Shown here piece after piece: positions 1 through 57,152 of a stretch of DNA of 57,152 bases (positions are counted from its first letter, which is position 1; each line of letters begins with the position of its first letter). The notes under the pieces were generated by a model that was not told where the DNA came from, did not search any database, and was given only the letters and a program-made list of their open reading frames with translations. This DNA is from Minisyncoccia bacterium. GTDB lineage: Bacteria; Patescibacteriota; Minisyncoccia; Phycocordibacterales; DATDWN01. The translations under genes and the position numbers were made by a program. Where the stretch lies: the NCBI GenBank assembly GCA_049297675.1, contig JBAQUS010000006.1, positions 1-57,152 of the forward strand, read 5' to 3'.

Positions 1-119
1 TCCTGGGGTCTTTTCGTCTAACTGCAGGTAACCGGCATCTTCACCGGTATTGTATTTTCACCGAGCAAATCCCCGAGACAGTTCTCCAGTCATTATACCA
101 TTCGTGCACGTCGGAACTT

Positions 120-417
120 CATTACTCGCTATCGCTCGTATCACGATACCAATATACGAATTAGTACGAATGACACGAATAAATGCGAACCCTTTATTTC
201 TAAAGGAATGGACTATATCTTTATCCTACTTGGAAGCCGAGCTTCCAAGTAGGATATTTGCGTGTAGTCTCTACGGCGTCCTTCGACTTCGCTCAGGATA
301 AATCCCAAACTAATCTTAGGTTCCCTCGGTATTACCTTATTTAATTTCTTAAACTTAGGCTTCACCGATACAGCAAATTATCGAGATTGATTACTCAATC
401 AAGGGGCAAGTTCCGAT
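120..417 (-). mobile_element. group I intron-like insertion in 23S (between GGGTAAGT and TCCGAC, E. coli ~1945-1950 region), no ORF
   Basis: About 300 nt split an otherwise contiguous universal 23S block. It contains an R-like CCGTAGAGACTACA, a P8-like hairpin ATCCTACTTGGAAGC-TCGG-CTTCCAAGTAGGAT and an S-like AAAGATATAGTCC. AAGT is repeated at both junctions, so exact splice sites are ambiguous. Confidence 0.65.
143..190. repeat. ACGAAT-rich palindromic element, half copy, inside the 3' part of the 23S intron
   Basis: CACGATACCAATATACGAATTAGTACGAATGACACGAATAAATGCGAAC matches the arm of the intergenic ACGAAT elements. Confidence 0.7.
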
Positions 418-444
418 ACTTACCCGACAAGGAATTTCGCTTTA

Positions 445-803
<359 letters not shown>

Positions 804-980
804 CAGGGCTTATATAATCAATCTAGCGTCTTGCGACATTCAACTACTATATTTGACCTTCTGGCATTGGTCAGGCATCACCTCCTATACATCCACTTAC
901 GTGTTCGCAGGAAGCTGTGTTTTTGATAAACAGTTGCCAGAGATACTTTTGTTGCACCCTCGCACGCAGCACGAGGAAGT

Positions 981-1127
981 CCTAAATTGACCTAATTCCT
1001 AATTGACCTAAATAAATCTCAAATCCAAATATCCAAGCTCAAAACAAGAAATTACTCCTATCTTGAACTCGTCATTAAATAATTTGATCATTGTTTAGTA
1101 ATTAGAAAATTAGAAATTAGAAATTCC
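981..1127. repeat. AT-rich expansion insertion in 23S (AATTAGAAATT / AGGTCAATTAGG repeats)
   Basis: Inserted between conserved 23S blocks. The arms can pair using G-U wobbles. It is the reverse complement of the motif set at 2469-2552. Confidence 0.6.
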
Positions 1128-1697
1128 TTGTGCTACGCACAAGGGAAGCCTTATTCCGAAGTTACGGCTGCTTTTTTGCAGAGTTCCTTGGGGATCTCTC
1201 ACTCGTTCGCCTTACTCTACTCGAGCTGACTACCTGTGTCGGTTTACGGTACGGATTTCACGAAATTAAGCTTAGAAATTTTTCTTGGAAGCGTGCTTTG
1301 TACAATCCCCTTTGACGTATCGCCAGGTTTAAATACTACTTGGTATTATCATTTAAGAAAGTGTGCGGATTTACCTACACAGCTACCTTACAGTACATAC
1401 TCAAATCCAATAATGAGCTGTACATACTACCCTCCGTCCTTCCATCGCATTTCGCAAAAGTGCAGGAATATTAACCTGCTGTCCATCGGCTGCGGCTCTC
1501 GCCATTGCCTTAGGCCCGACTAACCCTGCTCTGATTGACATTGAACAGGAAACCTTAGTCTTTCGGCGCGAAGGGTTCTCGCCTTCGTTGTGGTTACTTG
1601 TGCCAACATTCTTACTTCGCAACGCTCCAGCATGGGTCACCCCTTTGCCTTCAGTGCAGATGCGAATACTCTCCTACCACTGCTCGTACCTCGCTAC

Positions 1698-1805
1698 ACG
1701 ATGCCAATATACGAATTTATGCGAATGAAACGAATATTCGTACACTTTTCGTAAGTGTATTTACATTCGTTTTATTCGTATGTTTATTCGTATCATTCGT
1801 ATCGC
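1698..1805. repeat. ACGAAT-rich palindromic element, full copy, inserted inside 23S rRNA
   Basis: ACGATGCCAATATACGAATTTATGCGAATGAAACGAAT...ATTCGTATCATTCGTATCG sits between conserved 23S blocks and is collinear with the intergenic copies. Confidence 0.8.
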
Positions 1806-2468
1806 AAAGTGAGGCACGAACAATCCTCAGTTTCGGTACTATGTTTAACCCCGATTATTTGCGGCGCAGAATCTCTTACTGAGTGAGCTGTTACGCTATC
1901 TTTAAAGGATGGCTGCTTCTAAGCCAACCTCCTCAGTGTCAGAGAAATTCCACCACCTTAAGTGTACTTAACATAGATTTAGGGACCTTAAATAGAGATC
2001 TAGGCTGTTTCCTTTTTGACGTACGGAGCTTAGCCCCCGCCGTCTAACTGCCGTATTATAATCCTGAGTATTCGGAGTTTGATAGGTTTAGCGATCTTTC
2101 GACCTGTCCAAACCTTCCAGTGCTCTACCCCTCAGGGGATCATACGACGCTAGCCCAAAAGCTATTTCGGAGAGAACCAGCTATTACCAGGCTCGATTAG
2201 CTTTTCACTTCTTATCACAAGTCATCCCAATGTATTGCACGGCATATGGGTTCGGGCCTCCCTTTTGATTTCTCAAAAGTTCACCCTGCTCATAACAAGC
2301 TCGCTCTGGCTTCGGGTCTAATGCATGCGATATATTCGCACTATTCATACTCGGTTTCCCTGCGCCTCCATCCGGCAAAGGATTTAGGCAAAACCGCATA
2401 CATTAACTCGTTGGCTCATTCTTCAATAGGCACGCCATGACCGTCACGTCTCGCTGAACTCGACGTAC

Positions 2469-2552
2469 GGAATTTCTAATTTCTAATTTCTAATTTCTAA
2501 ACGAATTTATTTAGGAATTAGGTCAATTAGTAATTAGTCATTCCGTTGTGTC
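2469..2552. repeat. AT-rich expansion insertion in 23S (GGAATTTCTAATTTCTAATTTCTAATTTCTAA...AGGAATTAGGTCAATTAGTAATTAG)
   Basis: Tandem AATTTCT units followed by the AGGTCAATTAG motif. Reverse complement of the insertion at 981-1127. Confidence 0.6.
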
Positions 2553-2630
2553 GAATACAATGAGACGCAACGGCGCTGACTCCTTGTAAGCATATGGTTT
2601 CAGATCTATTTCACTGTCCTCATCGGACTT

Positions 2631-2667
<37 letters not shown>

Positions 2668-2878
2668 ATCTCAAAATATATTTAGCCTTACCGCTTTAGT
2701 TGCGGCAGATTCCTCCGAGCTATTCGTGTCTCGAAGTACTCAAGAACAGAAACAAAGAAGATTTTTTATTTTCACCTACAGGACCATTACCTTCTAGGGT
2801 CGTGCTTTCCAGCACATTCGGTTAACAAAAAATTTTGTAACTTCTCTCATAATAAATTATGACGTTTCTGCCTTACAA

Positions 2879-3014
2879 CCCCCCCGAACTAACTTTGCCA
2901 TCGTTCTGTTTTTTCAAAACGACACCATTAATTAATTTATGTCTTTACCAAAATTTATTTAAAGAAAATAATTTTGATCAGAACATAAAAACAATGGCAA
3001 AGTTAGTTCGGGGG
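2879..3014. repeat. CCCCGAACTAA long hairpin element inserted in 23S 5' domain
   Basis: CCCCCCGAACTAACTTTGCCATCGTTCTG...CAGAACATAAAAACAATGGCAAAGTTAGTTCGGGG, a 136-nt hairpin. The copy at 3543-3677 is near-identical. Confidence 0.8.
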
Positions 3015-3449
3015 TTTGGGCTCTTACGCTTTCGCTCGCCGCTACTTACGCAATATTGTTCTTACGAACATTGTTTTCTTTTCCTTCGGGTACTGAAATG
3101 TTTTACTTCCCCGAGTGCACATCATATGTAATTCATATGACGACGACATATAGTCGCCAGGTTTCCCCATTCAGAGATTTACGGATTAACGGTTGCTAGG
3201 CACCTCCCCGTAACTTATCGCAGCCATGCTACGTCTTTCATCGCTATTTTGAGTCAAGGCATCCACCATACGCTCTTAAATTTCCCATTAGGAAATTTAA
3301 AAACCACTAACTTGAAAACTGCGACCACTCGCAGATTCAAGTTATTTTGCTCAAACTAATTATTAATTAGTTTGAGAATTTACTTTATCCTGTTACATAT
3401 TATGAATTTATCCGCAACAAAGTTGCAGTTCGAATTATGTAACAGTTTT

Positions 3450-3497
3450 ATCCCGTTAGAAATCTGAAACTTTAGTTTCAGTTATTTCGCACGGGAT
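3450..3497. repeat. CCCGTTAGA-family mini element (48 nt)
   Basis: ATCCCGTTAGAAATCTGAAACTTTAGTTTCAGTTATTTCGCACGGGAT has the same termini and layout as the 49-nt copy inside argS. Confidence 0.7.
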
Positions 3498-3542
3498 CTG
3501 TTCTACATTCCTACAATCAGAATGCAGAACTGTTTTACTTTA

Positions 3543-3677
3543 CCCCCGAACTAACTTTGCCATCGTTCTGTTTTTACAAAACGTAATCACCATTACTTTA
3601 ATATTCAAGCTAGATTTATACATTAATTATTTAATCTAGGTCAGAACATAAAAACAATGGCAAAGTTAGTTCGGGGG
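3543..3677. repeat. CCCCGAACTAA long hairpin element in the 23S upstream spacer
   Basis: The arms are near-identical to the copy at 2879-3014, but the AT-rich loop differs. Confidence 0.8.
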
Positions 3678-3924
3678 TTTTACTTTCCATCTACATTTTC
3701 CGAAAAGACCCCGAACACGAATGTCCGAAATTCTTAAAAATGTGATGGCATGAACTCCTAACAAACTTGCGGTTCGTTTCGGGGAATATTTTCAAGTTAC
3801 TTACAGAACATGTTAACGAAAAATCGCTCATTTCAGAGCGATTTTTCCGACAAACACCTAACTAGGCGTTTATCTAAATCGCTGTGAAATTAGGTTAATG
3901 TTTAACATATCTGTGATGTTCTGG

Positions 3925-3953
3925 AGTATATACGAAAGCTTTTTGAATGTCAA
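3925..3953 (-). promoter_or_regulatory. candidate sigma70-type promoter for the 23S transcript
   Basis: Reverse strand reads TTGACA, a 17-nt spacer, then TATACT, about 640 nt upstream of the mature 23S 5' end. Confidence 0.4.
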
Positions 3954-4301
3954 ATATCGATTATATCTTTATATTTGTTCATATTTTGTGGATAAATTGG
4001 GGATAAAATAACTCTAAATCAAAAACTCCCTAGTGGGAGTTTTTGATTTTTGTGAAGATTTTTGTTCGAGTTAAAGACGGGACTAAAAACTTTCACAATC
4101 TGGATACGACCTAATTTTCTTAAGCTTTGCTTTTAGAAAATGGAAGTACTCCTGTGGTGAAATCCGAAGTTGAAGATTTGAAGCTGAGAAAATCGCTTCA
4201 GATGCTAGGCGCAGGAGATTTTGTGAGTGAGCCTTATTGGATATAAGGTGAACGAACAAAATTGAACTGCAACAACGCTGATGAAGTGATTTTATCTGCT
4301 T

Positions 4302-4988
4302 CTAGTGATGGCTAATGTCGTGCTGAACTTTTTCAATGGCCCTCGCCGCAGCCGTCTGTCCCCCAAGCCCAAAGGAAATTCCAAGAGCTAGAGACACTGC
4401 CACAACAAACCCTGTGAAGAGTGTTTGAATAAACGCACCTGCAATACCCATTTGTGACAATGCAACAAGGATGGCAAAAATCCATACTGCCCATTTTGCA
4501 ATAACACCTAGCGTATTAGCCGATGAAAGATTAGCAGTTTTTGCTGATGCAGTTACAATCTTAGATAGGATATCACCAACTACCCCACTGACTAGAAGTA
4601 TAAGTACTGCAATTATGACCTGTGGCAAATAGCCAATAACTATTTGTTGAAGAAATGAAGTAACTTGATTTAGCTTCAGTATCTCAAGACTTACAATTAG
4701 AAAAGCAACTATAATAAAATACTTCACTAAACCACCAACAAACTTGCCGGAATTTAGATTTATTCCAGATCGTTTAACAACATCCTCAAGGCCTGCCTTG
4801 CCCAAAGCCTCATCGAACTTAATAGATTTCATAAACTGTTCAATAGCTTTTGAAACCAAAGCTCCTACAGCCCAACCAATGCATAATATAATAATAGCAA
4901 TAACCAAATTCGGAAGAAAAGAGATCACGCCTCCCCACAGACCCCTAAATGAACTGGTTAACATATCTCCCCATGTAGATAAAATCAT
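4302..4988 (-). CDS. multi-pass membrane protein, conserved-TM-helix / small mechanosensitive-channel-like
   Basis: 228-aa ORF with several hydrophobic helices in a repeated pattern. No sharper motif recognised. Confidence 0.6.
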   Translation of the reverse strand: MILSTWGDMLTSSFRGLWGGVISFLPNLVIAIIILCIGWAVGALVSKAIEQFMKSIKFDEALGKAGLEDVVKRSGINLNSGKFVGGLVKYFIIVAFLIVSLEILKLNQVTSFLQQIVIGYLPQVIIAVLILLVSGVVGDILSKIVTASAKTANLSSANTLGVIAKWAVWIFAILVALSQMGIAGAFIQTLFTGFVVAVSLALGISFGLGGQTAAARAIEKVQHDISHH

Positions 4989-5031
4989 AAAAACTAATAT
5001 TAATGAATAATGTCTATATTATATAACGTTC

Positions 5032-5604
5032 CTAGAGGTTGCCAAGCTTATTGAGGACGATTTTATGTGGATAATCCAATATGTCACGAGTAAGCTTGTC
5101 AAACATACTTATCCTGTATTTGAAGTCATTTGTTGAAAAATAAGCATATTTTAGCTCTTTTCCAACCTCAGATTCGAGTATTTTTACCGCTTTTTCTAAA
5201 CCAGCCTTTTTTATTGCATCACCAACCACCAAAATGTCTACCCTACTCTCGGGATCTTGAATAAAAATTCCTGCAGTTAGTATGAGCTTCAGTGACCCCG
5301 CCTTACTTAGATTTTTTATTATCATATTTTCACTTAGAGGTTCTAGATTAACCAGAAAACTACGCAAAGCTCTAAGTTCTAAGAATTGTGTGTTTAGGCT
5401 ATACCCATGCTTTCCTTTGATTTTTCTTTTTCTGATTAGTGACATCTTCAGAAGATTTGGCATTTCTTTTTTGACACTTGTAAGATCGGATTTAGTTCTT
5501 TCAACAATTTCTTTCATATAAAAAACATGCTCATCATTAAACAGAAAAAGCCTCAGTATTTTAACTTTTGTTTCGCTCCCAAATAATCTTGCTAGTGTTT
5601 CCAT
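5032..5604 (-). CDS. hypothetical protein with N-terminal winged-helix-like segment
   Basis: 190-aa ORF containing KVKILRLFLFN...MKEIVERT. Its ATG abuts the 3' end of a CCCGTTAGA-family element. Confidence 0.5.
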   Translation of the reverse strand: METLARLFGSETKVKILRLFLFNDEHVFYMKEIVERTKSDLTSVKKEMPNLLKMSLIRKRKIKGKHGYSLNTQFLELRALRSFLVNLEPLSENMIIKNLSKAGSLKLILTAGIFIQDPESRVDILVVGDAIKKAGLEKAVKILESEVGKELKYAYFSTNDFKYRISMFDKLTRDILDYPHKIVLNKLGNL

Positions 5605-5705
5605 TCCGTTAGAAATAAAAGATCATCTATTTTTTGTGACTCCAAATCTTGTAATTAAATTTATCTGATTTTAGTAATTATAATCTCCGTTATTTCTAAC
5701 GGGAC
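5603..5705 (-). repeat. CCCGTTAGA-family element (~100 nt) ending at a start codon
   Basis: Reverse strand reads ACTTGTCCCGTTAGAAATAACGG...TTATTTCTAACGGAATG. It has the same 5' flank, ACTTGT, as the efp copy. Confidence 0.65.
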
Positions 5706-5966
5706 AAGTCCTAGATATTATAATCATCTTTTGACTAAAAGCGATAGATTGACCCTATATAAGTTTCGTGTCAATTTTTTCAGCAAAAAATTCCCCTAGG
5801 TCGGACCTAGGGGAATTTCGTATTTCTAACTTCTTACTTCTATTTTAGTGTAACTTGTCACAGGTTTTGGACTTGCCGTCGCTCGTCCAAACCTGCGACC
5901 CCGCCTCGGCTATTTTTCTGCTGAAAAATTATGCCTCCGGCTCAAAGTTACCTTAAAAAGCTTCGC

Positions 5967-6365
5967 TTATTTAAGTGTCACTTTACCTCCCGCTTCCTCA
6001 ACAGCCTTCTTTAGCTTGTCTGCATCTTCCTTTTTCATCCCCTCTTTTAGCATTGCAGGAGCACCGTCAACTAAGTCCTTGGCTTCTTTAAGTCCAACGC
6101 CAAGTGCTTCTTTAACTACTTTTATTACTGCGATTTTATTTGCTCCACTATCGGAGAGCTCAACATTAAATGTCGACTTCTCCTCAGCTCCTGCTCCCCC
6201 AGCTACTGGAGCGGCAACTGCTACTGCTTGAGCCGATACGCCGAATTTTTCTTCTAAGTGTTTTACTAACTCGTGTAAATCTAAAACTGACATTTTCTCT
6301 ATTGCCTCAACTACAGCTTTAAACTTTGCTGGAGTTTCTACTATTGTTTTTGTTGATTCTTCCAT
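5967..6365 (-). CDS. rplL: 50S ribosomal protein L7/L12
   Basis: 132 aa with an Ala-rich hinge and the C-terminal domain [27 protein letters not shown]...[10 protein letters not shown]. Confidence 0.95.
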
Positions 6366-6474
6366 GAAGATTATTTTATTAGTTTATAAAGTTGAAAGTT
6401 ATCAAGTTTGTAAAGTAAAATACATCTACTTTATATTTTATAACTTTACTTGTCCCGTAGTCAGCTTTGCTGTA

Positions 6475-6972
6475 CTACTGGGAGGAACTTTTGACTCGAG
6501 CAATTGCATCAAGAGCAATCGCGAATCTTTGTATCGGAGAGTTGATAAGATTTACAAACTGAGCTTGAAGAGTCTTAAGTCCTGGTATTTGTGCAACCGA
6601 CGTCATCTCCTCAAGAGTCATAAATTTACCCTCAAAAACTCCGCCAACAATCTGAACCTTTTTATCTAGCTTTTTTTGAAAAGTATAGATCTCTCTTGCT
6701 GGATCTAGAAGGTCTGTGCCGTAAACTATACCAAGCTCACCCGGTAAGTTTGGTATACTGCCAGAAAGTTTTTCGTCTTCAAAGGCTTTCTTTATAAGAG
6801 TTTTCTTGGCCACAGTATAGCCAACTGACTTTCCTCTAAGTTCGCGTCTTATCTTACTAGATTCGCTCACAGGAAGTGAGTGAAAATTAATAAAAACTAC
6901 AGATGCCGAGTCTTTGACGATTTTCTTAAGTTTAGCAAGAATTTCTGATTTTTTTTCTTTGTTTATTGCCAT
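6475..6972 (-). CDS. rplJ: 50S ribosomal protein L10
   Basis: 165 aa with an L10-like sequence, immediately upstream of rplL. Confidence 0.9.
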   Translation of the reverse strand: MAINKEKKSEILAKLKKIVKDSASVVFINFHSLPVSESSKIRRELRGKSVGYTVAKKTLIKKAFEDEKLSGSIPNLPGELGIVYGTDLLDPAREIYTFQKKLDKKVQIVGGVFEGKFMTLEEMTSVAQIPGLKTLQAQFVNLINSPIQRFAIALDAIARVKSSSQ

Positions 6973-6979
6973 TTAGTTG

Positions 6980-7086
6980 CGATACCAATCTACGAATTCA
7001 TACGAATTTACGAATAGTTAGTTACCCTTACGAAACGCACATACGAATTATTCGTATCATTCGTTTTCATTCGTATATTGGTATCG
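6980..7086. repeat. ACGAAT-rich palindromic element, full copy, 7 nt upstream of the rplJ start
   Basis: CGATACCAATCTACGAATTCATACGAATTTACGAAT...ATTCGTTTTCATTCGTATATTGGTATCG, with terminal inverted repeats of about 18 nt. Confidence 0.85.
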
Positions 7087-7228
7087 TGTTATATTTTTTC
7101 GACCTAAGGTAAAGTCCGAAAATAGTATTTCGTCTCGATCGGAAATTAAGTTCAACATATTGAGCACCGATTGTCTTTGACCTTATAACAAGAGAATATA
7201 CCAAAAAAGAGTTGGTGTCAATTATTCG

Positions 7229-7387
7229 TTATTGACCAGACTGTGAGACATCTATGGTGTCGGTAGTTTGATCACCATCCATATCTTCATACATCTTACC
7301 CAAAATAATAAATATTAGACTAACAACAACAATAGCCACAAATCCCCAGAAAAATTTAAAGAAATCTTTATCGAAGTATTTGGACAT
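7229..7387 (-). CDS. small single-pass membrane protein (52 aa), hypothetical
   Basis: Manual translation gives MSKYFDKDFFKFFWGFVAIVVVSLIFIILGKMYEDMDGDQTTDTIDVSQSGQ. It is preceded by the ACTTTA-YAA AT-rich motif seen upstream of other genes. It falls below the ORF-track cutoff. Confidence 0.35.
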   Translation of the reverse strand: MSKYFDKDFFKFFWGFVAIVVVSLIFIILGKMYEDMDGDQTTDTIDVSQSGQ

Positions 7388-7423
7388 AATAGAATTGCAA
7401 AGAAGTTATAAAGTGTAAAGTGA

Positions 7424-8137
7424 TTAAAGATTATTTTTTGTCTCCAAGAGACTGGGGTCATTAGGAATCTTTTTTAAACCTTCATCCAGTATTGCTTGAG
7501 CCTTTGTCATGTCCTTGAAAACATCTTTGTAAAGCATGGCAAGTTGGACATACAGGTATGAATTTGTAGGACCATTTTCTATTGCTTTCCTGTAATATGT
7601 CTCGGACAAGGCATTGTTATTAAGATAATAACCATACAAATCTCCGAGATTACCGTAGGAAACAAAATCTTTGTTTGCCACCTCGCCAACATATTTCCAG
7701 GACAGAACTGCACCATCATAATCCCCTGCCATCTTTTGATACAAACCTAGACTAATCCAGCTTGTCAGATTATTCTTGTCTCCTTTAAGCTCATTCTGCA
7801 AACTTGTTATTTTTTCAGTAACCATTTTTCTAACCTCTTCTGTCAGACTAAGGTCATTTCCAAAAACTATTCTTCTATTTAAGTCTGGAACAACTACCTG
7901 CTTTTTGTTTTCAATCGGCACCTGCTCGACTGTGTAGTCCGAACTGTTAGTATCTAGAACCACGCCCTTGTCCGTACTTGTAGCAACGTTGTTGTCTATT
8001 ATTTTTTCCTCTGATCTATTCCTTTTCATAAGCATATAGAAACCAGCTAGCAAAACTAGAACAACAAAAAGCCCTGTATAAATTTTATTTTTAGAATTAT
8101 CCTTATCCATTGCATCAATTTTACCATATTTGAACAT
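7424..8137 (-). CDS. membrane-anchored TPR-repeat protein
   Basis: 237 aa with an N-terminal TM helix (IYTGLFVVLVLLAGFYML) followed by TPR-like repeats. Confidence 0.6.
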   Translation of the reverse strand: MFKYGKIDAMDKDNSKNKIYTGLFVVLVLLAGFYMLMKRNRSEEKIIDNNVATSTDKGVVLDTNSSDYTVEQVPIENKKQVVVPDLNRRIVFGNDLSLTEEVRKMVTEKITSLQNELKGDKNNLTSWISLGLYQKMAGDYDGAVLSWKYVGEVANKDFVSYGNLGDLYGYYLNNNALSETYYRKAIENGPTNSYLYVQLAMLYKDVFKDMTKAQAILDEGLKKIPNDPSLLETKNNL

Positions 8138-8361
8138 AAATAAAAATCTAAAATTTTGGTGAAATTTCAGATTTGGATGAAATTCGACGCGAGAAGTTTT
8201 AAAATGTGAGAAGCCTTACATATCGTAAGGTGACGAGCATTTTAAAACTTGTAGCTAGAAGTTCGCCAAATCTGGAATTTCATACAACAAAAAACCACCT
8301 CTTTCGAAGTGGTTTTTTGCTTTAGGTTACTCTTTAAGTAAACCCTTACTTAACCTAAGTA

Positions 8362-11300
8362 TTAGTTAGATCGAGTCTGGATTAGACCTGAAGAAGATAG
8401 ACCTGGTAGAACGTAACCGTTTGACCAATCTATATCATGAACTCCTGATGTAGATGTGGCGTTACCTGACCATACAAAGTTACCTGTACTTGTAGCGGCG
8501 CCAGACGTCGCAACGTTGAAGCCAGAAGTTAGGTTGGATGTGTATGATGAGTCTCCCAAGAGAGTTGCAACTACAGAAGATCCTGTTGTTACACCAGATA
8601 CTGAACCCTTAAGCTCGAAGTATATGGTTGAACCTGAAGGAACTTGAACTGGAGTTGTACCTACTCCCATAGTGAAGGCTGTTCCGTTTATAGCAGTTGA
8701 AACTGTTGAGCCAACCTGACCTGATGTACCTTGTCCAGAAACTGGAGAAGAGTATGAAGAATCAGTGTAAGCAAACAACTGGATGTTAGTTACAGAAGCT
8801 GAAGTTGTAGAAAGTGTAAACTTCATTTGAGCTACACCAACTGCACCAGCAGAATTTGCAGTAACCTTAAATCTCATAAGTCTTCCATCAGCAATACCTG
8901 TTGAACCCAATGTGTCCAAAGCAAGTGTTGGGTATGACTTGAATAGTCTTACTCCGGCTACTGATGTTGAACCTGTTGCGTTTATAGTGTTACCAGAACC
9001 AACACCTGTACCTTGTGTACCTGTTGAGTCGTTGTTGTTTACGTCAACCTTAACTACTGAACCTTGTGTACCAGGTTGTGATGTTCCAACAGCTGCTAGA
9101 TCAACTTTGACTGTCAAAGTCTTGTCAGCATCCTTTGGAAGTGAAACTGGTGAGTTAAATGTTGATGTTGCAACTGTGTTACCACCTGTGAAGACTGCTG
9201 TACCTACCTGTGTTGCTCCGTCCCATACAGAAACCTGTACTAGGTCTGAAGATGAACCAGATGTAAGTTTAAGAGCTAGTCTTGTTAGGTTAACGCCTTC
9301 GTTTGATGCTCTGAACTTGATAACAGCTGCAGTGTTTCCTGTTGAACCAGCTGCTACGACAGATGCTGAAGGTGAAGATGAATCAGTTGATACTACTAGA
9401 GCTCCAGAAGATGTTGTCATTGTCTGACCAGTTCCTGTTGAACCTGTAGCAGTTACTGAGTTTGATGATGTAACACCTGTGATTGAAATTGCTCCAATCT
9501 GCGCTGATGTTATACCGAAGATGAATGTACCAGAAGCTCCTGAAGAAACATTACACTTTAGACCTAGAGTCTTAACTGTTCCTTTTGGAACAACAAACTG
9601 TTGATCAAATGTGAATGAAGGTGTTGCAGATGTTGGGTTAACAACATTTGAACCTGTGTTAAGAGCTACTGAACCATCCCACAACTGACAAGAAGAAGCT
9701 CCTGATGTTGTCAGTGATCCTCCGTTTGTAAGTGTGATAGATGAGAATCTTGTATCCTCACCAGACTGTGAAGCGTCGAATTGTAAGTTAGCCAATAGTA
9801 CACCCTGTGAACCTGCAACGATGTTTTGAGCAGATGGTGTAGCTGAGACTGAAACTGCCAGTGCCGCAGCCTTAACTGTCATGTTGTTCATAGTGAACGT
9901 ACCATTTGCAGTCAAGCTGATAGTGTTACCAGTTGTCTGTCCTGTTACGTTTGTCCAACCTGTAGAAGGAACTGTTGTAACAGCATATACAGTACCGTTT
10001 CCAATTCCAGAAGCAACCTTACCCTTTAGAGTATAAGTCTTAAGACCTACTGGGAATGTAACTGTGTCTGTAAATGTCAATGTCTGTGTCGTTGCGGATG
10101 AATATACTCCATCAACTGGACCTGCGACAACTGCACCATTTGAATCAACGATAGAAACGTTAGTCAAAAGACCTGTTCCTGATCCTGAAGATGAAGCAAC
10201 TGTGAAGACCATTGACTGAACTGATATAGGTTCACCCTTTAGATCTGTGTCAAATCCTCCAAGTACTTGGTTAGGAACATTTACTGCGATGTTTTGTGCA
10301 GCTACAGAAGTTGCCTTCTGGATAGTTGTCACTGAACCTGCAGAAACTGTTACCACAGAACCACTGAAGAATGGTGTACCAGTTGTGAACTCAGATGCAG
10401 TTGAAGCTGTACCTGTTGTTCCAGCTGTAGGAGTAATTCCATAACCATATGTTACTCCTGATACATAGACATCAGTTGTCTTGTAGATATCAAACTGAAC
10501 AGTTCTTCCGGCGGCACCTGTTCCGATAACATCTCCCTGGATGTAAACATCCTTTGAGTTACCTTTGTCTATTAGAATTCCTCCAGCAAAGTTTGCTGAG
10601 AAATATTTGCCGTCTGCAGAAACTGTAGTTGGATATGCTGTACCGTCAACGTAAACCATTAGATTAGCAAAATCTTGAGATGATGCTGAACCTGTTTGAT
10701 TCCATCTTATAGACCATAGTCTTACTTGTTCAGCTGAACCAGCTGTAACTCTGACACCAGCAAATTTGTAGTTTGTTGTGCCGATTTCTTTTGTTTGTGC
10801 TGAGTTTGGATCAAATGACGAAACTGCCATTTGAGCTGAACCTAGAGTAAGAGTTGCGTTTACAGTGTGCATTGCTCCAGATAATGGAAGCACACCTGAA
10901 ACTGAACCTGATGTGTTTACTGCAACAACATTAAGTCCTACAACCTGTCCGGCATATGAACCCAAAGATGAGCCCATATTACCTGCAACTGTCACTGTTT
11001 GTGAAGTTCCAGCTTTTATGACCCAAGGCTCACCTACCATTGCTTGGTGGTTTGAGTTAAGAGTTTTAGCGATACCAATCTGTGTTCCGTCACTCTTTAG
11101 AAGTACGATACCTGAGAATACTGCGTCCTGTGCCAAACCTCCTCTCTCTACTGTTATAGAGTTTACAGTCACATCAGATGATCCTGCTGTCAGAACCAAA
11201 GTTGTGAAAGGAATTCTTGATGCACTTTGTGGTGCAAGAGAGTTTGCAGGTTGTGCCCCAGCAGTAACCATTACTGATCCTCCTGATGGAAGAGGCTGAG

Positions 11301-11805
11301 GTGTTCCTGGAGGTACTGGTGTGGGTGTAGGTGTAACTGTTACAGAACCCATTGAATTGAGTTTTGCTCTAGTTACTGGACCTACGTAACCAGCAGCTGG
11401 AGTGATTCCATATTTTTGCTGGAATTTAACTACAGCAGCTCTTGTAGCTGGACCAAAGTATGATGTCTCAGCACCTGGTGAACCAGCCCCTGTTACAGCA
11501 ACTTTTGTATCAGCACTCATGTTAAGAACCTTTTGAAGATTCATAACATCAGTACCCTTACTACCGATTGTTAAGTTTGTGTTGAATGTGTAAGAACTCA
11601 TCATTGATGAAGAGGATGAAGAACTTCCACCTTGTCCTGCAAGTTGTGCTTGAAGCGATGCTATCGTTGCAAGCAAACTGTTTATCTGTGCTTGAAGATC
11701 ACCTGAAGTTTGAGCACCGGCCAGTGAAGGCACAAATGCAGAAACTGTCAAAGCCAATCCGACAGCACCAGCTGCCAACTTTGCAGTCATTGTTTTTGTT
11801 ATCAT
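8362..11805 (-). CDS. large secreted cell-surface protein with peptidoglycan-binding domain and T/S/G/V-rich beta repeats
   Basis: 1147 aa. In order it has a signal peptide, a coiled coil (LQAQINSLLATIASLQAQLAG), a poly-Ser run, a PG_binding_1-like segment (GSKGTDVMNLQKVL...FGPATRAAVVKFQQKYGI) and about 950 aa of low-complexity beta-type repeats. Confidence 0.8.
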   Translation of the reverse strand: MITKTMTAKLAAGAVGLALTVSAFVPSLAGAQTSGDLQAQINSLLATIASLQAQLAGQGGSSSSSSSMMSSYTFNTNLTIGSKGTDVMNLQKVLNMSADTKVAVTGAGSPGAETSYFGPATRAAVVKFQQKYGITPAAGYVGPVTRAKLNSMGSVTVTPTPTPVPPGTPQPLPSGGSVMVTAGAQPANSLAPQSASRIPFTTLVLTAGSSDVTVNSITVERGGLAQDAVFSGIVLLKSDGTQIGIAKTLNSNHQAMVGEPWVIKAGTSQTVTVAGNMGSSLGSYAGQVVGLNVVAVNTSGSVSGVLPLSGAMHTVNATLTLGSAQMAVSSFDPNSAQTKEIGTTNYKFAGVRVTAGSAEQVRLWSIRWNQTGSASSQDFANLMVYVDGTAYPTTVSADGKYFSANFAGGILIDKGNSKDVYIQGDVIGTGAAGRTVQFDIYKTTDVYVSGVTYGYGITPTAGTTGTASTASEFTTGTPFFSGSVVTVSAGSVTTIQKATSVAAQNIAVNVPNQVLGGFDTDLKGEPISVQSMVFTVASSSGSGTGLLTNVSIVDSNGAVVAGPVDGVYSSATTQTLTFTDTVTFPVGLKTYTLKGKVASGIGNGTVYAVTTVPSTGWTNVTGQTTGNTISLTANGTFTMNNMTVKAAALAVSVSATPSAQNIVAGSQGVLLANLQFDASQSGEDTRFSSITLTNGGSLTTSGASSCQLWDGSVALNTGSNVVNPTSATPSFTFDQQFVVPKGTVKTLGLKCNVSSGASGTFIFGITSAQIGAISITGVTSSNSVTATGSTGTGQTMTTSSGALVVSTDSSSPSASVVAAGSTGNTAAVIKFRASNEGVNLTRLALKLTSGSSSDLVQVSVWDGATQVGTAVFTGGNTVATSTFNSPVSLPKDADKTLTVKVDLAAVGTSQPGTQGSVVKVDVNNNDSTGTQGTGVGSGNTINATGSTSVAGVRLFKSYPTLALDTLGSTGIADGRLMRFKVTANSAGAVGVAQMKFTLSTTSASVTNIQLFAYTDSSYSSPVSGQGTSGQVGSTVSTAINGTAFTMGVGTTPVQVPSGSTIYFELKGSVSGVTTGSSVVATLLGDSSYTSNLTSGFNVATSGAATSTGNFVWSGNATSTSGVHDIDWSNGYVLPGLSSSGLIQTRSN

Positions 11806-12163
11806 AAATTTTTAATAAAACAACCTCTTCTATTTTTTACTTTTAATATTCTAATAATTTTATAGAAGAAAGTCGCCTGAAATACTTTTACTACTTAATA
11901 ATACCCTTAATAATACTTGAAAAATCCGAACCAGTTTCCTGACCAAGATTCTCCACATACTATTTTTCCACCTTAAGTTTTTGCATATCCACTTTCACAT
12001 TCCCACATATGGCAGGACCGAAAGAAAAAGTGCAAATTCGACACAAGATGAAAAATATAGATGAAAATTTTAGACTGAATTTCTGGAAATAACTGAAACA
12101 AAGGAACTTACTCTTGAGTTCAGAAAGTAACGACAAAAAGTCGTAAACAAAAATCCTTATTTA

Positions 12164-12237
12164 CCCCCGAACTAATCAGTGTGAACAAAATCAAAAAGAA
12201 AGTCAGTTGGTGATTACACACACTGATTAGTTCGGGG
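12164..12237. repeat. CCCCGAACTAA hairpin element (74 nt), intergenic
   Basis: CCCCCGAACTAATCAGTGTG...CACACTGATTAGTTCGGGG. Confidence 0.8.
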
Positions 12238-12546
12238 ATTTAATTGTCAAAGAACTTATTCTTACAGAAATAAAACCAGAAAAAAGTATGTATATAAGGT
12301 GCTGTTGCACCCTATATAGAGATATTATATATAGTAAATATCCTCTCTTCAAATCTGGTTGTGTGGATAACTCGTGGATTTTAGCCTTTTTTTACTAAAA
12401 ATAACCACGAAATCATCTCCACTGCATTATTTCAAAAAGAATATCAAAAGTCAATTGAGTATTGACTTTACGTTTTGTGGTCTAATATTTCACTAAAACC
12501 CGGAAACCTTATAAGAACCACAAAATGATAGACGTGAGACTGTATA

Positions 12547-13506
12547 TTATGTTACTAAGCTATATTTACTCCACCTTCTTTCGCCAGTTTTTCTTATAGC
12601 ACCCATTGATATTAGGGAAATTAACTCTCTCTGAATGGTTTTCTCACTGCAATCTTTTACCACCTGTGCAATATCTTTTATTGTAAGCTCCTTTTTTCTC
12701 CTCAGAAGGTTTATTATTATATTTTGTCTGTTAGACTTACTAGGTAATTCCGCATTTAATACCTGTGTGTCCTTTAGAATTCTCGGTGGACTAATTTCTG
12801 ATACTTTATTGGATTCTAGGGAAATATTTTTAGTAAAGTTCGTATTTTTTTCCTTCTCTGTTACATTAAAAAAATCTCTAGGTAATGGACTTCCAGCACC
12901 ACCTTTAATGTCCTCGTGAGATATATTAAACATAGTTATAAGATTCGAAAACTCCTGCTTCAAAACTGAAAAATTCATAGGGGAAATCAACCCTCCAAGA
13001 GATGAAATCTCTAACATCGAAACTAGCTCAAGAACAGAAGTCCTGACTCTTTGTATATAATCAAAAAGTCCTGATTCAGGTATGTCTTTATATAAAATCA
13101 TAAGCGAAGCAAGTTCGGAAGATTTTTTTCTCAAACTCCACTTCATTGGTTCATGATCAGAGAGTAAATTAGTGACCAAATAAATGGCAGATGCCAGCTT
13201 TTCTGTCTTTTTGTGCGCATGTATAAAAACCTCGCTTCTACTAATAAATGGCTTATCCTGAAGGCTACTTCTATCAGACAGATCCATTTTGTCCTTATTA
13301 ATGTCCATTATATTTATACTTTGTCCTAAATTTGGCTTATTGATGTCCTTTTCTTGTCTTATATAGTACCACCTGTCCTTTATTTCGTCAATACTTGAAA
13401 TTATATACCCATTAAGGACACCTAGCAAGTTTTGACTGTAGTAGACCATAACTTCTCTTGTGTGTTCAGATTTGAGACTTTCTCTGTTAGAATATGGGTA
13501 TGTCAA
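12547..13506 (-). CDS. hypothetical protein with C-terminal winged-helix DNA-binding domain
   Basis: 319 aa. The C-terminus reads LTIKDIAQVVKDCSEKTIQRELISLISMGAIRKTG. Confidence 0.5.
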   Translation of the reverse strand: MTYPYSNRESLKSEHTREVMVYYSQNLLGVLNGYIISSIDEIKDRWYYIRQEKDINKPNLGQSINIMDINKDKMDLSDRSSLQDKPFISRSEVFIHAHKKTEKLASAIYLVTNLLSDHEPMKWSLRKKSSELASLMILYKDIPESGLFDYIQRVRTSVLELVSMLEISSLGGLISPMNFSVLKQEFSNLITMFNISHEDIKGGAGSPLPRDFFNVTEKEKNTNFTKNISLESNKVSEISPPRILKDTQVLNAELPSKSNRQNIIINLLRRKKELTIKDIAQVVKDCSEKTIQRELISLISMGAIRKTGERRWSKYSLVT

Positions 13507-15734
13507 AAAAAGATAAGAAAGTGCAGAAAGGAGAAAGGCGAAAAAGTGATGAAGAATACAGTGAAAATGGTTACCTTAAGAATGAGACTGTCCGAGCAAT
13601 CGTGGCAGTGGCCTTTTTTGTCTTTGGTGTTTTTCTTGTTTTATCATCAGCTCTATTAGAGAAGGCTGGGTTTGTTGGTAGAGGAACATACACAGTACTA
13701 CACTACCTTTTTGGTATAGGATACTATCTACTACCCTTGCTCTTTTTTATACTTAGCTTTTCCTTCTTCAGATCACTGCACAAAAGACTGGCTTTGACAC
13801 ACAGCATAGGGGGATTTCTTTTTTTTGTATCTTCACTTTCTCTAATAAACATAGTTGACGAAGAATCTGGAGGGGTTATTGGAGGATATATCTCAACTCC
13901 ACTTTTATCACTATTTGAAGTGCCTTTTACTGTTGTAACACTCGTGGCGTTTGTGGTTATTTCCTTACTTGTTATGTTTGATGCACCACTAAAATTTACA
14001 TTCCTCCAGTATCTTTTCCCTTCTTTATTTAGAAAAAAGGAAGACAATGTTGAAGTGGAGGACACTTCTCCGGAACTTATAATTGCAAACCCGGAACAAT
14101 TGCTATCTCTAAAGGAATCAAAAATTGAAGCCGAAAAACTGGAAAGAAACAGGGATAGAAAACAGGATAGTCCTGAGAAAAAAGATGAGCTTGGCTTTGC
14201 TCCCCTACTTTTAAATATTAGAGATTACAACCCACCTCCACTTTCTCTACTACAGCAAGATAGAGGTAAACCAGGAGTTGGTGATATAAAAGCAAACTCA
14301 AATATAATAAAGAGAACTCTTCAAAACTTTGGCATAAACGTTGAGATGGATGAAATCTCCATCGGTCCGTCCATTACTCGTTATGCCTTAAAACCAGCTG
14401 AAGGTGTAAAGCTTTCCAGAATTGTTGCCTTACAAAACGACTTATCTCTTGCTCTAGCCGCTCATCCTATAAGAATCGAGGCTCCTATACCTGGAAAATC
14501 ACTAGTTGGGATAGAGATCCCAAACAGCACAAAAACGACGGTTGGTTTAGGAACTCTTCTTTCAACACCAGAATTCCAGAATTCAGAGGTCCCACTTATG
14601 GTCTGTCTTGGGAAAGGCATATCAGGCATGTCATATTTTGGCAACTTAGCTAAGGCTCCACACATGTTAATAGCTGGAGCTACTGGATCAGGAAAATCTG
14701 TGGCAATACACACTGTCATAACTTCCCTACTTTATAGAAACTCACCTGACAACTTGAAATTTATTATGATTGATCCGAAAAGAGTTGAGCTTACTCTTTA
14801 TAACAAAATACCTCACCTTCTCACACCTGTTATAACTGAGGCTAAAAAGACTATCCTAGCTCTGAAATGGGCAGCAAAAGAGATGGATAGACGGTACGAT
14901 ATCCTCCAGGCGGAAGGGCTTCAAAACATCTCCTCATATCACAAAAATATTGTTGATCCAGAAATAAAAAAGAGAAAAAGCAAAAAATCTGATGAAGATG
15001 ACAAACCATTTGAAACTATGCCATATATAGTGGTGGTGATTGATGAGCTCGCTGATATCATGCAAGCTTACCCAAGAGAGCTCGAATCAGCTATTGTGCG
15101 TCTAGCACAAATGTCTCGAGCTGTAGGAATACATCTTATACTCTCCACCCAGAGACCATCTGTAAATGTTATTACTGGCCTAATCAAAGCAAACATTCCA
15201 TCCAGAATAGCTCTTCAGGTGGCATCACAAATCGATTCCAGAACAATTCTTGATATGTCAGGAGCAGAAAAACTTCTCGGTGCTGGCGATATGCTCTACC
15301 TCTCTGGAGAAATGAGTCAACCACAGAGAATTCAATCTGCCTACATATCTGAAAGTGAAACTAAATCAGTCGTAAAATACCTGTCAGATAACTACGCAGA
15401 TGATCTACCGAGTGAAATAAATCTCTCTGGAGAAGCGAGGGGATCGGAGCAGAAAAACAACATTTTCGACGCCACACTTGATGAGAAAGAGATAGAAGAT
15501 GAGGACGACCTATACGATGATGCTAAGCAAACTGTCATGGAAGCTGGAAAAGCTTCGACCTCTTACCTTCAAAGAAAACTTGGTGTAGGATACGCTAGAG
15601 CAGCTAGACTTATAGATATGCTTGAGGAAAAAGGAGTGATTGGTCCTGGCTCAGGAGCAAAACCAAGAGAGATTTTTGGAAGCGGACAAAGCACCGAGAA
15701 AGAAGATGAAAAAGACGAAGAGAGTCTAGTATGA
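13494..15734 (+). CDS. ftsK: DNA translocase FtsK/SpoIIIE
   Basis: N-terminal TM helices, Walker A GATGSGKS, VVVIDELADIM, and a C-terminal gamma wHTH (TSYLQRKLGVGYARAARLIDMLEEKGVIG). Confidence 0.9.
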   Translation: MGMSKKDKKVQKGERRKSDEEYSENGYLKNETVRAIVAVAFFVFGVFLVLSSALLEKAGFVGRGTYTVLHYLFGIGYYLLPLLFFILSFSFFRSLHKRLALTHSIGGFLFFVSSLSLINIVDEESGGVIGGYISTPLLSLFEVPFTVVTLVAFVVISLLVMFDAPLKFTFLQYLFPSLFRKKEDNVEVEDTSPELIIANPEQLLSLKESKIEAEKLERNRDRKQDSPEKKDELGFAPLLLNIRDYNPPPLSLLQQDRGKPGVGDIKANSNIIKRTLQNFGINVEMDEISIGPSITRYALKPAEGVKLSRIVALQNDLSLALAAHPIRIEAPIPGKSLVGIEIPNSTKTTVGLGTLLSTPEFQNSEVPLMVCLGKGISGMSYFGNLAKAPHMLIAGATGSGKSVAIHTVITSLLYRNSPDNLKFIMIDPKRVELTLYNKIPHLLTPVITEAKKTILALKWAAKEMDRRYDILQAEGLQNISSYHKNIVDPEIKKRKSKKSDEDDKPFETMPYIVVVIDELADIMQAYPRELESAIVRLAQMSRAVGIHLILSTQRPSVNVITGLIKANIPSRIALQVASQIDSRTILDMSGAEKLLGAGDMLYLSGEMSQPQRIQSAYISESETKSVVKYLSDNYADDLPSEINLSGEARGSEQKNNIFDATLDEKEIEDEDDLYDDAKQTVMEAGKASTSYLQRKLGVGYARAARLIDMLEEKGVIGPGSGAKPREIFGSGQSTEKEDEKDEESLV

Positions 15735-16081
15735 GAAACAGCTCAAATAAACTTAAAATAGCCTTTCTTGTCCTCTTTGGCATAATAATACTTTCTTATA
15801 CCCTATTTCAATCTCAAAAACTCTTATCTGGACCTGTTGTAAAAATCATTAGCCCACAAAACGGACAAACCTTTAACCAAGCACTTATACTAATAGAAGG
15901 TACAGCAAAAAACATCTCACGCATCAACCTAAACGACAGACAAATATATACAGATAATAATGGATACTTTAAGGAGAAATTTCTTCTTTCTTCTGGATAT
16001 AATGTCATAAAAATAGATGCGGTGGATAAATTTAAAAAATACACAGAAAATAGATTGGAACTTATACTGAAAGAGTACTGA
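15731..16081 (+). CDS. hypothetical membrane-anchored protein
   Basis: 116 aa with an N-terminal TM helix. Its ATGA overlaps the ftsK stop. Confidence 0.5.
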   Translation: MRNSSNKLKIAFLVLFGIIILSYTLFQSQKLLSGPVVKIISPQNGQTFNQALILIEGTAKNISRINLNDRQIYTDNNGYFKEKFLLSSGYNVIKIDAVDKFKKYTENRLELILKEY

Positions 16082-16137
16082 CACAGACAATAGGTTACGT
16101 CAATTGTGGCGTTTTTACATAATAGGAGTAGAATTGC

Positions 16138-16222
16138 CCACGAATGACCCACTAATGAAATCCCACGAATTTTACGAATAATGCATTTCATTCGTTATGA
16201 TTCGTGAGAGCCAATTCGTGGG
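16138..16222. repeat. ACGAAT-family variant element (CCCACGAAT...ATTCGTGGG)
   Basis: CCCACGAATGACCCACTAATGAAATCCCACGAATTTTACGAATAATGCATTTCATTCGTTATGATTCGTGAGAGCCAATTCGTGGG. Confidence 0.6.
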
Positions 16223-16269
16223 TGATTGGTGGATATATTTAATTGATAAATAATAACAAACAACAATGA

Positions 16270-16391
16270 ATCCCGTTAGAAACCGCGGTCGCTAGTAAAA
16301 TTATTAGCAATATGTTAGAAAATTATTAAATAATTAATATAGGAACGGGGAAGTGGTTAAAATTTGACCGCGACCTGTTTCTAAACGGGAT
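16270..16391 (+). repeat. CCCGTTAGA-family element (122 nt) ending on the recA start codon
   Basis: ATCCCGTTAGAAACCGCGGTCGC...GACCGCGACCTGTTTCTAAACGGGAT followed by G, flanked by ATGAA on both sides. The ssb copy is near-identical. Confidence 0.85.
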
Positions 16392-17490
16392 GAACAAGAA
16401 AAAAACACCAAAAGCTGAGCGAGAACCAGTTGGAACAGCCAATGTTGAAAACACCTTGCGTGAAATCCGAACCAAATTCGGGGATGACTCCATTATGATG
16501 CTCGGCGACAAACCCCACGTAGATGTTGATGCCATCTCAACTGGATCCATTGGACTAGACGCCGCCTTGGGTGTTGGTGGGCTACCACGTGGAAGAATAA
16601 TAGAAATTTTCGGACCGGAGTCATCAGGTAAAACTACCCTATCTCTTCATGTTGTAGCCGAAGCCCAAAGAAAAGGTGGAATTTGCGCATTCATAGACGC
16701 AGAACACGCCATGGATCCAGAGTATGCCAAAAGGCTTGGAGTAAAGACTGATCAGCTACTTATCTCCCAGCCGGACAACGGCGAACAGGCACTTGAAATA
16801 GTAGATTCTCTGGTCCGTTCAGGAAAGATAGATGTTATTGTTGTTGACTCCGTTGCCGCCCTTACCCCAAAGGACGAGATTGAGGGAGATATGGGTGCTC
16901 ATCATGTCGGAAAGCAAGCAAGACTTATGTCACAGGCTCTTCGTAAGCTCACTGCCATCGTTGCCAAATCAAAAACAATAGTCATTTTCCTAAACCAAAT
17001 CAGAATGCAAATCGGTGTGATGTTTGGAAATCCTGAAACCACTCCAGGAGGCAAGGCTTTGAAATTTTACACTTCTGTACGACTAGATATAAGAAGAATC
17101 GCCCAGATAAAAAAAGGTGAAGAAATAATGGGAGGAAGAATCCGAGTGAAGGTTGTAAAAAACAAAGTAGCCGCACCTTTTAAGCAAACAGAGTTTGACC
17201 TTATGTACAACGAAGGCATCTCTCGCGAGGGTGAACTCATTGCTCTCGGTGAAAAAATGGGAATCATTTCAAAATCAGGAACATCATACTCATACGGGGA
17301 AGAAAAACTCGGTCGTGGTTACGATTCTACCCGTCAGTTTTTGAAAGACAAAGCCAATAAAAAAATCGCAGACAGTATTCTGAAAGACATCCGCGAAGGC
17401 CTCAAGAAAAATGGTGGATCAGTTGTTAGTCCTTCGTCGGACTCAGGATCTGCGACAAGTGGTGGTGAAAGTGAATCAAGCAGTGAGTAA
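16390..17490 (+). CDS. recA: recombinase RecA
   Basis: 366 aa with Walker [10 protein letters not shown] and [18 protein letters not shown]. Collinear with RecA over the full length. Confidence 0.97.
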
Positions 17491-17507
17491 CGAACGAACG
17501 CAAAATC

Positions 17508-17683
17508 TCTTTCTCACCAAATCTTTTTCCAGACCGCTCGCTTTTCCGGCGAAAAGCTCTCTTTGTCCTCGACCTTGATTTGTCAATGAGCCTCACTTCG
17601 CTCGGACTTTGACAAAACCGTGCTTCACAGGTCTGCGGAGTCTTCCAAAAGATTTGGCTCAACGAGATTTTGCTAGTGGTTAT
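17508..17683. terminator. long nested imperfect hairpin between the recA 3' end and the convergent minus-strand cassette
   Basis: GCAAAATCTC...CCAAATCTTTT...CAGACC pairs with GGTCTG...AAAAGATTTGG...GAGATTTTGC. The inner hairpin is TTTGTCAATGAGCC...GGACTTTGACAAA. Confidence 0.4.
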
Positions 17684-17808
17684 TTCCTTATAGATGCCAA
17701 GGGTGCCCCTTGGCATCTATTCGTGTAATGAAAAAGGACTCGGGGTCGGGCGCCTAGCACCTTTCCCATGAGCCCCATTACTTGCCGGCGAGAGGCCTTA
17801 GGCTCTCA

Positions 17809-17931
17809 CTACTCACTCGCTCGCCAGAGCAACCTGACAACCTTGTAGAAGCAGTAAAATGCCCTACAAAAGCTGTAAATTGCCCCGGCGATAAGTCCAA
17901 TGAAAACCAAAGATAGAAAGGTGTACCACAT
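17809..17931 (-). CDS. 40-aa hydrophobic peptide (candidate small membrane toxin or holin-like peptide)
   Basis: GGAGGTCAC precedes the ATG. Translation is MWYTFLSLVFIGLIAGAIYSFCRAFYCFYKVVRLLWRASE. An 11-bp perfect hairpin (CACTTGGACAT-CGG-ATGTCCAAGTG) lies just upstream of the SD. Confidence 0.4.
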   Translation of the reverse strand: MWYTFLSLVFIGLIAGAIYSFCRAFYCFYKVVRLLWRASE

Positions 17932-18018
17932 GTGACCTCCTCACACTTGGACATCCGATGTCCAAGTGATACGGCTCAACTAGCGAGACGGCCCTCTGGC
18001 AGTCTCGGAGTCGACCGG

Positions 18019-18165
18019 TTAGTTCAATTCGTTCTCAGCATAGTACAACACGCGAACCGTGTCATATCCATCCGAGGTAAGAACCAGAACTTGTCCTGGT
18101 TCAAGGTTGTTACGGTCGAGAAAACGAGAGTAGTACCGCGACCCCTGGAAACCACGGGTTACCAC
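18019..18165 (-). CDS. possible 48-aa ORF (GTG start), hypothetical
   Basis: AAGGTG lies 7 nt upstream of the GTG. Translation is VTRGFQGSRYYSRFLDRNNLEPGQVLVLTSDGYDTVRVLYYAENELN. The start is uncertain, and this could be the frameshifted remnant of a longer gene. Confidence 0.25.
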   Translation of the reverse strand: MVTRGFQGSRYYSRFLDRNNLEPGQVLVLTSDGYDTVRVLYYAENELN

Positions 18166-18192
18166 CGTCGAACACCTTTAGATGCCATTTTT

Positions 18193-18459
18193 TCACGATT
18201 TCCTCCTGATTTCCTTAACTCTCTCCCAGACTTCTTCTGGAGTTAGAGACGAATCAAAGTCGTCTGAGATAGATTCCTCCTCCCAGTTAACCGAATTCCC
18301 ATTCCCAATGACAATCCGAGTGAACTCAATCGTCCAGTCGACCATCTCACTGTACTCGCGAAATGGTCCAACTGTGACAACTTGTTCATTTCTCCTGTCA
18401 TCAGAGTCAGAACTGGGCAGGCGTCCACCCCAGTATACATGAAACCTTCTCATGTGCAT
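18193..18459 (-). CDS. hypothetical acidic protein (88 aa) in G+C-rich cassette
   Basis: ORF preceded by GAGGTG and the consensus promoter at 18478-18507. No family recognised. Confidence 0.5.
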   Translation of the reverse strand: MHMRRFHVYWGGRLPSSDSDDRRNEQVVTVGPFREYSEMVDWTIEFTRIVIGNGNSVNWEEESISDDFDSSLTPEEVWERVKEIRRKS

Positions 18460-18477
18460 GTAGCACCTCTACCCACA

Positions 18478-18507
18478 ATTATACACATAAATATAGAATT
18501 TTGTCAA
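18478..18507 (-). promoter_or_regulatory. consensus sigma70 promoter for the G+C-rich cassette
   Basis: Reverse strand reads TTGACA, an 18-nt spacer, then TATAAT, about 18 nt upstream of the ATG at 18459. Confidence 0.55.
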
Positions 18508-18548
18508 GTAGAAAATATGGCTTAAATAAGCTATATTGTTTCCTACTT

Positions 18549-18650
18549 GTCCCGTTAGAAGTAGAGATGAAATTCTTGATACGGGAAATTTCAAATTAAA
18601 ATTTAGCTTTAATCCATTTGGTCAAAAGCCATATGGACTTCTAATGGGAT
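18549..18650 (+). repeat. CCCGTTAGA-family element (~100 nt) ending on the efp start codon
   Basis: ACTTGTCCCGTTAGAAGTAGAG...GGACTTCTAATGGGAT followed by G. Confidence 0.65.
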
Positions 18651-19227
18651 GTCACAATTGGACTATTCAGAAATAACAGAAAAGAAGTATATTGTTTACA
18701 ACGGAGAGCCGTGGGAGGTTTTGACAAGCCACGTTTTTCGAAAACAGCAGAGAAAACCTGTTAATGCTACCAAACTGCGAAATCTAATTACGGGCAAAGT
18801 GACAGAGCAATCTTTCCACGTCTCAGAAAAAGTGGAGGAAGCGGAGATTGATACGAGAGAAGCAAAATTTTTATTTGCTAACCGCGGACAATACACTTTC
18901 TGCGATCCAAAGGATCCTTCTAACCGATATTCCCTAACAGATGACTTTATTGGAGTTAGAGGAAAATTTCTGAAAGCCAATTCTGTTATTGAAATACTTT
19001 CCTTCAAAGAAAAAAATATTAGCATTAAGATGCCAATCAAAGTTGAACTGAAAGTTGTCGAGGCTCACCCTGCCGTCAAAGGCAACACTGCCCAAGGCGG
19101 AACTAAGTCAGTCAAACTCGAAACAGGTGCAGAGATACAAGTCCCAATGTTTATAAAAGAAGGTGAGATCGTCAAGGTCAACACCGAAACCGGCGAATAC
19201 ACCGAACGAGCTTCGTCTGGATTTTAA
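18649..19227 (+). CDS. efp: elongation factor P
   Basis: 192 aa, collinear with EF-P over its three domains. Confidence 0.95.
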   Translation: MSQLDYSEITEKKYIVYNGEPWEVLTSHVFRKQQRKPVNATKLRNLITGKVTEQSFHVSEKVEEAEIDTREAKFLFANRGQYTFCDPKDPSNRYSLTDDFIGVRGKFLKANSVIEILSFKEKNISIKMPIKVELKVVEAHPAVKGNTAQGGTKSVKLETGAEIQVPMFIKEGEIVKVNTETGEYTERASSGF

Positions 19228-19670
19228 ACTTCTCCCAGACCAATCAACCACTTTTGGTGCCCTTTTTCTAGCATTCTTTTTATTAGTTTGGGAAAAAGTG
19301 ACGGAAACAAACCCCTCTGAACTTCCTCAGTAATGACTAATGTTCCTCCATTTTGAGGAATAAGTCTAAAGCCATGATAACCAGAAGCTAAAAACTCTTT
19401 GGCTGTCCAACCTAAACTTTCATTTTCCTTCCACTCAACAACTTTCGATTTTACATTTATGAAAAATGTCCGCCATTTAAATTCTTTTCCTAGAGAAAGA
19501 AAATCACTATCTATTTTAATACCCTGGCAGTTAGAATACCAAGTTGGCCAGTTTCTAGCTAAAACAAGTTTCTTCCAAACTATTTGTGGAGGTGATGGTA
19601 CAAAGAAAGAATTGTAAGATTGAACTGGATAGTCTTTTGGATCAATTCCCGCTGGCCAAAATATATTCAT
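19224..19670 (-). CDS. SRPBCC-superfamily (polyketide cyclase/START-like) protein
   Basis: 148 aa with a W-rich pattern typical of SRPBCC ligand-binding proteins. Weak assignment. Confidence 0.5.
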   Translation of the reverse strand: MNIFWPAGIDPKDYPVQSYNSFFVPSPPQIVWKKLVLARNWPTWYSNCQGIKIDSDFLSLGKEFKWRTFFINVKSKVVEWKENESLGWTAKEFLASGYHGFRLIPQNGGTLVITEEVQRGLFPSLFPKLIKRMLEKGHQKWLIGLGEV

Positions 19671-19777
19671 CTTCTAATTATAACAAAGACACTAATGATT
19701 GCTGAAGTGTATTTTTTTATCTAAATCCAAACTTGCAAAAAAATGTGGTAATGGTATAAAAATCAAGGAGGTCTAAA

Positions 19778-19981
19778 ATGCCTGAAGAAACATACACGAC
19801 CAAAGATGAGATCTGTTTTATTGATTCACTCGGAGACAAGCAGTCTCCCCATGAAAGAATGCGAAAATTGATTTCCTATGGAAACACAATCAAATCTCGC
19901 CAAAACTGGGGCAGGATAGACAAGTCAGAAGTAATCAAACACGTCACAAAATTGCTCGCACAAGTAAGAAAACCAAAGTGA
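19778..19981 (+). CDS. hypothetical protein (67 aa)
   Basis: AAGGAGG lies 7 nt upstream of the ATG, and the ORF is followed by a hairpin terminator. Confidence 0.5.
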   Translation: MPEETYTTKDEICFIDSLGDKQSPHERMRKLISYGNTIKSRQNWGRIDKSEVIKHVTKLLAQVRKPK

Positions 19982-20008
19982 TGGTCTAGGGGGACTATAA
20001 CTTCTCAT

Positions 20009-20032
20009 AAAGACGGTCGAGTGACCGTCTTT
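20009..20032. terminator. bidirectional hairpin terminator
   Basis: AAAGACGGTC-GAGT-GACCGTCTTT lies between convergent genes. Confidence 0.6.
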
Positions 20033-20037
20033 CGCAT

Positions 20038-20244
20038 TTATCTACTAACGAATGGAAGTAGCCCCATAAAGCGAGCCCTCTTGACTGCCATAGCCAAATT
20101 CCTCTGATGCTTTGCAGTAACGCCTGTCTTTTTTCTTGAAATTATCCTAGCGTGAGGATTGAGAAACTTTTTTAGCAAATCAACATCCTTGTAGTCTATG
20201 TATTTTATATTATTTTCAGTGAAGTAGCACTTTTTAGAATTCAT
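20038..20244 (-). CDS. rpsR: 30S ribosomal protein S18
   Basis: 68 aa ending [31 protein letters not shown]. Confidence 0.95.
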
Positions 20245-20273
20245 GGGAGTTAAAAGTTATAAAGTTTATAAAG

Positions 20274-20714
20274 TTAGAAAGGAATGTCTTCGGGGTTAAT
20301 CTCCTCTTCAGGATACTCAATAGTATCCAGTGCTTTCTTATGTTCTTCTGGTGAAGGAGCTTCATAAGTGCTTGGTGTACTACCCTCTTTCTTTGGACCA
20401 AATTGGATTCTGTCGGCGATAACTTCAGTTCTGTATTTCTTTACGCCAGAAGCATCGTCCCAGCTCCTAGTTTGCATTCTTCCTTCGATAAGAATGGAGT
20501 TACCCTTTTTCATGTACTGACCCACAATATCAGCCTGGCGACCAAAAACTACAATATTATGAAAATCCACATTTTCTTGTTTTACTCCGTTCTTATCTTT
20601 CCAAACTCTATTTGTAGCAACTCCAAAGCTTGCCACCCTTACTCCCGAAGGTAGAGCCTTCAACTCTGGGTCTCTTGTCAGATTTCCTATGATTATGGCT
20701 TTGTTGAGATACAT
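20274..20714 (-). CDS. ssb: single-stranded DNA-binding protein
   Basis: MYLNKAIIIGNLTRDPELKALPSGVRVASFGVATNR... with an acidic C-terminal tail ending DIPF. The start is placed at the ATG that abuts the repeat element, because the 12 upstream ORF codons are element sequence. Confidence 0.9.
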   Translation of the reverse strand: MYLNKAIIIGNLTRDPELKALPSGVRVASFGVATNRVWKDKNGVKQENVDFHNIVVFGRQADIVGQYMKKGNSILIEGRMQTRSWDDASGVKKYRTEVIADRIQFGPKKEGSTPSTYEAPSPEEHKKALDTIEYPEEEINPEDIPF

Positions 20715-20829
20715 CCCGTTTAGAAACAGGTCGCGGTCTGGTAAGACCACTTCCCCGTCCCTATTATTAATTACTTATAACCTAACATATACCAATTAAT
20801 TTTCAAGCGACCGCGGTTTCTAACGGGAT
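20713..20829 (-). repeat. CCCGTTAGA-family element (117 nt) ending on the ssb start codon
   Basis: Reverse strand reads ATCCCGTTAGAAACCGCGGTCGC...GACCGCGACCTGTTTCTAAACGGGAT followed by G. It is flanked by ATGTAT on both sides. Same subfamily and same orientation relative to the gene as the recA copy. Confidence 0.85.
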
Positions 20830-20868
20830 ACATGGTATTTGTAAAGTTAAAAGTTTATAAAGTGGATA

Positions 20869-21330
20869 CTAAGCAATTACTAAATCATCTATGCTTTTAT
20901 CTAAATCCTCAGTAACGACCACCTCGACTTCTGCAGGCACTGATTCTGATAATGTTTCTTCTTCTTTTTTAACTCTATCCTCTTTATGGAATTTCATTTT
21001 TCCATTTAGAAGAGTATTTTCCTTTACTGTCTTAACTAATAAATAACGAACAACCTCAGAACTTTCATCGAGTTTATTTTTTATTTTTTCCACCTCTTCT
21101 GCTCCGAGTTCGAATTTTATCCAGCCAAAGTGTCCCGAATTCACTTTAGTTCGTGAAGTTGGAGTAACCTTAGTCATGGAATATGCTAGATCTATGAGAA
21201 TTGGATCCTCAAAAGAAAGCACTGCACCATCCAGCCCTGATATGGTTCTTTTTATAGAATCAACATAGCTGGAAACCTCACTCTCGGCAAGGGATGGAAG
21301 GAGAATGAAAGACATCTCGTAAACTGTCAT
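20869..21330 (-). CDS. rpsF: 30S ribosomal protein S6 (with acidic C-terminal extension)
   Basis: MTVYEMSFILLPSL...LAYSM...VRYLLVKT. The ORF is open to 21399, so the start is chosen by homology to S6 N-termini. Confidence 0.85.
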   Translation of the reverse strand: MTVYEMSFILLPSLAESEVSSYVDSIKRTISGLDGAVLSFEDPILIDLAYSMTKVTPTSRTKVNSGHFGWIKFELGAEEVEKIKNKLDESSEVVRYLLVKTVKENTLLNGKMKFHKEDRVKKEEETLSESVPAEVEVVVTEDLDKSIDDLVIA

Positions 21331-21403
21331 CTCATCACCCTTTTCTTTGTTAACTTTTTCCATAGGTGAAACCTTATCACAAATAGTATATTGAGGCAAA
21401 CCT

Positions 21404-22210
21404 TTACTTGTCTATTTTAAACACCCTTTTTGCGTTGGAAACTAGGGTTTTTTTAGTTTCAAAAAGAGAGGTGTTTCTTATTTCTGCGATTTTTTTTACG
21501 ACCTCTGGAACATATAGAGGTGAATTTCTTTTTCCTCTGTGTGGAATTGGAGCTACAAAAGGAGCATCTGTTTCAGAGAGAATCATATCTTCTGGTACAT
21601 ATTTTATAAACTCATCATAATCCCTAGTAAAAGTAATTACCCCAGTAAAAGAAACTGTGAACCCAATGTTTAGAAATCGCTTCAAAATATCCATATCCCC
21701 AGCAAAAAAATGGGCATCACCAGATAGCCTTTCCCCTGAAATTTTATGATGGTGTTCCAAAATGTTAAGTGAGTCTAAATATGCATCCATAGTGCCTTTG
21801 GATGGTCTTAAGTGAAGCATGAGGGGTTTTTCCTTCATAAGCGCCAAATCTATATGATACTCAAAAACTGTTTTCTGGATTGTTTTAAGTTCTAAGTCAT
21901 CATCCCTTAACCTAAAATAATCCAAACCGCACTCGCCTACACAGACTACTTTTTCTTCATCCACTAAGTCACTAAGCCTCTCATCAAAAACCGAATCAGG
22001 TTTGAGATCTGATGGATGCTGACCTACACAGGCATAAAAACCATGATGTTTTTTGGTGATTTCTATGGCTTTTTGTGAGCTTTCAAAATCAGTGCCGACA
22101 GTTATTGTCCCAATTTTGGCTTTTTTTATTTTCTCTATCTCCTCTTCCCTATCTTTATCATAATCCGGAAAGTAGATGTGCGAGTGGATGTCAAAATAGT
22201 CGAAAGACAT
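21404..22210 (-). CDS. tatD: TatD-family metal-dependent hydrolase
   Basis: 268 aa with FDIHSHI, GECGLDY and ETDAPF motifs. Confidence 0.9.
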   Translation of the reverse strand: MSFDYFDIHSHIYFPDYDKDREEEIEKIKKAKIGTITVGTDFESSQKAIEITKKHHGFYACVGQHPSDLKPDSVFDERLSDLVDEEKVVCVGECGLDYFRLRDDDLELKTIQKTVFEYHIDLALMKEKPLMLHLRPSKGTMDAYLDSLNILEHHHKISGERLSGDAHFFAGDMDILKRFLNIGFTVSFTGVITFTRDYDEFIKYVPEDMILSETDAPFVAPIPHRGKRNSPLYVPEVVKKIAEIRNTSLFETKKTLVSNAKRVFKIDK

Positions 22211-22246
22211 GAAAGTTAAAAGTTATAAAGTTTATAAAGTAAGTAC

Positions 22247-23683
22247 TTAATCTTTACGAAGAAACAATGGTTTCTCAGGTACTTTATTGGATTTTATTAG
22301 TTCCTTAATTTTTTGGGAAGTCTCCGGAAGAATCGGGTTTAGCATTCTTGCTACAGAATATAGTTTAATAACCATCTCTGATATCATCTTCTGACCTTTT
22401 TCTTTTTCGAGTTTGACAACCTTAAATGGCTGATTTTCTTGTATAAAGAAGTCCATTTCACCAATTTTCTTCCAAACATAGTCAGTTGCCTTATTTATCT
22501 CAAAATTATTTAGAAATCCGAAATATTCTTCCATATTTTCAAATTCAGGAATTACAGCTGGTTTGTCTAAATTGTCACTTGCCATTTTCATTATTCGAGA
22601 AACCAGATTACCCAAACCATTGGCAAGTTTTGCATTATAAGCATCCTTAAACCTCTCTATGGTAAATGGACTATCTTCAAAATTTGATAGTTCAGCCAAG
22701 AGGAAATACCTGACTGCATCAGGGCCATATTCGCTAATAAGATCAACTGGATTTACAGTATTACCCAAAGACTTACTCATTTTTATTCCTCCTTCACCAG
22801 TAACGAACCCGTTTATTATTATGTGTTTAGTGTTAGGAAGATCTACAGCCATGAGCATGGCTTGCCACATAGCTGACTGTTGACGAAGATTGTCCTTTCC
22901 ACAATATTGAACAGTCTCCCCTTCTCTCCAAAATTTACTAAAATTACTTTCATCTTTTGGCCATCCTAAGGTAGAGATGTAATTTACCAAAGCATCAAAC
23001 CAAACATACATTACTTGACTATTATCATCTGGAACAGATATACCCCAGGACATTTTTTCCTTAAGACGAGATATGGAAAAATCCTCTAAACCGCTTTTAA
23101 CAAAAGTTTTTATTTCATTAAACCTAAAATCTGGAACCACGAAACCCGGATTTTCTTTATAGTATTTTAGAAGTTTTTCTTGAAAAGCAGAGAACTTAAA
23201 AAAATAATTCTCCTCTTCGATTAACTCAATCTCCCTGTTTGGATGAAGTAAACATTTCCCGTCCTCTAGTTCCGAATCGGTTTTTTCCAGTTCACATCCA
23301 ACACAATATTTTATTTTATAATTTTTCTTGTATATAAAACCGTTTTGTAAGCACCTCTTCCAGAATTCCTTGGCTGATTCTTCGTGATATGGATCTGTAG
23401 TTCTCATAAAATGCACTTCATCCAAAATACCAAGAGTAACTGGAAGTTCCCTAAATTTTCTAGCGTATTCATCAACATATTCTTTTACATTTTTCCCAAC
23501 CTCTTTTGCTCCTGTAAAAAGTTTCTGACCATGTTCGTCAGTCCCAGTGTTAAAAAAAACTTGGAAACCTTGAAGCTTCTTTGACCTTGCTATTGCATCT
23601 GCTCTGACAAGTTCCATAGCAAAACCGATGTGCGGTTCTGCATTTACGTACGGCAATGTAGTAGTGATATAGAAAGTCTTCAT
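22247..23683 (-). CDS. metG: methionyl-tRNA synthetase (short form)
   Basis: TTTLPYVNAEPHIGFA (HIGH region), a KMSKS motif and a CxxC-type zinc knuckle. Confidence 0.95.
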   Translation of the reverse strand: MKTFYITTTLPYVNAEPHIGFAMELVRADAIARSKKLQGFQVFFNTGTDEHGQKLFTGAKEVGKNVKEYVDEYARKFRELPVTLGILDEVHFMRTTDPYHEESAKEFWKRCLQNGFIYKKNYKIKYCVGCELEKTDSELEDGKCLLHPNREIELIEEENYFFKFSAFQEKLLKYYKENPGFVVPDFRFNEIKTFVKSGLEDFSISRLKEKMSWGISVPDDNSQVMYVWFDALVNYISTLGWPKDESNFSKFWREGETVQYCGKDNLRQQSAMWQAMLMAVDLPNTKHIIINGFVTGEGGIKMSKSLGNTVNPVDLISEYGPDAVRYFLLAELSNFEDSPFTIERFKDAYNAKLANGLGNLVSRIMKMASDNLDKPAVIPEFENMEEYFGFLNNFEINKATDYVWKKIGEMDFFIQENQPFKVVKLEKEKGQKMISEMVIKLYSVARMLNPILPETSQKIKELIKSNKVPEKPLFLRKD

Positions 23684-23690
23684 ATAAGTG

Positions 23691-23822
23691 CGACACTAAT
23701 CCACGAATTCATGCGAATGATACGAGGTTAGATACCCTTGACGAATGGGCATACAAATTTATTTGTAATATTCGTATGCAATTCGTATATTGGTATCGCT
23801 TCATATTCGTAATTCGTGTCGA
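23691..23822. repeat. ACGAAT-rich palindromic element (composite copy) 7 nt upstream of the metG start
   Basis: CGACACTAATCCACGAATTCATGCGAATGATACGAGGTTAGATACCCTTGACGAATGGGCATAC...ATTCGTATATTGGTATCG plus an extra arm ATTCGTAATTCGTGTCG. Confidence 0.8.
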
Positions 23823-23827
23823 GTTTG

Positions 23828-24907
23828 TTAACTTTGATTCATCATTTTCTCAACTTTATCCCTCTGAAAATCATCAAAGAATTCTGTGATAGCAGCAGCA
23901 ACTGGAACAGAAAGAACAAGTCCTAGAAATCCAGCTAGATGCCATCCTGCCGTTAGGGCTAAGATAGACACAACCGGAGAAACACCAACAACCTTTTTCA
24001 CTACTAACGGATATATTAGTTGGTTCTCAAATTGATGAACAATGACATAAAGACCCAATACCATAAGTGAAAGTGGGAAACCTCCAGTAACAAAAGAAAT
24101 CATTATGGCGGGAATTGATGCAAGTATAGGACCAAAAAGAGGTATAATTTCAAAAAAAGCAGCAAAAGTTGCCAAAAGTAGTGCATTAGGTACATTTAAA
24201 ATAAGCAAACCGAGATATACAAGCATGCCTATTATAATGGCTAAAACTAGCTGACCCTGCATCCAAAGACCTATCTTTTTTTGAGATCTTTTCCATAAGG
24301 CCACTACGTATTTTTCATGCCTTATTGTAGTAATAGCTTTTAAAAATTTTTCGACCCCGTCTTCTTCAACTGAAAGATAGAAGGACAGAATGGTTGCAAG
24401 GAAGAAACTTAATATTCCACCAAAAAATGTAGCCACCGTTCCGAAAGCATTTGAGGAAATACTTCCTATAATTGAATTAATCTGACCGATGACATCCTCA
24501 AGATTTATACTGCTTGTAATCCCACTTACGAATGAGCCTGATGACAAAAAGTCGTTTTGAGTAATGGTATTTGTAAATTTGTCTATATTTACATCACTAA
24601 AATATGTAGGAAAATTTCTCAAAAATTCACTGGACTCAGAAAGAAGTGGAACCAAAAGAAAATAAACTAGACTAATTAAACAAATGGCAATAGAAAGATA
24701 TATTATTATTACGGAAAACAATCTTGGTATACCTCTTTTTATAAACCACTGTGCACCAGGCTCAACACCTGATGCAACCACGATAGAAAGCAAAACCACC
24801 AGAGCTAGGTCTCTCAAAAGAAAAAGTACCCAAAACAAAAGTCCAGTAACTATAACCTTTGCTATTGTTCCAACACTTATATGTATAGTTTGCTCCCTAG
24901 TTTCCAT
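23828..24907 (-). CDS. AI-2E family transporter (PerM-like permease)
   Basis: 359 aa, 7-8 TM helices, with the conserved FFEIIPLFGPILA-type segment. Confidence 0.8.
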   Translation of the reverse strand: METREQTIHISVGTIAKVIVTGLLFWVLFLLRDLALVVLLSIVVASGVEPGAQWFIKRGIPRLFSVIIIYLSIAICLISLVYFLLVPLLSESSEFLRNFPTYFSDVNIDKFTNTITQNDFLSSGSFVSGITSSINLEDVIGQINSIIGSISSNAFGTVATFFGGILSFFLATILSFYLSVEEDGVEKFLKAITTIRHEKYVVALWKRSQKKIGLWMQGQLVLAIIIGMLVYLGLLILNVPNALLLATFAAFFEIIPLFGPILASIPAIMISFVTGGFPLSLMVLGLYVIVHQFENQLIYPLVVKKVVGVSPVVSILALTAGWHLAGFLGLVLSVPVAAAITEFFDDFQRDKVEKMMNQS

Positions 24908-24944
24908 CAGGCAATAATACTACTTATTTACGAATTTGTAAAAA

Positions 24945-26213
24945 TTAGAGTTTGAAAAGTTTTTTGATTTCTTCTTCGTTTTCTACATTCCCTACTATTG
25001 CCATATTCATATTTTTATTAACAAAAATTTGTTTAGCAAGCTTTTGAATATCTTTTGCTGTAATTTTTCTTATTTCCTTCTCTTTTTCCTCTGGAGTTTT
25101 TATCTTCTCCCCCATTACTTCTTGAAAACCGTAAAAATCAGCAAGGGAATCCGATGATTCAAGCCCAAGATACATCCTGCCTATTTTATAATCCTTTGCT
25201 TTTTTTAGTTCCTCCTCAGTAATTTTTATTTCTTTTATTTTTCTTATCTCGCCTAAAATACCTTCAATCGCCATTCCAAGCCGATTTTTATCAACACCAG
25301 CAGGTATTCTAAAATTACCATGGTCTGTAAGCCCACTATAGCTTGAACCGATGTAATAGCAGATACCAAGTTCTTCTCTCATTTTCTGCCACAAACGCGA
25401 GCTCATCCCGACACCTAGGATGGTAGAAAGAAGACTTAGAACCCTTGCTCGTTTATCATGAAGATCAAATGCTCTAAATCCTATAATTAGATGCAACTGA
25501 TCAGTGTTTTTATGTTTAATCCTGATTTCCGGTTTTTCTTGCTTCTCTGAAAACTTACTTTTTCTGACTGTTTTTCCGGTGGAAATATTTTTGAAAGCTT
25601 TCTCAATTTTTTTAAAAGCTTCATCTATCTTTAGATCACCTGATGCAACAATAGTTGTTTTGCTAGCAACATAATGCTTTTTCCTGTACTGAAAAAAGTC
25701 TTCTTGCTTCATACTTTTAATATTTTCTTTTGGACCCAAAACTGTCCATCCGTATGGAGTATCACCATACATGAGCTCCTGAAAAACCTCATGAGAAATA
25801 ACTTGTGGTAAATCCTCATACATGTTTATTTCCTCAGTTATTACCCCTTTTTCCTTCTCCATTTCCGCCTTAGGAAATGTTGGATTTAAATACATATCAG
25901 AAATAATGTCTAATATCTTTTCAAAATTATTATTTGAGGCTTTAGCGTAATAAGAGGTGATTTCATTTGAGGTGAAGGCATTGTTTTCTGCACCCATACC
26001 ATCAAACTCCTTAGCAATATCCATAGCAGTAGGTCTGTTTTTGGTACCTTTAAAAAACATATGCTCTAGAAAATGTGAGACTCCGTTTTTCTCCTTTGTC
26101 TCATACTCCGAACCAGTCTCAATTATAGACATGACTGTAACGGAGGGTGCACCTTTTATGGGAACAACGATTATCCTTAGACCATTTTTAAGTGTTTTCT
26201 TTTGATATGTCAT
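24945..26213 (-). CDS. M16-family (pitrilysin-like) zinc peptidase
   Basis: 422 aa with the inverted zinc motif HFLEHMFFKGT. Confidence 0.85.
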   Translation of the reverse strand: MTYQKKTLKNGLRIIVVPIKGAPSVTVMSIIETGSEYETKEKNGVSHFLEHMFFKGTKNRPTAMDIAKEFDGMGAENNAFTSNEITSYYAKASNNNFEKILDIISDMYLNPTFPKAEMEKEKGVITEEINMYEDLPQVISHEVFQELMYGDTPYGWTVLGPKENIKSMKQEDFFQYRKKHYVASKTTIVASGDLKIDEAFKKIEKAFKNISTGKTVRKSKFSEKQEKPEIRIKHKNTDQLHLIIGFRAFDLHDKRARVLSLLSTILGVGMSSRLWQKMREELGICYYIGSSYSGLTDHGNFRIPAGVDKNRLGMAIEGILGEIRKIKEIKITEEELKKAKDYKIGRMYLGLESSDSLADFYGFQEVMGEKIKTPEEKEKEIRKITAKDIQKLAKQIFVNKNMNMAIVGNVENEEEIKKLFKL

Positions 26214-26214
26214 T

Positions 26215-26252
26215 GCGATACGAATATACGAATCATGCGAATGATACGAATT
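26215..26252. repeat. ACGAAT-rich element, half copy, abutting the M16 peptidase start codon
   Basis: GCGATACGAATATACGAATCATGCGAATGATACGAATT. On the reverse strand GTATCGCA is followed directly by the ATG. Confidence 0.75.
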
Positions 26253-26269
26253 TTAAGAATAAAAGCAAA

Positions 26270-27595
26270 CTAAGAAAGACTGGTTCGAACAAAAAGGATG
26301 ATTTCGTCTACACTCATTCTTTTTTGTTCGCCTGTATCTCTATCCCTAACAGTTACTCCAGCGTCCTTCTCTATAGTCTCAAAATCGACAGTGACACACC
26401 AGGGTGTGCCGATCTCATCTTGTCTTCTATACCTCTTCCCAATATTTCCGTTGTCATCGAAAACCACAGCCCCGAATTCTTTTTTCAGTTGTTTGTAAAT
26501 TTCCCTAGCTTTCTCAACCAATTCCGGTTTGTTTTTAAGCAAAGGAAAAACCGCAATTTTTACTGGAGCAAGTTTGGGAACAAATTTTAGATAAGTTCTC
26601 ACCTCACCACCAAGAAAATCCTCTGTGTAGGCATCACATAATACGGCAAGAACCGTCCTATCCACCCCAAGAGAAGGCTCTATTACATGTGGAATATACC
26701 TTTCATTTGTTTCTTCATCAAAATATGATAAATCAACACCAGAGGTTGATGAATGAGCTTTTAAATCAAAATCTGTTCTATAAGCAAGCCCGTATAATTC
26801 TTTCTTTCCAAAAGGGTAATCAAATTCAATATCAACTGTTTTTTTTGAATAGTGTGCTCTGTTTTCTGGTAAACATTCACACTCATGAATATGAGATCTA
26901 TTCAAGCCAATTTCTTCACACCACTTAAATAATAGTGCCAACCACTCGTCAAAATATTTTTCCCATCCAGAATGGTTAATAAAATATTCAACCTCCATTT
27001 GTCTAAACTCACGGGAACGAAAAACGAAGTCTCTTGGAGCAATCTCATTTCTGAATGCTTTTCCAATTTGAGCTAAACCAAATGGTATTTTGGGATGAAC
27101 AGAATCAAGCACATTTTTAAAATTAACAAACATTCCTCCGGCAGTTTCTGGACGTAAATAGGAGATCGAGTCTTTATCCTCTAGTACACCAATGTGGGTC
27201 TTGAACATCATATTAAACTGTTCTTCATTTCCCAACTTGCCTCCACAATCAGGACACTTATTTTTATCTTCTAGATGATCAGCCCTAAAACGATGATGAC
27301 ATTTTTCGCATTCAACAAGAGGGTCAGCAAATCCAGATACATGACCACTTGCTTCCCATGCTTTCGGATTCATCAATATTGCAGCATCAACACCATACAT
27401 ATCCTCCCTATCAGAGACAAACATCTTCCACCAAAGATTTTTTATATTATTAGCTAGTTCTGCCCCATAAGGACCGTAATCCCATGTACCAGAAAGCCCA
27501 CCGTAAATCTCCGAACCTTGAAAAACAAAACCTCTACGCTTGCAAAGCGAGACTATTTTTTCTAGCAAATCATTTTTCTCCTCTTTTTTTGTCAT
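26270..27595 (-). CDS. glyQS: glycyl-tRNA synthetase (class II, alpha2 type)
   Basis: 441 aa with RGFVFQGSEIYGGLSGTWDYGPYG and class II motifs. Confidence 0.95.
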   Translation of the reverse strand: MTKKEEKNDLLEKIVSLCKRRGFVFQGSEIYGGLSGTWDYGPYGAELANNIKNLWWKMFVSDREDMYGVDAAILMNPKAWEASGHVSGFADPLVECEKCHHRFRADHLEDKNKCPDCGGKLGNEEQFNMMFKTHIGVLEDKDSISYLRPETAGGMFVNFKNVLDSVHPKIPFGLAQIGKAFRNEIAPRDFVFRSREFRQMEVEYFINHSGWEKYFDEWLALLFKWCEEIGLNRSHIHECECLPENRAHYSKKTVDIEFDYPFGKKELYGLAYRTDFDLKAHSSTSGVDLSYFDEETNERYIPHVIEPSLGVDRTVLAVLCDAYTEDFLGGEVRTYLKFVPKLAPVKIAVFPLLKNKPELVEKAREIYKQLKKEFGAVVFDDNGNIGKRYRRQDEIGTPWCVTVDFETIEKDAGVTVRDRDTGEQKRMSVDEIILFVRTSLS

Positions 27596-27639
27596 ATTGG
27601 CATACTAACCCAAGTTGCTAATTTAGCCAAGACTGTGAT

Positions 27640-29550
27640 TTACTGTTTAACTATATTATCTCCGGATTTAAAATTTGGATCTGAATATTGAGTGTCAACT
27701 TGTTCAAACGTCCCGCTAATTTCCGTTTCAGTATACATGTCTATGGCTGTTGCTGTTGATTTTGTGATGAGGGCAGGAGAAGCACCGATCTGATTTATAC
27801 TAGGTACAATTCCAACCTTGAAAGAAACTTCTTTAGCTGAATTTGAAAAACCAACTCCTGCAGAAATGTTTCCGATTTTCCATTTAACTACTCTGGTATC
27901 TGGATCATATGTCACTCTCTCTGAAGTGGGCGATATTTCTCCTTTCCATAATACTCCCACAGGAAGTGTTGTCACTACTTCAGCATCTTTTAAGTTGTTA
28001 GTTGTATTTGTAACTGTCCAGTTAATGCTATAGGTACTCTCCTTATCGGCCTGTGGAGGTATCGGACCAGTGTTTGTAAATGGTCCAATACTTCGAAGTG
28101 ATTTTGAAACAAGCGTTAAGGTTGATTGGATTTTAATTTGTAAATCTGCAGAAGAGCTTACTTCTGAGGAATCCTCATCAGACCTTGCTCCAGTCATAGT
28201 TACATGCACATCTATATAAGGATTCCTGAGTGCCCTGACAATTTGCGGATCAGTGAGCGATAATAGAGAAACTGAAACCTGTCCCTCAGCACCAGGCATG
28301 AGCTGTATCAATTCTTTAACAGCATTCTTATCCCAATTGACCATATTATTTATCGATTCGTAAAAACCAAGATTGCCAACACTTACTTTGTTTCTATCGA
28401 AAATATTTCCGGAAATCACTGCTTCGATTTTGGCATTGATTATTTTGTCTGGTAAAGTGTTGTACCATTTGATTGTCACTGGAATATACTCACCTACCCT
28501 TTTTACTGAATCGTCAGATGTCGTAACTTTTAGATCAAAGAAAGATTTTCTAATACCGACAGTTATTGATGACTCTACCAAATCTGAGTTTGTGACTTGA
28601 GAGAAACCTTGAGTTCCAGCTGATATTCTAAACGACCTATCCTCCATATTTTGACCAACCAAAACTCCTATAACAGTTAGAGTGGTTTTTTCTCCATCTT
28701 TTAAGTCCCCTATATTCCAAACAGAATTATCACTTGTCGGCTTTATACTTGAACTTTTGTATGTAAAACCAAATGGATACTCTATTTTTACTTGAGAATT
28801 TCTAATCGTTACTGGAGAATTTGAAGTGAGATCTACGTTTATCTTCATTTCCTGTCCTGAATTTACTTCCTTTGGATAATCAATCTCCATTAGTATTGGT
28901 GATGAACCTATAGAAACATCCACGGTTTTCTCTTTTAGGAGAGTAGCGTTTGAACCCTTAACTTTATACTCCAAATTTAATATAAAAGTTTTTATCGTGT
29001 CTTTCTCACCAAAAAGAAGTGCCCTAACGGAGTGATCCTTGCTTTCCCCTTTAGGGATACTTCCAAGTTCTATCCTGTCATGCGTCAATGATCTACTACT
29101 GGAATTAACATCTTGAGAACCAACTGGATAATCTATAGCTAAAGCTACATCTTCTAAATCAGTTCGATTACCGTTGGTAATGTTAAGTTGCATAAGATAT
29201 TCCTCACCGGACGATACTGAACTTGGGGAGATTACTTTAATATCAACATTGCTAGAGGAAATCAGATTTATTCCTCCAAAGAAAACAAAAACGGCAACAG
29301 TAAGAGAAATTATAAAAAGAATAAGAGAAATTATAAGGAACTTATTAAAAAATGAATTGTTTTTCTTGGCCACTTCGTCATATCTTAAATCGAACGATTT
29401 TGGCCCCCCCCAATTGTTTTGTACTTCAGATTCATAATGGGGCATATGACTCCTCTCATCCTTAGGAACCATGGACTCGTTGCGAGAATAAAGTGCTCTT
29501 TTTAGTCTCTCTATTCTACTATTTTCAAAATTACTATCTTCGGGGCTCAT
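27640..29550 (-). CDS. hypothetical membrane-anchored extracellular protein with repeated beta-sandwich-like modules
   Basis: 636 aa with one TM helix near residue 70-95 and a repetitive beta-rich ectodomain. Confidence 0.55.
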   Translation of the reverse strand: MSPEDSNFENSRIERLKRALYSRNESMVPKDERSHMPHYESEVQNNWGGPKSFDLRYDEVAKKNNSFFNKFLIISLILFIISLTVAVFVFFGGINLISSSNVDIKVISPSSVSSGEEYLMQLNITNGNRTDLEDVALAIDYPVGSQDVNSSSRSLTHDRIELGSIPKGESKDHSVRALLFGEKDTIKTFILNLEYKVKGSNATLLKEKTVDVSIGSSPILMEIDYPKEVNSGQEMKINVDLTSNSPVTIRNSQVKIEYPFGFTYKSSSIKPTSDNSVWNIGDLKDGEKTTLTVIGVLVGQNMEDRSFRISAGTQGFSQVTNSDLVESSITVGIRKSFFDLKVTTSDDSVKRVGEYIPVTIKWYNTLPDKIINAKIEAVISGNIFDRNKVSVGNLGFYESINNMVNWDKNAVKELIQLMPGAEGQVSVSLLSLTDPQIVRALRNPYIDVHVTMTGARSDEDSSEVSSSADLQIKIQSTLTLVSKSLRSIGPFTNTGPIPPQADKESTYSINWTVTNTTNNLKDAEVVTTLPVGVLWKGEISPTSERVTYDPDTRVVKWKIGNISAGVGFSNSAKEVSFKVGIVPSINQIGASPALITKSTATAIDMYTETEISGTFEQVDTQYSDPNFKSGDNIVKQ

Positions 29551-29594
29551 AGATAAATTATATCACATTTTGTCATACTGATTCAAAACCCAAA

Positions 29595-30176
29595 CTACAG
29601 GTGACTTTCCATTATAGCTTTGTTTATCAATCCAACTAGCGTTACTCTTTTTTCAAATGTATCCTTGATAATCTCTTCTCCCCAATCAACACCAAAAAAT
29701 TTATCTATATTTTGCTGATAAACCACATAGCCTAGCTCTTTCATAATTCTTAATACCAAAAGTGTCTCCACCGATTGCAAATCATTTTCTCCTTTAACTT
29801 TTTTCAATACATTGAAACCTCCGTTCACTATGTTGAAAATCTCTCTATGCGGAGACTCCCCTGTTATCATTTTTAAAAGAATCAAAGACACTTGTGCTAA
29901 AATTCTTCTTGACTCTTTTGGATATTCAGAAAAGGAAAATTCCTTTCCATCAACATTAGTGATTCTCCAAGTATTTCTACCCTTTATAAGGGAAACATTT
30001 AAAACACAATACTCTTCCAAAAAGTTTCTGAGTTTTGATAATAAAAGTCTAGAAGATTTTACAGAAGCAAATATGAGACCAAAATTCTCAGTCAAAATAT
30101 ATAAGACTTGATCCGCTTCACCAAAATTCATTGTCTTAAGAATTATTCCTTTTGTAGTATAGATATGATAAGACAT
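29595..30176 (-). CDS. recO: DNA repair protein RecO (short)
   Basis: 193 aa with an N-terminal OB-fold pattern, KGIILKTMNFGEADQVLYILTENFG. Confidence 0.8.
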   Translation of the reverse strand: MSYHIYTTKGIILKTMNFGEADQVLYILTENFGLIFASVKSSRLLLSKLRNFLEEYCVLNVSLIKGRNTWRITNVDGKEFSFSEYPKESRRILAQVSLILLKMITGESPHREIFNIVNGGFNVLKKVKGENDLQSVETLLVLRIMKELGYVVYQQNIDKFFGVDWGEEIIKDTFEKRVTLVGLINKAIMESHL

Positions 30177-30221
30177 GATCTAGAATTACGATATAAGGTG
30201 TACGAATTAAATATCTAACAC

Positions 30222-33200
30222 TTATTTTATATTAATAGTAATAGAGACTTTTGAGTCACTGACTCCAAACTCGTGTTTTTGGGGAACATCTGCGAAAGTA
30301 ATTTTTTGGGTTTGTGTTGGGATTTTTATCATATTATCAAATAAATTTATTATTTTTTCGATATTTTCATTAGCATTTACCACAAGCTCTATCCCTTGAC
30401 TTGGGTTAAGTCCTTCATTTTTTCGAGCATCTTGTATACCACGAATAAAATCCCTGGCAATTCCCTCCTCTTTCAAATCCTCTGTTATGTTTGTATCTAA
30501 CCAAACAAGAGCTTCAATATTTTCATCAAAAACAACTTCCTTAACATTTATCTCATCCTTGATTATGTTCACTAATTCTTCCTCAAATTTTGATTTTTGA
30601 TTTTTGATTTTTAAACTTTTTAACGGTTGCCTAACTTTGTGTCCTGACTTCTGTCTTAACTCCAGTGCTTTTGTGACAATCTCTCTTACTACTATCATAT
30701 CTTCCAAAACTTTTGTGTCTACCTCTCCCGCTTTTGGCCAATCCTCCAAATGCACGCTCTTTTTCTCCCCTCCCACCTTTTTATAAATCTCCTCTGCTAA
30801 AAAAGGGGTAAAGGGAGCAATAAGTTTTGAAAATTCAAGTAAGACTAATCTCAGGTAGTGAGAGGCAGCTAAACTGACTTTTTGATCATTGGATTTCAAC
30901 CTTTCTCTTGAGCGTCTTACATACCACGTAGAAAGATCATCAACAAAGTCTAAGATCGGTCTGGAGGCCTTATCAAGTTCATATTTATCTAGATGATTTG
31001 TTATATTTATTGCAAGTTCATTTAGACGAGTATTTATCCATCTATCTAGAATTGTTTCCTTTAATTGAGACTCCTCTATCGCTGGATACATTTCGTAAAG
31101 TGAAAGTATGTTGTGAACCTTCAAAACAAGTTTTTTTGAAACTTCGTCCACTCCTTTTTCTGAAAAGTTAAAGTCCTCTGCTTTGACAAGCGGAGATGAA
31201 ACAAGATAAAACCTCAAAACATCTGCACCATATTTATCTATTACTTCCATAAGGTCCGGATAATTCTTCAAACTTTTGCTCATTTTCCTGCCATCCTCAG
31301 CCAATACTAATCCATTTACCAATACGTGTTTGTAAGGACTTTTATCAAATAATCCAACCGATAATACTAGAAGTGTATAAAACCATCCTCTAGTTTGATC
31401 CAAACCCTCAGCAATAAAATCTGCTGGAAAAAATGAACTATTCTCTTTATCGAATTCCTCCTCGTTCTCAAGTGGGTAGTTTTGCTGTGCAAAAGGCATT
31501 GAACCCGAGTCATACCATGTATCAAAAACTTCTGGCACTCGTTTAAGTTCTCTCTTTCCATCGCTATCCATTACAACTATCTCATCGATGTACGGCCTAT
31601 GTAAATCTAGCTCATAGTTTTCATTGTGTGGAATCGGAACAAAATCAAATTCTAGTAAACTTCCTGTATCATAGTTTGAATTATCAATTAAGTATTTTGA
31701 TCTCTTACTATCAGCTCCCTCTATAACCGCTTCTAAAACCTCATGTCCAATTCCATGTGTCACAACCAAAATGGTTTGGTTTTTATGTTTGCTATCTATA
31801 TCGTATAAAAACTCTCCAAATCTTTTTTTAGAATCTAAATAGCTTTCTCCGTTTGGTACTGGAGTTTCATATTCTTTCATGTATTTTTCCTCATAATCCA
31901 AGAAATCTTGGAACTTCTTTCCTTGAAAATCACCAAATCCATACTCTGCTATTCTTTCATCAAAAATTATTTTTTCACTTTCCAAACCAATTTTATTAGC
32001 AATTATCTCTGCCGACTCTTTTGTTCTTAAAAATGGCGAAGAGTATATGGCACCAATATTAATATTAGAAAACTTTTCTGAAATTTCGGCAATTTCTTTC
32101 TTACCTCTTTCAGTCAGATGAATACTGTCCTCCACCTTAGCACTAACGACTCCACTTAGGTTACTTTCTGCCTGACCATGTCTCAAAATAATAAAATGGT
32201 TCTTGTTACTTTTGATTCTTTCTTTGAGTTCATTTATGCTCCCACAAACAAATCTTTCGCCTGTTTGTTCTTTGGAAACACCGTCATAAGGAGTTTCCCA
32301 AACTGGTATAGGTGCACCCCAATATCTAGAACGTGAAATATTCCAGTCCCTTGCCCCTTCAAGCCACTTGCCAAATCTACCTTCACCTATTTCTTTTGGG
32401 GTCCAAGAAATATTTTTATTAATTTCAACTAACCTATCTTTAATTTTTGTCACATTAATAAACCATGAAGTAGTAGCGTAGTTTAGAAGCGGGGTATTAC
32501 ATCTCCAGCAATGTGGATATGAATGAACTATTTTTTCCTTTGCAAACAAAACATCCTTTTTAGCTAAGTATTTTATTATTTCTACATCAGCCTTTTGATG
32601 ATCTTCTTTTGGTTTTACTTTTTGTCCTGCAAAGTCAACCACTTCGCTTTTGAATGTCCCATCTCTATTTACATGCTGAACAAATGGCAAATTATTTTCT
32701 CTTCCTAAATTCATATCGTCTTCTCCAAATGCGGGTGCAATATGTACCACTCCAGTTCCGCTATCTATTGTAACAAAATTGCCATCATATACTTTCCATC
32801 CATTTTTCCTATTGGGAAAATCCACATTTTGATAGCAGTCAAAGACTGGCTTGTATGATTTTCCTAGTATTTCTTTTGGGTCAACACTCCTTATTATTTT
32901 CCCTCCAGTTTTAAAAACGAATGGTAATCTTTCTTTTGCTACAATATATTTATTACCTTCAACCTCACCTTCAACTTCTACATATTCAACTTTTGAGTTT
33001 ATAGCCAAGGCTACGTTTCCTGGAAGGGTCCATGGTGTAGTAGTCCAAGCAATGAGATATGTTTTGGGTGAATCGACTAATTCAAACTCCACATAAACCG
33101 AAATGTCAGTAATATCCCTATAACCCTGATTGACTTCAAAATTTGAAAGTGTCGTCTCGCAATGTGGACAGAACATCATTGATCTGAAATCCTGATGAAC

Positions 33201-33722
33201 CAAACCCTTCTTATCGAGTTTTTTAAAAGACCACCAAACAGACTGTGTATAGCTTGGCTGCATGGTTAGATAACTATTCTCCATATCCACCCATCTTCCC
33301 GATCGAGGTATTATTTTTTTCCACTCGTCAGCATAACGCAAAACCGCATTTCGTGAAGCTAAGTTAAACTTCTCCACACCATATTCTTCAATGTCTTTTT
33401 TACTCTTCAGTCCTAACTCCTTCTCCACAAGATTTTCAATGGGTAATCCATGACAATCCCACCCCCATCTTCTTAGCACTCTCTTTCCCTTCATAGTCTG
33501 ATATCTAGGAATAATGTCTTTTATCGTCCCGGGCAAGATATGTCCATAATGCGGAAATCCGGTGGCAAATGGTGGTCCATCAAAGAACACAAAATTCCCA
33601 TTTGGTGCATCTTTATCTAAGGTTTTCTGGAAAATCTGATTCTTATTCCAAAAATCCAGAACCTCTTCCTCTTTTTTAGCTATCTCTGACTTATTATTTT
33701 TTAAATTTTCCTCATTTGACAT
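30222..33722 (-). CDS. ileS: isoleucyl-tRNA synthetase carrying an internal histidine-phosphatase (PGAM-like) domain
   Basis: GFPHYGHIL (HIGH), KMSKS and WCISRQ-like WNISRSRYWG motifs. A ~190-aa RHG-phosphatase domain is inserted between ...GSINELKERIK and ELDLHRPYIDE. The start is set at MSNEENL, although the ORF is open 11 codons further upstream. Confidence 0.95.
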   Translation of the reverse strand: MSNEENLKNNKSEIAKKEEEVLDFWNKNQIFQKTLDKDAPNGNFVFFDGPPFATGFPHYGHILPGTIKDIIPRYQTMKGKRVLRRWGWDCHGLPIENLVEKELGLKSKKDIEEYGVEKFNLASRNAVLRYADEWKKIIPRSGRWVDMENSYLTMQPSYTQSVWWSFKKLDKKGLVHQDFRSMMFCPHCETTLSNFEVNQGYRDITDISVYVEFELVDSPKTYLIAWTTTPWTLPGNVALAINSKVEYVEVEGEVEGNKYIVAKERLPFVFKTGGKIIRSVDPKEILGKSYKPVFDCYQNVDFPNRKNGWKVYDGNFVTIDSGTGVVHIAPAFGEDDMNLGRENNLPFVQHVNRDGTFKSEVVDFAGQKVKPKEDHQKADVEIIKYLAKKDVLFAKEKIVHSYPHCWRCNTPLLNYATTSWFINVTKIKDRLVEINKNISWTPKEIGEGRFGKWLEGARDWNISRSRYWGAPIPVWETPYDGVSKEQTGERFVCGSINELKERIKSNKNHFIILRHGQAESNLSGVVSAKVEDSIHLTERGKKEIAEISEKFSNINIGAIYSSPFLRTKESAEIIANKIGLESEKIIFDERIAEYGFGDFQGKKFQDFLDYEEKYMKEYETPVPNGESYLDSKKRFGEFLYDIDSKHKNQTILVVTHGIGHEVLEAVIEGADSKRSKYLIDNSNYDTGSLLEFDFVPIPHNENYELDLHRPYIDEIVVMDSDGKRELKRVPEVFDTWYDSGSMPFAQQNYPLENEEEFDKENSSFFPADFIAEGLDQTRGWFYTLLVLSVGLFDKSPYKHVLVNGLVLAEDGRKMSKSLKNYPDLMEVIDKYGADVLRFYLVSSPLVKAEDFNFSEKGVDEVSKKLVLKVHNILSLYEMYPAIEESQLKETILDRWINTRLNELAINITNHLDKYELDKASRPILDFVDDLSTWYVRRSRERLKSNDQKVSLAASHYLRLVLLEFSKLIAPFTPFLAEEIYKKVGGEKKSVHLEDWPKAGEVDTKVLEDMIVVREIVTKALELRQKSGHKVRQPLKSLKIKNQKSKFEEELVNIIKDEINVKEVVFDENIEALVWLDTNITEDLKEEGIARDFIRGIQDARKNEGLNPSQGIELVVNANENIEKIINLFDNMIKIPTQTQKITFADVPQKHEFGVSDSKVSITINIK

Positions 33723-33884
33723 AACTTTTTTTATAAACTTATGTTGTGCACGCAAGATCGGAAAAGATCACCATACTAGGTTTTGTCCTTGTGGGGACTT
33801 TTCTTATATTATAATTTACCAATCAAATCATTCATAAATATTCTTATTCTTAAATTCTCAAGAATTTTGGAATTATAGTTTTCT

Positions 33885-34125
33885 TGTATTAAAAATCGTC
33901 CTCACCAAACAAGCTTTACTTATTTTGCAAGGACGATTTTCAAACCGTGGTACCACCTTGGTTTATCCTGCGTAGCCTTTTTGAACTGCGAAGTTTTAAC
34001 GTAGCAGTTGGCGAAGCAGGAACTCTTACAGCTATAACGGGCTTGCCCGTCGGGGTCTACGGCAACAATGCTTTCTTCCCGAGACTTGGGATTGATAGTC
34101 CCTCAAACGTCTTTAAGAAACAATA
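33885..34125 (-). promoter_or_regulatory. T-box leader (tRNA-sensing riboswitch) upstream of ileS
   Basis: The reverse strand has the F-box-like CCGTTA, then the T-box sequence AACCAAGGTGGTACCACGG (33960-33942), which overlaps the terminator stem GAAAATCGTCCT...AGGACGATTTTT followed by a T-run. Confidence 0.8.
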
Positions 34126-34134
34126 ATAACACAT

Positions 34135-35856
34135 TTACATTTTTTCTGGAACTTTAATAGCAAGAAGACTTAGCCCATCAGTCATAACCTGAGCAAAAGC
34201 CTTAGTTATGTAAAGCTTGTAAGACGATACTGGATCATTTTCGTCTATTATTTTCCCACTTGCATAAAAACTATTAAACTCCCCGGCTAACTCTGTCAAA
34301 TATGTCACTAAGTAGTGTGGAGCATATTCCCTACCCGCTTTCTCTACCACAGAGAAAAATCTCTCTAAATATCTCTCCAGATTTGTTGTCTTCCAATTCT
34401 CAGGTACTTCGGCTACTGCCTCAGTATCTCCAGCACCATTAGTGCTTTCGACTTTTTTCAAAATTGAATTTGCGCGAACTGCAGAATACTGAAGATACGG
34501 TCCGGAGTCACCCTCAAATGAAATAGACTTTTCAAAATCAAAGACAATGTCTCCTCCTATAGCCTGACGAAGTATTGAGTACTTTATTGCACCTATCGCC
34601 ACAATCTCTGCCAACTCCTCAATGTCAAGGGTGCCCCTTGGCATTTCGTCCCTATTTTTCATCTTATCTAAAACTTTGGTTTTTACTTGATCAATTAAAT
34701 CTTCTGCAGAAATGATTGTGCCTGTTCGAGATGACATTTTTCCACTTGGAAGTTTTAGAATACCATGAGAGAGATGATGGAGCTTCCTTTTAAGTTCTGG
34801 AAACACTTCTCCAATAGCTACTTCGACTACCTTGAAAAATGAATCCTGTTCATTTGCTGTAACTGTTATCGATTTGTCATAGTCAAACCAATCTTTCTTT
34901 ATTTGAGCCAAGCCTAACTCTTTTGCCTCGTATGTCGGCAATCCTTCGGAGTTCAGAAATACTCTTGTATGAGTTTTTGGCTCAAAATTCTCACCTTTAA
35001 AAATTATTGGCACTCTTTTTATCCCGTTAGAAACAGACTCTTCCTTAGAGTCGCCGTTTCGCACGGGATCGCCCTTTTCAAAAATACGACCAATATTTTC
35101 TCTGACTAATTCCTGCCCGATTTCGCCACTTTCACTTTCAAAAAAATGGAAGTCGAAATGACTATCAAGTCTTTTATAAAGAGCCTCAAAACCCTCAAGT
35201 GATTTTTGCCTACCATCTTCGTAAATCTCACTAATTTCTGGATCTGATTCCTCGTATATTTTTTTATTGATTTCTAGTATTTCAACTTTAGCTTTCTCAT
35301 TTTCCTCGAACTCTTTATAACCAAAAGCATAAGCTACCTCTAAATTCTTGCCTGCTTTTATTGCCCAAACTGCCATAGCAATGTGAAGACCAACATCTCC
35401 GTGATACGAGGCTACTTGTATTTCTGCACCATTTGCTTTTAGAATTCTCGAAACAGATTCTCCAATGCAGTTACCCATAAGATGTCCTATATGAAATTCT
35501 TTAAATGGATTCGGTTGTGAGTGCTCAAAAAATATCTTTTGGCCCTTAAAAATTTTTCCTTCAAATTTCTTACCTATTTCATCCTTAAAATAATTTGCAT
35601 CAAAAAAGAAGTTCAAAAATCCCGGTCTAGCTATATTTATAGCCGTTTGTGGAAGACGGTCTTCCACAAATTGGGATTTTATATTTTCGGCGAGGTCGAG
35701 GGGTTTTTTACCAAGCTCTTTTGCATACACCATGGCAACATTTGTTGAATAATCCCCCATTTCAATATGAGTTGGATAATCCAAAACAACCTTAGGATCT
35801 TTTACTCCTGACTCTTTTAGAATTTCAATTATTTTTTGTATTATTTCTTCTTTCAT
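34135..35856 (-). CDS. argS: arginyl-tRNA synthetase
   Basis: SQPNPFKEFHIGHL (HIGH) and a C-terminal DALR anticodon-binding region. The start is placed at MKEEIIQ, abutting the repeat element. The gene contains an in-frame 49-nt repeat copy. Confidence 0.95.
   Translation of the reverse strand: MKEEIIQKIIEILKESGVKDPKVVLDYPTHIEMGDYSTNVAMVYAKELGKKPLDLAENIKSQFVEDRLPQTAINIARPGFLNFFFDANYFKDEIGKKFEGKIFKGQKIFFEHSQPNPFKEFHIGHLMGNCIGESVSRILKANGAEIQVASYHGDVGLHIAMAVWAIKAGKNLEVAYAFGYKEFEENEKAKVEILEINKKIYEESDPEISEIYEDGRQKSLEGFEALYKRLDSHFDFHFFESESGEIGQELVRENIGRIFEKGDPVRNGDSKEESVSNGIKRVPIIFKGENFEPKTHTRVFLNSEGLPTYEAKELGLAQIKKDWFDYDKSITVTANEQDSFFKVVEVAIGEVFPELKRKLHHLSHGILKLPSGKMSSRTGTIISAEDLIDQVKTKVLDKMKNRDEMPRGTLDIEELAEIVAIGAIKYSILRQAIGGDIVFDFEKSISFEGDSGPYLQYSAVRANSILKKVESTNGAGDTEAVAEVPENWKTTNLERYLERFFSVVEKAGREYAPHYLVTYLTELAGEFNSFYASGKIIDENDPVSSYKLYITKAFAQVMTDGLSLLAIKVPEKM
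35031..35079. repeat. CCCGTTAGA-family mini element (49 nt) in frame inside argS
   Basis: ATCCCGTTAGAAACAGACTCTTCCTTAGAGTCGCCGTTTCGCACGGGAT is translated as DPVRNGDSKEESVSNGI. Same architecture as the spacer copy at 3450-3497. Confidence 0.75.
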
Positions 35857-35973
35857 CCCGTTAGAGATAGGAAACATTAGTTTCCGTAATTAATTTGGCT
35901 ATATAATTTAAATTACTAATATTAAGAATATACATCTTTTTTTAAAAAACAACTGGGTGATCTCTAACGGGAT
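35855..35973 (-). repeat. CCCGTTAGA-family element (119 nt) ending on the argS start codon
   Basis: Reverse strand reads ATCCCGTTAGAGATCACC...AATTAATTACGGAAACTAATGTTTCCTATCTCTAACGGGAT followed by G, with ATGAA on both flanks. Confidence 0.85.
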
Positions 35974-35985
35974 TCATAATTTAAT

Positions 35986-36252
35986 TCATGGTGACCTGTA
36001 TATATCCTTGCGATAACCTATTGCAAATAATACTATCTCTTGATTCTGTAGACGAAAAATACCACGATATACACGCGTTATTCTAAAGGAAAAAACTTTA
36101 TCGTCTACAAAGCCTTTTAACTTTTTAGTATGGAGTTTCGAATCATACATATCTTTTATCAATAGTTTTTCTTGTGATATAAGTAAGATTTTATCTTTTT
36201 TGGACAAAGAACTAGAACTTTTTTTATAATTCTTTGTCTTAAGAAGAATCAT
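35986..36252 (-). CDS. RelE/ParE-family type II toxin
   Basis: 88 aa with KKLKGF...FSFRITRVYRGIF......VLFAIGYRKDIY, directly downstream of a small antitoxin-like ORF. Confidence 0.7.
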   Translation of the reverse strand: MILLKTKNYKKSSSSLSKKDKILLISQEKLLIKDMYDSKLHTKKLKGFVDDKVFSFRITRVYRGIFRLQNQEIVLFAIGYRKDIYRSP

Positions 36253-36256
36253 GAAT

Positions 36257-36484
36257 TTAAAATTCTTTTAGAGAAGACTTGTATGCAGAAAGGATTTCAT
36301 TTTTATTTACATAGATGTCTAAACTTTCAGTTGGTGTCTTAGATATAGTAATGCTTTGATTTATTACAAACTGACGCAGGGATGCATTCACCACGTCAGT
36401 CAAAGATAAACCCAACTCTTTTGCTAAACTTTGAGCCTGTCTTTTCAAATCCTTTTTAGTTTTGATTAAAAATGTTGTATCCAT
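36257..36484 (-). CDS. RelB/DinJ-family antitoxin
   Basis: 75 aa with an RHH-like N-terminus, IKTKKDLKRQAQSLAKELGLSLTDVVNASLRQFV. A 4-nt gap separates it from the toxin gene. Confidence 0.65.
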   Translation of the reverse strand: MDTTFLIKTKKDLKRQAQSLAKELGLSLTDVVNASLRQFVINQSITISKTPTESLDIYVNKNEILSAYKSSLKEF

Positions 36485-36516
36485 ATACTAAAGTATATAT
36501 AAACGGATAATTGATG

Positions 36517-36930
36517 TCAAGCTAAATTCACATTCTTGTTTATTATTTCCTCCGCTTCACTGACATTATTATACCTAAATAATCTCACGTTGGGATTACC
36601 CTCAATCATTCCTGAGAGACTTTTTCCTTCCTCTGGTTTATAAAGACAAATAATTGGTATTCCTTTTGATTCAGCATAAGCAATCTCATAACCAACACCC
36701 AAACTCGGTGTTGAAACCTCCGCTACTACTATGTCACTCATATCTATTAGACCAACATCCCGCTTGTAAATCTCACTAGTTGGAAGACTGCTCCCTTTAT
36801 ATGTCAAAGTTGAATCCCCAACAAACTCTGTCAAAACTTCTCCTTGTTTTTTTAATAAACCAATGATGGAGTGATAAATCTCTTGATGCTCCCAACCCCC
36901 TCGTATTGACCCTGAAAAATAGATTTTCAT
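36517..36930 (-). CDS. DNPH1/Rcl-like 2'-deoxynucleoside 5'-phosphate N-hydrolase (nucleoside 2-deoxyribosyltransferase superfamily)
   Basis: 137 aa with MKIYFSGSIRGG...VLTEFV...DIVVAEVSTPSLGVGYEIAYA, which is collinear with the Rcl/DNPH1 signature (FCGSIRGG...VVAEVTQPSLGVGYELG). Confidence 0.75.
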   Translation of the reverse strand: MKIYFSGSIRGGWEHQEIYHSIIGLLKKQGEVLTEFVGDSTLTYKGSSLPTSEIYKRDVGLIDMSDIVVAEVSTPSLGVGYEIAYAESKGIPIICLYKPEEGKSLSGMIEGNPNVRLFRYNNVSEAEEIINKNVNLA

Positions 36931-36932
36931 AT

Positions 36933-37280
36933 TTATCTATTGTCACCATCTCCTCTTAATACACCACGTTCTTTTCTTGAGTTTAATTTTTCCATATTTG
37001 CCTTAGCAACTTCTTCGAGACTAAGTCCCAGATCATGCGACAAAACAGCCAAATACCACATAACATCTCCTAGCTCAAGTTTTATTGACTCTTTTCTCTC
37101 ATCAGTTATTCCTCCATCACCATCATCACCTCGGAGCCATTTTTTGATTTTACCCATTACTTCTCCCACCTCATCACCTAATCCAAATGCTGGATAAATA
37201 ATATTGTACTTTGGTGGATTAACCCTAAGTGGAACAGCCCATTTTTGATATTCGTTTAATTGCATAATTTTTATTTTCAT
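36933..37280 (-). CDS. MazG-like all-alpha nucleoside triphosphate pyrophosphohydrolase
   Basis: 115 aa with GLGDEVGEV...KLELGDVMWYLAVLSHDLGLSLEEVAKANMEKLNSRKERG. Confidence 0.8.
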   Translation of the reverse strand: MKIKIMQLNEYQKWAVPLRVNPPKYNIIYPAFGLGDEVGEVMGKIKKWLRGDDGDGGITDERKESIKLELGDVMWYLAVLSHDLGLSLEEVAKANMEKLNSRKERGVLRGDGDNR

Positions 37281-37398
37281 CCCATTAGAGATAGGAAATC
37301 AAAGATTTCCGTAATTAATTGATAAATTTGTATATAACCACATTACTCTAGCATTATTACATGATCTCGAAAATGAATTTTTTGATCTCTAACGGGAT
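37279..37398 (-). repeat. CCCGTTAGA-family element (120 nt) between glyA and the mazG-like gene
   Basis: Reverse strand reads ATCCCGTTAGAGATCAAAAAA...AATTAATTACGGAAATCTTTGATTTCCTATCTCTAATGGGAT followed by G. The 5' repeat contains the glyA stop codon, and the 3' repeat supplies the AT of the mazG-like ATG. Confidence 0.85.
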
Positions 37399-38582
37399 AA
37401 ACTTCTTAAGATTTTATCAATCTTTCGAGCAATATTCACAAAATCTTTTTCCTTTTTTCCTCTGGTGGTTTCAGCCGGAGAGCCGAGCCGTATTCCAGAT
37501 GGATCCATTGATGAACGTTTCTCACCTGGAATGGTGTTTTTGTTTACGATTATGCCAGCTTTCTCAAGCCTATCACTAGCCTCTTTTCCGGAAATTCCCT
37601 TCGCATCCATCCAAGTATCGACCAAAATGAGATGGGAGTCAGTCCCACCAGATACCACTCGCCAGCCTAATCTGGATAACTCATTGGCAAGAGCTTTAGC
37701 ATTTTTGATTACCTGCTTGGCATATTTTTTAAAGGCAGGACTGTCGGCTTCTTTTAAAGCCACTGCCACAGCCGCTATTTGATTTAAATGTGGACCTCCC
37801 TGAAGTCCGGGAAAAACTGCTCTGTCTATTTTTTTAGCTATTTCTCTATTTGGTTCTCTCTCGTCAATTTTGGAGAATATCATGGCAGAGCGAGGACCAC
37901 GAAGTGTTTTATGAACTGTTGTTGTAACAACATCAGCATATTTGAAAGGACTGTCATATACTCCACCCGCAACCAAGCCTGCAAAGTGTGACATATCTAC
38001 CATAAGAATTGCCCTGCAAGAATCTGCAATTTCTCTGAATTTCTTGAAATCAACTTTTCTTGGATAAGCTGTAAAACCGCAAACAATAATATTCGGTTTC
38101 TCACTTTCTGCAATTTTTTTCAGTTCTGGATAATTTATTACTTCTGTTTTTGCATCAACTCCAAAAGGCACTTGTATCCAAGCTTTACCTGTCATTGAAA
38201 CTTTGAAACCGTGAGTTAAATGGCCCCCATCTTGCAAATTCATTCCCATAATTTTCCCGCCAAGCGGTACTAGCCCCAAATAAACTGCCAAATTTGCCGG
38301 GGAGCCAGAAAGTGGTTGAACATTTACATGCCACTTATCTTTTGAGAGTTTGAAAAGTTTAAGAGCCCGAGTTTTTGCGAGATTCTCAATTTTGTCGACA
38401 ATTTCGTTTCCACCGTAGTACCGGGCTCCCGGATACCCCTCTGCATATTTATTTGTCAGCTCCGACCCAAGTGCCTCTAAAACATCTTTTGATACAAAAT
38501 TTTCCGAGGCAATAAGATTTATGACACCTTTCTGTCTTTTTTTCTCCTCATCTATTAGTTTTTTGATTTCCTTGTCTTTCAT
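37389..38582 (-). CDS. glyA: serine hydroxymethyltransferase
   Basis: 397 aa with NLIASENFVS, the PLP-lysine context TTTVHKTLRGPR and GIRLGSPAETTRG. Confidence 0.95.
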   Translation of the reverse strand: MKDKEIKKLIDEEKKRQKGVINLIASENFVSKDVLEALGSELTNKYAEGYPGARYYGGNEIVDKIENLAKTRALKLFKLSKDKWHVNVQPLSGSPANLAVYLGLVPLGGKIMGMNLQDGGHLTHGFKVSMTGKAWIQVPFGVDAKTEVINYPELKKIAESEKPNIIVCGFTAYPRKVDFKKFREIADSCRAILMVDMSHFAGLVAGGVYDSPFKYADVVTTTVHKTLRGPRSAMIFSKIDEREPNREIAKKIDRAVFPGLQGGPHLNQIAAVAVALKEADSPAFKKYAKQVIKNAKALANELSRLGWRVVSGGTDSHLILVDTWMDAKGISGKEASDRLEKAGIIVNKNTIPGEKRSSMDPSGIRLGSPAETTRGKKEKDFVNIARKIDKILRSLSR

Positions 38583-38839
38583 CCCGTTAGAGATAGGAAA
38601 CCTCTCAAGCGATTCTTGAGATAACGTTTACCCATACCAGTTTTTAAATATATCTCTCTTATTCTAGCATCATGATCATCCAAGCATGCTTCATAATATA
38701 TCACTTCGAATGGTTTATCTCTTCTGGTAAAGGTTGATTTCCCTTCGTTATGTTGCTTGAGACGTTTCCGAAGGTCATTTGTACTACCTGTGTACAATCT
38801 ACCATTTTTCTTACTTTTTAATATGTAGGTGTATATCAT
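38579..38839 (-). CDS. GIY-YIG domain nuclease (small YhbQ/COG2827-like type)
   Basis: 86 aa with IYTYILKSKKNGRLYTGSTNDLRKRLKQHNEG...YYEA....A..RE..LK. The stop TGA overlaps the glyA ATG (ATGA). Confidence 0.85.
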   Translation of the reverse strand: MIYTYILKSKKNGRLYTGSTNDLRKRLKQHNEGKSTFTRRDKPFEVIYYEACLDDHDARIREIYLKTGMGKRYLKNRLRGFLSLTG

Positions 38840-38862
38840 AACAGTGTGATCTCTAACGGGAT
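38581..38862 (-). mobile_element. CCCGTTAGA-family element carrying a GIY-YIG nuclease ORF (candidate autonomous copy)
   Basis: Reverse strand reads ATCCCGTTAGAGATCACACTGTT-ATG...(ORF)...GGTTTCCTATCTCTAACGGGAT followed by G. The 14-nt terminal inverted repeats are identical to those of the ORF-less copies at argS and mazG. Confidence 0.75.
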
Positions 38863-38866
38863 AAAT

Positions 38867-39559
38867 TTATTTTTTTATTTTTGTTTTAACAATTTTATAA
38901 ACCCTCTCACCCACTTCTTCTGGTAACATACACACTTTTCCCTTACAACATTCTATCTTTGTCCAATTCTTGTTTTGTTTTTCCAAAAGCAGGGCACTAT
39001 TTCGAGAATTTTTTAGGTGGAGAAGGTTATCTTCTGCCACATCTCTTCTGCCTTTGAGATAGGTTTTCTTTCTTTGTGTTACTTTTCTCTCTAGCCACAT
39101 TTTACTGACTTCAAAAGGTACATCTAAATATATCACTAAATCCGGCCTAGGAATTTTGAAAACTGAGTACTCCATTTTATCAAGGAAATCCAAAAATTCC
39201 TTTCTCTTTTTCAAGTTAGATATTTTACCTCCTTGGTGAATTTGATTAGCTGTCGCATACCTATCCGCCAAGACTACGAAACCGTCGTCTAACCACTTTT
39301 GTATTTCTCTGGATGATTCAAATCTATCGGAAGCGTACAGAACCGATGCTAACCTCGGATCAACTTTTATAAAGTCCCCATAAACTCCAGAAAGATACTC
39401 TCCAATAAGTTTTCCGAAAAAGTTATTATAGTACCGAGGAAAATCGATTGTTTTTACCTTGATTCCCTCTTTTGTTAGACGTTCCTTAAGAAGCTTGACC
39501 TGGGTGGCCTTGCCAGAACCGTCTATTCCATCTATAACAATAAGCCTACCTTTGCTCAT
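38867..39559 (-). CDS. tmk: thymidylate kinase (dTMP kinase), eukaryote/archaeal-like type
   Basis: 230 aa with the P-loop LIVIDGIDGSGKATQ, DFPRY and the LID region RYATANQIHQGGK. Confidence 0.85.
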   Translation of the reverse strand: MSKGRLIVIDGIDGSGKATQVKLLKERLTKEGIKVKTIDFPRYYNNFFGKLIGEYLSGVYGDFIKVDPRLASVLYASDRFESSREIQKWLDDGFVVLADRYATANQIHQGGKISNLKKRKEFLDFLDKMEYSVFKIPRPDLVIYLDVPFEVSKMWLERKVTQRKKTYLKGRRDVAEDNLLHLKNSRNSALLLEKQNKNWTKIECCKGKVCMLPEEVGERVYKIVKTKIKK

Positions 39560-39595
39560 AATTAGTTTCTAGTATAATACAAAAATAAAACCAAA

Positions 39596-40912
39596 ATGAG
39601 AAAAATAATTGTAAGCCACGAATTACCGCCTGAGGCAAATGCAATGGCACTTGCTATGTATTCTCGTGACCCGCAAAGTTTTGATGTACACCTTGAAACA
39701 GTAAACCGTGTCGGACCAGAGAAGTTTTTGTCACAGTATTACGTCGGTTATGGTCACAAAAGTATCGGGGACTGTGGATCAACAACTATCTGTGCCGAAA
39801 ATGTTAGTATGCTTTGTGCTAAAGCTATCCAGCAGTGGGCACTCTACAACGGACAAGAAGCTAGTACACGGTATATCGATATGAGAAAGCAGGAAATTCT
39901 CAATCCATTGAAAACTAAAGCGGGTAAAGAAATACAAGATGGGTGGATGAAAATTTATAATAAAATGCTAGAAGTCCTACCACCATACCTTAAGGAAAAA
40001 TTTCCTATAAGAGAAGATGAAAACCCTAAAGTATACGAGAGGGCCATAAATGCTAAAGCCTTTGATATTGCTCGATCCCTTCTCCCTGCTGGAGCAACAA
40101 CTTATGTCGGTTGGCATACAAACCTACGCCAAGCAGTTGACCACCTAGCAGAACTTCGAAACCACCCACTGGATGAAATAAAAGAAACTGCAGAAGAAAT
40201 TGCTGGGGAACTTCACAAAAAATATCCATCATCTGGCTTTGATAAACGTTACGAAGAAACTGAAAGTTTTATCAGGAGCTACATGGATGAGTACATTTAT
40301 CTAGAACCAGAAACCAAACTCAAAAAAAACCAACAGAAAAACTTTAGTTCTACTAACGCTTTCAACACTAAGGCAATAAAGAAATATAAAGATTTACTTG
40401 CCAAGAGACCCCAAAAAACAGAGTTGCCTTTTTTCCTGAAAAAATTCGGCACAATAACATACCAGTTTTTGCTGGACTTTGGATCATTCAGAGACTTACA
40501 GAGACATCGAAGTGGAATAATCCTCATGCCTCCACTTACCACCAGATACGGTTTTAATAAGTGGTACTTAGAGCAGATACCTAAGAAATTTCAAAAAGAA
40601 GTTTTGGACGTAATAAAAAAACAAACAAAGAAAATTCATTCCCTAAAATGTGATGAGAAAATAAAACAATACTACACAGCCATGGGCTTTAATGTCATGT
40701 GCGGGTGTACCTTTGACCTACCTGCTGGGACGTACCTAGCGGAGCTACGTTCAGGACAAACCGTCCACCCAACACTTAGAATTGTAGCGCAAGAGATGGG
40801 AAAGACTCTCCAGAAACTCTTTCCGTACATGAGACTCTATTGCGACTATTCCCCTGACCTCTGGTCATCCAAACGTGGAACACAAACAATTACAAAGAAA
40901 TCCGAAAATTAA
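39596..40912 (+). CDS. ThyX-like (Thy1 family) protein with two degenerate ThyX repeats; putative flavin-dependent thymidylate synthase
   Basis: 438 aa. The N-half has GYGHKSIGDCG (compare GHETPFEH), AKAIQQW.LYNGQEASTRY (compare ARQWFRHR..S.NE.SGRY, with RHR lost) and ARSLLPAG..TYVGWHTNLRQAVDHL..LR. The C-half has FGSFRDLQRHRSG, which retains RHR. Confidence 0.6.
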   Translation: MRKIIVSHELPPEANAMALAMYSRDPQSFDVHLETVNRVGPEKFLSQYYVGYGHKSIGDCGSTTICAENVSMLCAKAIQQWALYNGQEASTRYIDMRKQEILNPLKTKAGKEIQDGWMKIYNKMLEVLPPYLKEKFPIREDENPKVYERAINAKAFDIARSLLPAGATTYVGWHTNLRQAVDHLAELRNHPLDEIKETAEEIAGELHKKYPSSGFDKRYEETESFIRSYMDEYIYLEPETKLKKNQQKNFSSTNAFNTKAIKKYKDLLAKRPQKTELPFFLKKFGTITYQFLLDFGSFRDLQRHRSGIILMPPLTTRYGFNKWYLEQIPKKFQKEVLDVIKKQTKKIHSLKCDEKIKQYYTAMGFNVMCGCTFDLPAGTYLAELRSGQTVHPTLRIVAQEMGKTLQKLFPYMRLYCDYSPDLWSSKRGTQTITKKSEN

Positions 40913-40924
40913 TTAAACAAAAAC

Positions 40925-41605
40925 ATGGCATTTAGTGATAAAAAAATTCTTGAAGCAATGAAAACAGGCGATATAGTCATTACACCATTTAACGAAAAGA
41001 ACCTAGCAACATCTAGCTATGATGTATCACTAGGTGAGATGTACTTTAGAGAGCAACCACATGCCAAGTATCACCACAATATTTACAACATATATAACAA
41101 AAGTCACACTGACCATGTTTGGGGAACTATTCCTCACAAAGCTGAGAAAGCGTCTGATGCACTGAAAAAGTTTAACTTTAATTGGGACGGTATAAACCCT
41201 GATGACAAAATAATTTTTCTAGACCCTGGAGAAACTATTCTGGCTCATACAAATGAATTCATTGGTGGTAAACACCATATTACAACCATGATGAAAGCCA
41301 GATCATCAATGGGAAGAAATTTCATTGAAGTCTGTAAATGCGCTGGCTGGGGAGATGTCGGCTATGTTAATCGTTGGACAATGGAGATAACAAATAACTC
41401 ACGATATTATGCAATCCCCTTAGTTGTTGGCAGACGAATCGCCCAAATTATATTTTTTGAAACTGGAGAGATTCTAAATGACAACTATTCTGTAACAGGA
41501 AAATACCAGAGTACCGATAATATAAAGAAAATGATAAAGGAGTGGAACCCTTCTAGCATGCTTCCAAAGCTTTACTTAGATAGAGATATAAAGAAGAAAA
41601 AATAA
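40925..41605 (+). CDS. dcd: dCTP deaminase-family protein (dUTPase fold)
   Basis: 226 aa with ILEAMKTGDIVITPF....L.TSSYDVSLG, LDPGETILAHTNEFIG and KARSSMGRNFIEV...EITNNS. An insertion of about 35 aa is present. Confidence 0.75.
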   Translation: MAFSDKKILEAMKTGDIVITPFNEKNLATSSYDVSLGEMYFREQPHAKYHHNIYNIYNKSHTDHVWGTIPHKAEKASDALKKFNFNWDGINPDDKIIFLDPGETILAHTNEFIGGKHHITTMMKARSSMGRNFIEVCKCAGWGDVGYVNRWTMEITNNSRYYAIPLVVGRRIAQIIFFETGEILNDNYSVTGKYQSTDNIKKMIKEWNPSSMLPKLYLDRDIKKKK

Positions 41606-41621
41606 AACCTTTTCTTAACGC

Positions 41622-42044
41622 TTATTTCACATCAACCCCCATGCTTCGGGCCGAGCCTGCAATAATCTTCATAGCAGCTTCAATATCGTTTGCGTTTAGG
41701 TCAACCATTTTTTTCTCGGCGATTTCTTTTAGTTGGGCCTTGGTGATTGAGCCGATTTTAGAAATAGCGTTTTTACCAGAGCCTTTCTCCTTTCCAAGAG
41801 CTTTTAGAATAAGAGCCGAAGCTGGAGGAGTTTTGAGTACAAAAGTAAATGTTCTGTCTTCATAAACAGAAATCTCCACAGGCACTATATCCCCCATCAT
41901 CTTAGCTGTAGCATCATTAAACTGCTTTACGAACTCTCCAATATTAACCCCAGCCTGACCTAGTGCCGGACCTGTAGGAGGAGCAGGAGTTGCCTTACCC
42001 GCTTGAATGACCAATTTTAATTTTTTTGTTATCTTTTTAGCCAT
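41622..42044 (-). CDS. rplK: 50S ribosomal protein L11
   Basis: 140 aa with [34 protein letters not shown]. Confidence 0.95.
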
Positions 42045-42087
42045 ATTTTAGTTTTGATACTCTAATATAAAATATATTAAATTGCAA

Positions 42088-42633
42088 TTAGGTTTTTTTG
42101 ACCTGTAAGAAGTCGAGCTCCACTGGTGTCTCTCTACCAAACATTGCAACTAGTACTTTTACCTTCCCTCTCTCTTCATCCACTTCTGAAACTTTGCCTT
42201 CCAAGTCTTTAAACGGTCCATCAATAATTTTGACTGCATCATTTATTGAAAGATCTATCTTATGCTTTACATCCCCAGCGTTCATCCTACTGAAAAGCTC
42301 ATCTATCTCTTTTTTGTCAATTGGCACCGGGTAAACACCAGAGCCGACAAAACCAGTGACACGAGGAGTATTTCTGACAACATACCAAGAGTCTTCCGTA
42401 ACTATCATGTCAACTAATATGTATCCAGGATAAATTTTCTCCTCCTCTTCAACCCTTTTTCCACCTTTTATTTTTATTTTCTTCTCAGTAGGAACTATGA
42501 CGTTGAAAATCTTGTCCTCCATTCCAAGAGATTCTATACGCTGTTTGAGATTACGCATAACAGCATTCTCGTACCCAGCGTATGTGTGAACGACATACCA
42601 ATTCCTTCCGCTTTGTATTTGTTGTTTAGACAT
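42088..42633 (-). CDS. nusG: transcription termination/antitermination factor NusG
   Basis: 181 aa with an NGN domain (WYVVHTYAGYENAV) and a KOW domain (VKIIDGPFKDLEGKVSEVDEERGKVKV). Confidence 0.95.
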   Translation of the reverse strand: MSKQQIQSGRNWYVVHTYAGYENAVMRNLKQRIESLGMEDKIFNVIVPTEKKIKIKGGKRVEEEEKIYPGYILVDMIVTEDSWYVVRNTPRVTGFVGSGVYPVPIDKKEIDELFSRMNAGDVKHKIDLSINDAVKIIDGPFKDLEGKVSEVDEERGKVKVLVAMFGRETPVELDFLQVKKT

Positions 42634-42642
42634 ATTTTATAT

Positions 42643-42751
42643 GATACCAATCTACGAATTTATGCGAATGAAACGAATGTTAGATACACTTAACGAATAG
42701 GGCATACGAATCCATTCGTATAATTCGTATGTAATTCGTATATTTGTATCG
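42643..42751. repeat. ACGAAT-rich palindromic element, full copy, between secE and nusG
   Basis: GATACCAATCTACGAATTTATGCGAATGAAACGAATGTTAGATACACTTAACGAATAGGGCATACGAAT...GTAATTCGTATATTTGTATCG. Near-identical to the reverse complement of the copy at 46095-46234. Confidence 0.85.
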
Positions 42752-42761
42752 CTAAATCTTA

Positions 42762-42941
42762 TTAAATAATAAATTTCTCCAAAACCAATTTCAAAAGATA
42801 ATCAAAAAAACCGAGATAAAAAGAAACGAAAACAGAAATGATAACAACAACCACAGTGAAAGCCATGGCCTGATTTCTTGTTGGCCAAGAAACATGCTTC
42901 AGCTCTCCTTGGGTGTCTTTGATGTATGATATAAGTGACAT
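42762..42941 (-). CDS. secE: preprotein translocase subunit SecE (59 aa)
   Basis: Manual translation gives MSLISYIKDTQGELKHVSWPTRNQAMAFTVVVVIISVFVSFYLGFFDYLLKLVLEKFII. It has the canonical ELK.V.WPTR motif and sits upstream of nusG. It falls below the ORF-track cutoff. Confidence 0.75.
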   Translation of the reverse strand: MSLISYIKDTQGELKHVSWPTRNQAMAFTVVVVIISVFVSFYLGFFDYLLKLVLEKFII

Positions 42942-42954
42942 AAATTTATTCTAT

Positions 42955-43052
42955 CACGACACCAATACACGAATGAAGACGAACGTACGAATGGGTTCAG
43001 AATTCTGAATTCAATTCGTGTCATTCGAGTATTTATTCGTAATTCGTGTCGC
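42955..43052. repeat. ACGAAT-family element (CACGAAT variant) upstream of secE
   Basis: CACGACACCAATACACGAATGAAGACGAACGTACGAATGGGTTCAGAATTCTGAATTCAATTCGTGTCATTCGAG...ATTCGTAATTCGTGTCG. Confidence 0.75.
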
Positions 43053-43124
43053 GTTACTAAAAAACCCCTCCTGGGGAATGCCTAAAGAATACTCTTTTTG
43101 AAAATAGAAGTCAATATAACGTAT

Positions 43125-43555
43125 AAAGAAAGGGCCCCGCTTCAAGAGAAGACAAGGGCCCCAATCGCGAGATTCGAAATGCGCTACAGTCGCCACATGG
43201 GATGAAAGTCGATGGCTAGTTACTCACCGGCCTTCACCCCTTTCCGAAAAAACAGGTTGCCCTCGGCAGAAGCGAACGTCGCCTATGCTCTGGCGGGTGT
43301 TGATCAGCGCCCGATTCGGACCGCGATCAACTGCCTGAGTTTTTAAGCTGGATAACCCCCAGCCGAGTGTGGACTAGAGGCGGCCACACACCATCAAACT
43401 GATCTCTGTCGGGAAACTAGCTCTCCCACCAGTTGGAACTCCAAGAGTTCCAGACCAATTTGGCCTCCTGGGACCTACAGCATCATGCACACTTTGTAGT
43501 TCATGCCAGAGCCGTTGTCCCCTCCGCCCACCATCCTAGCACACACTAATTGCTT
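43125..43555 (-). ncRNA. unassigned G+C-rich structured RNA (~400 nt) with intrinsic terminator
   Basis: The segment is markedly more G+C-rich than its flanks and has no ORF of 60 aa or more in any frame. It contains many local hairpins, for example TGGAACTC/GAGTTCCA, GTTGATCGCG/CGCTGATCAAC, GCTGG/CCAGC and GTGTGG/CCACAC. On the reverse strand it ends in GGGCCC...GGGCCC-TTTCTTT, and a second terminator, CCCCAGGAGGGG-TTTTTT, lies at 43076-43059. Confidence 0.45.
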
Positions 43556-43784
43556 TTGTCAAGAAAATTTTCATCAAAAATCCATTTTCTTTTTTAGTAT
43601 CAAAAAACAGCCCTTCACAGAGCCGTTTCTTGTAAATCAAGTAAAAATTGTGGCGCAAGAAAACTTTCACAAACTGAGTGAATTTCGAGGTTCGCAGATT
43701 TTACTTGCGACCAAACTGTACATCTAGTACAGCGCGTGGAGAAAGCAAAATCGAGATCAAAGAAATTCGCCAGTTTTGGAAGTT

Positions 43785-44594
43785 TTATTCGACTTCGTAG
43801 GTTATGGTCACACTCGAGACAACCTTATTCTCCCCGACTGGAACTTGTGGAGGAGTAGGTGCATACTCTGCATTAGCACTGATTGAATCCAGCTTCATCA
43901 TCCCACCATACATTACCGGATAATTTCCTCCCTCTTGGAAATTGACTATTTTTTTAAGTCTCACTCCTAGAGATTTTGATAAAACCTTGGCCTTTTCTTT
44001 TGCATCAATTATTGCTTTTTCTCTAGCTTCATCTTGAACTTTCTCCTCATCATCAATGACAAAATTAAGTCCAGTTGCGTTTGTCACACCAAGCTCTCCA
44101 ACTTTTGTCAGTACCAAGCCAGCGTCAGCTGTTTTTCTTATTTTTATGGTCACACTTTGATTAACCTCATAGCCAGTAAGAGTTTGCTTTCCAGGTGGAC
44201 AATAATCTCTAGTACAAATCTGAGCTACAGAATAGTCATATTTTGGATAAAAAGTGTAGTTATCAGTTTTAATATCTTTCTCTTCAATACCAAGACCTTT
44301 AAGAGCATCTATTACGCTATTAATTTTTTTAGTAGATTTATCCTGTGCATCTTTGACAGTTTTCCCTTCCTCAACAACGGAAAAGCCGAAGGACCCAATA
44401 TCCGGAACTGCCAAAACTTCCCCTGTTCCAGTCACAGAGATCACGTTTGCTGGATATTCACCTCGCCCTATGTATGAATTTTCCTTAAGAGCGTTTAGAG
44501 ACTTAATGCCAAGAAAAACTGCTAGTAAAATACAAACTGCAAGTAAGCTATTAAATAATCTTTTCTTTTGCAAATCATTTAGAGATTGATACAT
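43785..44594 (-). CDS. SIMPL/DUF541-family periplasmic protein
   Basis: 269 aa with an N-terminal TM/signal anchor and the family-typical ISVTGTGEVLAVPDIGSFGFSV. Confidence 0.75.
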   Translation of the reverse strand: MYQSLNDLQKKRLFNSLLAVCILLAVFLGIKSLNALKENSYIGRGEYPANVISVTGTGEVLAVPDIGSFGFSVVEEGKTVKDAQDKSTKKINSVIDALKGLGIEEKDIKTDNYTFYPKYDYSVAQICTRDYCPPGKQTLTGYEVNQSVTIKIRKTADAGLVLTKVGELGVTNATGLNFVIDDEEKVQDEAREKAIIDAKEKAKVLSKSLGVRLKKIVNFQEGGNYPVMYGGMMKLDSISANAEYAPTPPQVPVGENKVVSSVTITYEVE

Positions 44595-44662
44595 ACAAAT
44601 TAGTTAAATAATAATGTTTAGACCCCTACATTTTATCACAGACGTATTACACTGCCTATTTA

Positions 44663-45205
44663 TTACATTCTGTTATAAACCTTTATAGTCCCGTATGAAA
44701 CCGTAATGCCCAGAACCACACCAAAAAGGACGTCTGAGAACCAGTGAGCGTTGAGATAAATTCGAGAATAACTAACTAGAAAAATAAGTGCTATGCACGA
44801 GAAATTAAATAATATTCTTTGAAACCTGCTTAAATGATCACTGAAAAGATACATGGTCATGATAAAAAAGATGGTCGCGATTGTAGCATGACCGCTAGGA
44901 AAACTCTTACCGAAAACTTCGACAGAACTCTCTGCCGGACGATTTACATCGAAAAACATTTTTAGTACAGAAACTATAATTGCTCCTGTAGTAAGTGTTG
45001 TAAAAAAAAGTAGAGCTCTTTTGAGACCACCGATAAGATAGAAAAGTAGAGTAAAGGCTACAACAACCAAAATAAAATGGATGGATAGATCAAATATTGT
45101 TGTAAGTAAGTAAAAAAACTCCGTCATACTCTCTGTACGACTTGTCGAAATATAGTTTTGAATGGCAAAGTCAATACTTAACATATTATATAAACCATCT
45201 TGCAA
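44663..45205 (-). CDS. PAP2-family phosphatase
   Basis: 180 aa with the PAP2 motifs KMFFDVNRP, PSGH and SRIYLNAHWFSDV. The true start may be the internal MLSIDF. Confidence 0.8.
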   Translation of the reverse strand: MQDGLYNMLSIDFAIQNYISTSRTESMTEFFYLLTTIFDLSIHFILVVVAFTLLFYLIGGLKRALLFFTTLTTGAIIVSVLKMFFDVNRPAESSVEVFGKSFPSGHATIATIFFIMTMYLFSDHLSRFQRILFNFSCIALIFLVSYSRIYLNAHWFSDVLFGVVLGITVSYGTIKVYNRM

Positions 45206-46067
45206 ATATTCCTGCGGTTAAAAGCCTATGGGTGTTTGTTTCCTTGATAGATAACTCTCCACACGCTGTCTTACCTCCTAAATCTTTTGTTAAATCCTCT
45301 AAAACTTGTTTGTAAGTCTCGGCAGAGTAGTTCGAAGCATAGCCGTTTAAAACTATTGCTATCGGATCTTTTGATAAAACACTTTTAACTCTTTTTAGAA
45401 AAGGCAAAAGATCATTTTCTATTTTCCATACTTCCTTTTTGACGCCCTTTCCATACACTGGAGGATCGAGAAGTATGACGTCGTACTTGTTTCCTCGCTT
45501 TATTTCTCTTTCAACAAACTTTCTAACATCATCCACAATAAACCTAACGGGTTTTTCCTCTAATCCGGAATCTTTTAAATTCTTTCTTGCCAGATCCACC
45601 GCAAATTTAGACGAGTCAATATGGTAGACCTCTGCCCCAGCCCTCGCGCAAGCCATCGTAGCCCCACCAGTGTACGCAAAAAGATTTAGAACTTTGATCC
45701 TATTCGTATTATTCGCATGAATTCGTATATTTGTATCGCGTTTAATCTTCCCCTCAAGCCACTTCCACTGCCCTACCTGTTCTGGAAAGACTCCGAGGTG
45801 TTTAGAGGGCAAAAGTGATACATTAAAAGTCAGTTCTTCTAAGGTTATTTGCCAATTTTCTAATGGCTTTAACCATTTACCAGAAGCACCCGAACGAACG
45901 TAAGTTGAATCAGCCCCTTCCCATTCTTTTTTGGAAAGTGACTTTGCCCACAAAACTTGTGGATCGGGTCTACGCAAAACATACTGTCCGTATCTCTCGA
46001 GCTTCTCTCCTTCTCCACTATCTAGCAGTTCGTAGTCTTTTGATTTTTCAGTTACTAGAATTTCCAT
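45186..46067 (-). CDS. class I SAM-dependent (RlmI/YccW-like) methyltransferase with in-frame repeat insertion
   Basis: 293 aa with VLNLFAYTGGATMACARAGAEVYHIDSS and ILLDPP. The 15 residues RDTNIRIHANNTNRI are encoded by an ACGAAT half element. Confidence 0.8.
   Translation of the reverse strand: MEILVTEKSKDYELLDSGEGEKLERYGQYVLRRPDPQVLWAKSLSKKEWEGADSTYVRSGASGKWLKPLENWQITLEELTFNVSLLPSKHLGVFPEQVGQWKWLEGKIKRDTNIRIHANNTNRIKVLNLFAYTGGATMACARAGAEVYHIDSSKFAVDLARKNLKDSGLEEKPVRFIVDDVRKFVEREIKRGNKYDVILLDPPVYGKGVKKEVWKIENDLLPFLKRVKSVLSKDPIAIVLNGYASNYSAETYKQVLEDLTKDLGGKTACGELSIKETNTHRLLTAGIFARWFI
45697..45740. repeat. ACGAAT-rich element, half copy, in frame inside the methyltransferase gene
   Basis: GATCCTATTCGTATTATTCGCATGAATTCGTATATTTGTATCGCG is the reverse complement of the arm consensus CGATAC.AATATACGAATTCATGCGAAT.ATACGAAT. 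Confidence 0.8.
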
Positions 46068-46094
46068 CTCAAAATTGTATCACAAAAATTTTTA

Positions 46095-46234
46095 GCGATA
46101 CGAATATACGAATGTCATACGAATACTACAAATGTAAATACACTTACGAAAAGTGCATGCTAATATTCGTATGCCCTATTCGTTAAGGGTATCTAACATT
46201 CGTATCATTCGCATAAATTCGTAGATTGGTATCG
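46095..46234. repeat. ACGAAT-rich palindromic element, full copy, upstream of the methyltransferase start
   Basis: GCGATACGAATATACGAATGTCATACGAAT...ATTCGTATGCCCTATTCGTTAAGGGTATCTAACATTCGTATCATTCGCATAAATTCGTAGATTGGTATCG. Confidence 0.85.
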
Positions 46235-46237
46235 TGA

Positions 46238-46762
46238 TTAAATACCACTTACTAAAAAAGAAACTTGTCTCTCCCTGTCGTGATCAAGTTCAACTAACAT
46301 AATCTCTTGCCATCTGCCTTTTAGAATTTTTCCCTCATTTACTATTAGTGTAACGCTGGGATGGATCATCAACGCCTGAGCATGAGCATGACCGTTTATG
46401 CACTCGTTTATCACCCCGTTTTCATCAGGTTCGCAAAGATGTGTGTTTCGCTTGCCGTTTTTATTTTCTGCATGAGCAATATCGTTATGTCCGTAATCAT
46501 GCATCGGATCGGCAAAATTATCCAAAACCTTTCTGAGATCTGATATGTACCCAAGTTCCTCTGATGGACCGATCAAATTTTTCTCATTTTCGTTAACCCA
46601 AATTCCACAGGTTGTATGATGACACTGTATCAAAATTGAACCCCTCTTTATTCCAGACTTTTTTATAACCTCTTCGACATCAGAAGTAATAGTAATGAAC
46701 TCCGCTCTAAAACGAGTTTGGTATTTTTTAGTTTCCAAATGTGTATGATATTCTCCTGTCAT
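46238..46762 (-). CDS. YjbQ/UPF0047-family protein
   Basis: 174 aa with ILIQCHHTTCGIWVNENE and NGHAHAQALMIHPSVTLIVNEGKILKGRWQEIMLVELD. Confidence 0.75.
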   Translation of the reverse strand: MTGEYHTHLETKKYQTRFRAEFITITSDVEEVIKKSGIKRGSILIQCHHTTCGIWVNENEKNLIGPSEELGYISDLRKVLDNFADPMHDYGHNDIAHAENKNGKRNTHLCEPDENGVINECINGHAHAQALMIHPSVTLIVNEGKILKGRWQEIMLVELDHDRERQVSFLVSGI

Positions 46763-47544
46763 CCTATATATATTCCTGTTGGGTTGGGAACTGTGGCTAG
46801 AGTGGCTCTTGGAAGCTCAAAAATATAAACTCCTGATTCATTTCTATAAAACTTTGCTTTGGACTCATCTCCCAAAACATTCTCAAAATCTTTGATTTGA
46901 TTGTTAAAATATTGACCAGAAAGATACCTAATCTCACCTCTGGAAAACAACTTATTTTTGTCTTCCAAAAACTTTGCCATCGATGGATGAGTTGTGCCAT
47001 CACCCTCTACTATGTCACACAAATCCGCATGAGCCCTGCCGGCAACAACGAGAGTTGGACTTGATTCAGAAGTATGTCCAATAATCTCTTCTGCCATGAC
47101 TTCATCCCTTTTATTCCAACTATCTCTATCATCAAAAAAGAAAAAAGAATTAACTAAACCTTCGTCTTTTAGTTTTTTCATTAAACTAAAATATCCGGCG
47201 GTTATTCTGCCATCTGAACTATTCATTATCGAACCAAAATCCAAAACGCTGTCACTTTGAAAAAGCTGAGTTACTCTGGTCATGCTTTTATCCCACTCTA
47301 TTCCAAGTTTTTTGAACTTAAATTTTTTTATTAAAGTATAAACAATACTCGGATTCTCCTTGACCCCATGCATTTCGCCTAAGGCAAAAACCTTACCTGC
47401 AACAATATCATCAATAAGCATGTTGACTGCTTCTGCGTCAAAATCTGTTGGGACTTCAAAAACAGATTCCTTTATGGCTGTTTCAAAATCTTTCTTTTCC
47501 TTATCAAGATTACGCTCTTCCCCACCCGAAGTATTTTCAGTCAT
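46759..47544 (-). CDS. hypothetical protein (possible ChaN/Tiki-like fold)
   Basis: 261 aa with GEMHG...LGIEWD...VVAGRAHADL. Weak resemblance only. Confidence 0.45.
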   Translation of the reverse strand: MTENTSGGEERNLDKEKKDFETAIKESVFEVPTDFDAEAVNMLIDDIVAGKVFALGEMHGVKENPSIVYTLIKKFKFKKLGIEWDKSMTRVTQLFQSDSVLDFGSIMNSSDGRITAGYFSLMKKLKDEGLVNSFFFFDDRDSWNKRDEVMAEEIIGHTSESSPTLVVAGRAHADLCDIVEGDGTTHPSMAKFLEDKNKLFSRGEIRYLSGQYFNNQIKDFENVLGDESKAKFYRNESGVYIFELPRATLATVPNPTGIYIG

Positions 47545-47596
47545 GGAAAGAATTATACCAGAAGATGTTTATGAATAAAGACTTAGGTGTTGATTT

Positions 47597-48136
47597 CTAT
47601 TGCATACTTAGATTTACTCTTGTACTTTGTTTGCCTGTTATAGGTCCGTCATATATAACATAGTCGACTTTTTCCAATATTTCCCTTGGAACATCTTCGA
47701 GCTTTTCCATATGCTTTTCTCCTGAGAGATTGACTGATGTAGTAATAAAAGGCACACCCGCTTCAGAAATTATCTCAGTAAACCAGCTGTCTGGAATACG
47801 TACACCAAGTGTATCTAAAAAAGACACATCTGGTACAACTATATCTTTATTTTTAATTTTTAAAATTAATGTAAATGGTCCAGGAAGAATTTTTAAGTCA
47901 GATTCATTAACCATACAATTTTCTAGGATCCATTCCTTACTGGGAGCTATAACTGAAAACGGTTTTTCAAATCTATTTTTTATTACTCTCAATTTTTTTA
48001 CAGTATCCTCATTTGTAGCATCACAACCCATACCATAGATAGTGTCAGTTGGATAAATAAAAATCTTTCCAGCCTTAATGGCTGAGATAATTTCTTCTTT
48101 TTTTTCTCCAGTTTGTGACTTGTTTAGAATTATCAC
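47597..48136 (-). CDS. tsaC: L-threonylcarbamoyladenylate synthase (YrdC/TsaC domain)
   Basis: 179 aa with IFIYPTDTIYGMGCDATNEDTVKKLRVIKNRFEKPFSVI. Confidence 0.85.
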   Translation of the reverse strand: MIILNKSQTGEKKEEIISAIKAGKIFIYPTDTIYGMGCDATNEDTVKKLRVIKNRFEKPFSVIAPSKEWILENCMVNESDLKILPGPFTLILKIKNKDIVVPDVSFLDTLGVRIPDSWFTEIISEAGVPFITTSVNLSGEKHMEKLEDVPREILEKVDYVIYDGPITGKQSTRVNLSMQ

Positions 48137-48149
48137 TTATATCCCAATC

Positions 48150-48527
48150 TTAACCTTCTATCTCATCCATCTTTTTCATAATCATATTATACAACGTCTC
48201 TTCATCTTCCTGATGTGCCTGCATACGTGCTTCTTCCAAGCATTGTAATGCTTCGTCTTTGTCTCCCGCGGCAAGATATACATCTGATCGAAGAATGTTA
48301 AACATCATTGTCGCTTTGCTCGTGTTTACTCTTCTTACTAATTCCTCTTGCTGAAAAGTCCACTCCATTACAAATTTCATTGTTTCTGGATCATCTGGGC
48401 CTGTAGCTCGAAGTCTTTCTAGAACTTCTTCTGTTTCTATTTCTATACTTTCATTATTTGGTGGTCCTTCATTATCCATATAGAGTAAGTATACTAAAAA
48501 ATAGAACAAAAAATCTTTACTATTCAC
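48150..48527 (-). CDS. hypothetical acidic helical protein
   Basis: 125-aa ORF. The true start may be the internal MDNEGPP. Confidence 0.4.
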   Translation of the reverse strand: MNSKDFLFYFLVYLLYMDNEGPPNNESIEIETEEVLERLRATGPDDPETMKFVMEWTFQQEELVRRVNTSKATMMFNILRSDVYLAAGDKDEALQCLEEARMQAHQEDEETLYNMIMKKMDEIEG

Positions 48528-48734
48528 TTTGTTCAGAACACTGAATTTATAGTCATTGTCATTCCTTAAAAATTCGCTGGGTGGCTGACTTGGAGTTGAG
48601 TTTTACAAACTCTGTACCCCAATTGGATTTTTTAATTCACTTCGTTCCTAAAAAATCTCAATCGGGCTTCGACTCCCGACGCAAGCTCTCCCAGAGCTTG
48701 CTTAGCCTACCAAAAAACTGCTCCGCACTTTTTT

Positions 48735-48807
48735 GGGTGGCTACTGGGAGTCGAACCCAGACAGGGAGCTCCACAAGCTCACGTGCTACCGCTACACCAT
48801 AGCCACC
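48735..48807 (-). tRNA. tRNA-His (GTG)
   Basis: GGTGGCTATGGTGTAGCGGTAGCACGTGAGCTTGTGGAGCTCCCTGTCTGGGTTCGACTCCCAGTAGCCACCC folds as a cloverleaf with the extra G-1:C73 pair typical of tRNA-His. The anticodon loop is TTGTGGA. No CCA is encoded. Confidence 0.9.
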
Positions 48808-48866
48808 ATTTTGTCCCGAGCAAAGCTGGGGAATTAACAATTTATAACAGAAAAATGATGAAAAAT

Positions 48867-49511
48867 CTAGAGTGGCAACTTTTCATTTTTTCTTTTTTTA
48901 AAATAAGCATAAACTAATCCAGAGAGTATGAGTATAAAAACTATTAATTGGATAATTGACTCAATCGATTCAGAACTGTGAATGATGTCCCCTAGAACCG
49001 AAAGCCCCGCGTAACCAAAATATATGTAGAGAAAATCCCGAACTATAGAACCTAGAAAAGTAGAAACGACAAAAATCTTAAGTGGTATTTTTAAAACACC
49101 ACTTCCTATTGAAACAACCGAACTCGGCACAATCGGTATTGCTCTCATAAAAAACATGATCAGATAGTCTTTTGTCTTGCCAGTAAACTTTTTCCCAAAT
49201 GACTCAATATCGGCATGACTTACACCAAAGAATTTCTCCATTACCCCAGAAAAATAGTCTTCTATTTTATCTGCCAAATAATAAACAACCAGTGACCCGA
49301 GAAGTTTACCCAAAGACCCTAGAATGGTTAAAAGAAACAGATAGGATATTCCCCTACCTTGAACGGAGGCCAAAGATCCTGTGACAGTCATTATGATAGG
49401 AGATGGAATAGGAGCTATTATTTCCTCAACAATTGATGCAAAAAAAGTAAAAAACTCCAGAGGGACTGTTTTTGCAAGTAAAATAAGTGAGTTTTCTATG
49501 TTTGTAAACAT
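48867..49511 (-). CDS. DedA-family membrane protein
   Basis: Start set at MFTNIENS because the 15 upstream ORF codons overlap tRNA-Leu. Multi-pass membrane protein with the DedA/SNARE-associated pattern. Confidence 0.75.
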   Translation of the reverse strand: MFTNIENSLILLAKTVPLEFFTFFASIVEEIIAPIPSPIIMTVTGSLASVQGRGISYLFLLTILGSLGKLLGSLVVYYLADKIEDYFSGVMEKFFGVSHADIESFGKKFTGKTKDYLIMFFMRAIPIVPSSVVSIGSGVLKIPLKIFVVSTFLGSIVRDFLYIYFGYAGLSVLGDIIHSSESIESIIQLIVFILILSGLVYAYFKKRKNEKLPL

Positions 49512-49599
49512 TGGTGCTCGGGAGAGGACTCGCACCTCCACGCCCTTAACGGGCACAAGAACCTCAATCTTGCTTGGCTACTAATTACAACACCCGAGC
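49512..49599 (-). tRNA. tRNA-Leu (GAG), CCA encoded
   Basis: GCTCGGGTGTTGTAATTAGTAGCCAAGCAAGATTGAGGTTCTTGTGCCCGTTAAGGGCGTGGAGGTGCGAGTCCTCTCCCGAGCACCA. It has a 7-bp acceptor stem, the anticodon stem CAAGA/TCTTG with loop TTGAGGT, and a long variable arm. Confidence 0.85.
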
Positions 49600-50274
49600 A
49601 TATTTTTTTTGTTGTTGTCTTTCAACACTGAGAGCTTTTTGAATTTTTATTTTCTTTCTTGAAAGACATTTAACACGCGGATTATAGTACATATTTCGGA
49701 TAATGACTATGGCTTCTTTTTTTGCATATTTAAGCTGTAAGGTAGATTTCTTTCCATCACTAGTAATATGTCCTATTACTCTCAGTCTATCATTTAGTTC
49801 TTTCTGTAACCAAACAATGTGTTTTTTACTCGCCGAAACAAACTCAATGTAAAACATGTGGCTTGATCTCCATCTAGGATCCCAATAAGAATAAAATGTC
49901 CCATCACCATCAAAACATCCACGCAGATAGTCAAAGAAATATTTATCTGGAATAGTCACTGCCCCTATAATTTTAGATTTAGCTTGACTCAGTCCAATTG
50001 AAACAAGAAAGTTGTAAAAAATAATATCTCCAAATTGAATATGATAATACTCTTTCTTTTTTGATGGACCTCTAGATTTTAGTCCACTTTTTACTTTTAA
50101 ACCTAAACATTGTTTAAAATTGTCTGCTTGCTCTTTGTCCTTAGTTGTAAGACTCATATGTCTTTTGTCGTTATACAAGCAACCATCTGTAACCAAAAGA
50201 CCTATAGCATACGCAAAATTAGAAGACCATTTGATTTTTATCTTCCCCATTGGTTTAGGACCTCTTTTACCCAT
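49585..50274 (-). CDS. LAGLIDADG homing endonuclease (double-motif), free-standing
   Basis: 229 aa with two LAGLIDADG motifs, FAYAIGLLVTDGCL and FDYLRGCFDGDGTF. The last 5 codons overlap the 5' end of tRNA-Leu. Confidence 0.85.
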   Translation of the reverse strand: MGKRGPKPMGKIKIKWSSNFAYAIGLLVTDGCLYNDKRHMSLTTKDKEQADNFKQCLGLKVKSGLKSRGPSKKKEYYHIQFGDIIFYNFLVSIGLSQAKSKIIGAVTIPDKYFFDYLRGCFDGDGTFYSYWDPRWRSSHMFYIEFVSASKKHIVWLQKELNDRLRVIGHITSDGKKSTLQLKYAKKEAIVIIRNMYYNPRVKCLSRKKIKIQKALSVERQQQKKYARVL

Positions 50275-50351
50275 ATTTCCATGTTATCATAATGCTCAAG
50301 GTAATAGCAACTACCAATTTAGTCAGATTAATAAAATCCCGAATGTGTTTA

Positions 50352-50810
50352 TTATTCTGATATTGTTTCAACTGTTTCTACTAGAGTCTCAACTTCTTCT
50401 TTTTGTTCCTCATAGGCCACCACTTCTGGGAGAGCACGTATGTTTCTCATCTGTCTTCGAATTTCCTTGGCTGCTTTGTCACGCACATGGTAAAGCTTGG
50501 CTCGTCTGACCTTTGATCTTTTCAGTGTCTCGATTGAGTCAATCATAGGAGAGTACAGTGGGAAAATTTTCTCAACACCGACGCCAGAGGCTACACGACG
50601 GACGGTAAAAGTGGCTCCAGCTTCCTTTCCATGCTTTACGGCAATAACCAGTCCTTCAAAAGCCTGAAGTCTAAGTTTTCCTTTTTCAACTATTCTCTGC
50701 TGAACACGAACAGTATCTCCTGACCTAATATCAAGTGATTTTCTAGACTGGATATTGATTGGTGCTAAAACTATCTTTTCGAGATTTTCTTTTGCTTTTG
50801 GTGGCGTCAT
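50352..50810 (-). CDS. rplS: 50S ribosomal protein L19 (with C-terminal extension)
   Basis: FRSGDTV-type core [45 protein letters not shown]...[11 protein letters not shown]. Confidence 0.95.
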
Positions 50811-50890
50811 AGTGTTTAGCAGACTAACATAAGATTACACTACCTGCAAATAGTATATCTGTGGTTTATTTATCAATATGAATAATATTA

Positions 50891-51616
50891 TTAATTTATT
50901 AATCTCAATGCTTTTTCAAAATCCTCCGAGTATGGAGCAGTCACAGTATGAGTTACACCATCTAAACCTTCAAAAGTCACATCCTTTGAGTGTAGTGCAG
51001 TCCTCTCAAGGCCAAGAGAGTTCTCCCTGTTTGGTGTGTAAAGTGAATCGCCAACCAGAGGATGATTTATGGCTTTCATATGAACCCTTATCTGGTGAGT
51101 CCTCCCTGTTTTTGGGAAAATTTCAAGAAAAGAATAATCCTTGTTTTTTGACAACACTTTGTATTCCGTTACCGCTTCTCTCAACTCCCCTCTTGCCCCA
51201 CGCTGTGCTGACCATTTACGAAAGTCTGAACTGCTTCTGCCTATGGGACGATCTATTACTCCACTATCATTTTTCATCTCACCGAAAACAAATGCTTCGT
51301 ATTTTTTTACTATTTTGTGTTCTTGAAATTGTTTTTTAAGATTTTCAAAAGACTTTTGGTTTTTAGCCACGAGCATCACTCCGGAAGTATCCCTATCAAG
51401 GCGATGAACGATCCCGGAACGCAATATCTCTTTGCCCTCACTATCTCTCCCCGGTTCTCCGATATTTTTTATATCTGGGTACTTAGTAACCAACCAATCA
51501 ACTAAAGTCTCTCCTTTTGTCTTCGTGCCGCCATGAACAACAAGCCCAGCAGGCTTATCTACAACCAAAACATCCTCATCTTCATATAAAACAGTCGGTT
51601 GCATATTACTTGACAT
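50891..51616 (-). CDS. RluA-family pseudouridine synthase
   Basis: VLVVDKPAGLVVH and HRLDRDTSGVM. The ORF is open to 51655, so the start is uncertain (MSSNM or MQPTV). Confidence 0.85.
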   Translation of the reverse strand: MSSNMQPTVLYEDEDVLVVDKPAGLVVHGGTKTKGETLVDWLVTKYPDIKNIGEPGRDSEGKEILRSGIVHRLDRDTSGVMLVAKNQKSFENLKKQFQEHKIVKKYEAFVFGEMKNDSGVIDRPIGRSSSDFRKWSAQRGARGELREAVTEYKVLSKNKDYSFLEIFPKTGRTHQIRVHMKAINHPLVGDSLYTPNRENSLGLERTALHSKDVTFEGLDGVTHTVTAPYSEDFEKALRLIN

Positions 51617-51659
51617 ATTATACTGAGCATGATAGAATTGCAAGCAGAGGTGCATAGGA

Positions 51660-51786
51660 GCCTACTTCTAACACACAGTGAAATTCACTGGACGCTTGAC
51701 TAAGAGACCCCAAATTCGGGAGCACGACTCCCCAAGGGCGATACCAGTCATGCTGTTACAAGAAAAAACTGTTGTTAGAAGTAGGC
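51660..51786. repeat. G+C-rich structured intergenic element bounded by 14-nt perfect inverted repeats
   Basis: GCCTACTTCTAACA...TGTTAGAAGTAGGC. The interior has GGGAG-CACGA-CTCCC and ACTGG/CCAGT pairings. It sits between the uppS terminator and the rlu gene. Confidence 0.4.
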
Positions 51787-51787
51787 T

Positions 51788-51824
51788 AAAATAAGGCCCG
51801 GGGGAAGAGAGATCTTCCTCCGGG
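51788..51824 (-). terminator. rho-independent terminator of uppS
   Basis: Reverse strand reads CCCGGAGGAAGA-TCTC-TCTTCCCCCGGG followed by CCTTATTTT. Confidence 0.7.
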
Positions 51825-51832
51825 TTAATGTA

Positions 51833-52552
51833 TTACTTCCCCATTCTTCTTTCTCTTTCATTAAATTCCTCAATGATTGATTGAAACTCCTCCTTGGAAA
51901 AATCCGGCCAGAAGGTTTTGGTAAAAAAAAGTTCGCTGTAAACCCCTTGCCACGGAAGAAAGCCAGAGAGTCTCATCTCGCCAGATGTGCGGATAATAAT
52001 ATCTGGATCTGGCATAGGATAAGTTTGCATATAACGTGCAAAATATTCTTCAGTTATTTCCTCATCTTTTGGGTTTTCCTTAAGGATTTTTTTTACCGCT
52101 GATAATATCTCCGTCCTACCACCGTAGTTTAATGCAAAATAAACACATGTGCCTGTATTGTTTTTTGTTTTTTCGGTTGCCTGAAGAATTATTTTTTGAA
52201 TATCTTCTGAAAATCTTTTTATATCCCCTGCTACTCTGACGACGATATTTTGTTCATTTAATTTATCTATTTCTTTGTCAAAATAAATTTTAAAGAGAGA
52301 CATCAAATAATCTACCTCCTCTTTTGCCCGGTTCCAGTTTTCAGTCGAGAAAGTAAAAAAGATAAGATTTTTAATTCCAACTTCGTTTGCAAATTTAGCA
52401 ATTTTTTTGACAGATTCCAGACCAGCTCTATGACCCTCAAGAAGTGGGAGTCCCTTAGCCCTAGCCCATCTCCTATTACCGTCCATGATTATTCCAACAC
52501 AATTTGGGGTCTTTTCTACTATTTCCAAGTTAGCATTTTGCTTTTCACTCAT
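51833..52552 (-). CDS. uppS: undecaprenyl diphosphate synthase (cis-prenyltransferase)
   Basis: 239 aa with GIIMDGNRRWA and IRTSGEMRLSGFLPWQ. Confidence 0.95.
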   Translation of the reverse strand: MSEKQNANLEIVEKTPNCVGIIMDGNRRWARAKGLPLLEGHRAGLESVKKIAKFANEVGIKNLIFFTFSTENWNRAKEEVDYLMSLFKIYFDKEIDKLNEQNIVVRVAGDIKRFSEDIQKIILQATEKTKNNTGTCVYFALNYGGRTEILSAVKKILKENPKDEEITEEYFARYMQTYPMPDPDIIIRTSGEMRLSGFLPWQGVYSELFFTKTFWPDFSKEEFQSIIEEFNERERRMGK

Positions 52553-52617
52553 TTTAATAATGTTACACTCATTTTACAAACCAGACAATATGAGATATTC
52601 TGAACGCATTCGATTAT

Positions 52618-52691
52618 GCGGGATTAGCTCAGTTGGTACGAGCAATCGCTTTACACGCGAAAGGTCACAGGTTCGACCCCTGTATCCCGCA
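52618..52691 (+). tRNA. tRNA-Val (TAC)
   Basis: GCGGGATTAGCTCAGTTGGTACGAGCAATCGCTTTACACGCGAAAGGTCACAGGTTCGACCCCTGTATCCCGCA folds as a cloverleaf with anticodon loop TTTACAC. Confidence 0.9.
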
Positions 52692-52715
52692 CTTTATTTC
52701 TAAATTAATAATAAA

Positions 52716-53219
52716 ATGACAAACCGAGAATATTATTTGAAAATGTTTAAGTCAGAGTTACCAATATTTATGAGAGTTTTTAAAGCCGTTGAACAAACTC
52801 CTAAAACTAAACATGGTCATAGACATGATCCTAGAGGAAAAAGTGCGCTTGAGCTTATGTCACAAACTTTTGCTACAGAGGGCGTATCGCTAGTTGATAT
52901 TGTCAAAACTGGAAAAGTTGACTTCGCTAAACTCATGAAAAAGCCTATGCCCAAAACAGTAAAGGATTCATCAAAAATTTTTGAAAAGAAGATAAAGGAA
53001 GTTATGGTAATAATTTCTAAAATGAAAGACGTTAAGTGGGAAAAAGACAAGGCTCAAATGCTTTCTGGATCAAAAGTTGAATGGGAGACCACAATGATGG
53101 ATATGATGTGGGCAATGTTATTCGATCTTATTCACCACAGAGGACAACTCTCGACATACATTCGCCCGATGGGTGGAAAAGTGCCATCTATTTATGGACC
53201 CTCTGCCGATTCAAAATAA
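52716..53219 (+). CDS. DinB-superfamily protein
   Basis: 167 aa with the C-terminal LIHHRGQLSTYIRPMGGKVPSIYGPS typical of the DinB/YfiT fold. Confidence 0.75.
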   Translation: MTNREYYLKMFKSELPIFMRVFKAVEQTPKTKHGHRHDPRGKSALELMSQTFATEGVSLVDIVKTGKVDFAKLMKKPMPKTVKDSSKIFEKKIKEVMVIISKMKDVKWEKDKAQMLSGSKVEWETTMMDMMWAMLFDLIHHRGQLSTYIRPMGGKVPSIYGPSADSK

Positions 53220-53262
53220 TAACTGAATATTTATAAAATAGTGAGAATATGTTAGGGTATTC

Positions 53263-54912
53263 TCACACTTGTATCGAGAAATTATAAGAAGTTACAATTT
53301 CTCTATCAAGTATGCTCTCGTAGCTCAATGGATAGAGTAGAGCTCTTCTAAGGCTTTGATGTTGGTTCGATTCCAACCGAGAGCACAAAATAGGACTTCG
53401 GTCAGTTTCAGAAAAAGAAATCGGGGAAATCACGGCGGATTCGTTTTGCCGAACGGCAAAACGGGCAAGGGTGGTCTGGGCGAATTCGTATTCTGGTTTC
53501 CAAATCCAAGAGGGGGATTTTTCGGAAATGAGGCGGTTCGTTCCAATTTTTTGAACAAACTCCGATATCTCTCCAAGAGATTCCGCAGAAGCAATTTTTT
53601 CCGCTTGAGTTAAGGTTTTTATGTATTCTCTGGCTGGTTCGATCCAGCTACTGACATGCTTCCGCAGAAGCGACTCCTTTTCATTTTTGAGAGATATTTT
53701 TTGCTCGACAAACTGACTCTTTTTCGTGCGATATGTGTCCTCATCAATCAAATTGTCTAAATAACCACTGACCAGTTTGTCGAGCTTTTCATCTATCAAA
53801 AATATTTTCTTTGAGATCGCTTCTGCAGAAACATTAGCTGACTTAGTTTCTTTCTTTTCTTCAATATCGAGCATGGTATGTAATTCACGTGTCCAATTAG
53901 CCGGTAAAGCGATCGTCAGCGATTTTTCTATGATTTTCCTTTTCAAATCATTTTCTTGCATATACTTCTCGCTACACTCTCCGTGCTTCCTTGTGCAACG
54001 ATAATATCTGTAAGTGCCACCATTACCATGTGTCCACTGTGCCGTAATCATCGAGCCACATGAACAATGGAATAATCCGACAAAAGGAAAATCATGTTTT
54101 GATTTGGTTTTGCGAGGTCTGCTTCTCTCTCGCAAAACTTCCGCAACTTTTGTAAATAATTGTTTTGTAATAAGTGGCTGGAATTTTCCTTCATACGCTT
54201 CACCATTCCACATCATCACGCCCATATATAATTCATTACAAAGAAAATGTTCAATGGCGAAATTAGATTTTGTTTTTCCATCGGTTAATTTAGCAAAATA
54301 TTCGGCGATACTGTTAAAGGTATGAGTTCCAGTGGCGTATTCGGCAAAAACCTTTTTAACAATTTTGGCTTCTCTCGGCTCTGGTACAATATTGCGAAGT
54401 CTGTGGTCGTAAATATATCCAAACGGTTTTTGTCCTGGCCATCCGCCCTGTCGAAGTTTGGCTCGATTGCCACGCTTCACATTCTCTGACAGATTGTCTA
54501 TGTAATATTTGGCATTTGATAATCCGATAGAGAGAAAGAATTTGCCAGACGGCGTATTATCAAAAGCAAAAGTGGGAAATTTCAAATCAGCTAGTTTGCC
54601 AGTGTCTAGTAGATAAATCAAACGCCCACCATCTACTGAATTACGAGACAATCTGTCTGGGTTCCACGAAAGAATACCAAACTGATGAGGAAGACCAGCA
54701 TCTAATTTGTTGAGCATGGTGTTAAATACTTCACGACCAGGAACTTTGGCTGTTTTCTTTTCAATAAAAGTTTCCACAATTTCAATATGCTCACGCTCGG
54801 CAAATTCTTTCAGCTCGGTGTGTTGCGATTCCAAACTCAAAACTTGGCGATCTTCCTCATCAGTGGATTTGCGAATGTAGAGAAAATATTTTAGTGGTGT
54901 TTGATTGTTCAT
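53263..54912 (-). CDS. large serine recombinase (phage-integrase/transposase type)
   Basis: 549-aa ORF with the N-terminal resolvase catalytic domain (YIRKSTDEEDRQVLSLESQ...NPDRLSRN), a recombinase domain and a Cys-rich zinc ribbon (CSCGSMI...YYRCTRK...C). The last ~40 codons read antisense through tRNA-Arg, so the functional C-terminus is uncertain. Confidence 0.9.
   Translation of the reverse strand: MNNQTPLKYFLYIRKSTDEEDRQVLSLESQHTELKEFAEREHIEIVETFIEKKTAKVPGREVFNTMLNKLDAGLPHQFGILSWNPDRLSRNSVDGGRLIYLLDTGKLADLKFPTFAFDNTPSGKFFLSIGLSNAKYYIDNLSENVKRGNRAKLRQGGWPGQKPFGYIYDHRLRNIVPEPREAKIVKKVFAEYATGTHTFNSIAEYFAKLTDGKTKSNFAIEHFLCNELYMGVMMWNGEAYEGKFQPLITKQLFTKVAEVLRERSRPRKTKSKHDFPFVGLFHCSCGSMITAQWTHGNGGTYRYYRCTRKHGECSEKYMQENDLKRKIIEKSLTIALPANWTRELHTMLDIEEKKETKSANVSAEAISKKIFLIDEKLDKLVSGYLDNLIDEDTYRTKKSQFVEQKISLKNEKESLLRKHVSSWIEPAREYIKTLTQAEKIASAESLGEISEFVQKIGTNRLISEKSPSWIWKPEYEFAQTTLARFAVRQNESAVISPISFSETDRSPILCSRLESNQHQSLRRALLYPLSYESILDREIVTSYNFSIQV
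53314..53385 (+). tRNA. tRNA-Arg (TCT)
   Basis: GCTCTCGTAGCTCAATGGATAGAGTAGAGCTCTTCTAAGGCTTTGATGTTGGTTCGATTCCAACCGAGAGCA folds as a cloverleaf with anticodon loop CTTCTAA. The last 6 nt lie inside the left 162-bp inverted repeat. Confidence 0.9.
53380..53541. repeat. left arm of 162-bp inverted repeat (includes the recombinase 3' coding end and the last 6 nt of tRNA-Arg)
   Basis: Reverse complement of 55000-55161 with about 5 mismatches and no indels seen. Confidence 0.9.
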
Positions 54913-54999
54913 GGCGATAGGATTTTAATTAGTATAGCAAAAACTGCTTCTTCAAAAAATTGGAAACAAAACTTATTTTTGTAATTTGCTTTACAAATG

Positions 55000-55161
55000 A
55001 CGAACCGCCTCATTTCCGAAAAATCCCCCTTTTGGATTTGGAAGCCAGAATTTGAATTCGCCCAGACCACCCTTGCCCGTTTTGCCGTTCGGCAAAACGA
55101 ATCCGCCGTGATTTCCCCGATTTCTTTTTCTGAAACTGACCGAAGTCCTATTTTGTGCTCT
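55000..55161. repeat. right arm of 162-bp inverted repeat, upstream of the recombinase gene
   Basis: ACGAACCGCCTCATTTCCGAAAAATCCCCC...CCTATTTTGTGCTCT. It encodes a near-copy of the recombinase C-terminal ~54 residues on the plus strand. Confidence 0.9.
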
Positions 55162-55431
55162 TTAATTAACTTTGCTCGAACCTATTTTAGCAAGAATGTG
55201 TGAGTAATGTAAGTGGTAACTCTGACAATGAATTCCGTCACGGCATCGCTACACACTCCACGACACGCCCGAAGGCGAGTCCTTCCGTGTTTCGCTCTGC
55301 CGTACCGCCCTCATCCCCATCGCTTTCCATTCTGGTTTTGTTTGCGCGGGATTTCCTTTTTCGGAATGGGCGATTGGGCTTCGGGCAATGATTACTTAAA
55401 AAGTATAATAAAAAAGTAAAAACTTTATATT

Positions 55432-55475
55432 AAAAAGACCCCGTGCAGAGATCGTACATTTCTGCACGGGGTCTC
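55432..55475 (-). terminator. rho-independent terminator of the G+C-rich membrane protein gene
   Basis: Reverse strand reads GAGACCCCGTGCAGAAATG...CTCTGCACGGGGTC followed by TTTTT. Confidence 0.7.
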
Positions 55476-55495
55476 TATCGGGGTCATGTCCGAGA

Positions 55496-56296
55496 CTAGC
55501 GGAAGAGCGACTTGGCTCCAGCGATTTGCATCACGCGGACAGTGATGATTTCGTAGTTCAGTACGCCGAGAAGTGCCCCAGCGGTTGCGCCAATCAGGGC
55601 GTTTCCACTGAAATAGCCGACGGCTGTACCGAGTGCTGCATCCACCGCACACAGAAGCCGAAGCTCTGAATGGATGAGGCGGAAAAGTGTTGCAGTGAAT
55701 TTACAAATGCCGACCAGCACTCCAATCACGAAATTGACTGCGATGGGAGTTGCTACCACCAACCCTCGGATGAACTTCGGCAACTCTTCAGTTGCCATCA
55801 AGTTGCAGTACTTGAAGAAGTTTGGGAAATCCGCTGAGGTGACGACATGCGAATTCCTCCAGTCATTTCTTTCACGATTTCTGATGACTCCGGACATGCT
55901 GGCACTTGCGGACATCAAGCCCATGAAGACACCCATCGCAAAAGAAATTGCGATTTGCATCATGATGACCCTCGTCAGACTCATCGTGCTGCTCAACCAC
56001 GTAAGTGGTGCTGCAAACAAACCAATGGTCATCAGAATGTTGAAACCGGCGTTGAAGAATTCACAAAAAACCTTCCTCCAGCAGAACCAGTACTCACTAT
56101 CCGGTCTCCACGAAGTGGTCCTTCGGTAAGCAACCGGAATGGCCAACACGATCTCCTCGATGTTGTATCCGAGGTAAGCCACGAACGCGCCAACAATGGC
56201 GCCAACGGGCCAGCCAATGGTTCCAATCTGGAGAGCGATGATGCTCCCAATGAAAGCTCCGACGAAGCAGGCGAGTGCAATCTTTCTCGTTTCCAT
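55496..56296 (-). CDS. hypothetical multi-pass membrane protein (G+C-rich, island cargo)
   Basis: 266 aa with Gly/Ala-rich TM helices at both ends. It is preceded by GAGAGGAG and a consensus promoter. Confidence 0.6.
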   Translation of the reverse strand: METRKIALACFVGAFIGSIIALQIGTIGWPVGAIVGAFVAYLGYNIEEIVLAIPVAYRRTTSWRPDSEYWFCWRKVFCEFFNAGFNILMTIGLFAAPLTWLSSTMSLTRVIMMQIAISFAMGVFMGLMSASASMSGVIRNRERNDWRNSHVVTSADFPNFFKYCNLMATEELPKFIRGLVVATPIAVNFVIGVLVGICKFTATLFRLIHSELRLLCAVDAALGTAVGYFSGNALIGATAGALLGVLNYEIITVRVMQIAGAKSLFR

Positions 56297-56360
56297 TTAG
56301 CTACTCCTCTCAAGGTGCAGATTTCCAGCGAAAATCGCTGGACTTACGAACTCTAGTTGT

Positions 56361-56390
56361 ATTATACACCATAGTATAGTATTATGTCAA
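56361..56390 (-). promoter_or_regulatory. consensus sigma70 promoter for the membrane protein gene
   Basis: Reverse strand reads TTGACA, an 18-nt spacer, then TATAAT. Confidence 0.5.
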
Positions 56391-56529
56391 ATTTACGCGG
56401 AATTCAATCCTGGAAACATTATCACTAATATATTCCGATCTTAATTTGACATTAATACACCACTTGCTATACTAATGATACAAAGTGCCGAAAGGCTCCG
56501 AGAAACCCCGCAGAGATGCGGGATTTCGA

Positions 56530-56934
56530 TTACTCCAAAAATCCACTTAATTTAACTTTTATTTCCTTGAGATTATTTGACGAAATATCATACAATTTTC
56601 TTTTCAATCTTTTTACACTTACCAACTTTAATTGAGCAAGAATAACAGAAACTTTTTCTCCGTTTGGGTCAGTAAAATTGAAGTAAAAATCAAATTTCTT
56701 TTGTTTGGTCGAAAGTGAAGCACACCAAAACATGTGATTGTTAAACTTTTTAACAACGAGGATTGGTCTTGAAAAATTACTGCCACTACCGTTTTGTTCA
56801 AAGCCAATATTTTTACCTAGTGAACACATCCAAACTTCTCCTTCTTTTGGGAAATAATCTGGTTCACTGGTGTCAGACTGAATTTTCTTTTTCAGTTCGT
56901 TCCACAAGTCATATTCTTTATCATCATTGTTCAT
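56530..56934 (-). CDS. PemK/MazF-like toxin-fold protein, no adjacent antitoxin ORF seen
   Basis: 134 aa with GEVWMCSLGKNIGFEQNGSGSNFSRPILVV...CASLST...AQLKLVSVKRL, a pattern typical of the MazF/PemK SH3-like fold. Confidence 0.6.
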   Translation of the reverse strand: MNNDDKEYDLWNELKKKIQSDTSEPDYFPKEGEVWMCSLGKNIGFEQNGSGSNFSRPILVVKKFNNHMFWCASLSTKQKKFDFYFNFTDPNGEKVSVILAQLKLVSVKRLKRKLYDISSNNLKEIKVKLSGFLE

Positions 56935-57051
56935 TTTGCTATCTTCTCAAATTATCACAAAAATCTCAACTACCAGTATTTCTAGTTTGAAGCTCGAAGC
57001 GTAACCAGTAATAGACCGTTTGTGTATGTACTGGACCCCATTCTTTAGACA

Positions 57052-57152
57052 CTAATTCTGTATCTGTATTTTAGTATTTTGAGCGAAAATTGTAAACTCA
57101 ATCGGTGACATTTTAAGTGCTGTATGTATTCTCTTGTGGTTGTAGATGTAAA
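57052..57152 (-). mobile_element. 3' end of an rve (DDE integrase-core) transposase gene, truncated by the window edge
   Basis: Reverse-strand translation gives YIYNHKRIHTALKMSPIEFTIFAQNTKIQIQN followed by a stop. YNxxRxHxxL..SP.EF is the characteristic C-terminal end of IS3/IS481-type rve transposases. Confidence 0.5.

Follow-up and report, generated by a model that had tools for sequence, protein, structure and literature searches.

Seven full-size copies of a hairpin-forming sequence occur in the window (the whole stretch of DNA that was analysed, 57,152 nucleotides), and all seven end directly on the start codon of a gene: recA, ssb, argS, efp, mazG and glyA (Pfam confirmed the identities RecA, SSB, ArgRS, EF-P, MazG and SHMT, respectively) and a 190-aa ORF (5032-5604). 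The copy before recA, which has no ORF of its own, occupies 16271-16390 of the + strand and consists of T, a 118-bp core and a terminal A (16390) with which the working recA ATG begins (ORF 16390-17490). By direct reading of the sequence, its junctions are ...ACAACA ATGAA T CCCGTTAGAAACCGCGGTCGC...GACCGCGACCTGTTTCTAAACGGG ATGAA CAAG: the left ATGAA (16266-16270) is a decoy made of the original A of the recA start codon and a left copy of TGAA (16267-16270), and the right copy of TGAA (16391-16394) supplies bases 2-5 of recA, the start of which is conserved relative to the element-free recA of L044 (ATGAACAAAAAG). The copy folds as RNA with a calculated -40.9 kcal/mol (z = -5.3). The decoy opens an upstream ORF (uORF), ATG AAT CCC GTT AGA AAC CGC GGT CGC TAG, of 9 codons before the stop, exactly as an earlier, sequence-only reading of this DNA had described it. 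Because this uORF is cut short at codon 10, precisely where the 5' arm of the stem ends, the recA copy is a decayed member of its family. Read-through from the decoy into recA was rejected, the two ATGs being 124 nt apart and out of frame with a TAG between them, as was an alternative genetic code, all three stop codons being in use by ordinary genes here.

Two other ORF-less copies, both on the minus strand, are flanked in the same manner. The copy before ssb (20714-20828), of the same subfamily as the recA copy, has the junctions ACC ATGTA T CCCG...CGGG ATGTA TCTC, with the decoy ATGTA at 20829-20833, the right TGTA at 20710-20713, and a decoy uORF that stops after 20 codons. The copy before argS (35856-35972) has the junctions ATT ATGAA T CCCG...CGGG ATGAA AGAA, with the decoy ATGAA at 35973-35977; its decoy frame contains one internal stop, after which a 24-codon ORF in the same frame ends at TAA, 4 nt before the argS ATG. 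Early stops are thus present in all three decoy-bearing copies of the window (after 9, 11 and 20 codons), and a clear -10 box at leaderless spacing was found at none of the three.

The remaining full-size copies, before the 190-aa ORF (5604-5704, minus strand, ORF-less), efp (18550-18649, + strand, ORF-less), mazG (37280-37397, minus strand, ORF-less) and glyA (38582-38861, minus strand, full-length), also end on ATG, and their junctions share only 'AT', in agreement with the sequence-only reading that these four end on starts without a duplication. The first two have the left junction ACTTGT, with TATAAT-N7 ahead of it in the former and no recognisable duplication in the latter; the orthologue of the 190-aa ORF in L053 has the same ATGGAAACACTAGCA at its start, without the element. 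At mazG, the upstream glyA reading frame enters the left inverted repeat and stops at a TAG within it (CCCGT TAG). Two mini copies accompany the full-size ones: one inside argS (35022-35068, minus strand; 45-nt core plus two terminal bases; fold z = -4.0) encodes an in-frame insert of 17 aa (PVRNGDSKEESVSNGIK) that approximately 40 of the 45 closest ArgRS homologues lack and 4 share at this position, and the other (3451-3496, + strand; fold z = -5.6) lies upstream of the 23S rRNA gene, approximately 160 nt from its 5' end. Rfam 15 gave no match on any copy (whole window at the gathering threshold; 35000-38900 at E up to 1), and inspection of the mini copies by eye found no hammerhead or other ribozyme core and no kink-turn.

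The glyA copy is of the autonomous type. The sequence-only reading had missed that this copy is coding: its 278-bp core, with inverted repeats CCCGTTAGAGAT...ATCTCTAACGGG, surrounds a single ORF (38579-38839, minus strand) for an 86-aa GIY-YIG nuclease (Pfam PF01541, E = 1.1e-18, 67.7 bits against a cut-off of 22.6, residues 1-68). The last six codons of the gene (FLSLTG) are the right inverted repeat, and its TGA stop overlaps the glyA ATG (ATGA). Homologues of the nuclease number more than 1400, are 86 or 95 aa long and invariably end in FLSLTG; those of 95 aa begin with MNPVRD, encoded by ATGAAT plus the left repeat. The homologues almost always lie between the same inverted repeats, at 536 or more loci among species-representative genomes, in the genomes of more than 500 species of Patescibacteria. 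Across 21 diverse homologues, residues Y5, Y16, R24/R26, H30, E62 and N76 do not vary, and we take them to be equivalent to the catalytic residues of I-TevI and UvrC. The gene evolves with dN/dS = 0.16, and no copy has an interrupted ORF. The closest sequence matches in the PDB are UPF0213 (1zg2, E = 9e-9), 1ywl and SLX1, and a Foldseek search with the predicted model (pLDDT 88) found 1zg2 (BH0048) and Slx1 (6sei; TMq 0.65, rmsd 1.9 Å); by sequence and predicted fold, the protein is a GIY-YIG nuclease of the Slx1/UPF0213 type, reduced to the catalytic domain without a separate DNA-binding domain. No ORF other than the GIY-YIG gene lies between the repeats of the 76 distinct full-length copies, which come from many lineages. 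In 46 of 65 copies, the nuclease stop is placed at +1 relative to the host start, and TGA overlaps the start (ATGA or GTGA) in 39 of the 65; among ORF-carrying copies with ATGAAT, the decoy is in frame with the nuclease in 13 of 23 only.

The ends of the element are 13-bp covarying inverted repeats, Y-CCCGTTAGA-NNN…NNN-TCTAACGGG-R, and the element occurs in three size forms: full-length copies of approximately 280 bp with one gene, ORF-less copies of 100-130 bp, and mini-hairpins of 40-70 bp. The repeats covary at 4 positions (234 arm pairs), with 94-97% pairing and at least two pair types at each of the three positions left free by the search; at position 0, 131 copies have T·A and 89 have C·G. 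No small conserved peptide was found in the ORF-less copies, the peptides of which are unrelated except for their repeat-encoded ends. The recA hairpin belongs to a family of very small mobile elements in ultra-small (CPR) bacteria that is apparently undescribed, full-text literature searches having found no description of the element. Within the source species, no presence/absence difference was seen at the recA, glyA and argS loci, which are identical in other assemblies, and an exact-protein lookup for ssb in other assemblies of that species gave no match. For carriage by phages, IMG/VR contains only distant relatives, of at most 45% identity.

Comparison of the copies shows that insertion evidently duplicates 4 bp. 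The duplication is 4 bp long in 125 of 247 copies (24 with shuffled partners), 3 bp in 18 and 5 bp in 6, and the commonest one is TGAA. T…A-ended elements enter start codons at the A|TG junction, mostly as A|TGAA. The last base of the element (A or G) and the duplicated TG rebuild ATG or GTG; copies with C…G ends rebuild GTG (ATGAA…GTGAA). The sequence-only reading had proposed a target-site duplication of 5-6 bp (ATGAA or ATGTA(T)) and a start codon formed by the terminal AT of the element and the next G. The duplication itself, its variation with the target and the rebuilding of the start are upheld, whereas its length is corrected to 4 bp (TGAA or TGTA) and, according to the T·A and C·G covariation, only the terminal A is contributed by the element. 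Repeats of 5 nt are present in 3 of the seven copies of the window versus an expectation of 1/1024 per copy, which rules out chance. A length of 5 bp as a general rule was rejected because C…G-ended copies give ATGAA…GTGAA and 4 bp dominates (125 copies versus 6). A 2-bp duplication with AT…AT ends was also rejected, because the terminal T is preceded by G or C instead of A in L021, L036 and L035. The flanking repeats vary with the target (TGAA, TGTA, TGAG, TGAC, TGGA, TGCG, TGCAA), in keeping with the earlier argument that the ssb repeat, differing from that of recA and argS, derives from the target; at a few chimeric junctions, a left ATGGA or ATGTA is combined with a right ATGAA. For the L035 copy, the precise empty site exists in the near-identical relative L052 (97.75% identity over 400 nt without gaps; flanks 93-98%). 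Three species (L038, L075 and L079, the last with a 5-bp duplication, TGCAA) carry a copy at one and the same gene start, and L036 is the empty orthologue of this site. The orthologues in L044, L052, L053 and L036 begin with the same codons and are element-free.

The position of the copies exactly on start codons, first noticed in the window, extends beyond it. In a sample from metagenomes, chosen only by the inverted repeats without selection for start codons, the copies that abut gene starts (ORFs of 60 aa or more) are 48 of the 54 with T…A ends and 34 of the 35 with a TGAA duplication (p = 2e-20); the scenario in which most copies lie off start codons and lack a duplication, raised by the sequence-only reading against itself, fails for this subfamily. 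Start codons are the sites of 48 of 76 ORF-carrying copies, but of only 17 of 69 C…G-ended copies, which are mostly elsewhere; C…G-ended copies make up about half of the wider family and use other sites (GTTTAC, TTGACA). In the window, 7 of 7 copies are at gene starts versus at most 24% expected (p = 5e-5), a ceiling set by a model built from the sequence only, with ATGAA as the sole target and in-gene insertions purged. The copies are consistently oriented in the same direction as the host gene.

Leaderless initiation is suggested to be common in these uncultured bacteria; an SD-like motif is found at only 5 of the 52 genes in the window, and TANNNT hexamers accumulate at -15 to -12 relative to the ATG (21 of the 52 genes) and upstream of decoy ATGs (38 of 77 cases). 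Across the family, most decoy ATGs have a -10 box at leaderless spacing. In 25 of 46 ORF-less copies, the decoy frame is open across the element, versus 6 and 0 for the other frames (p = 8e-10), and the open uORFs end at -4 or +4, with the stop either 4 nt before the host ATG or overlapping it. Because the decoy frame stays open and stops at the host ATG, the element seems to be translated through and the host gene to be kept expressed by termination-reinitiation coupling; this arrangement, like the ATGA or GTGA overlap of the nuclease copies, matches that of a translationally coupled gene pair. After insertion, the old A and the left TGAA remain as a decoy ATG behind the native promoter and leader of the gene; the native leader does precede the decoy, as an insertion predicts and as the sequence-only reading had it for ssb. 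Since many target genes look leaderless, the mRNA probably begins with the decoy AUG. Translation would begin at this AUG and run through the element, yielding the nuclease or an arbitrary peptide of 34-42 codons; it would end at the TAA of the right repeat, 4 nt ahead of the host AUG, or at the overlapping TGA (AUGA), and be followed by re-initiation, which would keep the host gene on and express the nuclease for free. The recA and ssb copies, with their truncated uORFs, no longer have this layout in full; at recA, a ribosome that terminates on the uORF would at least open the stem in which the AUG is buried. The internal promoter, RNA processing or ribosome shunting formerly suggested for these genes found no support, the family-wide data favouring translation from the decoy and re-initiation.

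The best explanation, with a probability of roughly 0.7, is a family of small hairpin-ended DNA transposons that insert at start codons, are expressed by coupling and are moved by their own nuclease. The GIY-YIG nuclease would mobilise the element, and may recognise either its hairpin or cruciform ends or melted DNA at start sites, making 4-nt staggered cuts. Characterised GIY-YIG enzymes leave 1-2-nt 3' overhangs rather than 4-nt staggers, and are not known to join DNA. Also at odds with this explanation are the variable duplication length (3, 4 or 5 bp), the lack of a DNA-binding domain in the protein, the C…G-ended copies, which mostly lie off start codons, the early stops of the three decoy-bearing copies of the window, and the decoys that are out of frame with the nuclease. 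A tentative extension, at slightly less than even odds, is that this is a new class of transposon, the sole protein of which is a minimal Slx1-like nuclease, and which homes to leaderless gene starts, borrows the AUG of the host, takes its stop from the duplicated target and rebuilds the start with its own last base, possibly with recognition of promoter DNA melted by RNA polymerase or of the branched DNA of its own ends. If so, it would be a nearly harmless parasite of translation starts across much of the Patescibacteria, seeding in-frame inserts in proteins and rRNA genes.

Other origins for the hairpins were weighed against mobilisation by the nuclease. The notion that they are cis-regulatory leaders inherited vertically (attenuators or protein-binding sites) has in its favour their stable folds (z from -2.3 to -5.6 across the copies) and their position, in one orientation, at the 5' ends of genes; it is effectively refuted because L052 holds an empty site, and is further contradicted by the other element-free orthologues that begin with the same codons, the target duplications, the unrelatedness of the genes, the protein-coding member and the lack of any Rfam match, leaving it scarcely credible. 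Terminal inverted repeats with a short, fixed duplication are the signature of DDE transposition, several families of insertion sequences make 4-bp duplications, GIY-YIG enzymes are hydrolytic nucleases for which we know of no strand-transfer activity, and ORF-less copies spread alone, with near-identical pairs inside one genome (L008, L027 and the recA and ssb copies of the window). These points speak for ordinary MITEs moved in trans by a DDE-type insertion sequence, with the GIY-YIG ORF as a passenger or a free-standing selfish gene between the repeats, a reading considered unlikely: the GIY-YIG gene is the sole ORF between the repeats of the 76 full-length copies, none of the examined loci had a longer form carrying a different gene, and a passenger is not expected to have C-terminal codons that are the right repeat and a stop that is made by the duplication. 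Spread in the manner of a homing endonuclease, with the nuclease cutting start sites and microhomology repair copying the element from another locus, is less probable still. GIY-YIG nucleases are classic homing enzymes, and the variation of the repeat from 3 to 6 bp, the chimeric junctions and the gene start shared by L038, L075 and L079 would suit such a process; matching non-TGAA repeats on both sides (TGTA, TGAG, TGAC, TGGA, TGCG) are, however, target duplications and not donor flanks, homing needs long flanking homology whereas the occupied genes are unrelated, and the 86-aa protein is without the DNA-binding domains of homing enzymes.

Two narrower alternatives concern the choice of site and the expression of the host genes. 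True targeting of start codons might be replaced by a preference for the 4-mer TGAA (or for T-rich 4-mers) combined with survival or recognition of the insertions at start codons, given that other 4-mers are used off start codons (TAAA, TTTA, TTGA, TCAA), that mini copies lie inside genes and that more genes of the window begin with ATGAA (9 of 52) than with any other such sequence. With 96 intergenic TGAA and 28 intergenic ATGAA in the window versus 9 gene starts with ATGAA, neutral intergenic insertions should then predominate, whereas 34 of 35 copies with TGAA are at gene starts, and the consistent co-orientation with the gene also argues against this preference, which is improbable. For host genes behind ORF-less copies, including recA, ssb and argS, a promoter in the AT-rich loop or cleavage of the stem by RNase III might provide a new mRNA with a short leader. 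The recA and ssb stems of 21-23 bp are long enough for RNase III, the uORFs of these two copies end early, and a weak promoter-like site (TTAATA-18-TAAAAT, 16334-16363) is present inside the recA copy; in addition, the non-intron GIY-YIG insertions reported in CPR rRNA genes (PMC11270868) imply removal at the RNA level or tolerance. This site scores 9 of 12, with 16 such sites in the region versus 9.4 expected, and a conserved internal promoter was rejected, the site not being common to the sister copy at ssb. Neither idea explains the open decoy frame of 25 of 46 ORF-less copies, and expression by such a route is doubtful, although it deserves more weight than the alternatives above.

Comparison with known systems yields partial resemblances only. 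The inverted repeats, duplication and empty site are those of an insertion sequence or MITE, but a transposase of a known class (DDE, DEDD, HUH, serine or tyrosine) is not found between the repeats. Correia elements, the MITEs of Neisseria, are similar in being non-coding sequences of 100-150 bp with inverted repeats, a short duplication and hairpins, co-transcribed with their neighbours; they duplicate TA, are thought to be DDE-derived and occupy varied intergenic positions, whereas the element described here has an autonomous partner encoding only a GIY-YIG nuclease, duplicates 4 bp, rebuilds the start codon and often maintains an open frame. Rickettsia palindromic elements (RPE), for which no conventional transposase is known, are likewise palindromic in-frame inserts translated within genes, as is the 17-aa insert in argS, but the resemblance is a functional one: to our knowledge RPEs have no reported start-codon targeting, nuclease-encoding member or 4-bp duplication. 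Free-standing GIY-YIG homing genes (seg and mob of phage T4; mitochondrial in-frame fusions) are also selfish, wedged between or fused to host genes, and use host signals; such enzymes carry additional DNA-binding domains, recognise a single long cognate site, move from allele to allele by homologous repair and are not known to have inverted repeats or duplications, in contrast to the catalytic domain alone, the many unrelated genes and the 4-bp duplications found here. Slx1 and UPF0213 proteins (YhbQ, BH0048), the best matches of the nuclease in sequence and structure, offer a biochemical parallel, since the branched and stem-loop substrates of Slx1 would be a good fit for ends that form hairpins; Slx1 has Slx4 as a partner and contains a RING domain, and we know of no function or link to repeats for bacterial UPF0213 proteins.

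REPIN/RAYT and IS200/IS605 systems (including PATE) resemble the element as short hairpin repeats moved by a small single-domain enzyme, and the orientation-specific insertion seen here hints at a strand-specific step. Their enzymes are HUH Y1 tyrosine transposases acting on subterminal hairpins, without inverted repeats or duplication, and target short motifs or REP sequences; membership was rejected, there being no HUH gene in the element, and terminal inverted repeats with a 4-bp duplication being present. The bypass cassette of T4 gene 60 and the mitochondrial 'byp' are mobile hairpin inserts between matching codons that the ribosome must likewise pass, which it does by hopping within the ORF, whereas the present data point to translation through the insert and re-initiation. 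Integron attC sites were rejected on the reversed order of the boxes (GTTAGAR...YTCTAAC, where R''(RYYYAAC)...R'(GTTRRRY) is expected), the housekeeping genes at the flanks and the absence of any array among the loci seen. The nearest match in the literature is the report of GIY-YIG ORFs in non-intron insertions of CPR rRNA genes (PMC11270868), for which the elements may account.

If the nuclease is the mobilising enzyme, a GIY-YIG class would be added to the known chemistries of prokaryotic transposons, and the element, at approximately 280 bp, would be among the smallest known to be autonomous. A practical use is conceivable for so small a nuclease, given the defined hairpin ends and the defined 4-bp target. 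Essential genes (recA, ssb, argS, efp, glyA) appear to be occupied at low cost by means of the rebuilt start and termination-reinitiation, and the elements are natural experiments for leaderless initiation. Annotation of CPR genomes is affected by decoy ATGs, calls of 95 versus 86 aa for the nuclease, false N-terminal extensions and in-frame inserts, and further in-frame mini copies are found inside genes in L020, L077 and L085.

The AT-rich window (38% G+C) opens with a 23S rRNA gene (1-3289, minus strand, truncated at the window edge) that contains two adjacent group I introns (190-431 and 442-679, Rfam E = 7e-18 and 4e-17), an arrangement typical of CPR bacteria. The genome thus points to Patescibacteria (CPR), an assignment borne out by later database matches. 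Seven full-size copies of the hairpin-ended element were located by a search with its end motif (cores at 5605-5703, 16272-16389, 18551-18648, 20715-20827, 35857-35971, 37281-37396 and 38583-38860). When the copies are oriented by the adjacent gene, an ATG lies directly 3' of the element in all seven, and the genes downstream encode RecA, SSB, ArgRS, EF-P, SHMT and MazG (Pfam). The sequence-only reading placed the recA, ssb and argS insertions exactly on start codons, and the junctions, read directly, confirm its description: the recA copy (16266-16394) reads ACAACA-ATGAA-T-CCCGTTAGAAACCGCGGTCGC…GACCGCGACCTGTTTCTAAACGGG-ATGAA-CAAG, ATGTA flanks the minus-strand ssb copy at either end, and ATGAA does so for the argS copy.

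Two other junctions are of note. At the mazG copy (37389-37396, minus strand), the glyA frame stops at a TAG in the left repeat (…TTA TCC CGT TAG), so the element has replaced the last codons and stop of glyA. A left junction ACTTG(T/C) recurs at the expected position of the duplication, both in the window (5704-5709 and 18545-18550, preceded by TATAAT or TATATT plus 7 nt) and at two comparison loci from other genomes (L118 at 7475, L162 at 1831), yielding a three-codon mini-ORF (TTG TCC CGT TAG) that stops in the left repeat.

The 278-bp copy before glyA contains an 86-codon ORF, overlooked in the sequence-only reading, that encodes a GIY-YIG domain (38579-38839, minus strand; PF01541, E = 1e-18). 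Its C-terminal codons, FLSLTG, are the right inverted repeat (TTC CTA TCT CTA ACG GGA), and its TGA stop overlaps the glyA ATG (ATGA). At E ≤ 0.001 the nuclease has more than 1400 homologues in the collection searched, of which the best 120 are mostly 86 or 95 aa long with 69-86% identity. FLSLTG, with minor variants, closes 21/21 aligned homologues, among which the catalytic residues are invariant. The 95-aa homologues start with MNPVRD (ATG AAT CCC GTT AGA GAT), which corresponds to the decoy ATGAAT, containing the original start codon left upstream of an inserted element, plus the left repeat, as at recA and argS. Among solved structures the nearest are those of BH0048 and EF2693, both UPF0213 proteins, and of Slx1, a structure-specific nuclease. 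The nuclease is under purifying selection (dN/dS = 0.16, with no interrupted ORF in any copy) and may drive the mobility of the element.

Relatives of the nuclease are encoded at no fewer than 536 loci in a scan of one genome per species; the best 80 of these at least 536 loci belong mainly to Patescibacteria classes, with a few in Omnitrophota, Planctomycetota and other MAGs (taxonomic labels as deposited). Nearly all these ORFs are flanked by CCCGTTAGAG… and …CTCTAACGGG, most with ATGAAT on the left and A-TGAA on the right. With gene starts called from ORFs, an ATG or GTG directly follows 53 of 76 distinct full-length copies, in 48 of the 76 as a start codon opening an ORF of at least 60 aa, and 28 of the 47 shorter copies in the flanks of these loci and in the window abut a gene start. 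The element is a widespread mobile family that carries a GIY-YIG gene. Near-identical GIY-YIG elements on contigs binned as Planctomycetota, Syntrophales, Omnitrophota, Bdellovibrionales and Scalinduaceae (L042, L046, L055, L056, L066, L067, L071 and L076) reflect either horizontal transfer out of Patescibacteria or binning error.

The base outside CCCG/CGGG covaries with its counterpart at the opposite end (131 copies T·A, 89 copies C·G) and is therefore part of the element; because positions 10-12, left free by the search, are also 94-97% paired, each with at least two pair types, the ends constitute a 13-bp inverted repeat. Insertion makes a 4-bp duplication: an exact 4-nt flanking repeat is present in 125 of 247 copies, versus 24 in a shuffled-partner control, with 3 nt repeated in 18 and 5 nt in 6. 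The repeats vary with the target (TGAA, TGTA, TGAG, TGAC, TGGA and TGCG; away from start codons, TCAA, TTGA, TTTA, TAAA and TCTG). The duplication previously proposed is thus upheld, but its length of 5-6 bp is not, since the apparent longer repeat is a 4-bp duplication extended by the coincidence that the original A and the last base of the element are identical. At start codons, C…G-ended copies have the sequence ATGAA-C…G-TGAA and the host start becomes GTG, so the first base of the start codon is supplied by the element, whose terminal base rebuilds it.

Empty sites in relatives, a comparison that the sequence-only reading had suggested, are direct proof of insertion. The flanks of locus L052 are 93-98% identical to those of L035, without the 118-bp element and without one copy of the repeat, and the predicted empty site matches L052 with 97.75% identity over 400 nt, gap-free; the decoy of the L035 copy has since mutated from ATG to ATC. 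L036 is the empty orthologue of a site filled in L038, L075 and L079, with TGCAA as a 5-bp duplication. The orthologues of recA in L044 and of a 190-aa ORF in L053 lack the element and open with codons identical to those of their window counterparts.

Adjacency to start codons could have been a sampling artefact of the window, most copies elsewhere lying off start codons with no duplication. Metagenome contigs were scanned with CCCGTTAGA-N85-115-TCTAACGGG, a pattern blind to flanks, and copies were taken from the matches listed (the first 120 entries for exact-repeat matches). Among these entries, 65 of 130 copies directly adjoin the first codon of an ORF of 60 aa or more, comprising 48/54 T…A-ended versus 17/69 C…G-ended copies. 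A TGAA duplication marks 35 copies, 34 of them at gene starts and invariably within ATGAA. The T…A-ended subfamily thus has a strong start-codon preference, and for it the artefact scenario fails. Targeting by sequence only, combined with loss of intragenic insertions, predicts at most 24% of copies at starts (p = 2e-20), because intergenic sites in the window number 96 for TGAA and 28 for ATGAA, versus 9 genes starting with ATGAA. Some form of start-site recognition seems to operate.

The wider family also uses other sites: C…G-ended copies are often at GTTTAC/GTAAAC, and several are on TTGACA-N17-TAATAT promoters, regenerating the -35 box. Those on TTGACA or TTGACC boxes (L111 at 7080 and 9137, L150 at 160, L160 at 14116, L183 at 663) mostly have a TTGA (reverse-strand TCAA) duplication, with TAATAT, TATACT or TAAAAT 16-17 nt downstream; these copies inserted into -35 boxes, which they regenerated. 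Many others are in intergenic GTTTAC/GTAAAC without a -10 box at promoter spacing (L087, L098, L109, L114, L117, L125, L163 and others).

The nuclease stop codon falls at +1 relative to the host start in 46/65 full-length copies, and a TGA overlaps the host ATG or GTG in 39/65; a stop codon overlapping a downstream start is the classic geometry of translational coupling. Among 46 ORF-less copies bearing a decoy ATG, the decoy frame is stop-free through the whole AT-rich element in 25, compared with 6 and 0 for the two alternative frames (Fisher p = 8e-10), which demonstrates selection to keep the element open to translation. These uORFs of 34-42 codons stop either in the right repeat, at a TAA 4 nt short of the host ATG, or in an ATGA overlap, and three further uORFs continue in frame into the host protein. 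Their peptides are alike only at the repeat-encoded ends (MNPVR…, …SLTG, …CF); hence translation through the element is conserved, not its product.

A Shine-Dalgarno-like motif precedes only 5 of the 52 genes in the window, and a -10-like TANNNT occupies the spacing typical of leaderless mRNAs (-15 to -12 relative to the ATG) in 21/52 versus about 8 expected (for example 19671-19690, 29551-29570 and 47545-47565). Thus, leaderless mRNAs appear common in the source organism. In other genomes, 38 of 77 start-codon copies likewise have TANNNT at this distance ahead of the decoy ATG (p = 1e-15). These patterns suggest a leaderless start at the decoy and then termination-reinitiation: the decoy would be the 5'-terminal AUG of the transcript, and 70S ribosomes would initiate there and translate the hairpin, unwinding it as they go, before terminating at the host AUG and initiating again. 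All copies have a stable fold (z from -2.3 to -5.6) whose stem takes in the first two bases of the real AUG, and translation through the element would explain how a buried internal AUG without a Shine-Dalgarno motif can work.

The glyA copy has this coupling geometry intact. The argS copy has a single decoy-frame stop (codon 12), and an ATG 6 nt further on begins an ORF of 24 codons, again in the decoy frame, that ends at a TAA 4 nt before the argS ATG, making a relay possible. The recA uORF stops at codon 10, exactly past the 21-nt 5' arm, and the ssb uORF at codon 21, so neither reaches the real start. These two genes may depend on ribosomes helping to melt the stem and re-initiating de novo or by scanning, on processing by RNase III within the 21-23-bp stem, or on a weak internal promoter, for which a promoter-like site in the recA copy (16334-16363) scores 9/12 but is not conserved in the ssb copy. 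A motif ATTCGTRNATT, which may be a regulator binding site, occurs 30 times in the window versus 11 expected, often paired or as an inverted repeat 10-80 nt before start codons, including the recA decoy ATG (6987-7015, 16169-16179, 23698-23708, 26223-26233, 42649-42659 and 42964-42992, for example).

The element shares inverted repeats, duplications and empty sites with insertion sequences and their MITE derivatives, but has no gene for a transposase of any known type; the protein it encodes falls in the Slx1/UPF0213 subgroup of the GIY-YIG superfamily. It is not a homing endonuclease gene, because the protein has no DNA-binding domain, many unrelated sites are occupied and duplications are made. 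Nor is it an IS200/IS605 element, a REPIN/RAYT, an integron attC site or a member of any Rfam family, and full-text literature searching found no description of it. The closest published statement is that GIY-YIG proteins in CPR rRNA genes, encoded by non-intron insertions, seem 'outside the context of homing' (PMC11270868); these insertions probably belong to the same family.

Mini copies are present inside argS (35022-35068, a 45-nt core plus two terminal bases) and upstream of the 23S rRNA gene (3451-3496). The former is read in frame as PVRNGDSKEESVSNGIK, and amounts with its 4-bp duplication to 51 nt (17 codons); of the 45 ArgRS homologues most similar to this one, about 40 lack the insert and four have it at the same site. 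Such in-frame mini copies, found also at L020, L077 and L085, resemble Rickettsia palindromic elements. A T-box leader (33926-34116, minus strand; 46 bits, E = 6e-9) upstream of a large ileS-like ORF (30222-33755) scores below the Rfam gathering score and was therefore missed by the default scan. A second, distinct hairpin-repeat family (3542-3678 and 12165-12237) has ends CCCCGAACTAA…TTAGTTCGGGG and arms of 19-26 nt that are 96-100% complementary, with neither copy at a start codon. Perfect 15-nt inverted arms (AGCCTACTTCTAACA / TGTTAGAAGTAGGCT) at 51659-51787, adjoining the ATG of a minus-strand ORF (50891-51655), carry the element's GTTAGAAGTAG motif in inside-out order and may be a remnant or rearranged copy.

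Follow-up and report, generated by a model that had tools for sequence, protein, structure and literature searches.

A histidine-phosphatase domain nested in the CP3 subdomain of a Patescibacteria isoleucyl-tRNA synthetase, with a possible functional link to the synthetase

The stretch of DNA analysed here (57,152 nucleotides, hereafter the window) carries an ileS gene located between argS and a recO-like gene (Table 1). The mechanically called ORF (30222..33755, minus strand) opens at a TTG codon (33755) and gives a 1177-aa numbering. Translation probably starts at the ATG at 33722, and a database protein identical to the resulting 1166-aa product (P0269) has this same start. Unless stated otherwise, residue numbers refer to the 1166-aa form (the window protein).

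Table 1. Features of the ileS locus, with positions in the window
Feature	Position	Strand	Basis and details
ileS gene	30222..33722	-	1166 codons + stop; likely start ATG at 33722 (MSNEEN...)
IleRS residues 1-476: first Rossmann half, CP core, CP1 editing domain, CP2, CP2-3 linker	32295..33722	-	Pfam tRNA-synt_1 first stretch; aligns to 8c8v 10-459; motif positions
CP3 N-terminal stub, residues 477-502, TPYDGVSKEQTGERFVCGSINELKERIK	32217..32294	-	alignment with insert-less IleRS of L082, L085, L087
Inserted histidine-phosphatase (HP) module, residues ~503-704, including the conserved C-terminal linker ...PIPHNENYEL	31611..32216	-	aligned to gaps in the insert-less IleRS of L082, L085 and L087
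Pfam His_Phos_1 (PF00300) match, residues 511-674 (522-685 in 1177-aa numbering)	31701..32192	-	E = 4.2e-30
Arg514-His515 of the RHG motif; His515 predicted phospho-accepting nucleophile by homology	32178..32183	-	R and H in 80/80 inserts
Arg566 (SSPFLRT), second phosphate-binding arginine	32025..32027	-	conserved in 80/80
Glu593 (RIAEYGFG), general-acid glutamate position of PhoE/PspA-type enzymes	31944..31946	-	80/80 inserts
His656 (VVTHG), second catalytic-core histidine	31755..31757	-	conserved in 80/80
IleRS residues 705-1166: rest of CP3 (DLHRPYID...), second Rossmann half, anticodon-binding domain, DUF5915 C-terminal domain	30225..31610	-	Pfam; aligns to 8c8v 482-869; motif positions
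argS (arginyl-tRNA synthetase), upstream neighbour	34135..35877	-	Pfam Arg_tRNA_synt_N, tRNA-synt_1d, DALR_1
recO-like gene, downstream neighbour	29595..30176	-	Pfam RecO_N

The whole window protein scored 869.2 bits with the NCBIfam equivalog model for ileS (TIGR00392, cutoff 621.4), and its best PDB matches were IleRS2 structures. The Pfam matches followed the order tRNA-synt_1 half, His_Phos_1, tRNA-synt_1 half, Anticodon_1 and DUF5915. The IleRS motifs were found on both sides of the phosphatase: HYGH at 58, WTTTPWT at 226 and GTGVVHIAP at 322 in the N-terminal part, followed by the CP2-3 linker ARDWNISRSRYWG at residues 457-469, and DTWYDSG at 734, DQTRGWF at 775 and KMSKS at 813 in the C-terminal part (the subdomain names CP1, CP2, CP3 and CP2-3 linker follow PMC7955072 and PMC7191050). 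The first-pass annotation had listed HIGH, KMSKS and ARDWNISRSRYWG as intact; this holds for the last two, and the first is present as the variant HYGH. Among 61 relatives, the positions of HYGH, KMSKS and the CP1 editing motifs were invariant or nearly so. Both the class I signature and the CP1 editing motifs are those of a type-2 IleRS, and orthology to ileS is further supported by the argS-ileS-recO synteny, which is common to insert-less ileS. Judged from its sequence, the gene is a housekeeping type-2 isoleucyl-tRNA synthetase of Patescibacteria (Paceibacteria-type), with all synthetic and editing motifs kept.

Outside the insert, the protein showed full-length collinear homology with the type-2 ("eukaryote-like") bacterial IleRS (Priestia megaterium IleRS2, 8c8u/8c8v; Thermus thermophilus IleRS, 1ile; MupA/MupB), with E = 3e-217 to 8c8v, and shares with them HYGH/KMSKS, the CP1 editing motifs and the anticodon-binding and DUF5915 domains. 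Residues 14-477 aligned to 10-459 of the 8c8v chain and residues 701-1087 to 482-869. Between conserved anchors, the HP domain expands CP3 from 22 residues in 8c8v to 223 in the window protein, in agreement with the earlier statement that this junction is short in other IleRS. By alignment, the insertion site is thus the CP3 subdomain, where insert-less IleRS have about 20 residues. The earlier span of 31620-32200 also matched the boundaries computed against three insert-less Patescibacteria IleRS (Table 1). The Thermus-type CP3 zinc knuckle is absent: in the alignment, the CP3 stub has lost the CxxC zinc-knuckle cysteines of the insert-less relatives.

The His_Phos_1 match reached 105.3 bits (gathering cutoff 21.7) and ran from position 2 to position 165 of the 194-position profile. 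Once translated, the single ORF contains, in order, ...RFVCGSINELKERIKSNKN, ILRHGQAESN, SSPFLRTKESAEII, ERIAEYGFGDFQGKKF, GESYLDSKKRF, LVVTHGIGHEVL and ...NYELDLHRPYIDEIVV, i.e., all the strings that the first-pass annotation had quoted when proposing that a complete RHG histidine phosphatase is inserted in frame in the IleRS catalytic body. Structure prediction gave a similar picture. The AlphaFold2 model of residues 505-698 had a pLDDT of 95.6 and a pTM of 0.91, and the full-length model had a pLDDT of 84.6 overall and above 90 for the insert, with low values at residues 482-486 of the CP3 stub. With the insert model, Foldseek returned (probability 1.00, TM ~0.8) PspA (4ij6), PhoE (1h2e) and CobC (6e4b). 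The predicted structure therefore has the alpha/beta fold of branch-1 HPs and supports membership of this superfamily. We regard it as practically certain that the window encodes an IleRS with a complete, in-frame branch-1 HP nested in CP3.

The small branch-1 enzymes resembling the insert most (Geobacillus PhoE/YhfR, 1h2e and 1ebb; Hydrogenobacter thermophilus PspA/iPSP1, 4ij5 and 4ij6; CobC, 6e4b and 6nru) have the same fold (TM 0.78-0.81, E ~1e-13 in Foldseek), a similar size (~190-210 aa) and the RHG...R...E...H set in the same order. Profile comparison with PhoE, PspA and CobC gave E-values of 1e-21 to 1e-25, at an identity of just 19-28%. These are free-standing soluble enzymes, whereas the domain studied here is nested in IleRS or, in relatives, encoded by a gene adjacent to ileS.

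The residues R514, H515, R566, E593 and H656 align to their PspA equivalents and make up the branch-1 catalytic core, with Glu593 facing the PspA ...IIEIDHG... segment; free-standing relatives have either E or D here. Besides these residues (Table 1), Glu626 was also found in 80/80 homologous inserts, and the RHG glycine and Asn521 in 79/80 each. The insert alignment has 11 invariant columns, the catalytic set among them, with a mean pairwise identity of 40% for the HP part compared with 70-76% for the Rossmann halves. The substrate-facing cap (residues ~595-625) varied in length and sequence among inserts. Deviating catalytic motifs were seen in fragments only, namely a Tyr for the second His in P0004 and RHS in P0002. 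This pattern of substitutions indicates that the catalytic set (Arg514, His515, Asn521, Arg566, Glu593, His656) is under strong purifying selection and that the rest of the domain drifts. With the catalytic His, Arg and Glu residues present in 80/80 inserts, decay of the domain, the outcome that the first-pass annotation had put forward as refuting its proposal, is ruled out.

We have then compared the domain with curated families, and each candidate identity fell under its cutoff. For 2,3-BPG-dependent phosphoglycerate mutase, NF038349 (dPGM_arch) scored 91.4 (cutoff 225), and other dPGM models (TIGR01258, PRK entries) remained far below their cutoffs. The scores were 85.5 for the alpha-ribazole phosphatase CobC (TIGR03162, cutoff 162.9), 76.4 for the phosphoserine phosphatase PspA (NF045917, cutoff 350), although PspA is the best solved-structure match, and 28.1 for the phosphohistidine phosphatase SixA (TIGR00249, cutoff 74.5), to which the N-terminal third alone aligns. 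The bifunctional RNase H/acid phosphatase (NF005567) was rejected as well, being the best NCBIfam match of the free-standing relative P0008 with 90 bits, far under the cutoff of 326. Because no NCBIfam equivalog cutoff was reached, substrate specificity is not transferable from PhoE, PspA or CobC, and the label "PGAM-like" is valid at the superfamily level only. The mutase role suggested earlier thus finds no support for a domain that resembles small phosphatases (PhoE/PspA/CobC) and lies far under the dPGM cutoffs. Histidine phosphatases hydrolyse phosphomonoesters, so that the Ap4A-type by-products suggested earlier are unlikely substrates. A link to anti-phage defence was also dismissed: no PADLOC-DB family matched the insert, and the single weak match of the free-standing P0222 (E = 4.6e-4) was judged spurious.

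Using the insert alignment and the HRPYID flank, we have located 80 GTDB species loci, all with the insert covered and 79 with one continuous ORF. The insert-bearing ORFs have 1100-1340 aa where complete; a few are cut by contig ends. PF00300 was present in 120/120 nearest database relatives (53-69% identity), and the insert profile matched 292 clusters (50% identity) at E <= 1e-30. Such E-values, together with the presence of this architecture in no fewer than 79 independent Patescibacteria assemblies, exclude chance. The HP domain in IleRS is ancient and has been vertically maintained over a large clade. Frameshifted ileS copies do occur in metagenome assemblies of these organisms (L081, L094, L031), and one could conceive that a chimeric assembly or a frameshift had joined an HP gene to ileS fragments in the window contig. 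We consider the likelihood of this negligible: the reading frame is unbroken through both junctions, the uninterrupted architecture recurs, with the same residue positions, in 79 other species-level assemblies that come from many projects, an identical window protein is found on 4 contigs, and the GC content of the insert (0.31-0.33) is near that of the flanks (0.34-0.38). The chimera that the first-pass annotation had warned of is hence discarded. Database proteins of ~655-670 aa that start exactly at "MRHG" hinted at an IleRS naturally split at the insert. This was ruled out with L094 and L081, where the upstream IleRS segments lie in other frames, indicative of frameshifted assemblies or gene-calling artefacts.

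The order argS-[hp]-ileS-recO is conserved, with argS-ileS also seen in L081, L082, L085 and L087 and RecO after ileS in L081, L085 and L087. SHMT and a thymidylate synthase belong to the same conserved block. The free-standing HP genes P0008, P0222, P0256 and P0268 each have an insert-less ileS as their immediate downstream neighbour; P0222 forms such a natural pair with the 931-aa IleRS of L085. Among 43 informative metagenome loci with a free-standing HP gene, ileS was directly downstream in 33 (order argS-hp-ileS) and within 2.5 kb in a further 5, giving 38/43 linked in total. The two genes were often 1-5 nt apart in the four loci examined in detail, and this spacing suggests that they are translationally coupled. 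The free-standing genes and the inserts at site A formed one clade (NJ tree without support values; BLAST ranking). The more distant free-standing HPs P0012 and P0015 do not adjoin ileS, this location being restricted to the insert-related clade. Around insert-bearing ileS, no second free-standing HP gene was found within +/-6 kb (80 loci).

In other lineages, HP domains were also detected at the IleRS sites A', B and C, which with site A makes four positions; of these, site C separates the catalytic domain from the anticodon-binding domain. A single ValRS-like protein has four HP domains. The RHG motif is intact in all these copies, and the full catalytic set was read in the ValRS-like ones only.

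Three independent lines thus tie the HP to IleRS: nesting, adjacency where the two are separate, and repeated recruitment in IleRS and ValRS. Taken at the sequence level, these data point to an active phosphatase functionally coupled to IleRS, to which we assign a probability of roughly 0.55, the domain being most likely a PhoE/PspA-like phosphomonoesterase that would work together with the synthetase. Phosphomonoesters would be hydrolysed via a phospho-His515 intermediate, with the phosphate held by two arginines and His656 and with Glu593 as the putative general acid. HP and IleRS would behave as one unit, which in some lineages would be a pair associated non-covalently or through co-expression and in others would have been made permanent by nesting. 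Our best guess for the role would be the local removal of phosphorylated species that disturb, or arise near, the aminoacylation site; candidate substrates would be AMP or another nucleotide monophosphate, or tRNA with a 3'(2')-phosphate at its acceptor end. The insertion point comes after the CP2-3 linker, which lines the tRNA A76 pocket. A specific nucleotide or tRNA-end role is nonetheless doubtful. The four IleRS positions, one of them site C, and the separate-gene form imply that no precise geometry to the active site is needed, and this weakens channeling or tRNA-end models. The variable cap region also counts against the coupled phosphatase, which moreover gives no reason for isoleucine (and valine) in particular.

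It is possible, though clearly less probable than such coupling, that the domain is an ordinary housekeeping phosphatase with a chemistry unrelated to IleRS, e.g., a phosphoserine phosphatase of the PspA type that feeds the nearby SHMT/thymidylate genes, or else a minimal phosphoglycerate mutase/phosphatase. It would have ridden in the argS-ileS operon of a tiny, promoter-poor genome and become nested in a permissive surface loop, with constitutive co-expression as the only gain. The closest sequence and fold matches (Hydrogenobacter PspA phosphoserine phosphatase, PhoE, CobC) are compatible with this, as are the SHMT and thymidylate synthase genes of the conserved block and the dispensability of a fixed geometry that follows from several insertion sites and a separate gene. 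CP3 is a variable, peripheral subdomain that accepts different folds (PMC7191050), and unrelated GNAT and IS200-like Y1 transposase domains are also found in frame in Patescibacteria IleRS. However, the PspA, CobC and dPGM cutoffs were missed by a wide margin, and a passenger enzyme is not easily reconciled with HPs recruited independently to four IleRS sites and to ValRS. Nor does it account for the linkage of 38/43 free-standing genes to ileS specifically, and a simple path from operon to fusion predicts end-to-end fusion rather than nesting.

Alternatively, the HP fold could be a structural or binding domain (for phosphate/tRNA backbone or a partner protein) that replaces the lost CP3 zinc knuckle without turnover. 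The window protein does lack the CP3 zinc-binding cysteines kept by insert-less relatives, the fragment P0004 has a Tyr for the second His, and the CP3 of human IARS1 acts as a protein-interaction surface (PMC13439101). We find this improbable, since all 80 full-length sequences retain the nucleophile His, both Arg, the acid Glu and the second His, at a mean identity of 40% over the domain, and a nucleophile and a general acid are superfluous for mere binding; furthermore, some insert-bearing relatives, such as P0002, have kept the zinc knuckle beside the insert.

Within the coupled-phosphatase reading, one unlikely version would make the HP an unrecognised accessory activity of Patescibacteria class Ia synthetases, with a 3'/2'-phosphorylated or pyrophosphorylated CCA of the tRNA acceptor end as its substrate or, at the synthetic site, a nucleotide derived from the adenylate. 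If true, synthesis and CP1 editing would be joined by a third function, one of quality control or repair, provided by an ileS-adjacent partner protein or nested in CP3.

Few enzymes are as conserved as the aminoacyl-tRNA synthetases, and it is rare for their cores to contain a new catalytic module. In an entire branch of the candidate phyla radiation, IleRS is seen here to include a second enzyme, which appears to be active as judged by its conserved motifs. In a full-text literature search, we have found no paper describing HP-containing IleRS, and no curated model was found; as the first-pass annotation supposed, the architecture appears undescribed, though present in hundreds of public sequences. 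Two further observations are new, namely that the free-standing HPs most closely related to the insert have their genes just upstream of an ileS that lacks it, and that HP domains occur at further IleRS sites and in a ValRS-like protein. If the phosphatase is coupled, phosphomonoesterase activity and isoleucine/valine charging should be linked biochemically, a link for which we know of no textbook counterpart. The architecture is directly testable, with the natural two-gene version as a built-in control. It is also useful for engineering, as a clean natural case in which a permissive loop of a synthetase (CP3) accommodates a nested domain. Should the HP be an unrelated metabolic enzyme, it would still document function packing into essential genes of extremely reduced genomes.

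Precedents for the individual elements exist. The bifunctional RNase H/acid phosphatase (Mycobacterium Rv2228c type) has a CobC/PhoE-like HP covalently joined to a nucleic-acid enzyme, but as an end-to-end fusion with another partner, whereas the IleRS HP is nested; the role of that phosphatase half is itself unsettled. Synthetases with embedded catalytic domains are known, e.g., the CP1 editing domain itself. An extra in-frame enzymatic domain in IleRS is described by NF040702 (isoleucine--tRNA ligase with N-acetyltransferase domain; ileS_w_GNAT), with GNAT there and HP here. The window protein scored 328.8 with this model (cutoff 1999) and had no GNAT Pfam match. Some Patescibacteria IleRS, such as P0357 and P0173, carry both HP and GNAT.

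A single long ORF of the window (Table) encloses the region in which the first-pass annotation had seen an isoleucyl-tRNA synthetase (IleRS) with an inserted histidine phosphatase (HP), and all the strings quoted there were found in its translation, ordered and in frame. With the ATG at 33722 as the probable start, the product (MSNEEN...) has 1166 aa, the numbering used here, over which it is identical to database protein P0269. The NCBIfam ileS equivalog model scored 869 bits (cutoff 621), the runner-up models being those of type-2 MupA/MupB enzymes. Pfam placed, in order, the first part of tRNA-synt_1, His_Phos_1 (PF00300; residues 511-674, E = 4.2e-30, 105 bits), the second part of tRNA-synt_1 with tRNA-synt_1g, Anticodon_1 and DUF5915. 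The KMSKS motif (813), annotated as intact, is indeed so, as are the CP2-3 linker ARDWNISRSRYWG (457) and the editing motifs; the HIGH signature reported with it is the variant HYGH (58). The GC content of the insert (0.31-0.33) is near the flank values.

Alignment to Priestia megaterium IleRS2 (8c8v) matched residues 14-477 to 10-459 of the chain and residues 701-1087 to 482-869, with 223 intervening residues in the window protein vs 22 in 8c8v. Approximately residues 503-704 form an extra block with no counterpart in three Patescibacteria IleRS that lack the insert. In the yeast enzyme, the tRNA/reveromycin pocket is lined by the linker 453-ARDWNVSRNRYWG-465, which connects CP2 with CP3 (residues 459-526; PMC7955072). 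In Candida, CP3 (residues 473-534) is a peripheral subdomain, its topology varying between Candida, Thermus (with a zinc knuckle) and Staphylococcus (PMC7191050). The alignments and these published boundaries thus place the insert within CP3. The window IleRS is devoid of the four CP3 zinc-knuckle cysteines (CxxC...CxC; flanking segments in Table), which are kept in insert-less relatives and in some insert-bearing ones, such as P0002.

Structural modeling predicted that the insert is a complete, well-folded HP. The AlphaFold2 model of residues 505-698, with 25 homologues, had a mean pLDDT of 95.6 and a pTM of 0.91; in the full-length model (pLDDT 84.6, pTM 0.75) the insert scored above 90 and a hinge at residues 482-486 was of low confidence. 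The top Foldseek matches in the PDB (TM ~0.8, probability 1.00) were the Hydrogenobacter phosphoserine phosphatase PspA (4ij6, 4ij5), CobC (6e4b, 6nru), PhoE (1h2e) and a riboflavin-pathway histidine phosphatase (9mmh), and the same enzymes led a profile search of PDB sequences (E = 1e-25 to 1e-21). No functional subfamily model reached its cutoff (dPGM_arch, 91 vs 225; CobC, 85.5 vs 163; PspA, 76 vs 350; SixA, 28 vs 74.5). By fold and profile, the insert is a putative small phosphatase of the PhoE/PspA type, with a specificity that is not transferable from any subfamily model; the mutase activity initially proposed as an option was not recognizable.

Arg514, His515, Arg566, Glu593, Glu626 and His656 were kept in all 80 sequences of a MAFFT alignment, and Gly516 and Asn521 in 79, showing that the homologous inserts are not decayed. 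Eleven columns of the insert were invariant in a 61-sequence alignment and take in the catalytic set. The mean pairwise identity was 40% for the insert, 70-76% for the two Rossmann halves and 64% for the editing domain. Such a fast drift around a frozen catalytic core would be expected if the enzyme is active and its substrate-binding cap is relaxed or variable.

A search with the insert and its HRPYID flank, in which each GTDB species was represented by a single genome, yielded 145 confirmed loci. The whole insert was covered in all of the best 80, and IleRS and insert formed a single unbroken ORF in 79 of these (1100-1340 aa where complete; L031 being the sole exception), so that the chimeric assembly considered in the first-pass annotation can be dismissed. 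The labels of these 80 loci were nearly all of Patescibacteria type (Zambryski-, Nomura-, Taylor-, Adler-, Wolfebacteria, Paceibacterota and similar), with a few plain "bacterium" and one "Bacillota." PF00300 co-occurred with synthetase domains in each of the 120 top-ranking full-length relatives in the database (53-69% identity), which are named "class I tRNA ligase family protein" or "isoleucyl-tRNA synthetase" and nothing more. An exhaustive profile search with the insert returned 292 clusters (50% identity) at E <= 1e-30. These data show that the nesting of an HP in CP3 of a housekeeping IleRS is real, ancient and clade-wide, and the residue conservation indicates a nested domain that is catalytically intact at the sequence level. 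In several public assemblies, ileS is broken by frameshifts into two to four ORFs (L081, L094, L031; Table), and database "proteins" beginning at the phosphatase-internal MRHG result from this; these look like artefacts of assembly or gene calling rather than split genes.

The phosphatase also occurs as a free-standing gene (hp). P0008, which matches the insert profile better than any other free-standing protein (165 bits), as well as P0222, P0256 and P0268, are encoded downstream of argS and immediately upstream of an insert-less ileS (Table), and the gaps of 1-5 nt in three cases suggest translational coupling. The gene order argS-[hp]-ileS-...-recO is common to these loci and the window. 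When metagenomes were scanned with the free-standing clade, 80 loci were recovered, with the HP inside IleRS in 26 and free-standing in 54. Downstream sequence was sufficient at 43 of the free-standing loci: the ileS N-terminus lay directly downstream of hp in 33, ileS followed on the same strand within 2.5 kb in five more, and no ileS was so placed in five; the loci include near-duplicates and the proportions are rough. One or two ORFs of 180-370 aa and unknown function are wedged between hp and ileS in a few lineages (L111, L121, L122 and L129). No extra HP gene was found within 6 kb of insert-bearing ileS (80 loci), and the more distant free-standing HPs P0012 and P0015 had no ileS neighbour at their loci. 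The ileS-adjacent hp genes and the CP3 inserts formed one clade by BLAST ranking and in a neighbor-joining (NJ) tree. The genomic partnership of this phosphatase clade with ileS is conserved even as separate genes. When IleRS bodies were placed in an NJ tree (insert masked; no support values), insert-less proteins were scattered among insert-bearing ones, which may reflect repeated transitions between the insert-bearing and insert-less states, a point on which we do not rely.

Of 278 proteins that match the insert profile and are 700 aa or longer, 271 had one full-length HP domain, five had two, one had partial matches alone, and P0121 had three plus a partial fourth. Two HP domains are present in each of the IleRS P0185 (with a beginning third), P0206, P0250, P0255 and P0262 (1087-1468 aa), elsewhere than, or additional to, the window's site (site A). 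The further positions are A', later in CP3 ahead of the KRxPEVxDxWFxSG segment; B, between YPFEN and FPADFIAEGxDQTRGWF; and C, after the catalytic domain and ahead of the anticodon-binding domain. P0121 bears the ValRS signatures PPPNVTGxLHLGHA and WCISRQIWWGHRIPVWY, and its four tandem or nested HP copies are mutually 31-35% identical, with catalytic motifs intact in each; its contig has ~2x coverage and was found in two assemblies, and the ORF ends within the fourth copy. The copies at further sites fell outside the clade of site-A and free-standing HPs (NJ tree), which suggests that they were recruited independently. In the IleRS P0173 (1066 aa), the editing-domain region contains an in-frame IS200-like Y1 transposase domain (Y1_Tnp, 340-461), and the protein also has an HP and a GNAT domain; P0357 (1325 aa) combines IleRS with HP and GNAT. 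With such extra domains in frame, the IleRS of this phylum takes insertions unusually readily and appears to be a hotspot for them in Patescibacteria.

Following the superfamily mechanism, the insert would hydrolyze phosphomonoesters, with His515 as the putative phosphate acceptor, Arg514, Arg566 and His656 binding phosphate, and Glu593 probably donating a proton to the leaving group. The fusion, the conserved adjacency and the repeated recruitment make functional coupling the best reading, in which the HP would act together with IleRS. The occurrence of HPs at multiple sites and as separate genes, together with the variability of the cap, argues against a strict geometry for such coupling, and the same observations would suit a metabolic phosphatase hitch-hiking with ileS. 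We keep this alternative alive, as the top structural match is PspA and the same gene block includes glyA and a thymidylate synthase gene. PhoE-type enzymes accept nucleotide monophosphates. This and the insertion point after the A76-pocket linker lead us to favor, for a coupled HP, a local role in cleaning up or repairing either a nucleotide or a tRNA whose acceptor end is phosphorylated; the Ap4A-type substrate suggested earlier is unlikely for a phosphomonoesterase. The HP-IleRS resembles known synthetases with an embedded accessory enzyme; its comparative case is well supported and its mechanism testable. Precomputed Pfam annotations already show the domain pair in hundreds of public proteins, and NCBI curates a model for IleRS with a GNAT domain (NF040702). 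As in the first-pass annotation, which knew of no description, we found no curated model or paper on HP-containing IleRS or the hp-ileS pair, in a body of literature with few subscription-journal papers, so that this absence is not proof of novelty.

Besides ileS, the window contains 23S rRNA, argS, metG, a class II synthetase gene, recO, glyA and thyX, an ordinary housekeeping region for a Patescibacteria genome. The partial 23S rRNA gene carries two adjacent group I introns, which fits this origin. A large serine recombinase ORF lies next to one tRNA gene and overlaps another, encoded on the opposite strand, and may mark the edge of an integrated element. A 438-aa ORF, about twice as long as the Thy1 profile (191 positions), matches ThyX within residues 34-211 only; duplication or extension of ThyX may explain its length.

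Table. Coordinates of features in the window and at related loci
Feature	Sequence	Position	Strand	Remarks
ileS ORF	window	30222..33755	-	
Extra block	window	31611-32216	-	
CP3 segments flanking insert	window	32217-32294, 31560-31610	-	
23S rRNA gene, partial	window	1-3289	-	cut by window start
Group I introns	window	190-431, 442-679		RF00028, 77 and 75 bits
ThyX-matching ORF	window	39596-40912	+	
tRNA genes	window	52618-52691, 53314-53385	+	
Serine recombinase ORF	window	53263-54912	-	Resolvase, Recombinase, Zn_ribbon_recom
hp, P0008	L082	5001-5624		between argS and ileS; 5 nt before ileS start
hp, P0222	L085 (also L086)	5001-5570		1-nt gap; 931-aa IleRS without PF00300
hp, P0256	L087 (L087-L089)	2120-2707		1-nt gap; 984-aa IleRS
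hp, P0268	L092	477-1091		119-nt gap
P0121, ValRS-like	L095/L096	366-3851		
Broken ileS	L081	3547-6869		
Broken ileS	L094	1-2242		
Broken ileS	L031	5929-7284

Follow-up and report, generated by a model that had tools for sequence, protein, structure and literature searches.

The closest described systems are those of the Ssn enzymes, single-domain GIY-YIG site-specific nucleases of single-stranded DNA that occur together with NTS/SRM hairpin repeats (Chenal et al. 2025, PMC11893778). The cut made by SsnA, which binds to a stem in DNA, falls in single-stranded DNA a few nucleotides 5' of that stem, also where the halves of the stem are on separate strands; for the Neisseria enzyme, the one characterised relative, there is a host-level role in transformation, and Rickettsia is among the SRM-rich genera (PMC11893778). 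The authors remarked on the insertion-sequence-like repeat-gene-repeat layout, while mobility was not shown there, and their paper says nothing of CPR genomes, start codons or duplications (PMC11893778). The first-pass annotation of the DNA discussed below had stated that no role is assigned to small GIY-YIG proteins of the YhbQ/COG2827 type and had implied that a repeat-bounded GIY-YIG gene is novel; both statements have been overtaken, by the characterisation of the Ssn family and by the layout remarked for it, respectively (PMC11893778). Related nuclease/hairpin-repeat systems have been known since 2025, and neither mobility nor start-codon targeting has been described for them.

The window analysed here, a stretch of 57,152 nucleotides from a Minisyncoccia bacterium (contig JBAQUS010000006.1), contains at the start of glyA an ORF-bearing unit of 282 bp, composed of the gene for an 86-residue nuclease and a 14-bp inverted repeat at each end. 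On the minus strand, 38862..38581 reads ATCCCGTTAGAGAT-CACACTGTT-ATG...(86 aa)...GGTTTCCT-ATCTCTAACGGGAT-GA, where CACACTGTT is 9 nt long. Several claims of the first-pass annotation about this unit were borne out when the sequence was re-read. The two 14-nt termini, i.e., the 5' arm ATCCCGTTAGAGAT (38849..38862, minus strand) and the 3' arm ATCTCTAACGGGAT (38581..38594, minus strand), are perfect inverted repeats, the last AT of the 3' arm being bases 1-2 of the glyA ATG. The 3' arm encodes the final codons of the nuclease ORF (38579..38839, minus strand, stop codon included), and the stop codon TGA overlaps the start codon of glyA (38582..37389) in an ATGA at 38579..38582 (minus strand). The ORF product is a GIY-YIG protein according to Pfam (PF01541, E=1e-18, residues 1-68 of 86); this is the sole domain in the element, and an HUH Y1 transposase is not among the Pfam matches. 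A clean flanking duplication is absent from this copy.

Related arms are scattered over the window. Allowing up to two mismatches, ATCTCTAACGGGAT has 13 matches, against 0.35 expected, and 13 matches were reached in 0 of 100 shuffles; the match at 14105 was discarded as a chance occurrence within coding sequence. Seven of nine copies terminate precisely on the ATG of the downstream gene. A 119-nt ORF-less copy ends on the ATG of argS (35855..35973, minus strand; ATGAA duplicated on both flanks) and a 120-nt copy on that of mazG (37279..37398, minus strand), the latter with a 5' arm whose TAG is the stop codon of glyA and without a clean duplication (left flank TTTA, right flank TGAA). With the ORF-bearing copy both share a 5'-terminal stretch of about 24 nt and a 3'-terminal one of about 22 nt. 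Their presence had been reported correctly, their termini as identical, from which the mazG copy departs by one mismatch in the 3' arm (TAATGGG). The copies at recA (122 nt, 16270..16391, plus strand; ATGAA duplicated) and ssb (117 nt, 20713..20829, minus strand; ATGTAT duplicated), each ending on the ATG of its gene, do form a second sub-family as proposed, distinguished by an extra A in the 3' arm; the idea of an SOS/LexA operator at these two genes was dropped, since the same architecture occurs at unrelated genes. Two further copies from the earlier list were found, with arms beginning GTCCCG: one of 102 nt ending on the efp ATG (18549..18650, plus strand), and one of 103 nt (5603..5705, minus strand) ending on the ATG of an ORF without Pfam match (5604..5032). 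Of the two short minis noted earlier, the 48-nt one, a hairpin located upstream of the 23S rRNA gene, lies where it had been placed (3450..3497, minus strand), and the 49-nt copy within the argS coding sequence lies at 35021..35069 (minus strand) instead of 35031-35079, where it adds about 18 residues in frame.

A promoter scan of the short copies returned no internal promoter above shuffle expectation. Rfam searches gave no family at the elements in the whole window, nor at the elements of eight loci in which no ATG follows; these eight have no rRNA context. Group I introns were seen by Rfam within the 23S gene only, and a ribozyme core was not found at the elements.

The nuclease is widespread. 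At least 573 loci were counted in representative genomes, 80 of which were inspected; in these 80 loci, approximately 68-74 of about 75 homologous genes are bracketed by complementary arms, in agreement with the expectation that GIY-YIG paralogues elsewhere carry the termini. The 1423 homologue clusters consist nearly entirely of proteins of 86 or 95 aa, whose C-terminus FLSLTG and/or N-terminus MNPVRD are translated arms; the MNPVRD start of the 95-aa gene calls corresponds to ATG-A followed by ATCCCGTTAGAGAT. Across the inspected loci, arm variants switch as matched pairs (GTACGAAAT/ATTTCGTAC, GTTAAAGA/TCTTTAAC and GAATT/AATTC). The inverted repeat is sharply limited to 14 bp and is Watson-Crick paired, with no G.U excess on the sense strand. 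In one sub-family the arm is read in a different frame and a TAA within it is the stop codon of the nuclease; conserved across reading frames, the arm is therefore conserved at the DNA level. A census of complementary arm pairs (CCCGT...ACGGG) over 1.41 Mb, comprising the window and related loci, yielded 106 elements compared with 2 in reversed-sequence controls, and short copies occur at 3.9 per 100 kb near the nuclease versus 0.3 in control loci.

The nuclease has a median dN/dS of 0.15, indicating purifying selection, and its catalytic residues are invariant. Its AlphaFold model is a confident GIY-YIG fold (pLDDT 88), nearest to UPF0213, Slx1 and I-TevI, and predicted folding of the element as single-stranded DNA gives a structure closed by the paired arms. 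NCBIfam and PADLOC searches with the nuclease gave nothing beyond weak generic GIY-YIG matches, and tblastn against plasmids gave four distant matches and no more. Nuclease paralogues at different genes of the same genome are mutual best matches, with 89% nucleotide identity.

The elements are found at the starts of many unrelated genes (53 genes, 88 Pfam families). An ORF of at least 200 aa begins within 8 nt after 53% of the long copies, as compared with 3.5% at random positions. An exact flanking repeat of at least 3 nt is present in 61% of the elements versus 20 +/- 3% in permuted pairs; the remaining 39% lack a clean duplication, which was counted against a mobile element. The duplication varies between 3 and 6 nt, modally 4 bp, and comprises TGAA, TGA, TAA and others; where the right flank is other than ATGAA, it is repeated on the left in 12/13 cases. 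The first triplet beyond the element is a stop codon in 44/63, and the nuclease ORF, which has no stop codon of its own, ends on the duplicated TGA or TAA, usually as an ATGA stop/start overlap. These features are captured by a model N-CCCG...CGGG-N' inserted in T(G/A)A(A), according to which the host ATG (or GTG) is restored by the terminal A (or G) of the element and the TG of the duplication. Where 4 bp are duplicated at an ATGAA start, the old start codon remains in frame with the nuclease, giving the 95-aa MNPVRD... form. The in-frame form is found in 17/35 cases, and a -10 box at leaderless spacing before the left ATG in only 13/35 (37%, against 11% background); both counts were taken as points against a mobile element. 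At three loci (L032, L009 and L044) tandem insertions into the regenerated site are seen.

Comparison of orthologous sites contradicts the possibility, raised in the first-pass annotation, that the short sequences are fixed leaders without empty sites. The glyA start is empty in 35/35 relatives, two of which have kept tmk-glyA synteny; the argS start is empty in 18/18 relatives, and the argS-internal mini is an 18-residue in-frame insertion that is missing from 17/17 orthologues. The glyA start is also occupied by two further nuclease sub-families with different arms (L103, L130), and between the syntenic loci L033 and L055 long and short copies are exchanged at two orthologous sites. Since the short copies at these shared sites carry other arm variants than the long copy, and also other interiors, they are not simple deletion products, and an origin by in-place deletion was rejected there. 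The earlier description of the short copies as ORF-less derivatives therefore holds as regards the shared termini, not always as regards simple deletion of a resident long copy. Within species, filled/empty polymorphism was not found, the context being unchanged in 7/7 contigs with an identical protein and in 24/24 contigs for the protein P0034; the contrast of filled and empty sites is one between species only.

How, then, does the element compare with the Ssn systems? In both, the protein consists of a single GIY-YIG domain of about 90 aa, a cognate inverted-repeat motif lies on both gene flanks and is also dispersed in the genome, and there are many nuclease/repeat pairs, each with its own sequence. 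The outer stem end AT(T)CCC is likewise shared (Neisseria, ATTCCCGCG; Sinorhizobium, ATCCCTGTG; CPR element, ATCCCGTTAG), and the tolerance of SsnA for a split stem, together with its cut just 5' of the stem, fits CPR arms that are 20-260 nt apart. In contrast, the CPR flank is half of one long-range repeat overlapping the coding sequence, whereas an Ssn flank is a self-contained hairpin of 20-50 nt; moreover, CPR elements differ in lying exactly on start codons, with duplications of 3-6 bp and empty orthologous sites, and in an ORF that borrows its stop codon, often also its start codon, from the target. With respect to a place in cd10448, the clade of the Ssn family, hhalign comparison of the nuclease with a hairpin-flanked Sinorhizobium homologue gives a probability of 97%, with 41% identity across 66 aligned columns, and UPF0213 scores about equally. 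The window contains no match to the published SRM consensus HGTCWY..YYVSBRH..WNVSBRG..RNCYNB, and 592 kb of CPR loci contain 4; this is a weak negative, since the pattern likewise fails to pick up the obvious hairpins on both sides of the Sinorhizobium gene.

Other known systems resemble the element in part. With MITEs and their autonomous transposons it has in common terminal inverted repeats shared by one coding and many short non-coding copies, flanking duplications, and sites that are filled or empty depending on the genome; it differs in encoding no protein other than a hydrolytic GIY-YIG nuclease, as opposed to a DDE, HUH, serine or tyrosine enzyme, in having a coding unit as small as about 280 bp, and in a duplication of variable length. 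IS200/IS605 elements and the REP/RAYT (REPIN) systems also combine a small enzyme gene with flanking hairpin-forming repeats that are scattered in the genome, and single-stranded DNA is the likely substrate; however, they use HUH Y1 enzymes with a covalent intermediate, IS200/IS605 make no duplication, and REPs lie mostly at gene 3' ends, unlike the CPR elements. Rickettsia palindromic elements are short in-frame palindromic insertions in protein-coding genes and recall the 49-nt argS copy; to our knowledge, neither a preference for start codons nor a nuclease ORF has been described in association with them. Free-standing GIY-YIG homing endonucleases (I-TevI, Seg proteins) share the catalytic fold and a selfish lifestyle, but have a separate DNA-binding domain, are directed to a long specific sequence within a single gene, and lack terminal repeats and short derivatives; the 86-aa single-domain protein and host genes spread over 88 Pfam families do not match that pattern. 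Literature searches on GIY-YIG nucleases turned up no description of the present element.

On balance, we favour the interpretation that this is a DNA-level mobile element of CPR/Patescibacteria, approximately 280 bp long, with a GIY-YIG gene between 14-bp repeats and accompanied by ORF-less derivatives of 45-125 bp. The element family is real, and, judged from its sequences, it is probably mobile, given the flanking duplications, the unrelated host genes and the turnover at orthologous sites. The autonomous/non-autonomous relationship suggested in the first-pass annotation gains support from the arms that accompany the nuclease in relatives and from the empty orthologous sites. We infer that the nuclease itself drives the mobility. 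By analogy with SsnA, the two arms would pair in single-stranded DNA and the encoded nuclease would nick beside the stem, within the flanking target bases. A point against this is that GIY-YIG enzymes hydrolyse DNA without a covalent intermediate and so cannot perform strand transfer on their own; insertion would, therefore, need host functions, and host repair or ligation would finish both excision and insertion. ORF-less copies would be mobilised in trans. The present genome is Shine-Dalgarno-poor and largely leaderless, and landing on a start codon would lend the host promoter and start codon to the element and would keep the host gene translatable. A more far-reaching proposal is offered tentatively, and we hold it with rather less than even confidence: the unit may be the smallest autonomous DNA transposon known (about 280 bp) and represent a new mechanistic class, with a single-domain GIY-YIG single-stranded-DNA nuclease as its sole protein, which inserts in the TGA(A) of ATGA(A) starts, takes the host promoter and start, uses the duplicated target as the source of its stop codon and restores the ATG with its own last base.

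Alternative explanations have to be weighed against the same evidence. The strong purifying selection on the nuclease and its stable position within species would also suit a domesticated Ssn-type system, in which the nuclease and the dispersed hairpin repeats serve a host function, e.g., restricting or modulating incoming single-stranded DNA in natural transformation or recombination, and the repeats were spread by recombination or another route rather than by transposition that the nuclease drives. There is precedent in Neisseria, where SsnA cleaves single-stranded DNA at its own repeat and modulates transformation, and domestication of the repeat-gene-repeat unit has been proposed for it (PMC11893778). 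Such a system leaves unexplained the exact start-codon placement, the variable flanking duplications, the several nuclease copies per genome at unrelated genes, the three sub-families on one glyA start and the dependence of the ORF on its target for a stop codon, and we consider it unlikely. Long and short copies substitute for one another at shared sites and differ there in arm variant, which resembles a cassette exchange between conserved arms, and GIY-YIG enzymes are classic homing nucleases; an unrelated enzyme encoded elsewhere might mobilise the repeats, the GIY-YIG gene being a passenger or a homing-type nuclease that turns ORF-less into ORF-bearing copies by cutting and repair copying. 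This appears quite improbable to us, as the gene extends into both arms without a stop codon of its own, protein sub-families and arms change together, 14-25 bp of arm homology is very short for repair-templated copying, and a recurring transposase-like gene was not found near the elements in the loci read.

The location of copies directly upstream of start codons, together with their stable RNA hairpins (z-scores of -3.2 to -6.5), could finally be taken to indicate conserved 5' leader RNAs or regulatory hairpins of housekeeping genes, one of which contains the nuclease gene by chance. Orthologous genes of relatives without copies, host genes unrelated to each other, a copy inside the coding sequence of argS and duplicated flanks all speak against this, as do the lack of an Rfam family match and strict Watson-Crick pairing without a sense-strand G.U excess, making it a very remote option.

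The interpretation as a mobile element has several consequences. It accounts for the very common annotation "GIY-YIG nuclease family protein" in CPR genomes and for gene calls that are spuriously extended at the N-terminus, among them argS with MFPISNG and the nuclease in its 95-aa forms. The paired nuclease/stem specificities could enlarge the single-stranded-DNA tool set that has been proposed for Ssn enzymes. With its start-codon logic, i.e., a rebuilt ATG, a borrowed stop codon and reading from the host start, a selfish element would limit harm to its host in compact, Shine-Dalgarno-poor genomes with unusual economy. If the nuclease does drive mobility, the resemblance between Ssn systems and insertion sequences suggested in 2025 would become testable on an example whose ends, target and duplication are defined, and GIY-YIG would be added to the few enzyme classes by which prokaryotic DNA elements are moved.

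On the minus strand, the element at 38862..38581 consists of ATCCCGTTAGAGAT, 9 nt, the ATG of an 86-codon ORF and, at its 3' end, GGTTTCCT-ATCTCTAACGGGAT; the tetranucleotide ATGA is common to the TGA of this ORF and the start of glyA. The sole domain of the encoded protein is GIY-YIG (Pfam PF01541, E=1e-18). The first-pass annotation, made from sequence alone, had described the segment in these terms (inverted-repeat arms, 86-aa GIY-YIG ORF, ATGA overlap with glyA), in agreement with the minus-strand sequence, and had listed ORF-less copies at argS, mazG, recA, ssb, efp and 5603-5705 together with two 48–49-nt minis; all are present, with the coordinate of the mini within argS corrected to 35021-35069. 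Allowing up to two mismatches, the 14-nt motif occurs 13 times in the window, compared with 0.35 expected. Seven of the nine window copies end exactly at the ATG of a gene, and folding predicts stable hairpins, with the arms closing the stem, for every copy. The TAG in the 5' arm of the mazG element is the stop codon of glyA in the window. Gene calls are distorted by the arms: the argS ORF (34135-35877) gains MFPISNG through extension across an element arm, and, where callers read through the arms, many nuclease homologues are lengthened by MNPVRD... to 95 aa or by an even longer spurious N-terminus.

Homologues of the nuclease form 1423 clusters from many Paceibacteria lineages, nearly all of 86 or 95 aa and with 65–86% identity, and a scan using one genome per species yielded at least 573 loci. 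The C-terminus (..SLTG, ..TLTG or ..SQTG) is the translated 3' arm in the 27 homologues inspected, with a truncated 83-aa entry as the sole exception, while the N-terminal MNPVRD of the 95-aa forms corresponds to ATG-A plus the translated 5' arm. In the 80 loci retrieved, complementary arms bracket almost every nuclease gene; they vary as matched pairs (GTACGAAAT/ATTTCGTAC, GTTAAAGA/TCTTTAAC, GAATT/AATTC), including a CCCCG...CGGGG sub-family. Repeat length is sharply 14 bp; nearly all pairs are of the Watson-Crick type, and G.U pairs are not in excess on the sense strand. Since one sub-family reads the arm in a different frame and uses an arm-internal TAA as stop, what is conserved in the arm is its DNA sequence rather than its translation. 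In line with this, the predicted structure is a confident GIY-YIG fold (pLDDT 88; nearest structures UPF0213, Slx1, I-TevI and UvrC) with low confidence in the arm-encoded tail only. Purifying selection acts on the nuclease ORF itself (median dN/dS 0.15; catalytic residues invariant). Members of the CCCCG...CGGGG sub-family are also found on contigs binned as Planctomycetota, Omnitrophota, Syntrophales, Bdellovibrionales, Desulfacyla and Scalinduaceae (loci L042, L046, L057, L059, L067, L068, L070, L073, L075 and L077); the elements of L042 and L046 are 100% identical with matching flanks, in bins from different phyla, pointing to mis-binning or else to spread outside CPR.

When complementary CCCGT...ACGGG pairs were counted across 1.41 Mb, 106 elements emerged, compared with 2 in reversed-sequence controls, in two size classes of ~270 nt and 26–127 nt. 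The density of short, ORF-less copies is 3.9 per 100 kb in loci anchored on the nuclease vs. 0.3 in controls anchored on glyA. Directly 3' of the elements, 53 proteins with 88 Pfam families are encoded, including SecA, topoisomerase I, CTP synthase, SMC, RRF and FtsW, and an ORF of 200 aa or more begins within 8 nt after 53% of the long, ORF-bearing copies vs. 3.5% of random positions.

With the best-fitting boundaries, N-CCCG...CGGG-N', exact flanking direct repeats of at least 3 nt accompany 61% of elements vs. 20 ± 3% of permuted pairs, the modal length being 4. The duplicated strings are mostly TGAA (25), TGA (9) and TAA (5), but also TGAG, TCAA, TGCAA, TGGA, TGTA, TGAC and CTCTAA; where the right flank is not ATGAA, a left-side repeat is found in 12 of 13 cases. 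The host start codon is rebuilt from the last element base and the duplicated TG, giving ATG, or GTG at locus L130. In 44 of 63 elements the first triplet past the element is the nuclease stop (TGA 32, TAA 9, TAG 3); hence, the stop codon is supplied by the target. A 4-bp duplication at an ATGAA site keeps the nuclease in frame with the original ATG, an arrangement seen in 17 of the 35 elements having a left ATG. Promoter capture by the element is partial, since just 37% of the left ATGs (background 11%) have a −10 box at leaderless spacing in front of them. At operon-internal sites, the left duplication copy is the TAA of the upstream gene.

Were the short sequences regulatory leaders, they would be expected to be fixed and conserved at orthologous gene starts; instead, none of 35 relatives carries an element at the glyA start, including two with tmk-glyA synteny, none of 18 carries one at the argS start, and the argS-internal mini, an in-frame insertion of ~18 residues, is missing from 17 of 17 orthologues. 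The autonomous/non-autonomous architecture proposed in the first-pass annotation withstands both tests set for it there, namely for the same termini around nuclease paralogues elsewhere and for empty sites. Two syntenic loci with ~82% nucleotide identity, L033 and L055, share one site with a long copy in L033 and a short one in L055, and a second with the reverse arrangement, with differing arm variants. The glyA start is also exactly occupied in L103 and L130 by two other GIY-YIG sub-families with 47–52% identity and quite different arms. Same-genome paralogues at different genes are mutual best matches (89% vs. a median of 75%), and three loci (L032, L009 and L044) carry tandem insertions into the regenerated site.

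The window, with a GC content of ~37%, comes from a genome of the CPR type; the same sequence is contained in assembly GCA_049296155.1. Two adjacent group I introns (190-431 and 442-679) lie in the 23S rRNA gene (1-3289). Shine-Dalgarno sequences are nearly missing window-wide, and a TATAAT-like box lies 6–8 nt 5' of the ATG in many genes (e.g., 19224-19670, 27640-29550, 46759-47544 and 36257-36484), which implies mostly leaderless mRNAs. Several further features were observed. An unrelated repeat family rich in ATTCGTA/TACGAAT units, e.g., GATACCAATCTACGAATTCATACGAAT, occupies 135-181, 1690-1782, 6951-7097, 23682-23812, 26201-26233, 42633-42766, 42948-43007, 45701-45749 and 46084-46263; some copies lie directly 5' of ATGs (genes 6475-6972, 22247-23683, 24945-26213, 42088-42633 and 45186-46067) and may be promoter or operator arrays. 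Another element of ~135 nt (2880-3015, 3542-3678), with one copy within the called 23S rRNA region and the other just upstream, has 26-nt inverted ends (ACCCCCGAACTAACTTTGCCATCGTT/AACAATGGCAAAGTTAGTTCGGGGGT, 96% complementary) whose ACCCCC...GGGGGT resembles the arms of the L130 element. A 549-aa large serine recombinase gene (region 53263-55161), adjoining tRNA-Arg (53314-53386), sits between 162-nt inverted repeats (53380-53541/55000-55161, 98% complementary), which it overlaps in part, and could mark an integrated or invertible element. The 31-nt hairpin at 55440-55470 (CCCGTGCAGAGATC..CATTTCTGCACGGG), followed by a T run on the minus strand, probably represents an intrinsic terminator rather than a member of the element family. 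Between a nucleoside deoxyribosyltransferase gene and argS, a gene pair (35986-36484) encoding 75 and 88 aa, neither with a Pfam match, resembles a toxin-antitoxin module; of the two, the 88-aa gene is uncalled in the otherwise identical locus L001.

In the literature on GIY-YIG nucleases, no description of this element was found. A paper on insertions in CPR rRNA genes mentions GIY-YIG ORFs within some that belong to neither the group I nor the group II introns (PMC11270868); an rRNA context was found for none of the eight odd loci tested. The closest precedent is the Ssn family of single-domain GIY-YIG proteins (~94 aa, CDD cd10448); a hairpin repeat (NTS/SRM) is their binding site, and they cleave single-stranded DNA immediately 5' of this repeat, even with the stem halves on separate strands (Chenal et al. 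2025, PMC11893778). Ssn genes are repeat-flanked, and hundreds of copies of the repeat are dispersed in the genome; the authors regarded the layout as insertion-sequence-like, compared it with IS200/IS605 and REP/RAYT and favoured domestication, and their paper mentions neither CPR genomes nor start codons, duplications and empty sites (PMC11893778). The CPR nuclease profile matches a Sinorhizobium homologue with 97% probability and 41% identity, and a stem starting AT(T)CCC is common to all three systems compared (Neisseria, Sinorhizobium and the CPR element). For the CPR protein, cd10448 and UPF0213 are both candidate placements. The published SRM pattern has no match in the window; it also misses obvious NTS-like hairpins flanking the Sinorhizobium homologue.

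We infer that the nuclease drives mobility; three points limit this reading: to our knowledge, GIY-YIG enzymes alone cannot perform strand transfer, 39% of elements, including the window's long copy, lack a clean duplication, and the same-species contigs compared showed no within-species polymorphism. A mobile-element mechanism seems fairly probable, and we regard the element as an Ssn-like system of nuclease and stem, transposon-like in form and targeted to start codons.

Follow-up and report, generated by a model that had tools for sequence, protein, structure and literature searches.

The window, a 57,152-nucleotide stretch of the genome of a Minisyncoccia bacterium, holds ten copies of one family of ACGAAT-rich repeats, comprising seven palindromes (85-140 bp) and three single arms, which take up about 1.6% of its DNA. 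Their hosts are the loop of 23S rRNA helix 45, the tail of a group I intron and, in frame, the coding sequence of a methyltransferase; the other copies reside in stop-to-start spacers. The copies are as follows.

143..190, plus strand: h1, single arm CGATACCAATATACGAATTAGTACGAATGACACGAAT, in the 23S rRNA gene (minus strand), at the 3' tail of its second group I intron (arm HMM match 142-183, E=5e-11)
1690..1811, no strand: A, full palindrome, in the terminal loop of 23S rRNA helix 45
6979..7087, no strand: B, full palindrome, 6-7 nt upstream of the ATG of rplJ (6475-6972, minus strand; L10 in Pfam), with arms at 6978-7012 (+) and 7047-7088 (-) by the arm HMM; fold z=-5.1
16138..16222, no strand: C, palindrome of a divergent subfamily with units CCCACGAAT and CTCACGAAT, between a Big-domain gene and recA; fold z=-5.2
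23690..23822, no strand: D, full palindrome of the GACAC subfamily, 5 nt past the stop codon of an AI-2E transporter gene and 6 nt before the ATG of metG
26214..26252, plus strand: h2, single arm abutting the ATG of an M16 peptidase gene (24945-26213, minus strand; Pfam); arm HMM E=2e-8
42641..42752, no strand: E, full palindrome filling the spacer from secE (42762-42941) to nusG (42088-42633); fold z=-3.1
42955..43053, no strand: F, full palindrome, also of the GACAC subfamily, 13 nt before the ATG of secE; fold z=-4.6
45700..45740, minus strand: h3, single arm within the methyltransferase coding sequence (45186-46067), read in frame as RDTNIRIHANNTNR; arm HMM E=1e-11
46095..46236, no strand: G, full palindrome, 2 nt past the YjbQ stop codon and 27 nt before the methyltransferase ATG; fold z=-8.2

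The building block of the family is an arm of four tandem 9-10 bp units, GCGATACCAAT-ATACGAAT-GCATGCGAAT-GATACGAAT, with the consensus GCGATACCAATATACGAATGCATGCGAATGATACGAAT. Window copies consist of two such arms around a short, variable and modular centre, or of one arm. ACGAAT occurs 74 times in the window, compared with 26.9 +/- 4.8 times in shuffled sequences (shuffle maximum 39), and the matches concentrate at precisely the ten sites named in the original prediction. The palindrome family described there is real: a MAFFT alignment takes in all ten copies as a single family, a degenerate 27-nt arm pattern has 9 matches against 0.00 expected, the arm HMM finds 15 arms, and each of the seven full copies folds into a long hairpin of roughly 30-50 paired positions (z from -3.1 to -9.4 relative to shuffles). 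The inverted ends measure approximately 38 nt. Among 34 strictly paired elements, total length follows a tight distribution (76-231 nt, median 94). Conservation also extends to positions that the search pattern left free, since the fourth unit keeps A33 in 130, A34 in 110 and T35 in 109 of 136 arms; in the same arms, the 3-5 nt between unit cores are conserved as well.

Copies share more than their ends. Positions 42643-42711 (in E) and 46165-46233 (in G) have 69 nt in common at 97% identity as mutual reverse complements, and the centre of G is a composite of modules found in E and in A. The module CCCTTAACGAATAGGGCATACGAAT recurs in one subfamily at unrelated loci, namely in B, D, E, G, the L125 coding sequence and L042. 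Several subfamilies exist side by side in one genome. Copy D has its outermost right end, ATTCGTGTCG, at about 23822, with a second end, GGTATCGC, nested within. Copy C, rightly singled out earlier as a variant, belongs to a divergent subfamily that the arm HMM misses; its six ACGAAT units are ordered +++---. Single arms account for about half of the detected copies.

Three copies lie within RNA or protein genes. The second group I intron is a 303-nt insertion at 116-418 (Rfam LSU alignment), and its group I core ends at 190, the edge of h1. Infernal places copy A within a hairpin loop, inserted after LSU model position 1218 and before 1219. As RNA, copy A with its host stem folds at -59.8 kcal/mol (z=-9.4), the stem of the element running on into the host helix; helix 45 in a second contig of the candidate phyla radiation (CPR, Patescibacteria), L032, likewise carries an element. 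In the methyltransferase, h3 amounts to a net insertion of 9 residues relative to PDB 2igt. Arm-coded peptide occupies this loop in 12 of 120 methyltransferase homologues, the others having a short loop, and in L125 the orthologous gene carries a longer version, likewise in frame. Rfam covariance models report only rRNA, introns and tRNAs above the gathering score in the window, and the interval 42560-43800 gives no credible Rfam match at E<=1.

The family is far from restricted to this contig. The arm is present in at least 119 genome loci of Patescibacteria from many classes (about 9 of these are expected by chance, by our own estimate), in genomes labelled Zambryski-, Taylor-, Jorgensen-, Moran-, Woese-, Roizman-, Collier- and Gracilibacteria, among others. 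The arm pattern was not found in IMG/VR or in GenBank phage genomes, which gives no sign of viral carriers. Searches of the literature on Patescibacteria repeats, CPR promoter motifs, GxxExxY/PDDEXK_3 and REPIN/RAYT systems found no description of an ACGAAT palindrome family.

Orthologous junctions among relatives are patchily occupied. The junction of copy D holds an element in L070 and L063 but none in L087, that of h2 is empty in L070, L063, L087 and L027, and at the site of copy F, L067 and L101 carry an element that L098 and L048 lack. Where copy E separates secE from nusG, L098, L101 and L009 have a bare spacer of 11-16 nt, and L048 has a single arm. L118, whose RecA is 90% identical, has a canonical element at the junction orthologous to the divergent copy C. 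Positions thus vary among relatives rather than marking fixed, vertically inherited leaders, and the empty sites that had been proposed as a check exist at several junctions. Within the population, no insertion polymorphism was seen, five same-strain contigs being 100% identical to the window. The target-site duplications proposed alongside the empty sites did not appear: across 79 full elements, direct repeats of 3-5 nt at the element boundaries do not exceed permuted controls at any offset, a range with which a 2-nt duplication is still compatible. The arms of G match at 100% in two species with flanking genes about 73% identical in DNA, and in the orthologous L125 copy the centre is inverted or deleted. 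Such identity is unexpected for decaying selfish DNA and requires selection or frequent gene conversion.

As originally stated, no copy in the window adjoins a transposase. The window's sole recombinase, of the serine type (53263-54912), has repeats unrelated to the palindromes. The partner gene was found solely in other genomes, and the window itself has no PDDEXK_3 gene. In 80 metagenome loci picked by the PDDEXK_3 (GxxExxY) protein alone and scanned with a four-sequence alignment, a left arm lies directly upstream of the nuclease gene in 77, an inverted right arm lies directly downstream in 66, and both are present in 64. Only 22 further arms occur in the 278 kb searched. The pairing of this PDDEXK_3 clade with the arms is near-obligate. 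At about 500 bp, the full unit places a nuclease gene of some 130 codons between a left arm, with its four tandem 9-10 bp units, and an inverted right arm; the start codon falls within arm unit 3 and the stop codon within the first unit of the right arm. In MAG AMAZON01, ORF-less and ORF-bearing copies have the end GTGATAC in common. At the GtrA/dnaX junction the ORF-bearing unit is present in L133 and cleanly absent in L208 and L209. The residual 6 nt of spacer in L133 equal the 6-nt empty spacer of L208 (1 nt in L209), and the filled and empty alleles show no target-site duplication.

The gene between the arms matches only PF13366 PDDEXK_3 and TIGR04256 GxxExxY, a family whose function is given as "Unknown" (PMC3424549). 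The residues E35, D67, E77 and K79, predicted to be catalytic, are invariant in a 43-sequence alignment, and an AlphaFold2 model predicts a PD-(D/E)XK fold (mean pLDDT 87.8). Structure comparison of this model yielded no neighbour at E<=0.001 and points to a generic PD-(D/E)XK protein only, the weak neighbours being Cas4 SSO0001, lambda-type exonucleases, a tRNA-splicing endonuclease, Hjc and the catalytic domain of I-Bth0305I. A borderline profile match to T7 endonuclease I (E=0.026) was too weak to assign a junction-resolving activity. Two divergent PDDEXK_3 genes sit between inverted arrays of other units, GCGAAA and CAGCG. This co-variation of repeat unit and protein is compatible with the nuclease as driver or as guest. 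Outside CPR, two GxxExxY genes on plasmids are likewise set between repeats.

On balance, these features favour reading the ACGAAT palindromes as nonautonomous, ORF-less versions of a CPR-wide, repeat-flanked PDDEXK_3 unit that spreads through nuclease-driven repair. The window copies would then be nonautonomous elements of REPIN- or MITE-like build whose partner is a putative PD-(D/E)XK nuclease instead of a known transposase; its activity, its binding to the arms and the mobility of the unit are read here from sequence patterns. The predicted nuclease may bind the phased units as a multimer and break DNA at or between the arms. Host repair of such breaks would copy the unit, or an ORF-less derivative, to new sites, and the same repair would homogenise existing copies. 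Break and repair of this kind would account for arms that stay identical despite diverging flanks, for centres that flip and for modules common to several copies. Copies may survive where a palindrome is harmless, as in the stop-to-start spacers of tight operons, the loops of rRNA helices, the intron periphery and protein surface loops; those in rRNA loops would be expected to be removed by RNase III, as known intervening sequences (IVS) are. The original prediction had posed a MITE-like repeat or an array of binding sites for an ACGAAT-recognising factor as alternatives. The second probably applies alongside the first, given that the arms bracket the PDDEXK_3 gene and that the unit varies with the protein.

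A broader proposal is more tentative. GxxExxY/PDDEXK_3 proteins may be the nucleases of an unrecognised class of bacterial mobile elements, defined by a gene set between inverted arrays of 9-11 bp binding units with which its protein co-evolves, insertion without target duplication and nuclease-driven gene conversion, with some copies perhaps co-opted for leaderless genes. Such elements would have left ORF-less palindromes behind in CPR genomes, within stop-to-start spacers, in rRNA helices, in introns and even in ORFs, and the co-opted copies would act as start-proximal control elements.

The placement of the elements relative to genes is regular. They begin 0-5 nt past a stop codon in 39 of 55 cases, and the modal distance from element end to ATG is 6 nt. 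For the window, a distance of 0-12 nt before the ATG had been claimed; it holds in four of the seven intergenic cases (M16 peptidase, 0-1 nt; rplJ, 6-7; metG, 6; nusG, 7-9) and is exceeded at secE (13), the methyltransferase (27) and recA (about 167). The opposite element end lies equally close to the upstream stop codon (G, 2 nt; D, 5; E, 9-10). Convergent junctions are less often occupied (7.6%) than tandem (15%) or divergent ones (18%), and downstream genes are enriched for translation functions, including ribosomal proteins, EF-Tu-type GTPases and NusA. Relative to the direction of transcription, full elements show no orientation bias (26 versus 29) and single arms a weak one (31 versus 15, p=0.03). 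Regular placement and the enrichment of translation genes could reflect a host function or targeted insertion rather than simple tolerance.

Such a function could be cis-regulation, with the arm serving as an outward promoter or operator for leaderless or short-leader mRNAs, or as the site of a regulator of translation genes, and with mobility being secondary. The modal 6 nt to the ATG agrees with the spacing from TATAAT to ATG, for which 594 CPR gene starts free of elements give a peak of 6-8 nt, and a consensus scan finds TTCGCA-16 nt-TGnTATCAT in the nusG-facing arm. The lower occupancy of convergent junctions, the over-representation of translation genes and the 100% conservation of orthologous arms also agree with regulation. 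However, the promoter or 5'UTR role first proposed for these copies is not supported. Start-facing arms are no more promoter-like than stop-facing ones: the extended -10 motif TGG is rarer in the former (20%) than in the latter (60%), and the hexamer at the arm's end, TATCGC, does not finish on the T that is conserved in -10 boxes. The methyltransferase gene has its own promoter, TGaTACAAT-6 nt-ATG, outside element G. Unbiased orientation, copies in 23S helix 45, an intron, a coding sequence and convergent junctions, the several subfamilies within one genome, and arms that bracket one specific gene family likewise argue against a primarily regulatory element, which makes this explanation unlikely.

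It is similarly improbable that the nuclease gene is a guest. In that case PDDEXK_3 would be a free-standing, homing-like gene whose product cuts palindromes lacking an ORF, repair would copy the gene into their centre, and the palindromes would spread by some other route. Several observations would fit such a guest. The ORF sits exactly between the arms, PD-(D/E)XK homing endonucleases exist (I-Bth0305I being among the weak structural matches), and ORF-less copies outnumber ORF-bearing ones by 156 to about 8 among the genome loci listed. At the GtrA/dnaX junction, moreover, the nuclease ORF is present or absent at one orthologous intergenic site with no target-site duplication, as with homing endonuclease genes. 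Yet the alternative allele at this junction is a bare spacer of 1-6 nt and not an ORF-less palindrome, and the start and stop codons of the nuclease gene are made of arm units, which gives ORF and arms the appearance of one integrated unit.

A role as RNA punctuation appears more doubtful still. The function under selection would be that of the transcribed hairpin, a site for RNase III processing or for stability, both between cistrons and within rRNA; it would separate or stabilise messages and hold stop and start codons near each other. Sites of RNase III processing exist in T7 early mRNAs and in 23S IVS. Every full copy folds as a hairpin, with z down to -9.4, elements span from 0-5 nt past a stop codon to a few nt before a start codon, and copy A lies at the helix-45 site, from which RNase III removes the known IVS (PMC4990558). 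However, hairpins arise automatically from inverted arrays of putative binding sites, single arms cannot fold into them, and both orientations occur. Sense-strand G.U pairs are not in excess among the mismatches between arms (30 versus 45), and transversion mismatches affect 15% of arm positions, a pattern that suggests constraint at the level of DNA rather than RNA.

Nonautonomous spread with a PDDEXK_3 partner, the favoured reading, bears on several questions. CPR genomes are tiny and streamlined, yet this repeat family occupies essential-gene operons and the 23S rRNA gene. It joins genome-wide palindromic repeats, rRNA intervening sequences and in-frame protein insertions, which are usually handled apart, and it offers a first testable clue to the role of the widespread GxxExxY/PDDEXK_3 family. 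There are practical uses as well. Two sets of same-strain contigs terminate inside or beside elements, and the arm HMM can flag this cause of contig breaks in CPR assemblies, together with spurious N-terminal extensions and "insertions" in gene calls.

Among known systems, guide arrays of the TIGR-Tas or CRISPR type can be set aside: TIGR arrays have 36-nt units in which edge repeats alternate with loop repeats, with variable spacers of 9 nt, and a Tas gene with a Nop domain lies beside them (PMC12045711), whereas the present units are 9-10 nt long, their "spacers" are conserved and no Nop-domain Tas gene is nearby. Free-standing homing endonuclease genes (T4 seg/mob) resemble the full unit in being small nuclease genes set precisely between conserved genes, with filled and empty alleles that lack target-site duplications. 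The ACGAAT unit differs in its long inverted repeat arrays and its many ORF-less derivatives at differing sites, for which a single homing target is an insufficient explanation.

Copy A matches in place and structure a 23S IVS of the kind found in Coxiella, Salmonella and Leptospira, as extra sequence in the loop of helix 45, the classical IVS site (helix 25 being another), whose complementary ends form a stem and lengthen that of the host. Some IVS hold a small ORF between their inverted ends, such as S23p in Coxiella (PMC4990558). Similarly, the full form of the ACGAAT family carries PDDEXK_3. In contrast, copy A has no ORF and its family is also dispersed outside rRNA, at about one copy per 6 kb, which ties an IVS directly to a genome-wide repeat family. 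Rickettsia palindromic elements also inhabit a reduced genome and are tolerated in frame in proteins and in RNA genes. The in-frame insertions of h3 and the 12 methyltransferase homologues recall them, although the sequences are unrelated and ACGAAT copies are mostly intergenic; the Rickettsia elements are not known to have a mobilising gene.

The elements agree with MITEs in being short, non-coding and multi-copy with terminal inverted repeats, and the label MITE-like, applied from the outset, describes their architecture and behaviour well, including their subfamilies, their insertion into rRNA, intron and coding sequence, and their patchy occupancy. They are not classical MITEs derived from a DDE-transposase IS, because target-site duplications and a DDE transposase are both lacking and because their ends match the surroundings of PDDEXK_3 genes rather than those of a known transposase. 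Correia/NEMIS elements of Neisseria are comparable in size (100-150 bp), terminal inverted repeats, copy number, subfamilies, proximity to genes and co-transcribed hairpins. Correia elements can provide outward promoters and are RNase III substrates. They duplicate TA, whereas ACGAAT elements have no target-site duplication and no DDE transposase relative, their ends are tandem-repeat arrays, and their ORF-bearing form encodes a predicted nuclease of 130 residues.

The REP/REPIN-RAYT systems of Proteobacteria share with the ACGAAT family high-copy, short, intergenic palindromic doublets, absence of target-site duplication, lasting homogeneity, and a single nuclease or transposase gene bracketed by inverted repeats that differ with the protein clade. 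REP sequences are GC-rich hairpins of 20-40 bp with a GTAG/CGTC head and RAYT is an HUH Y1 transposase, whereas the ACGAAT arm consists of four tandem 9-10 bp units and its partner has a predicted PD-(D/E)XK fold. The family is thus not REP/REPIN-RAYT proper, as it has neither that head nor an HUH Y1 (IS200/IS605-like) transposase. It also differs from REPINs in belonging to CPR and in occupying mostly the stop-to-start spacers of co-directional genes, as well as rRNA, intron and coding sequence. If the nuclease mobilises or homogenises the arms, the family would be a second system of the REPIN-RAYT kind, one that evolved independently and relies on another enzyme fold.

The ten ACGAAT-rich stretches of the window align together and thus form one family, and the original prediction placed them and drew their consensus correctly apart from small corrections. 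ACGAAT occurs 74 times in the window (G+C 38%), versus 26.9 ± 4.8 times in shuffles, and its matches fall in ten clusters in which forward units precede reverse units; a degenerate 27-nt arm pattern has nine matches where none is expected. Arms of the window, pooled with those of other genomes (136 in all), give the consensus (a)(c)GC-GATACCAAT-ATACGAAT-GCATGCGAAT-GATACGAAT, which consists of four tandem units of 8-10 bp, each with a C(C/G)AAT end, and conservation extends to arm positions that the search pattern left unconstrained. Full elements carry a short centre between two inverted arms; 34 strictly paired ones have a median length of 94 nt. Single arms make up about half of all copies detected. 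Folding predicts a long hairpin for every full copy in the window (z -3.1 to -9.4). At least three subfamilies are present there: a GATAC type, a GACAC type (copy D, before metG, and copy F, upstream of secE) and the divergent copy C at recA; within each, both arms match each other. One internal-module subfamily has spread to unrelated loci. Copies E (between secE and nusG) and G (upstream of a methyltransferase gene) have a stretch of 69 nt in common, 97% identical and oppositely oriented; modules of their centres recur in copy A, in the 23S rRNA gene.

Apart from housekeeping genes typical of Patescibacteria (CPR), the window holds the 5' 2,100 model positions of a minus-strand 23S rRNA gene with two group I introns. 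Three copies lie inside genes, and the remaining ones occupy co-directional gene spacers.

Copy A: insertion at Rfam LSU positions 1218/1219 (LSU alignment), in the terminal loop of 23S helix 45
Copy h1, a single arm: 3' tail of a group I intron
Copy h3, a single arm: in frame within the methyltransferase gene, a 9-residue net insertion relative to PDB 2igt

Helix 45 also holds an element in another CPR contig, and further CPR contigs carry copies at other places within or next to the 23S gene. Arm-coded peptides such as DTNIRIHANNTN or RYESTKHANDTN occupy the h3 loop in 12 of 120 methyltransferase homologues, the remainder having a short loop. The two introns (116-418 and 445-773) are separated by only 26 nt, at Rfam LSU model positions ~1953 and 1984, and the second in reading direction, 116-418, has a 74-nt tail beyond its catalytic core, containing h1.

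The family is real, abundant and CPR-wide. A scan of species-representative genomes, for which we estimate about nine chance matches, found the arm pattern at 119 loci at least, so the elements are not confined to this contig. Among the loci listed, nearly every one belongs to a CPR MAG; many named lineages are represented, spanning the Microgenomates group, the Parcubacteria group and Gracilibacteria, and the few with non-CPR labels have NusG or 23S sequences of CPR type. The pattern had no match in IMG/VR contigs or phage genomes. Position statistics, based on simple ORF calls for 80 full and 76 single-arm copies, place the element start 0-5 nt after the upstream stop in 39 of 55 tandem-pair cases; in 32 of 55 its end falls 1-13 nt short of the following ATG (mode 6). 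Junction occupancy is 15% for tandem, 18% for divergent and 7.6% for convergent pairs, and neither orientation is preferred among full elements. Compared with control genes of the same loci, the gene immediately downstream more often encodes a ribosomal protein, an EF-Tu-type GTPase or NusA.

The arms pair with a putative nuclease gene. In several genome loci they lie ~400 nt apart around a single ORF that matches only PF13366 PDDEXK_3 and TIGR04256 GxxExxY, and repeat arrays flank all ten PDDEXK_3 genes in the arm-pattern genome loci. When 80 metagenome loci were fetched by the protein alone and then scanned with an arm HMM, 77 had a left arm immediately upstream of the gene and 66 an inverted right arm immediately downstream, with the pair complete in 64; the 278 kb searched contained only 22 arms besides these. 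The ORF starts within arm unit 3 (ATG CAT GCG AAT GAT ACG AAT, MHANDTN) and terminates inside the first right-arm unit (AAA TTC GTA TAA), and therefore ORF and arms constitute one integrated unit. The E...D...ExK catalytic residues are retained in the protein, which is confidently modelled as a minimal PD-(D/E)XK fold (mean pLDDT 87.8); profile and structure comparison found no close solved relative. The repeat unit changes with the protein: two more distant PDDEXK_3 genes are flanked by inverted arrays of other units, GCGAAA and CAGCG. Two plasmid GxxExxY genes outside CPR also sit between repeats, with three direct 52-nt copies in Fusobacteria plasmid pZRK30-1 and an inverted pair, CACACGGATTCG / CGAATCCGTGT, in Treponema saccharophilum pTS1. 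The AATCCGTGT core of the latter resembles ATTCGTGT of the CPR GACAC subfamily. Genes with prepilin-type N-termini (FTLIELLV-like) have repeat-flanked PDDEXK_3 units or single arms directly upstream at L018 ~1400-1440, L034 ~2950-3000 and L109 ~1990, and in L018 the PDDEXK_3 reading frame continues uninterrupted across the right arm into the pilin-like gene. The window contains no PDDEXK_3 gene.

The elements are present or absent at orthologous sites, and this patchy occupancy among relatives differs from that of vertically conserved leaders fixed in position. At secE|nusG the window has a full element and L048 a single arm, whereas L098, L101 and L009 have nothing but 11-16 nt of spacer. Three genomes carry an element at AI-2E|metG, a junction that is empty in L087. 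GtrA|dnaX is filled by the ORF-bearing unit in L133 (TAG-C-[element]-ATTCT-ATG) and empty in relatives with DnaX 90% and 86% identical, where the junction reads simply TAA-A-ATG and TAA-CTTTAT-ATG; in a relative at 72%, ACGAAT remnants lie in a spacer of 111 nt. The residual spacer of the filled L133 allele, 6 nt, equals the empty 6-nt spacer of L208, so the unit was cleanly gained or lost here, with no duplication. Of the two features that the original prediction proposed to look for, empty sites are found at all three junctions, and target-site duplications of 3-5 nt are undetectable in full elements. An ORF-bearing unit occupies the same nusG|rplK junction in two CPR genomes (L048 3113-3585, L009 1144-1640), a bare 43-nt spacer in the window. 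Same-strain contigs do not differ from the window, and two sets of them terminate inside or beside elements.

The closest relative found, L125 (methyltransferase 77% identical), retains element G at the same junction. Across both G arms, the adjoining 27 nt downstream and the opening 10 nt of the methyltransferase CDS, L125 matches the window at 100% amid coding DNA of ~73% identity, which excludes neutral decay; arm uniformity is therefore kept by either selection or frequent gene conversion. The centre of G is inverted and partly deleted in L125, and the in-CDS methyltransferase arm differs at 1 of 38 positions.

The explanation we favour, as a whole with moderate confidence, is that the window elements are ORF-less members of the PDDEXK_3-arm family. 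The phased arm units would be bound by the putative nuclease, whose breaks would drive copying and homogenisation via host repair, and copies would last where a palindrome does no harm. That the nuclease gene instead homes into palindromes already present is compatible with other readings and, in our estimate, improbable.

The same low probability attaches to arms acting as outward promoters or operators for leaderless genes, again compatible with other readings. At 594 gene starts of loci L001-L119, TATAAT-like hexamers are most frequent 6-8 nt ahead of the ATG, a spacing which implies that leaderless mRNAs are common in these genomes and widespread across CPR loci, and which the modal 6-nt gap between element end and ATG resembles. 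The promoter/5'UTR role originally proposed thus gains a suggestive spacing, but start-facing arms are no more promoter-like than stop-facing arms, and the methyltransferase has its own TGaTACAAT-6 nt-ATG box outside element G. Extended -10 boxes (TGnTAyAAT) occur 6-7 nt before the ATG upstream of 29550, 47544, 19670 and 46067, and Shine-Dalgarno motifs are scarce at window and CPR-locus gene starts. RNase III punctuation, though likewise compatible with other readings, is less probable still, as inter-arm mismatches show no G.U excess on the transcribed strand (30 vs 45) and many transversions, which argues for constraint on DNA sites and not on an RNA hairpin.

Beside the PDDEXK_3-arm family, the window carries other repeats and unusual segments.

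3450-3460, 5603-5613, 16270-16280, 16380-16391, 20713-20724, 20819-20829, 35021-35031, 35855-35865, 35963-35973, 37388-37398, 38581-38591, 38852-38862: copies of a second dispersed motif, (T)TCTAACGGGAT(G), both strands
6381-6416, 20239-20274, 20828-20863, 22205-22240: AAAGTTATAAAGTTTATAAAGT arrays, tandem 9-10 nt units
53380-53541 and 55000-55161: 162-nt inverted repeat, 98% identity, around a serine recombinase gene
43060-43780: GC-rich segment (0.47-0.53 vs 0.38 for the window), ~700 nt long, upstream of secE

The (T)TCTAACGGGAT(G) motif usually has a short GC-rich hairpin ahead, and several copies overlap a start codon (GGGATG), that of recA included. Two AAAGTTATAAAGTTTATAAAGT arrays directly precede minus-strand ATGs (genes 5967-6365 and 21404-22210); these arrays may be another unit-array family akin to ACGAAT arms. 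The large serine recombinase ORF (53263-54912) has Resolvase, Recombinase and Zn_ribbon_recom domains, the left repeat arm begins within tRNA-Arg (53314-53386), and the segment could be invertible or integrated. The GC-rich segment has no convincing ORF and no credible Rfam match at E<=1, and is a candidate unannotated structured RNA. In other genomes, GC-rich hairpins such as CTCCGACGCTTCGGTCGGAGCCCCGACCAAAGCGTCGGGG are a second small element family targeting ACGAAT elements, nested in them or in one arm (L012, L013, L017, L053, L083, L087, L128); the L128 arm holds such a hairpin and the orthologous L133 arm is intact.

Several known systems invite comparison. Copy h3 behaves like Rickettsia palindromic elements, which are tolerated as in-frame insertions in protein-coding genes. 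Helix 45 is a classical site of 23S intervening sequences, whose sequence criteria copy A matches (PMC4990558). The MITE-like repeat of the original prediction holds as regards the spread of a module subfamily and patchy junctions, but a classical MITE is ruled out by the absent target-site duplication and the lack of a known transposase. Our literature search found nothing linking GxxExxY/PDDEXK_3 to repeats or describing this CPR family. PDDEXK_3/GxxExxY, a large protein family whose function is unknown in a reference survey (PMC3424549), now has a specific hypothesis. The nearest analogue is REPIN-RAYT, where likewise the gene is bracketed by its own repeats, repeats are clade-specific, target-site duplication is lacking and the elements persist. 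Because enzyme fold and repeat design differ, the ACGAAT family is not a member of that system but a new form of the theme of palindromic repeats with a cognate nuclease.
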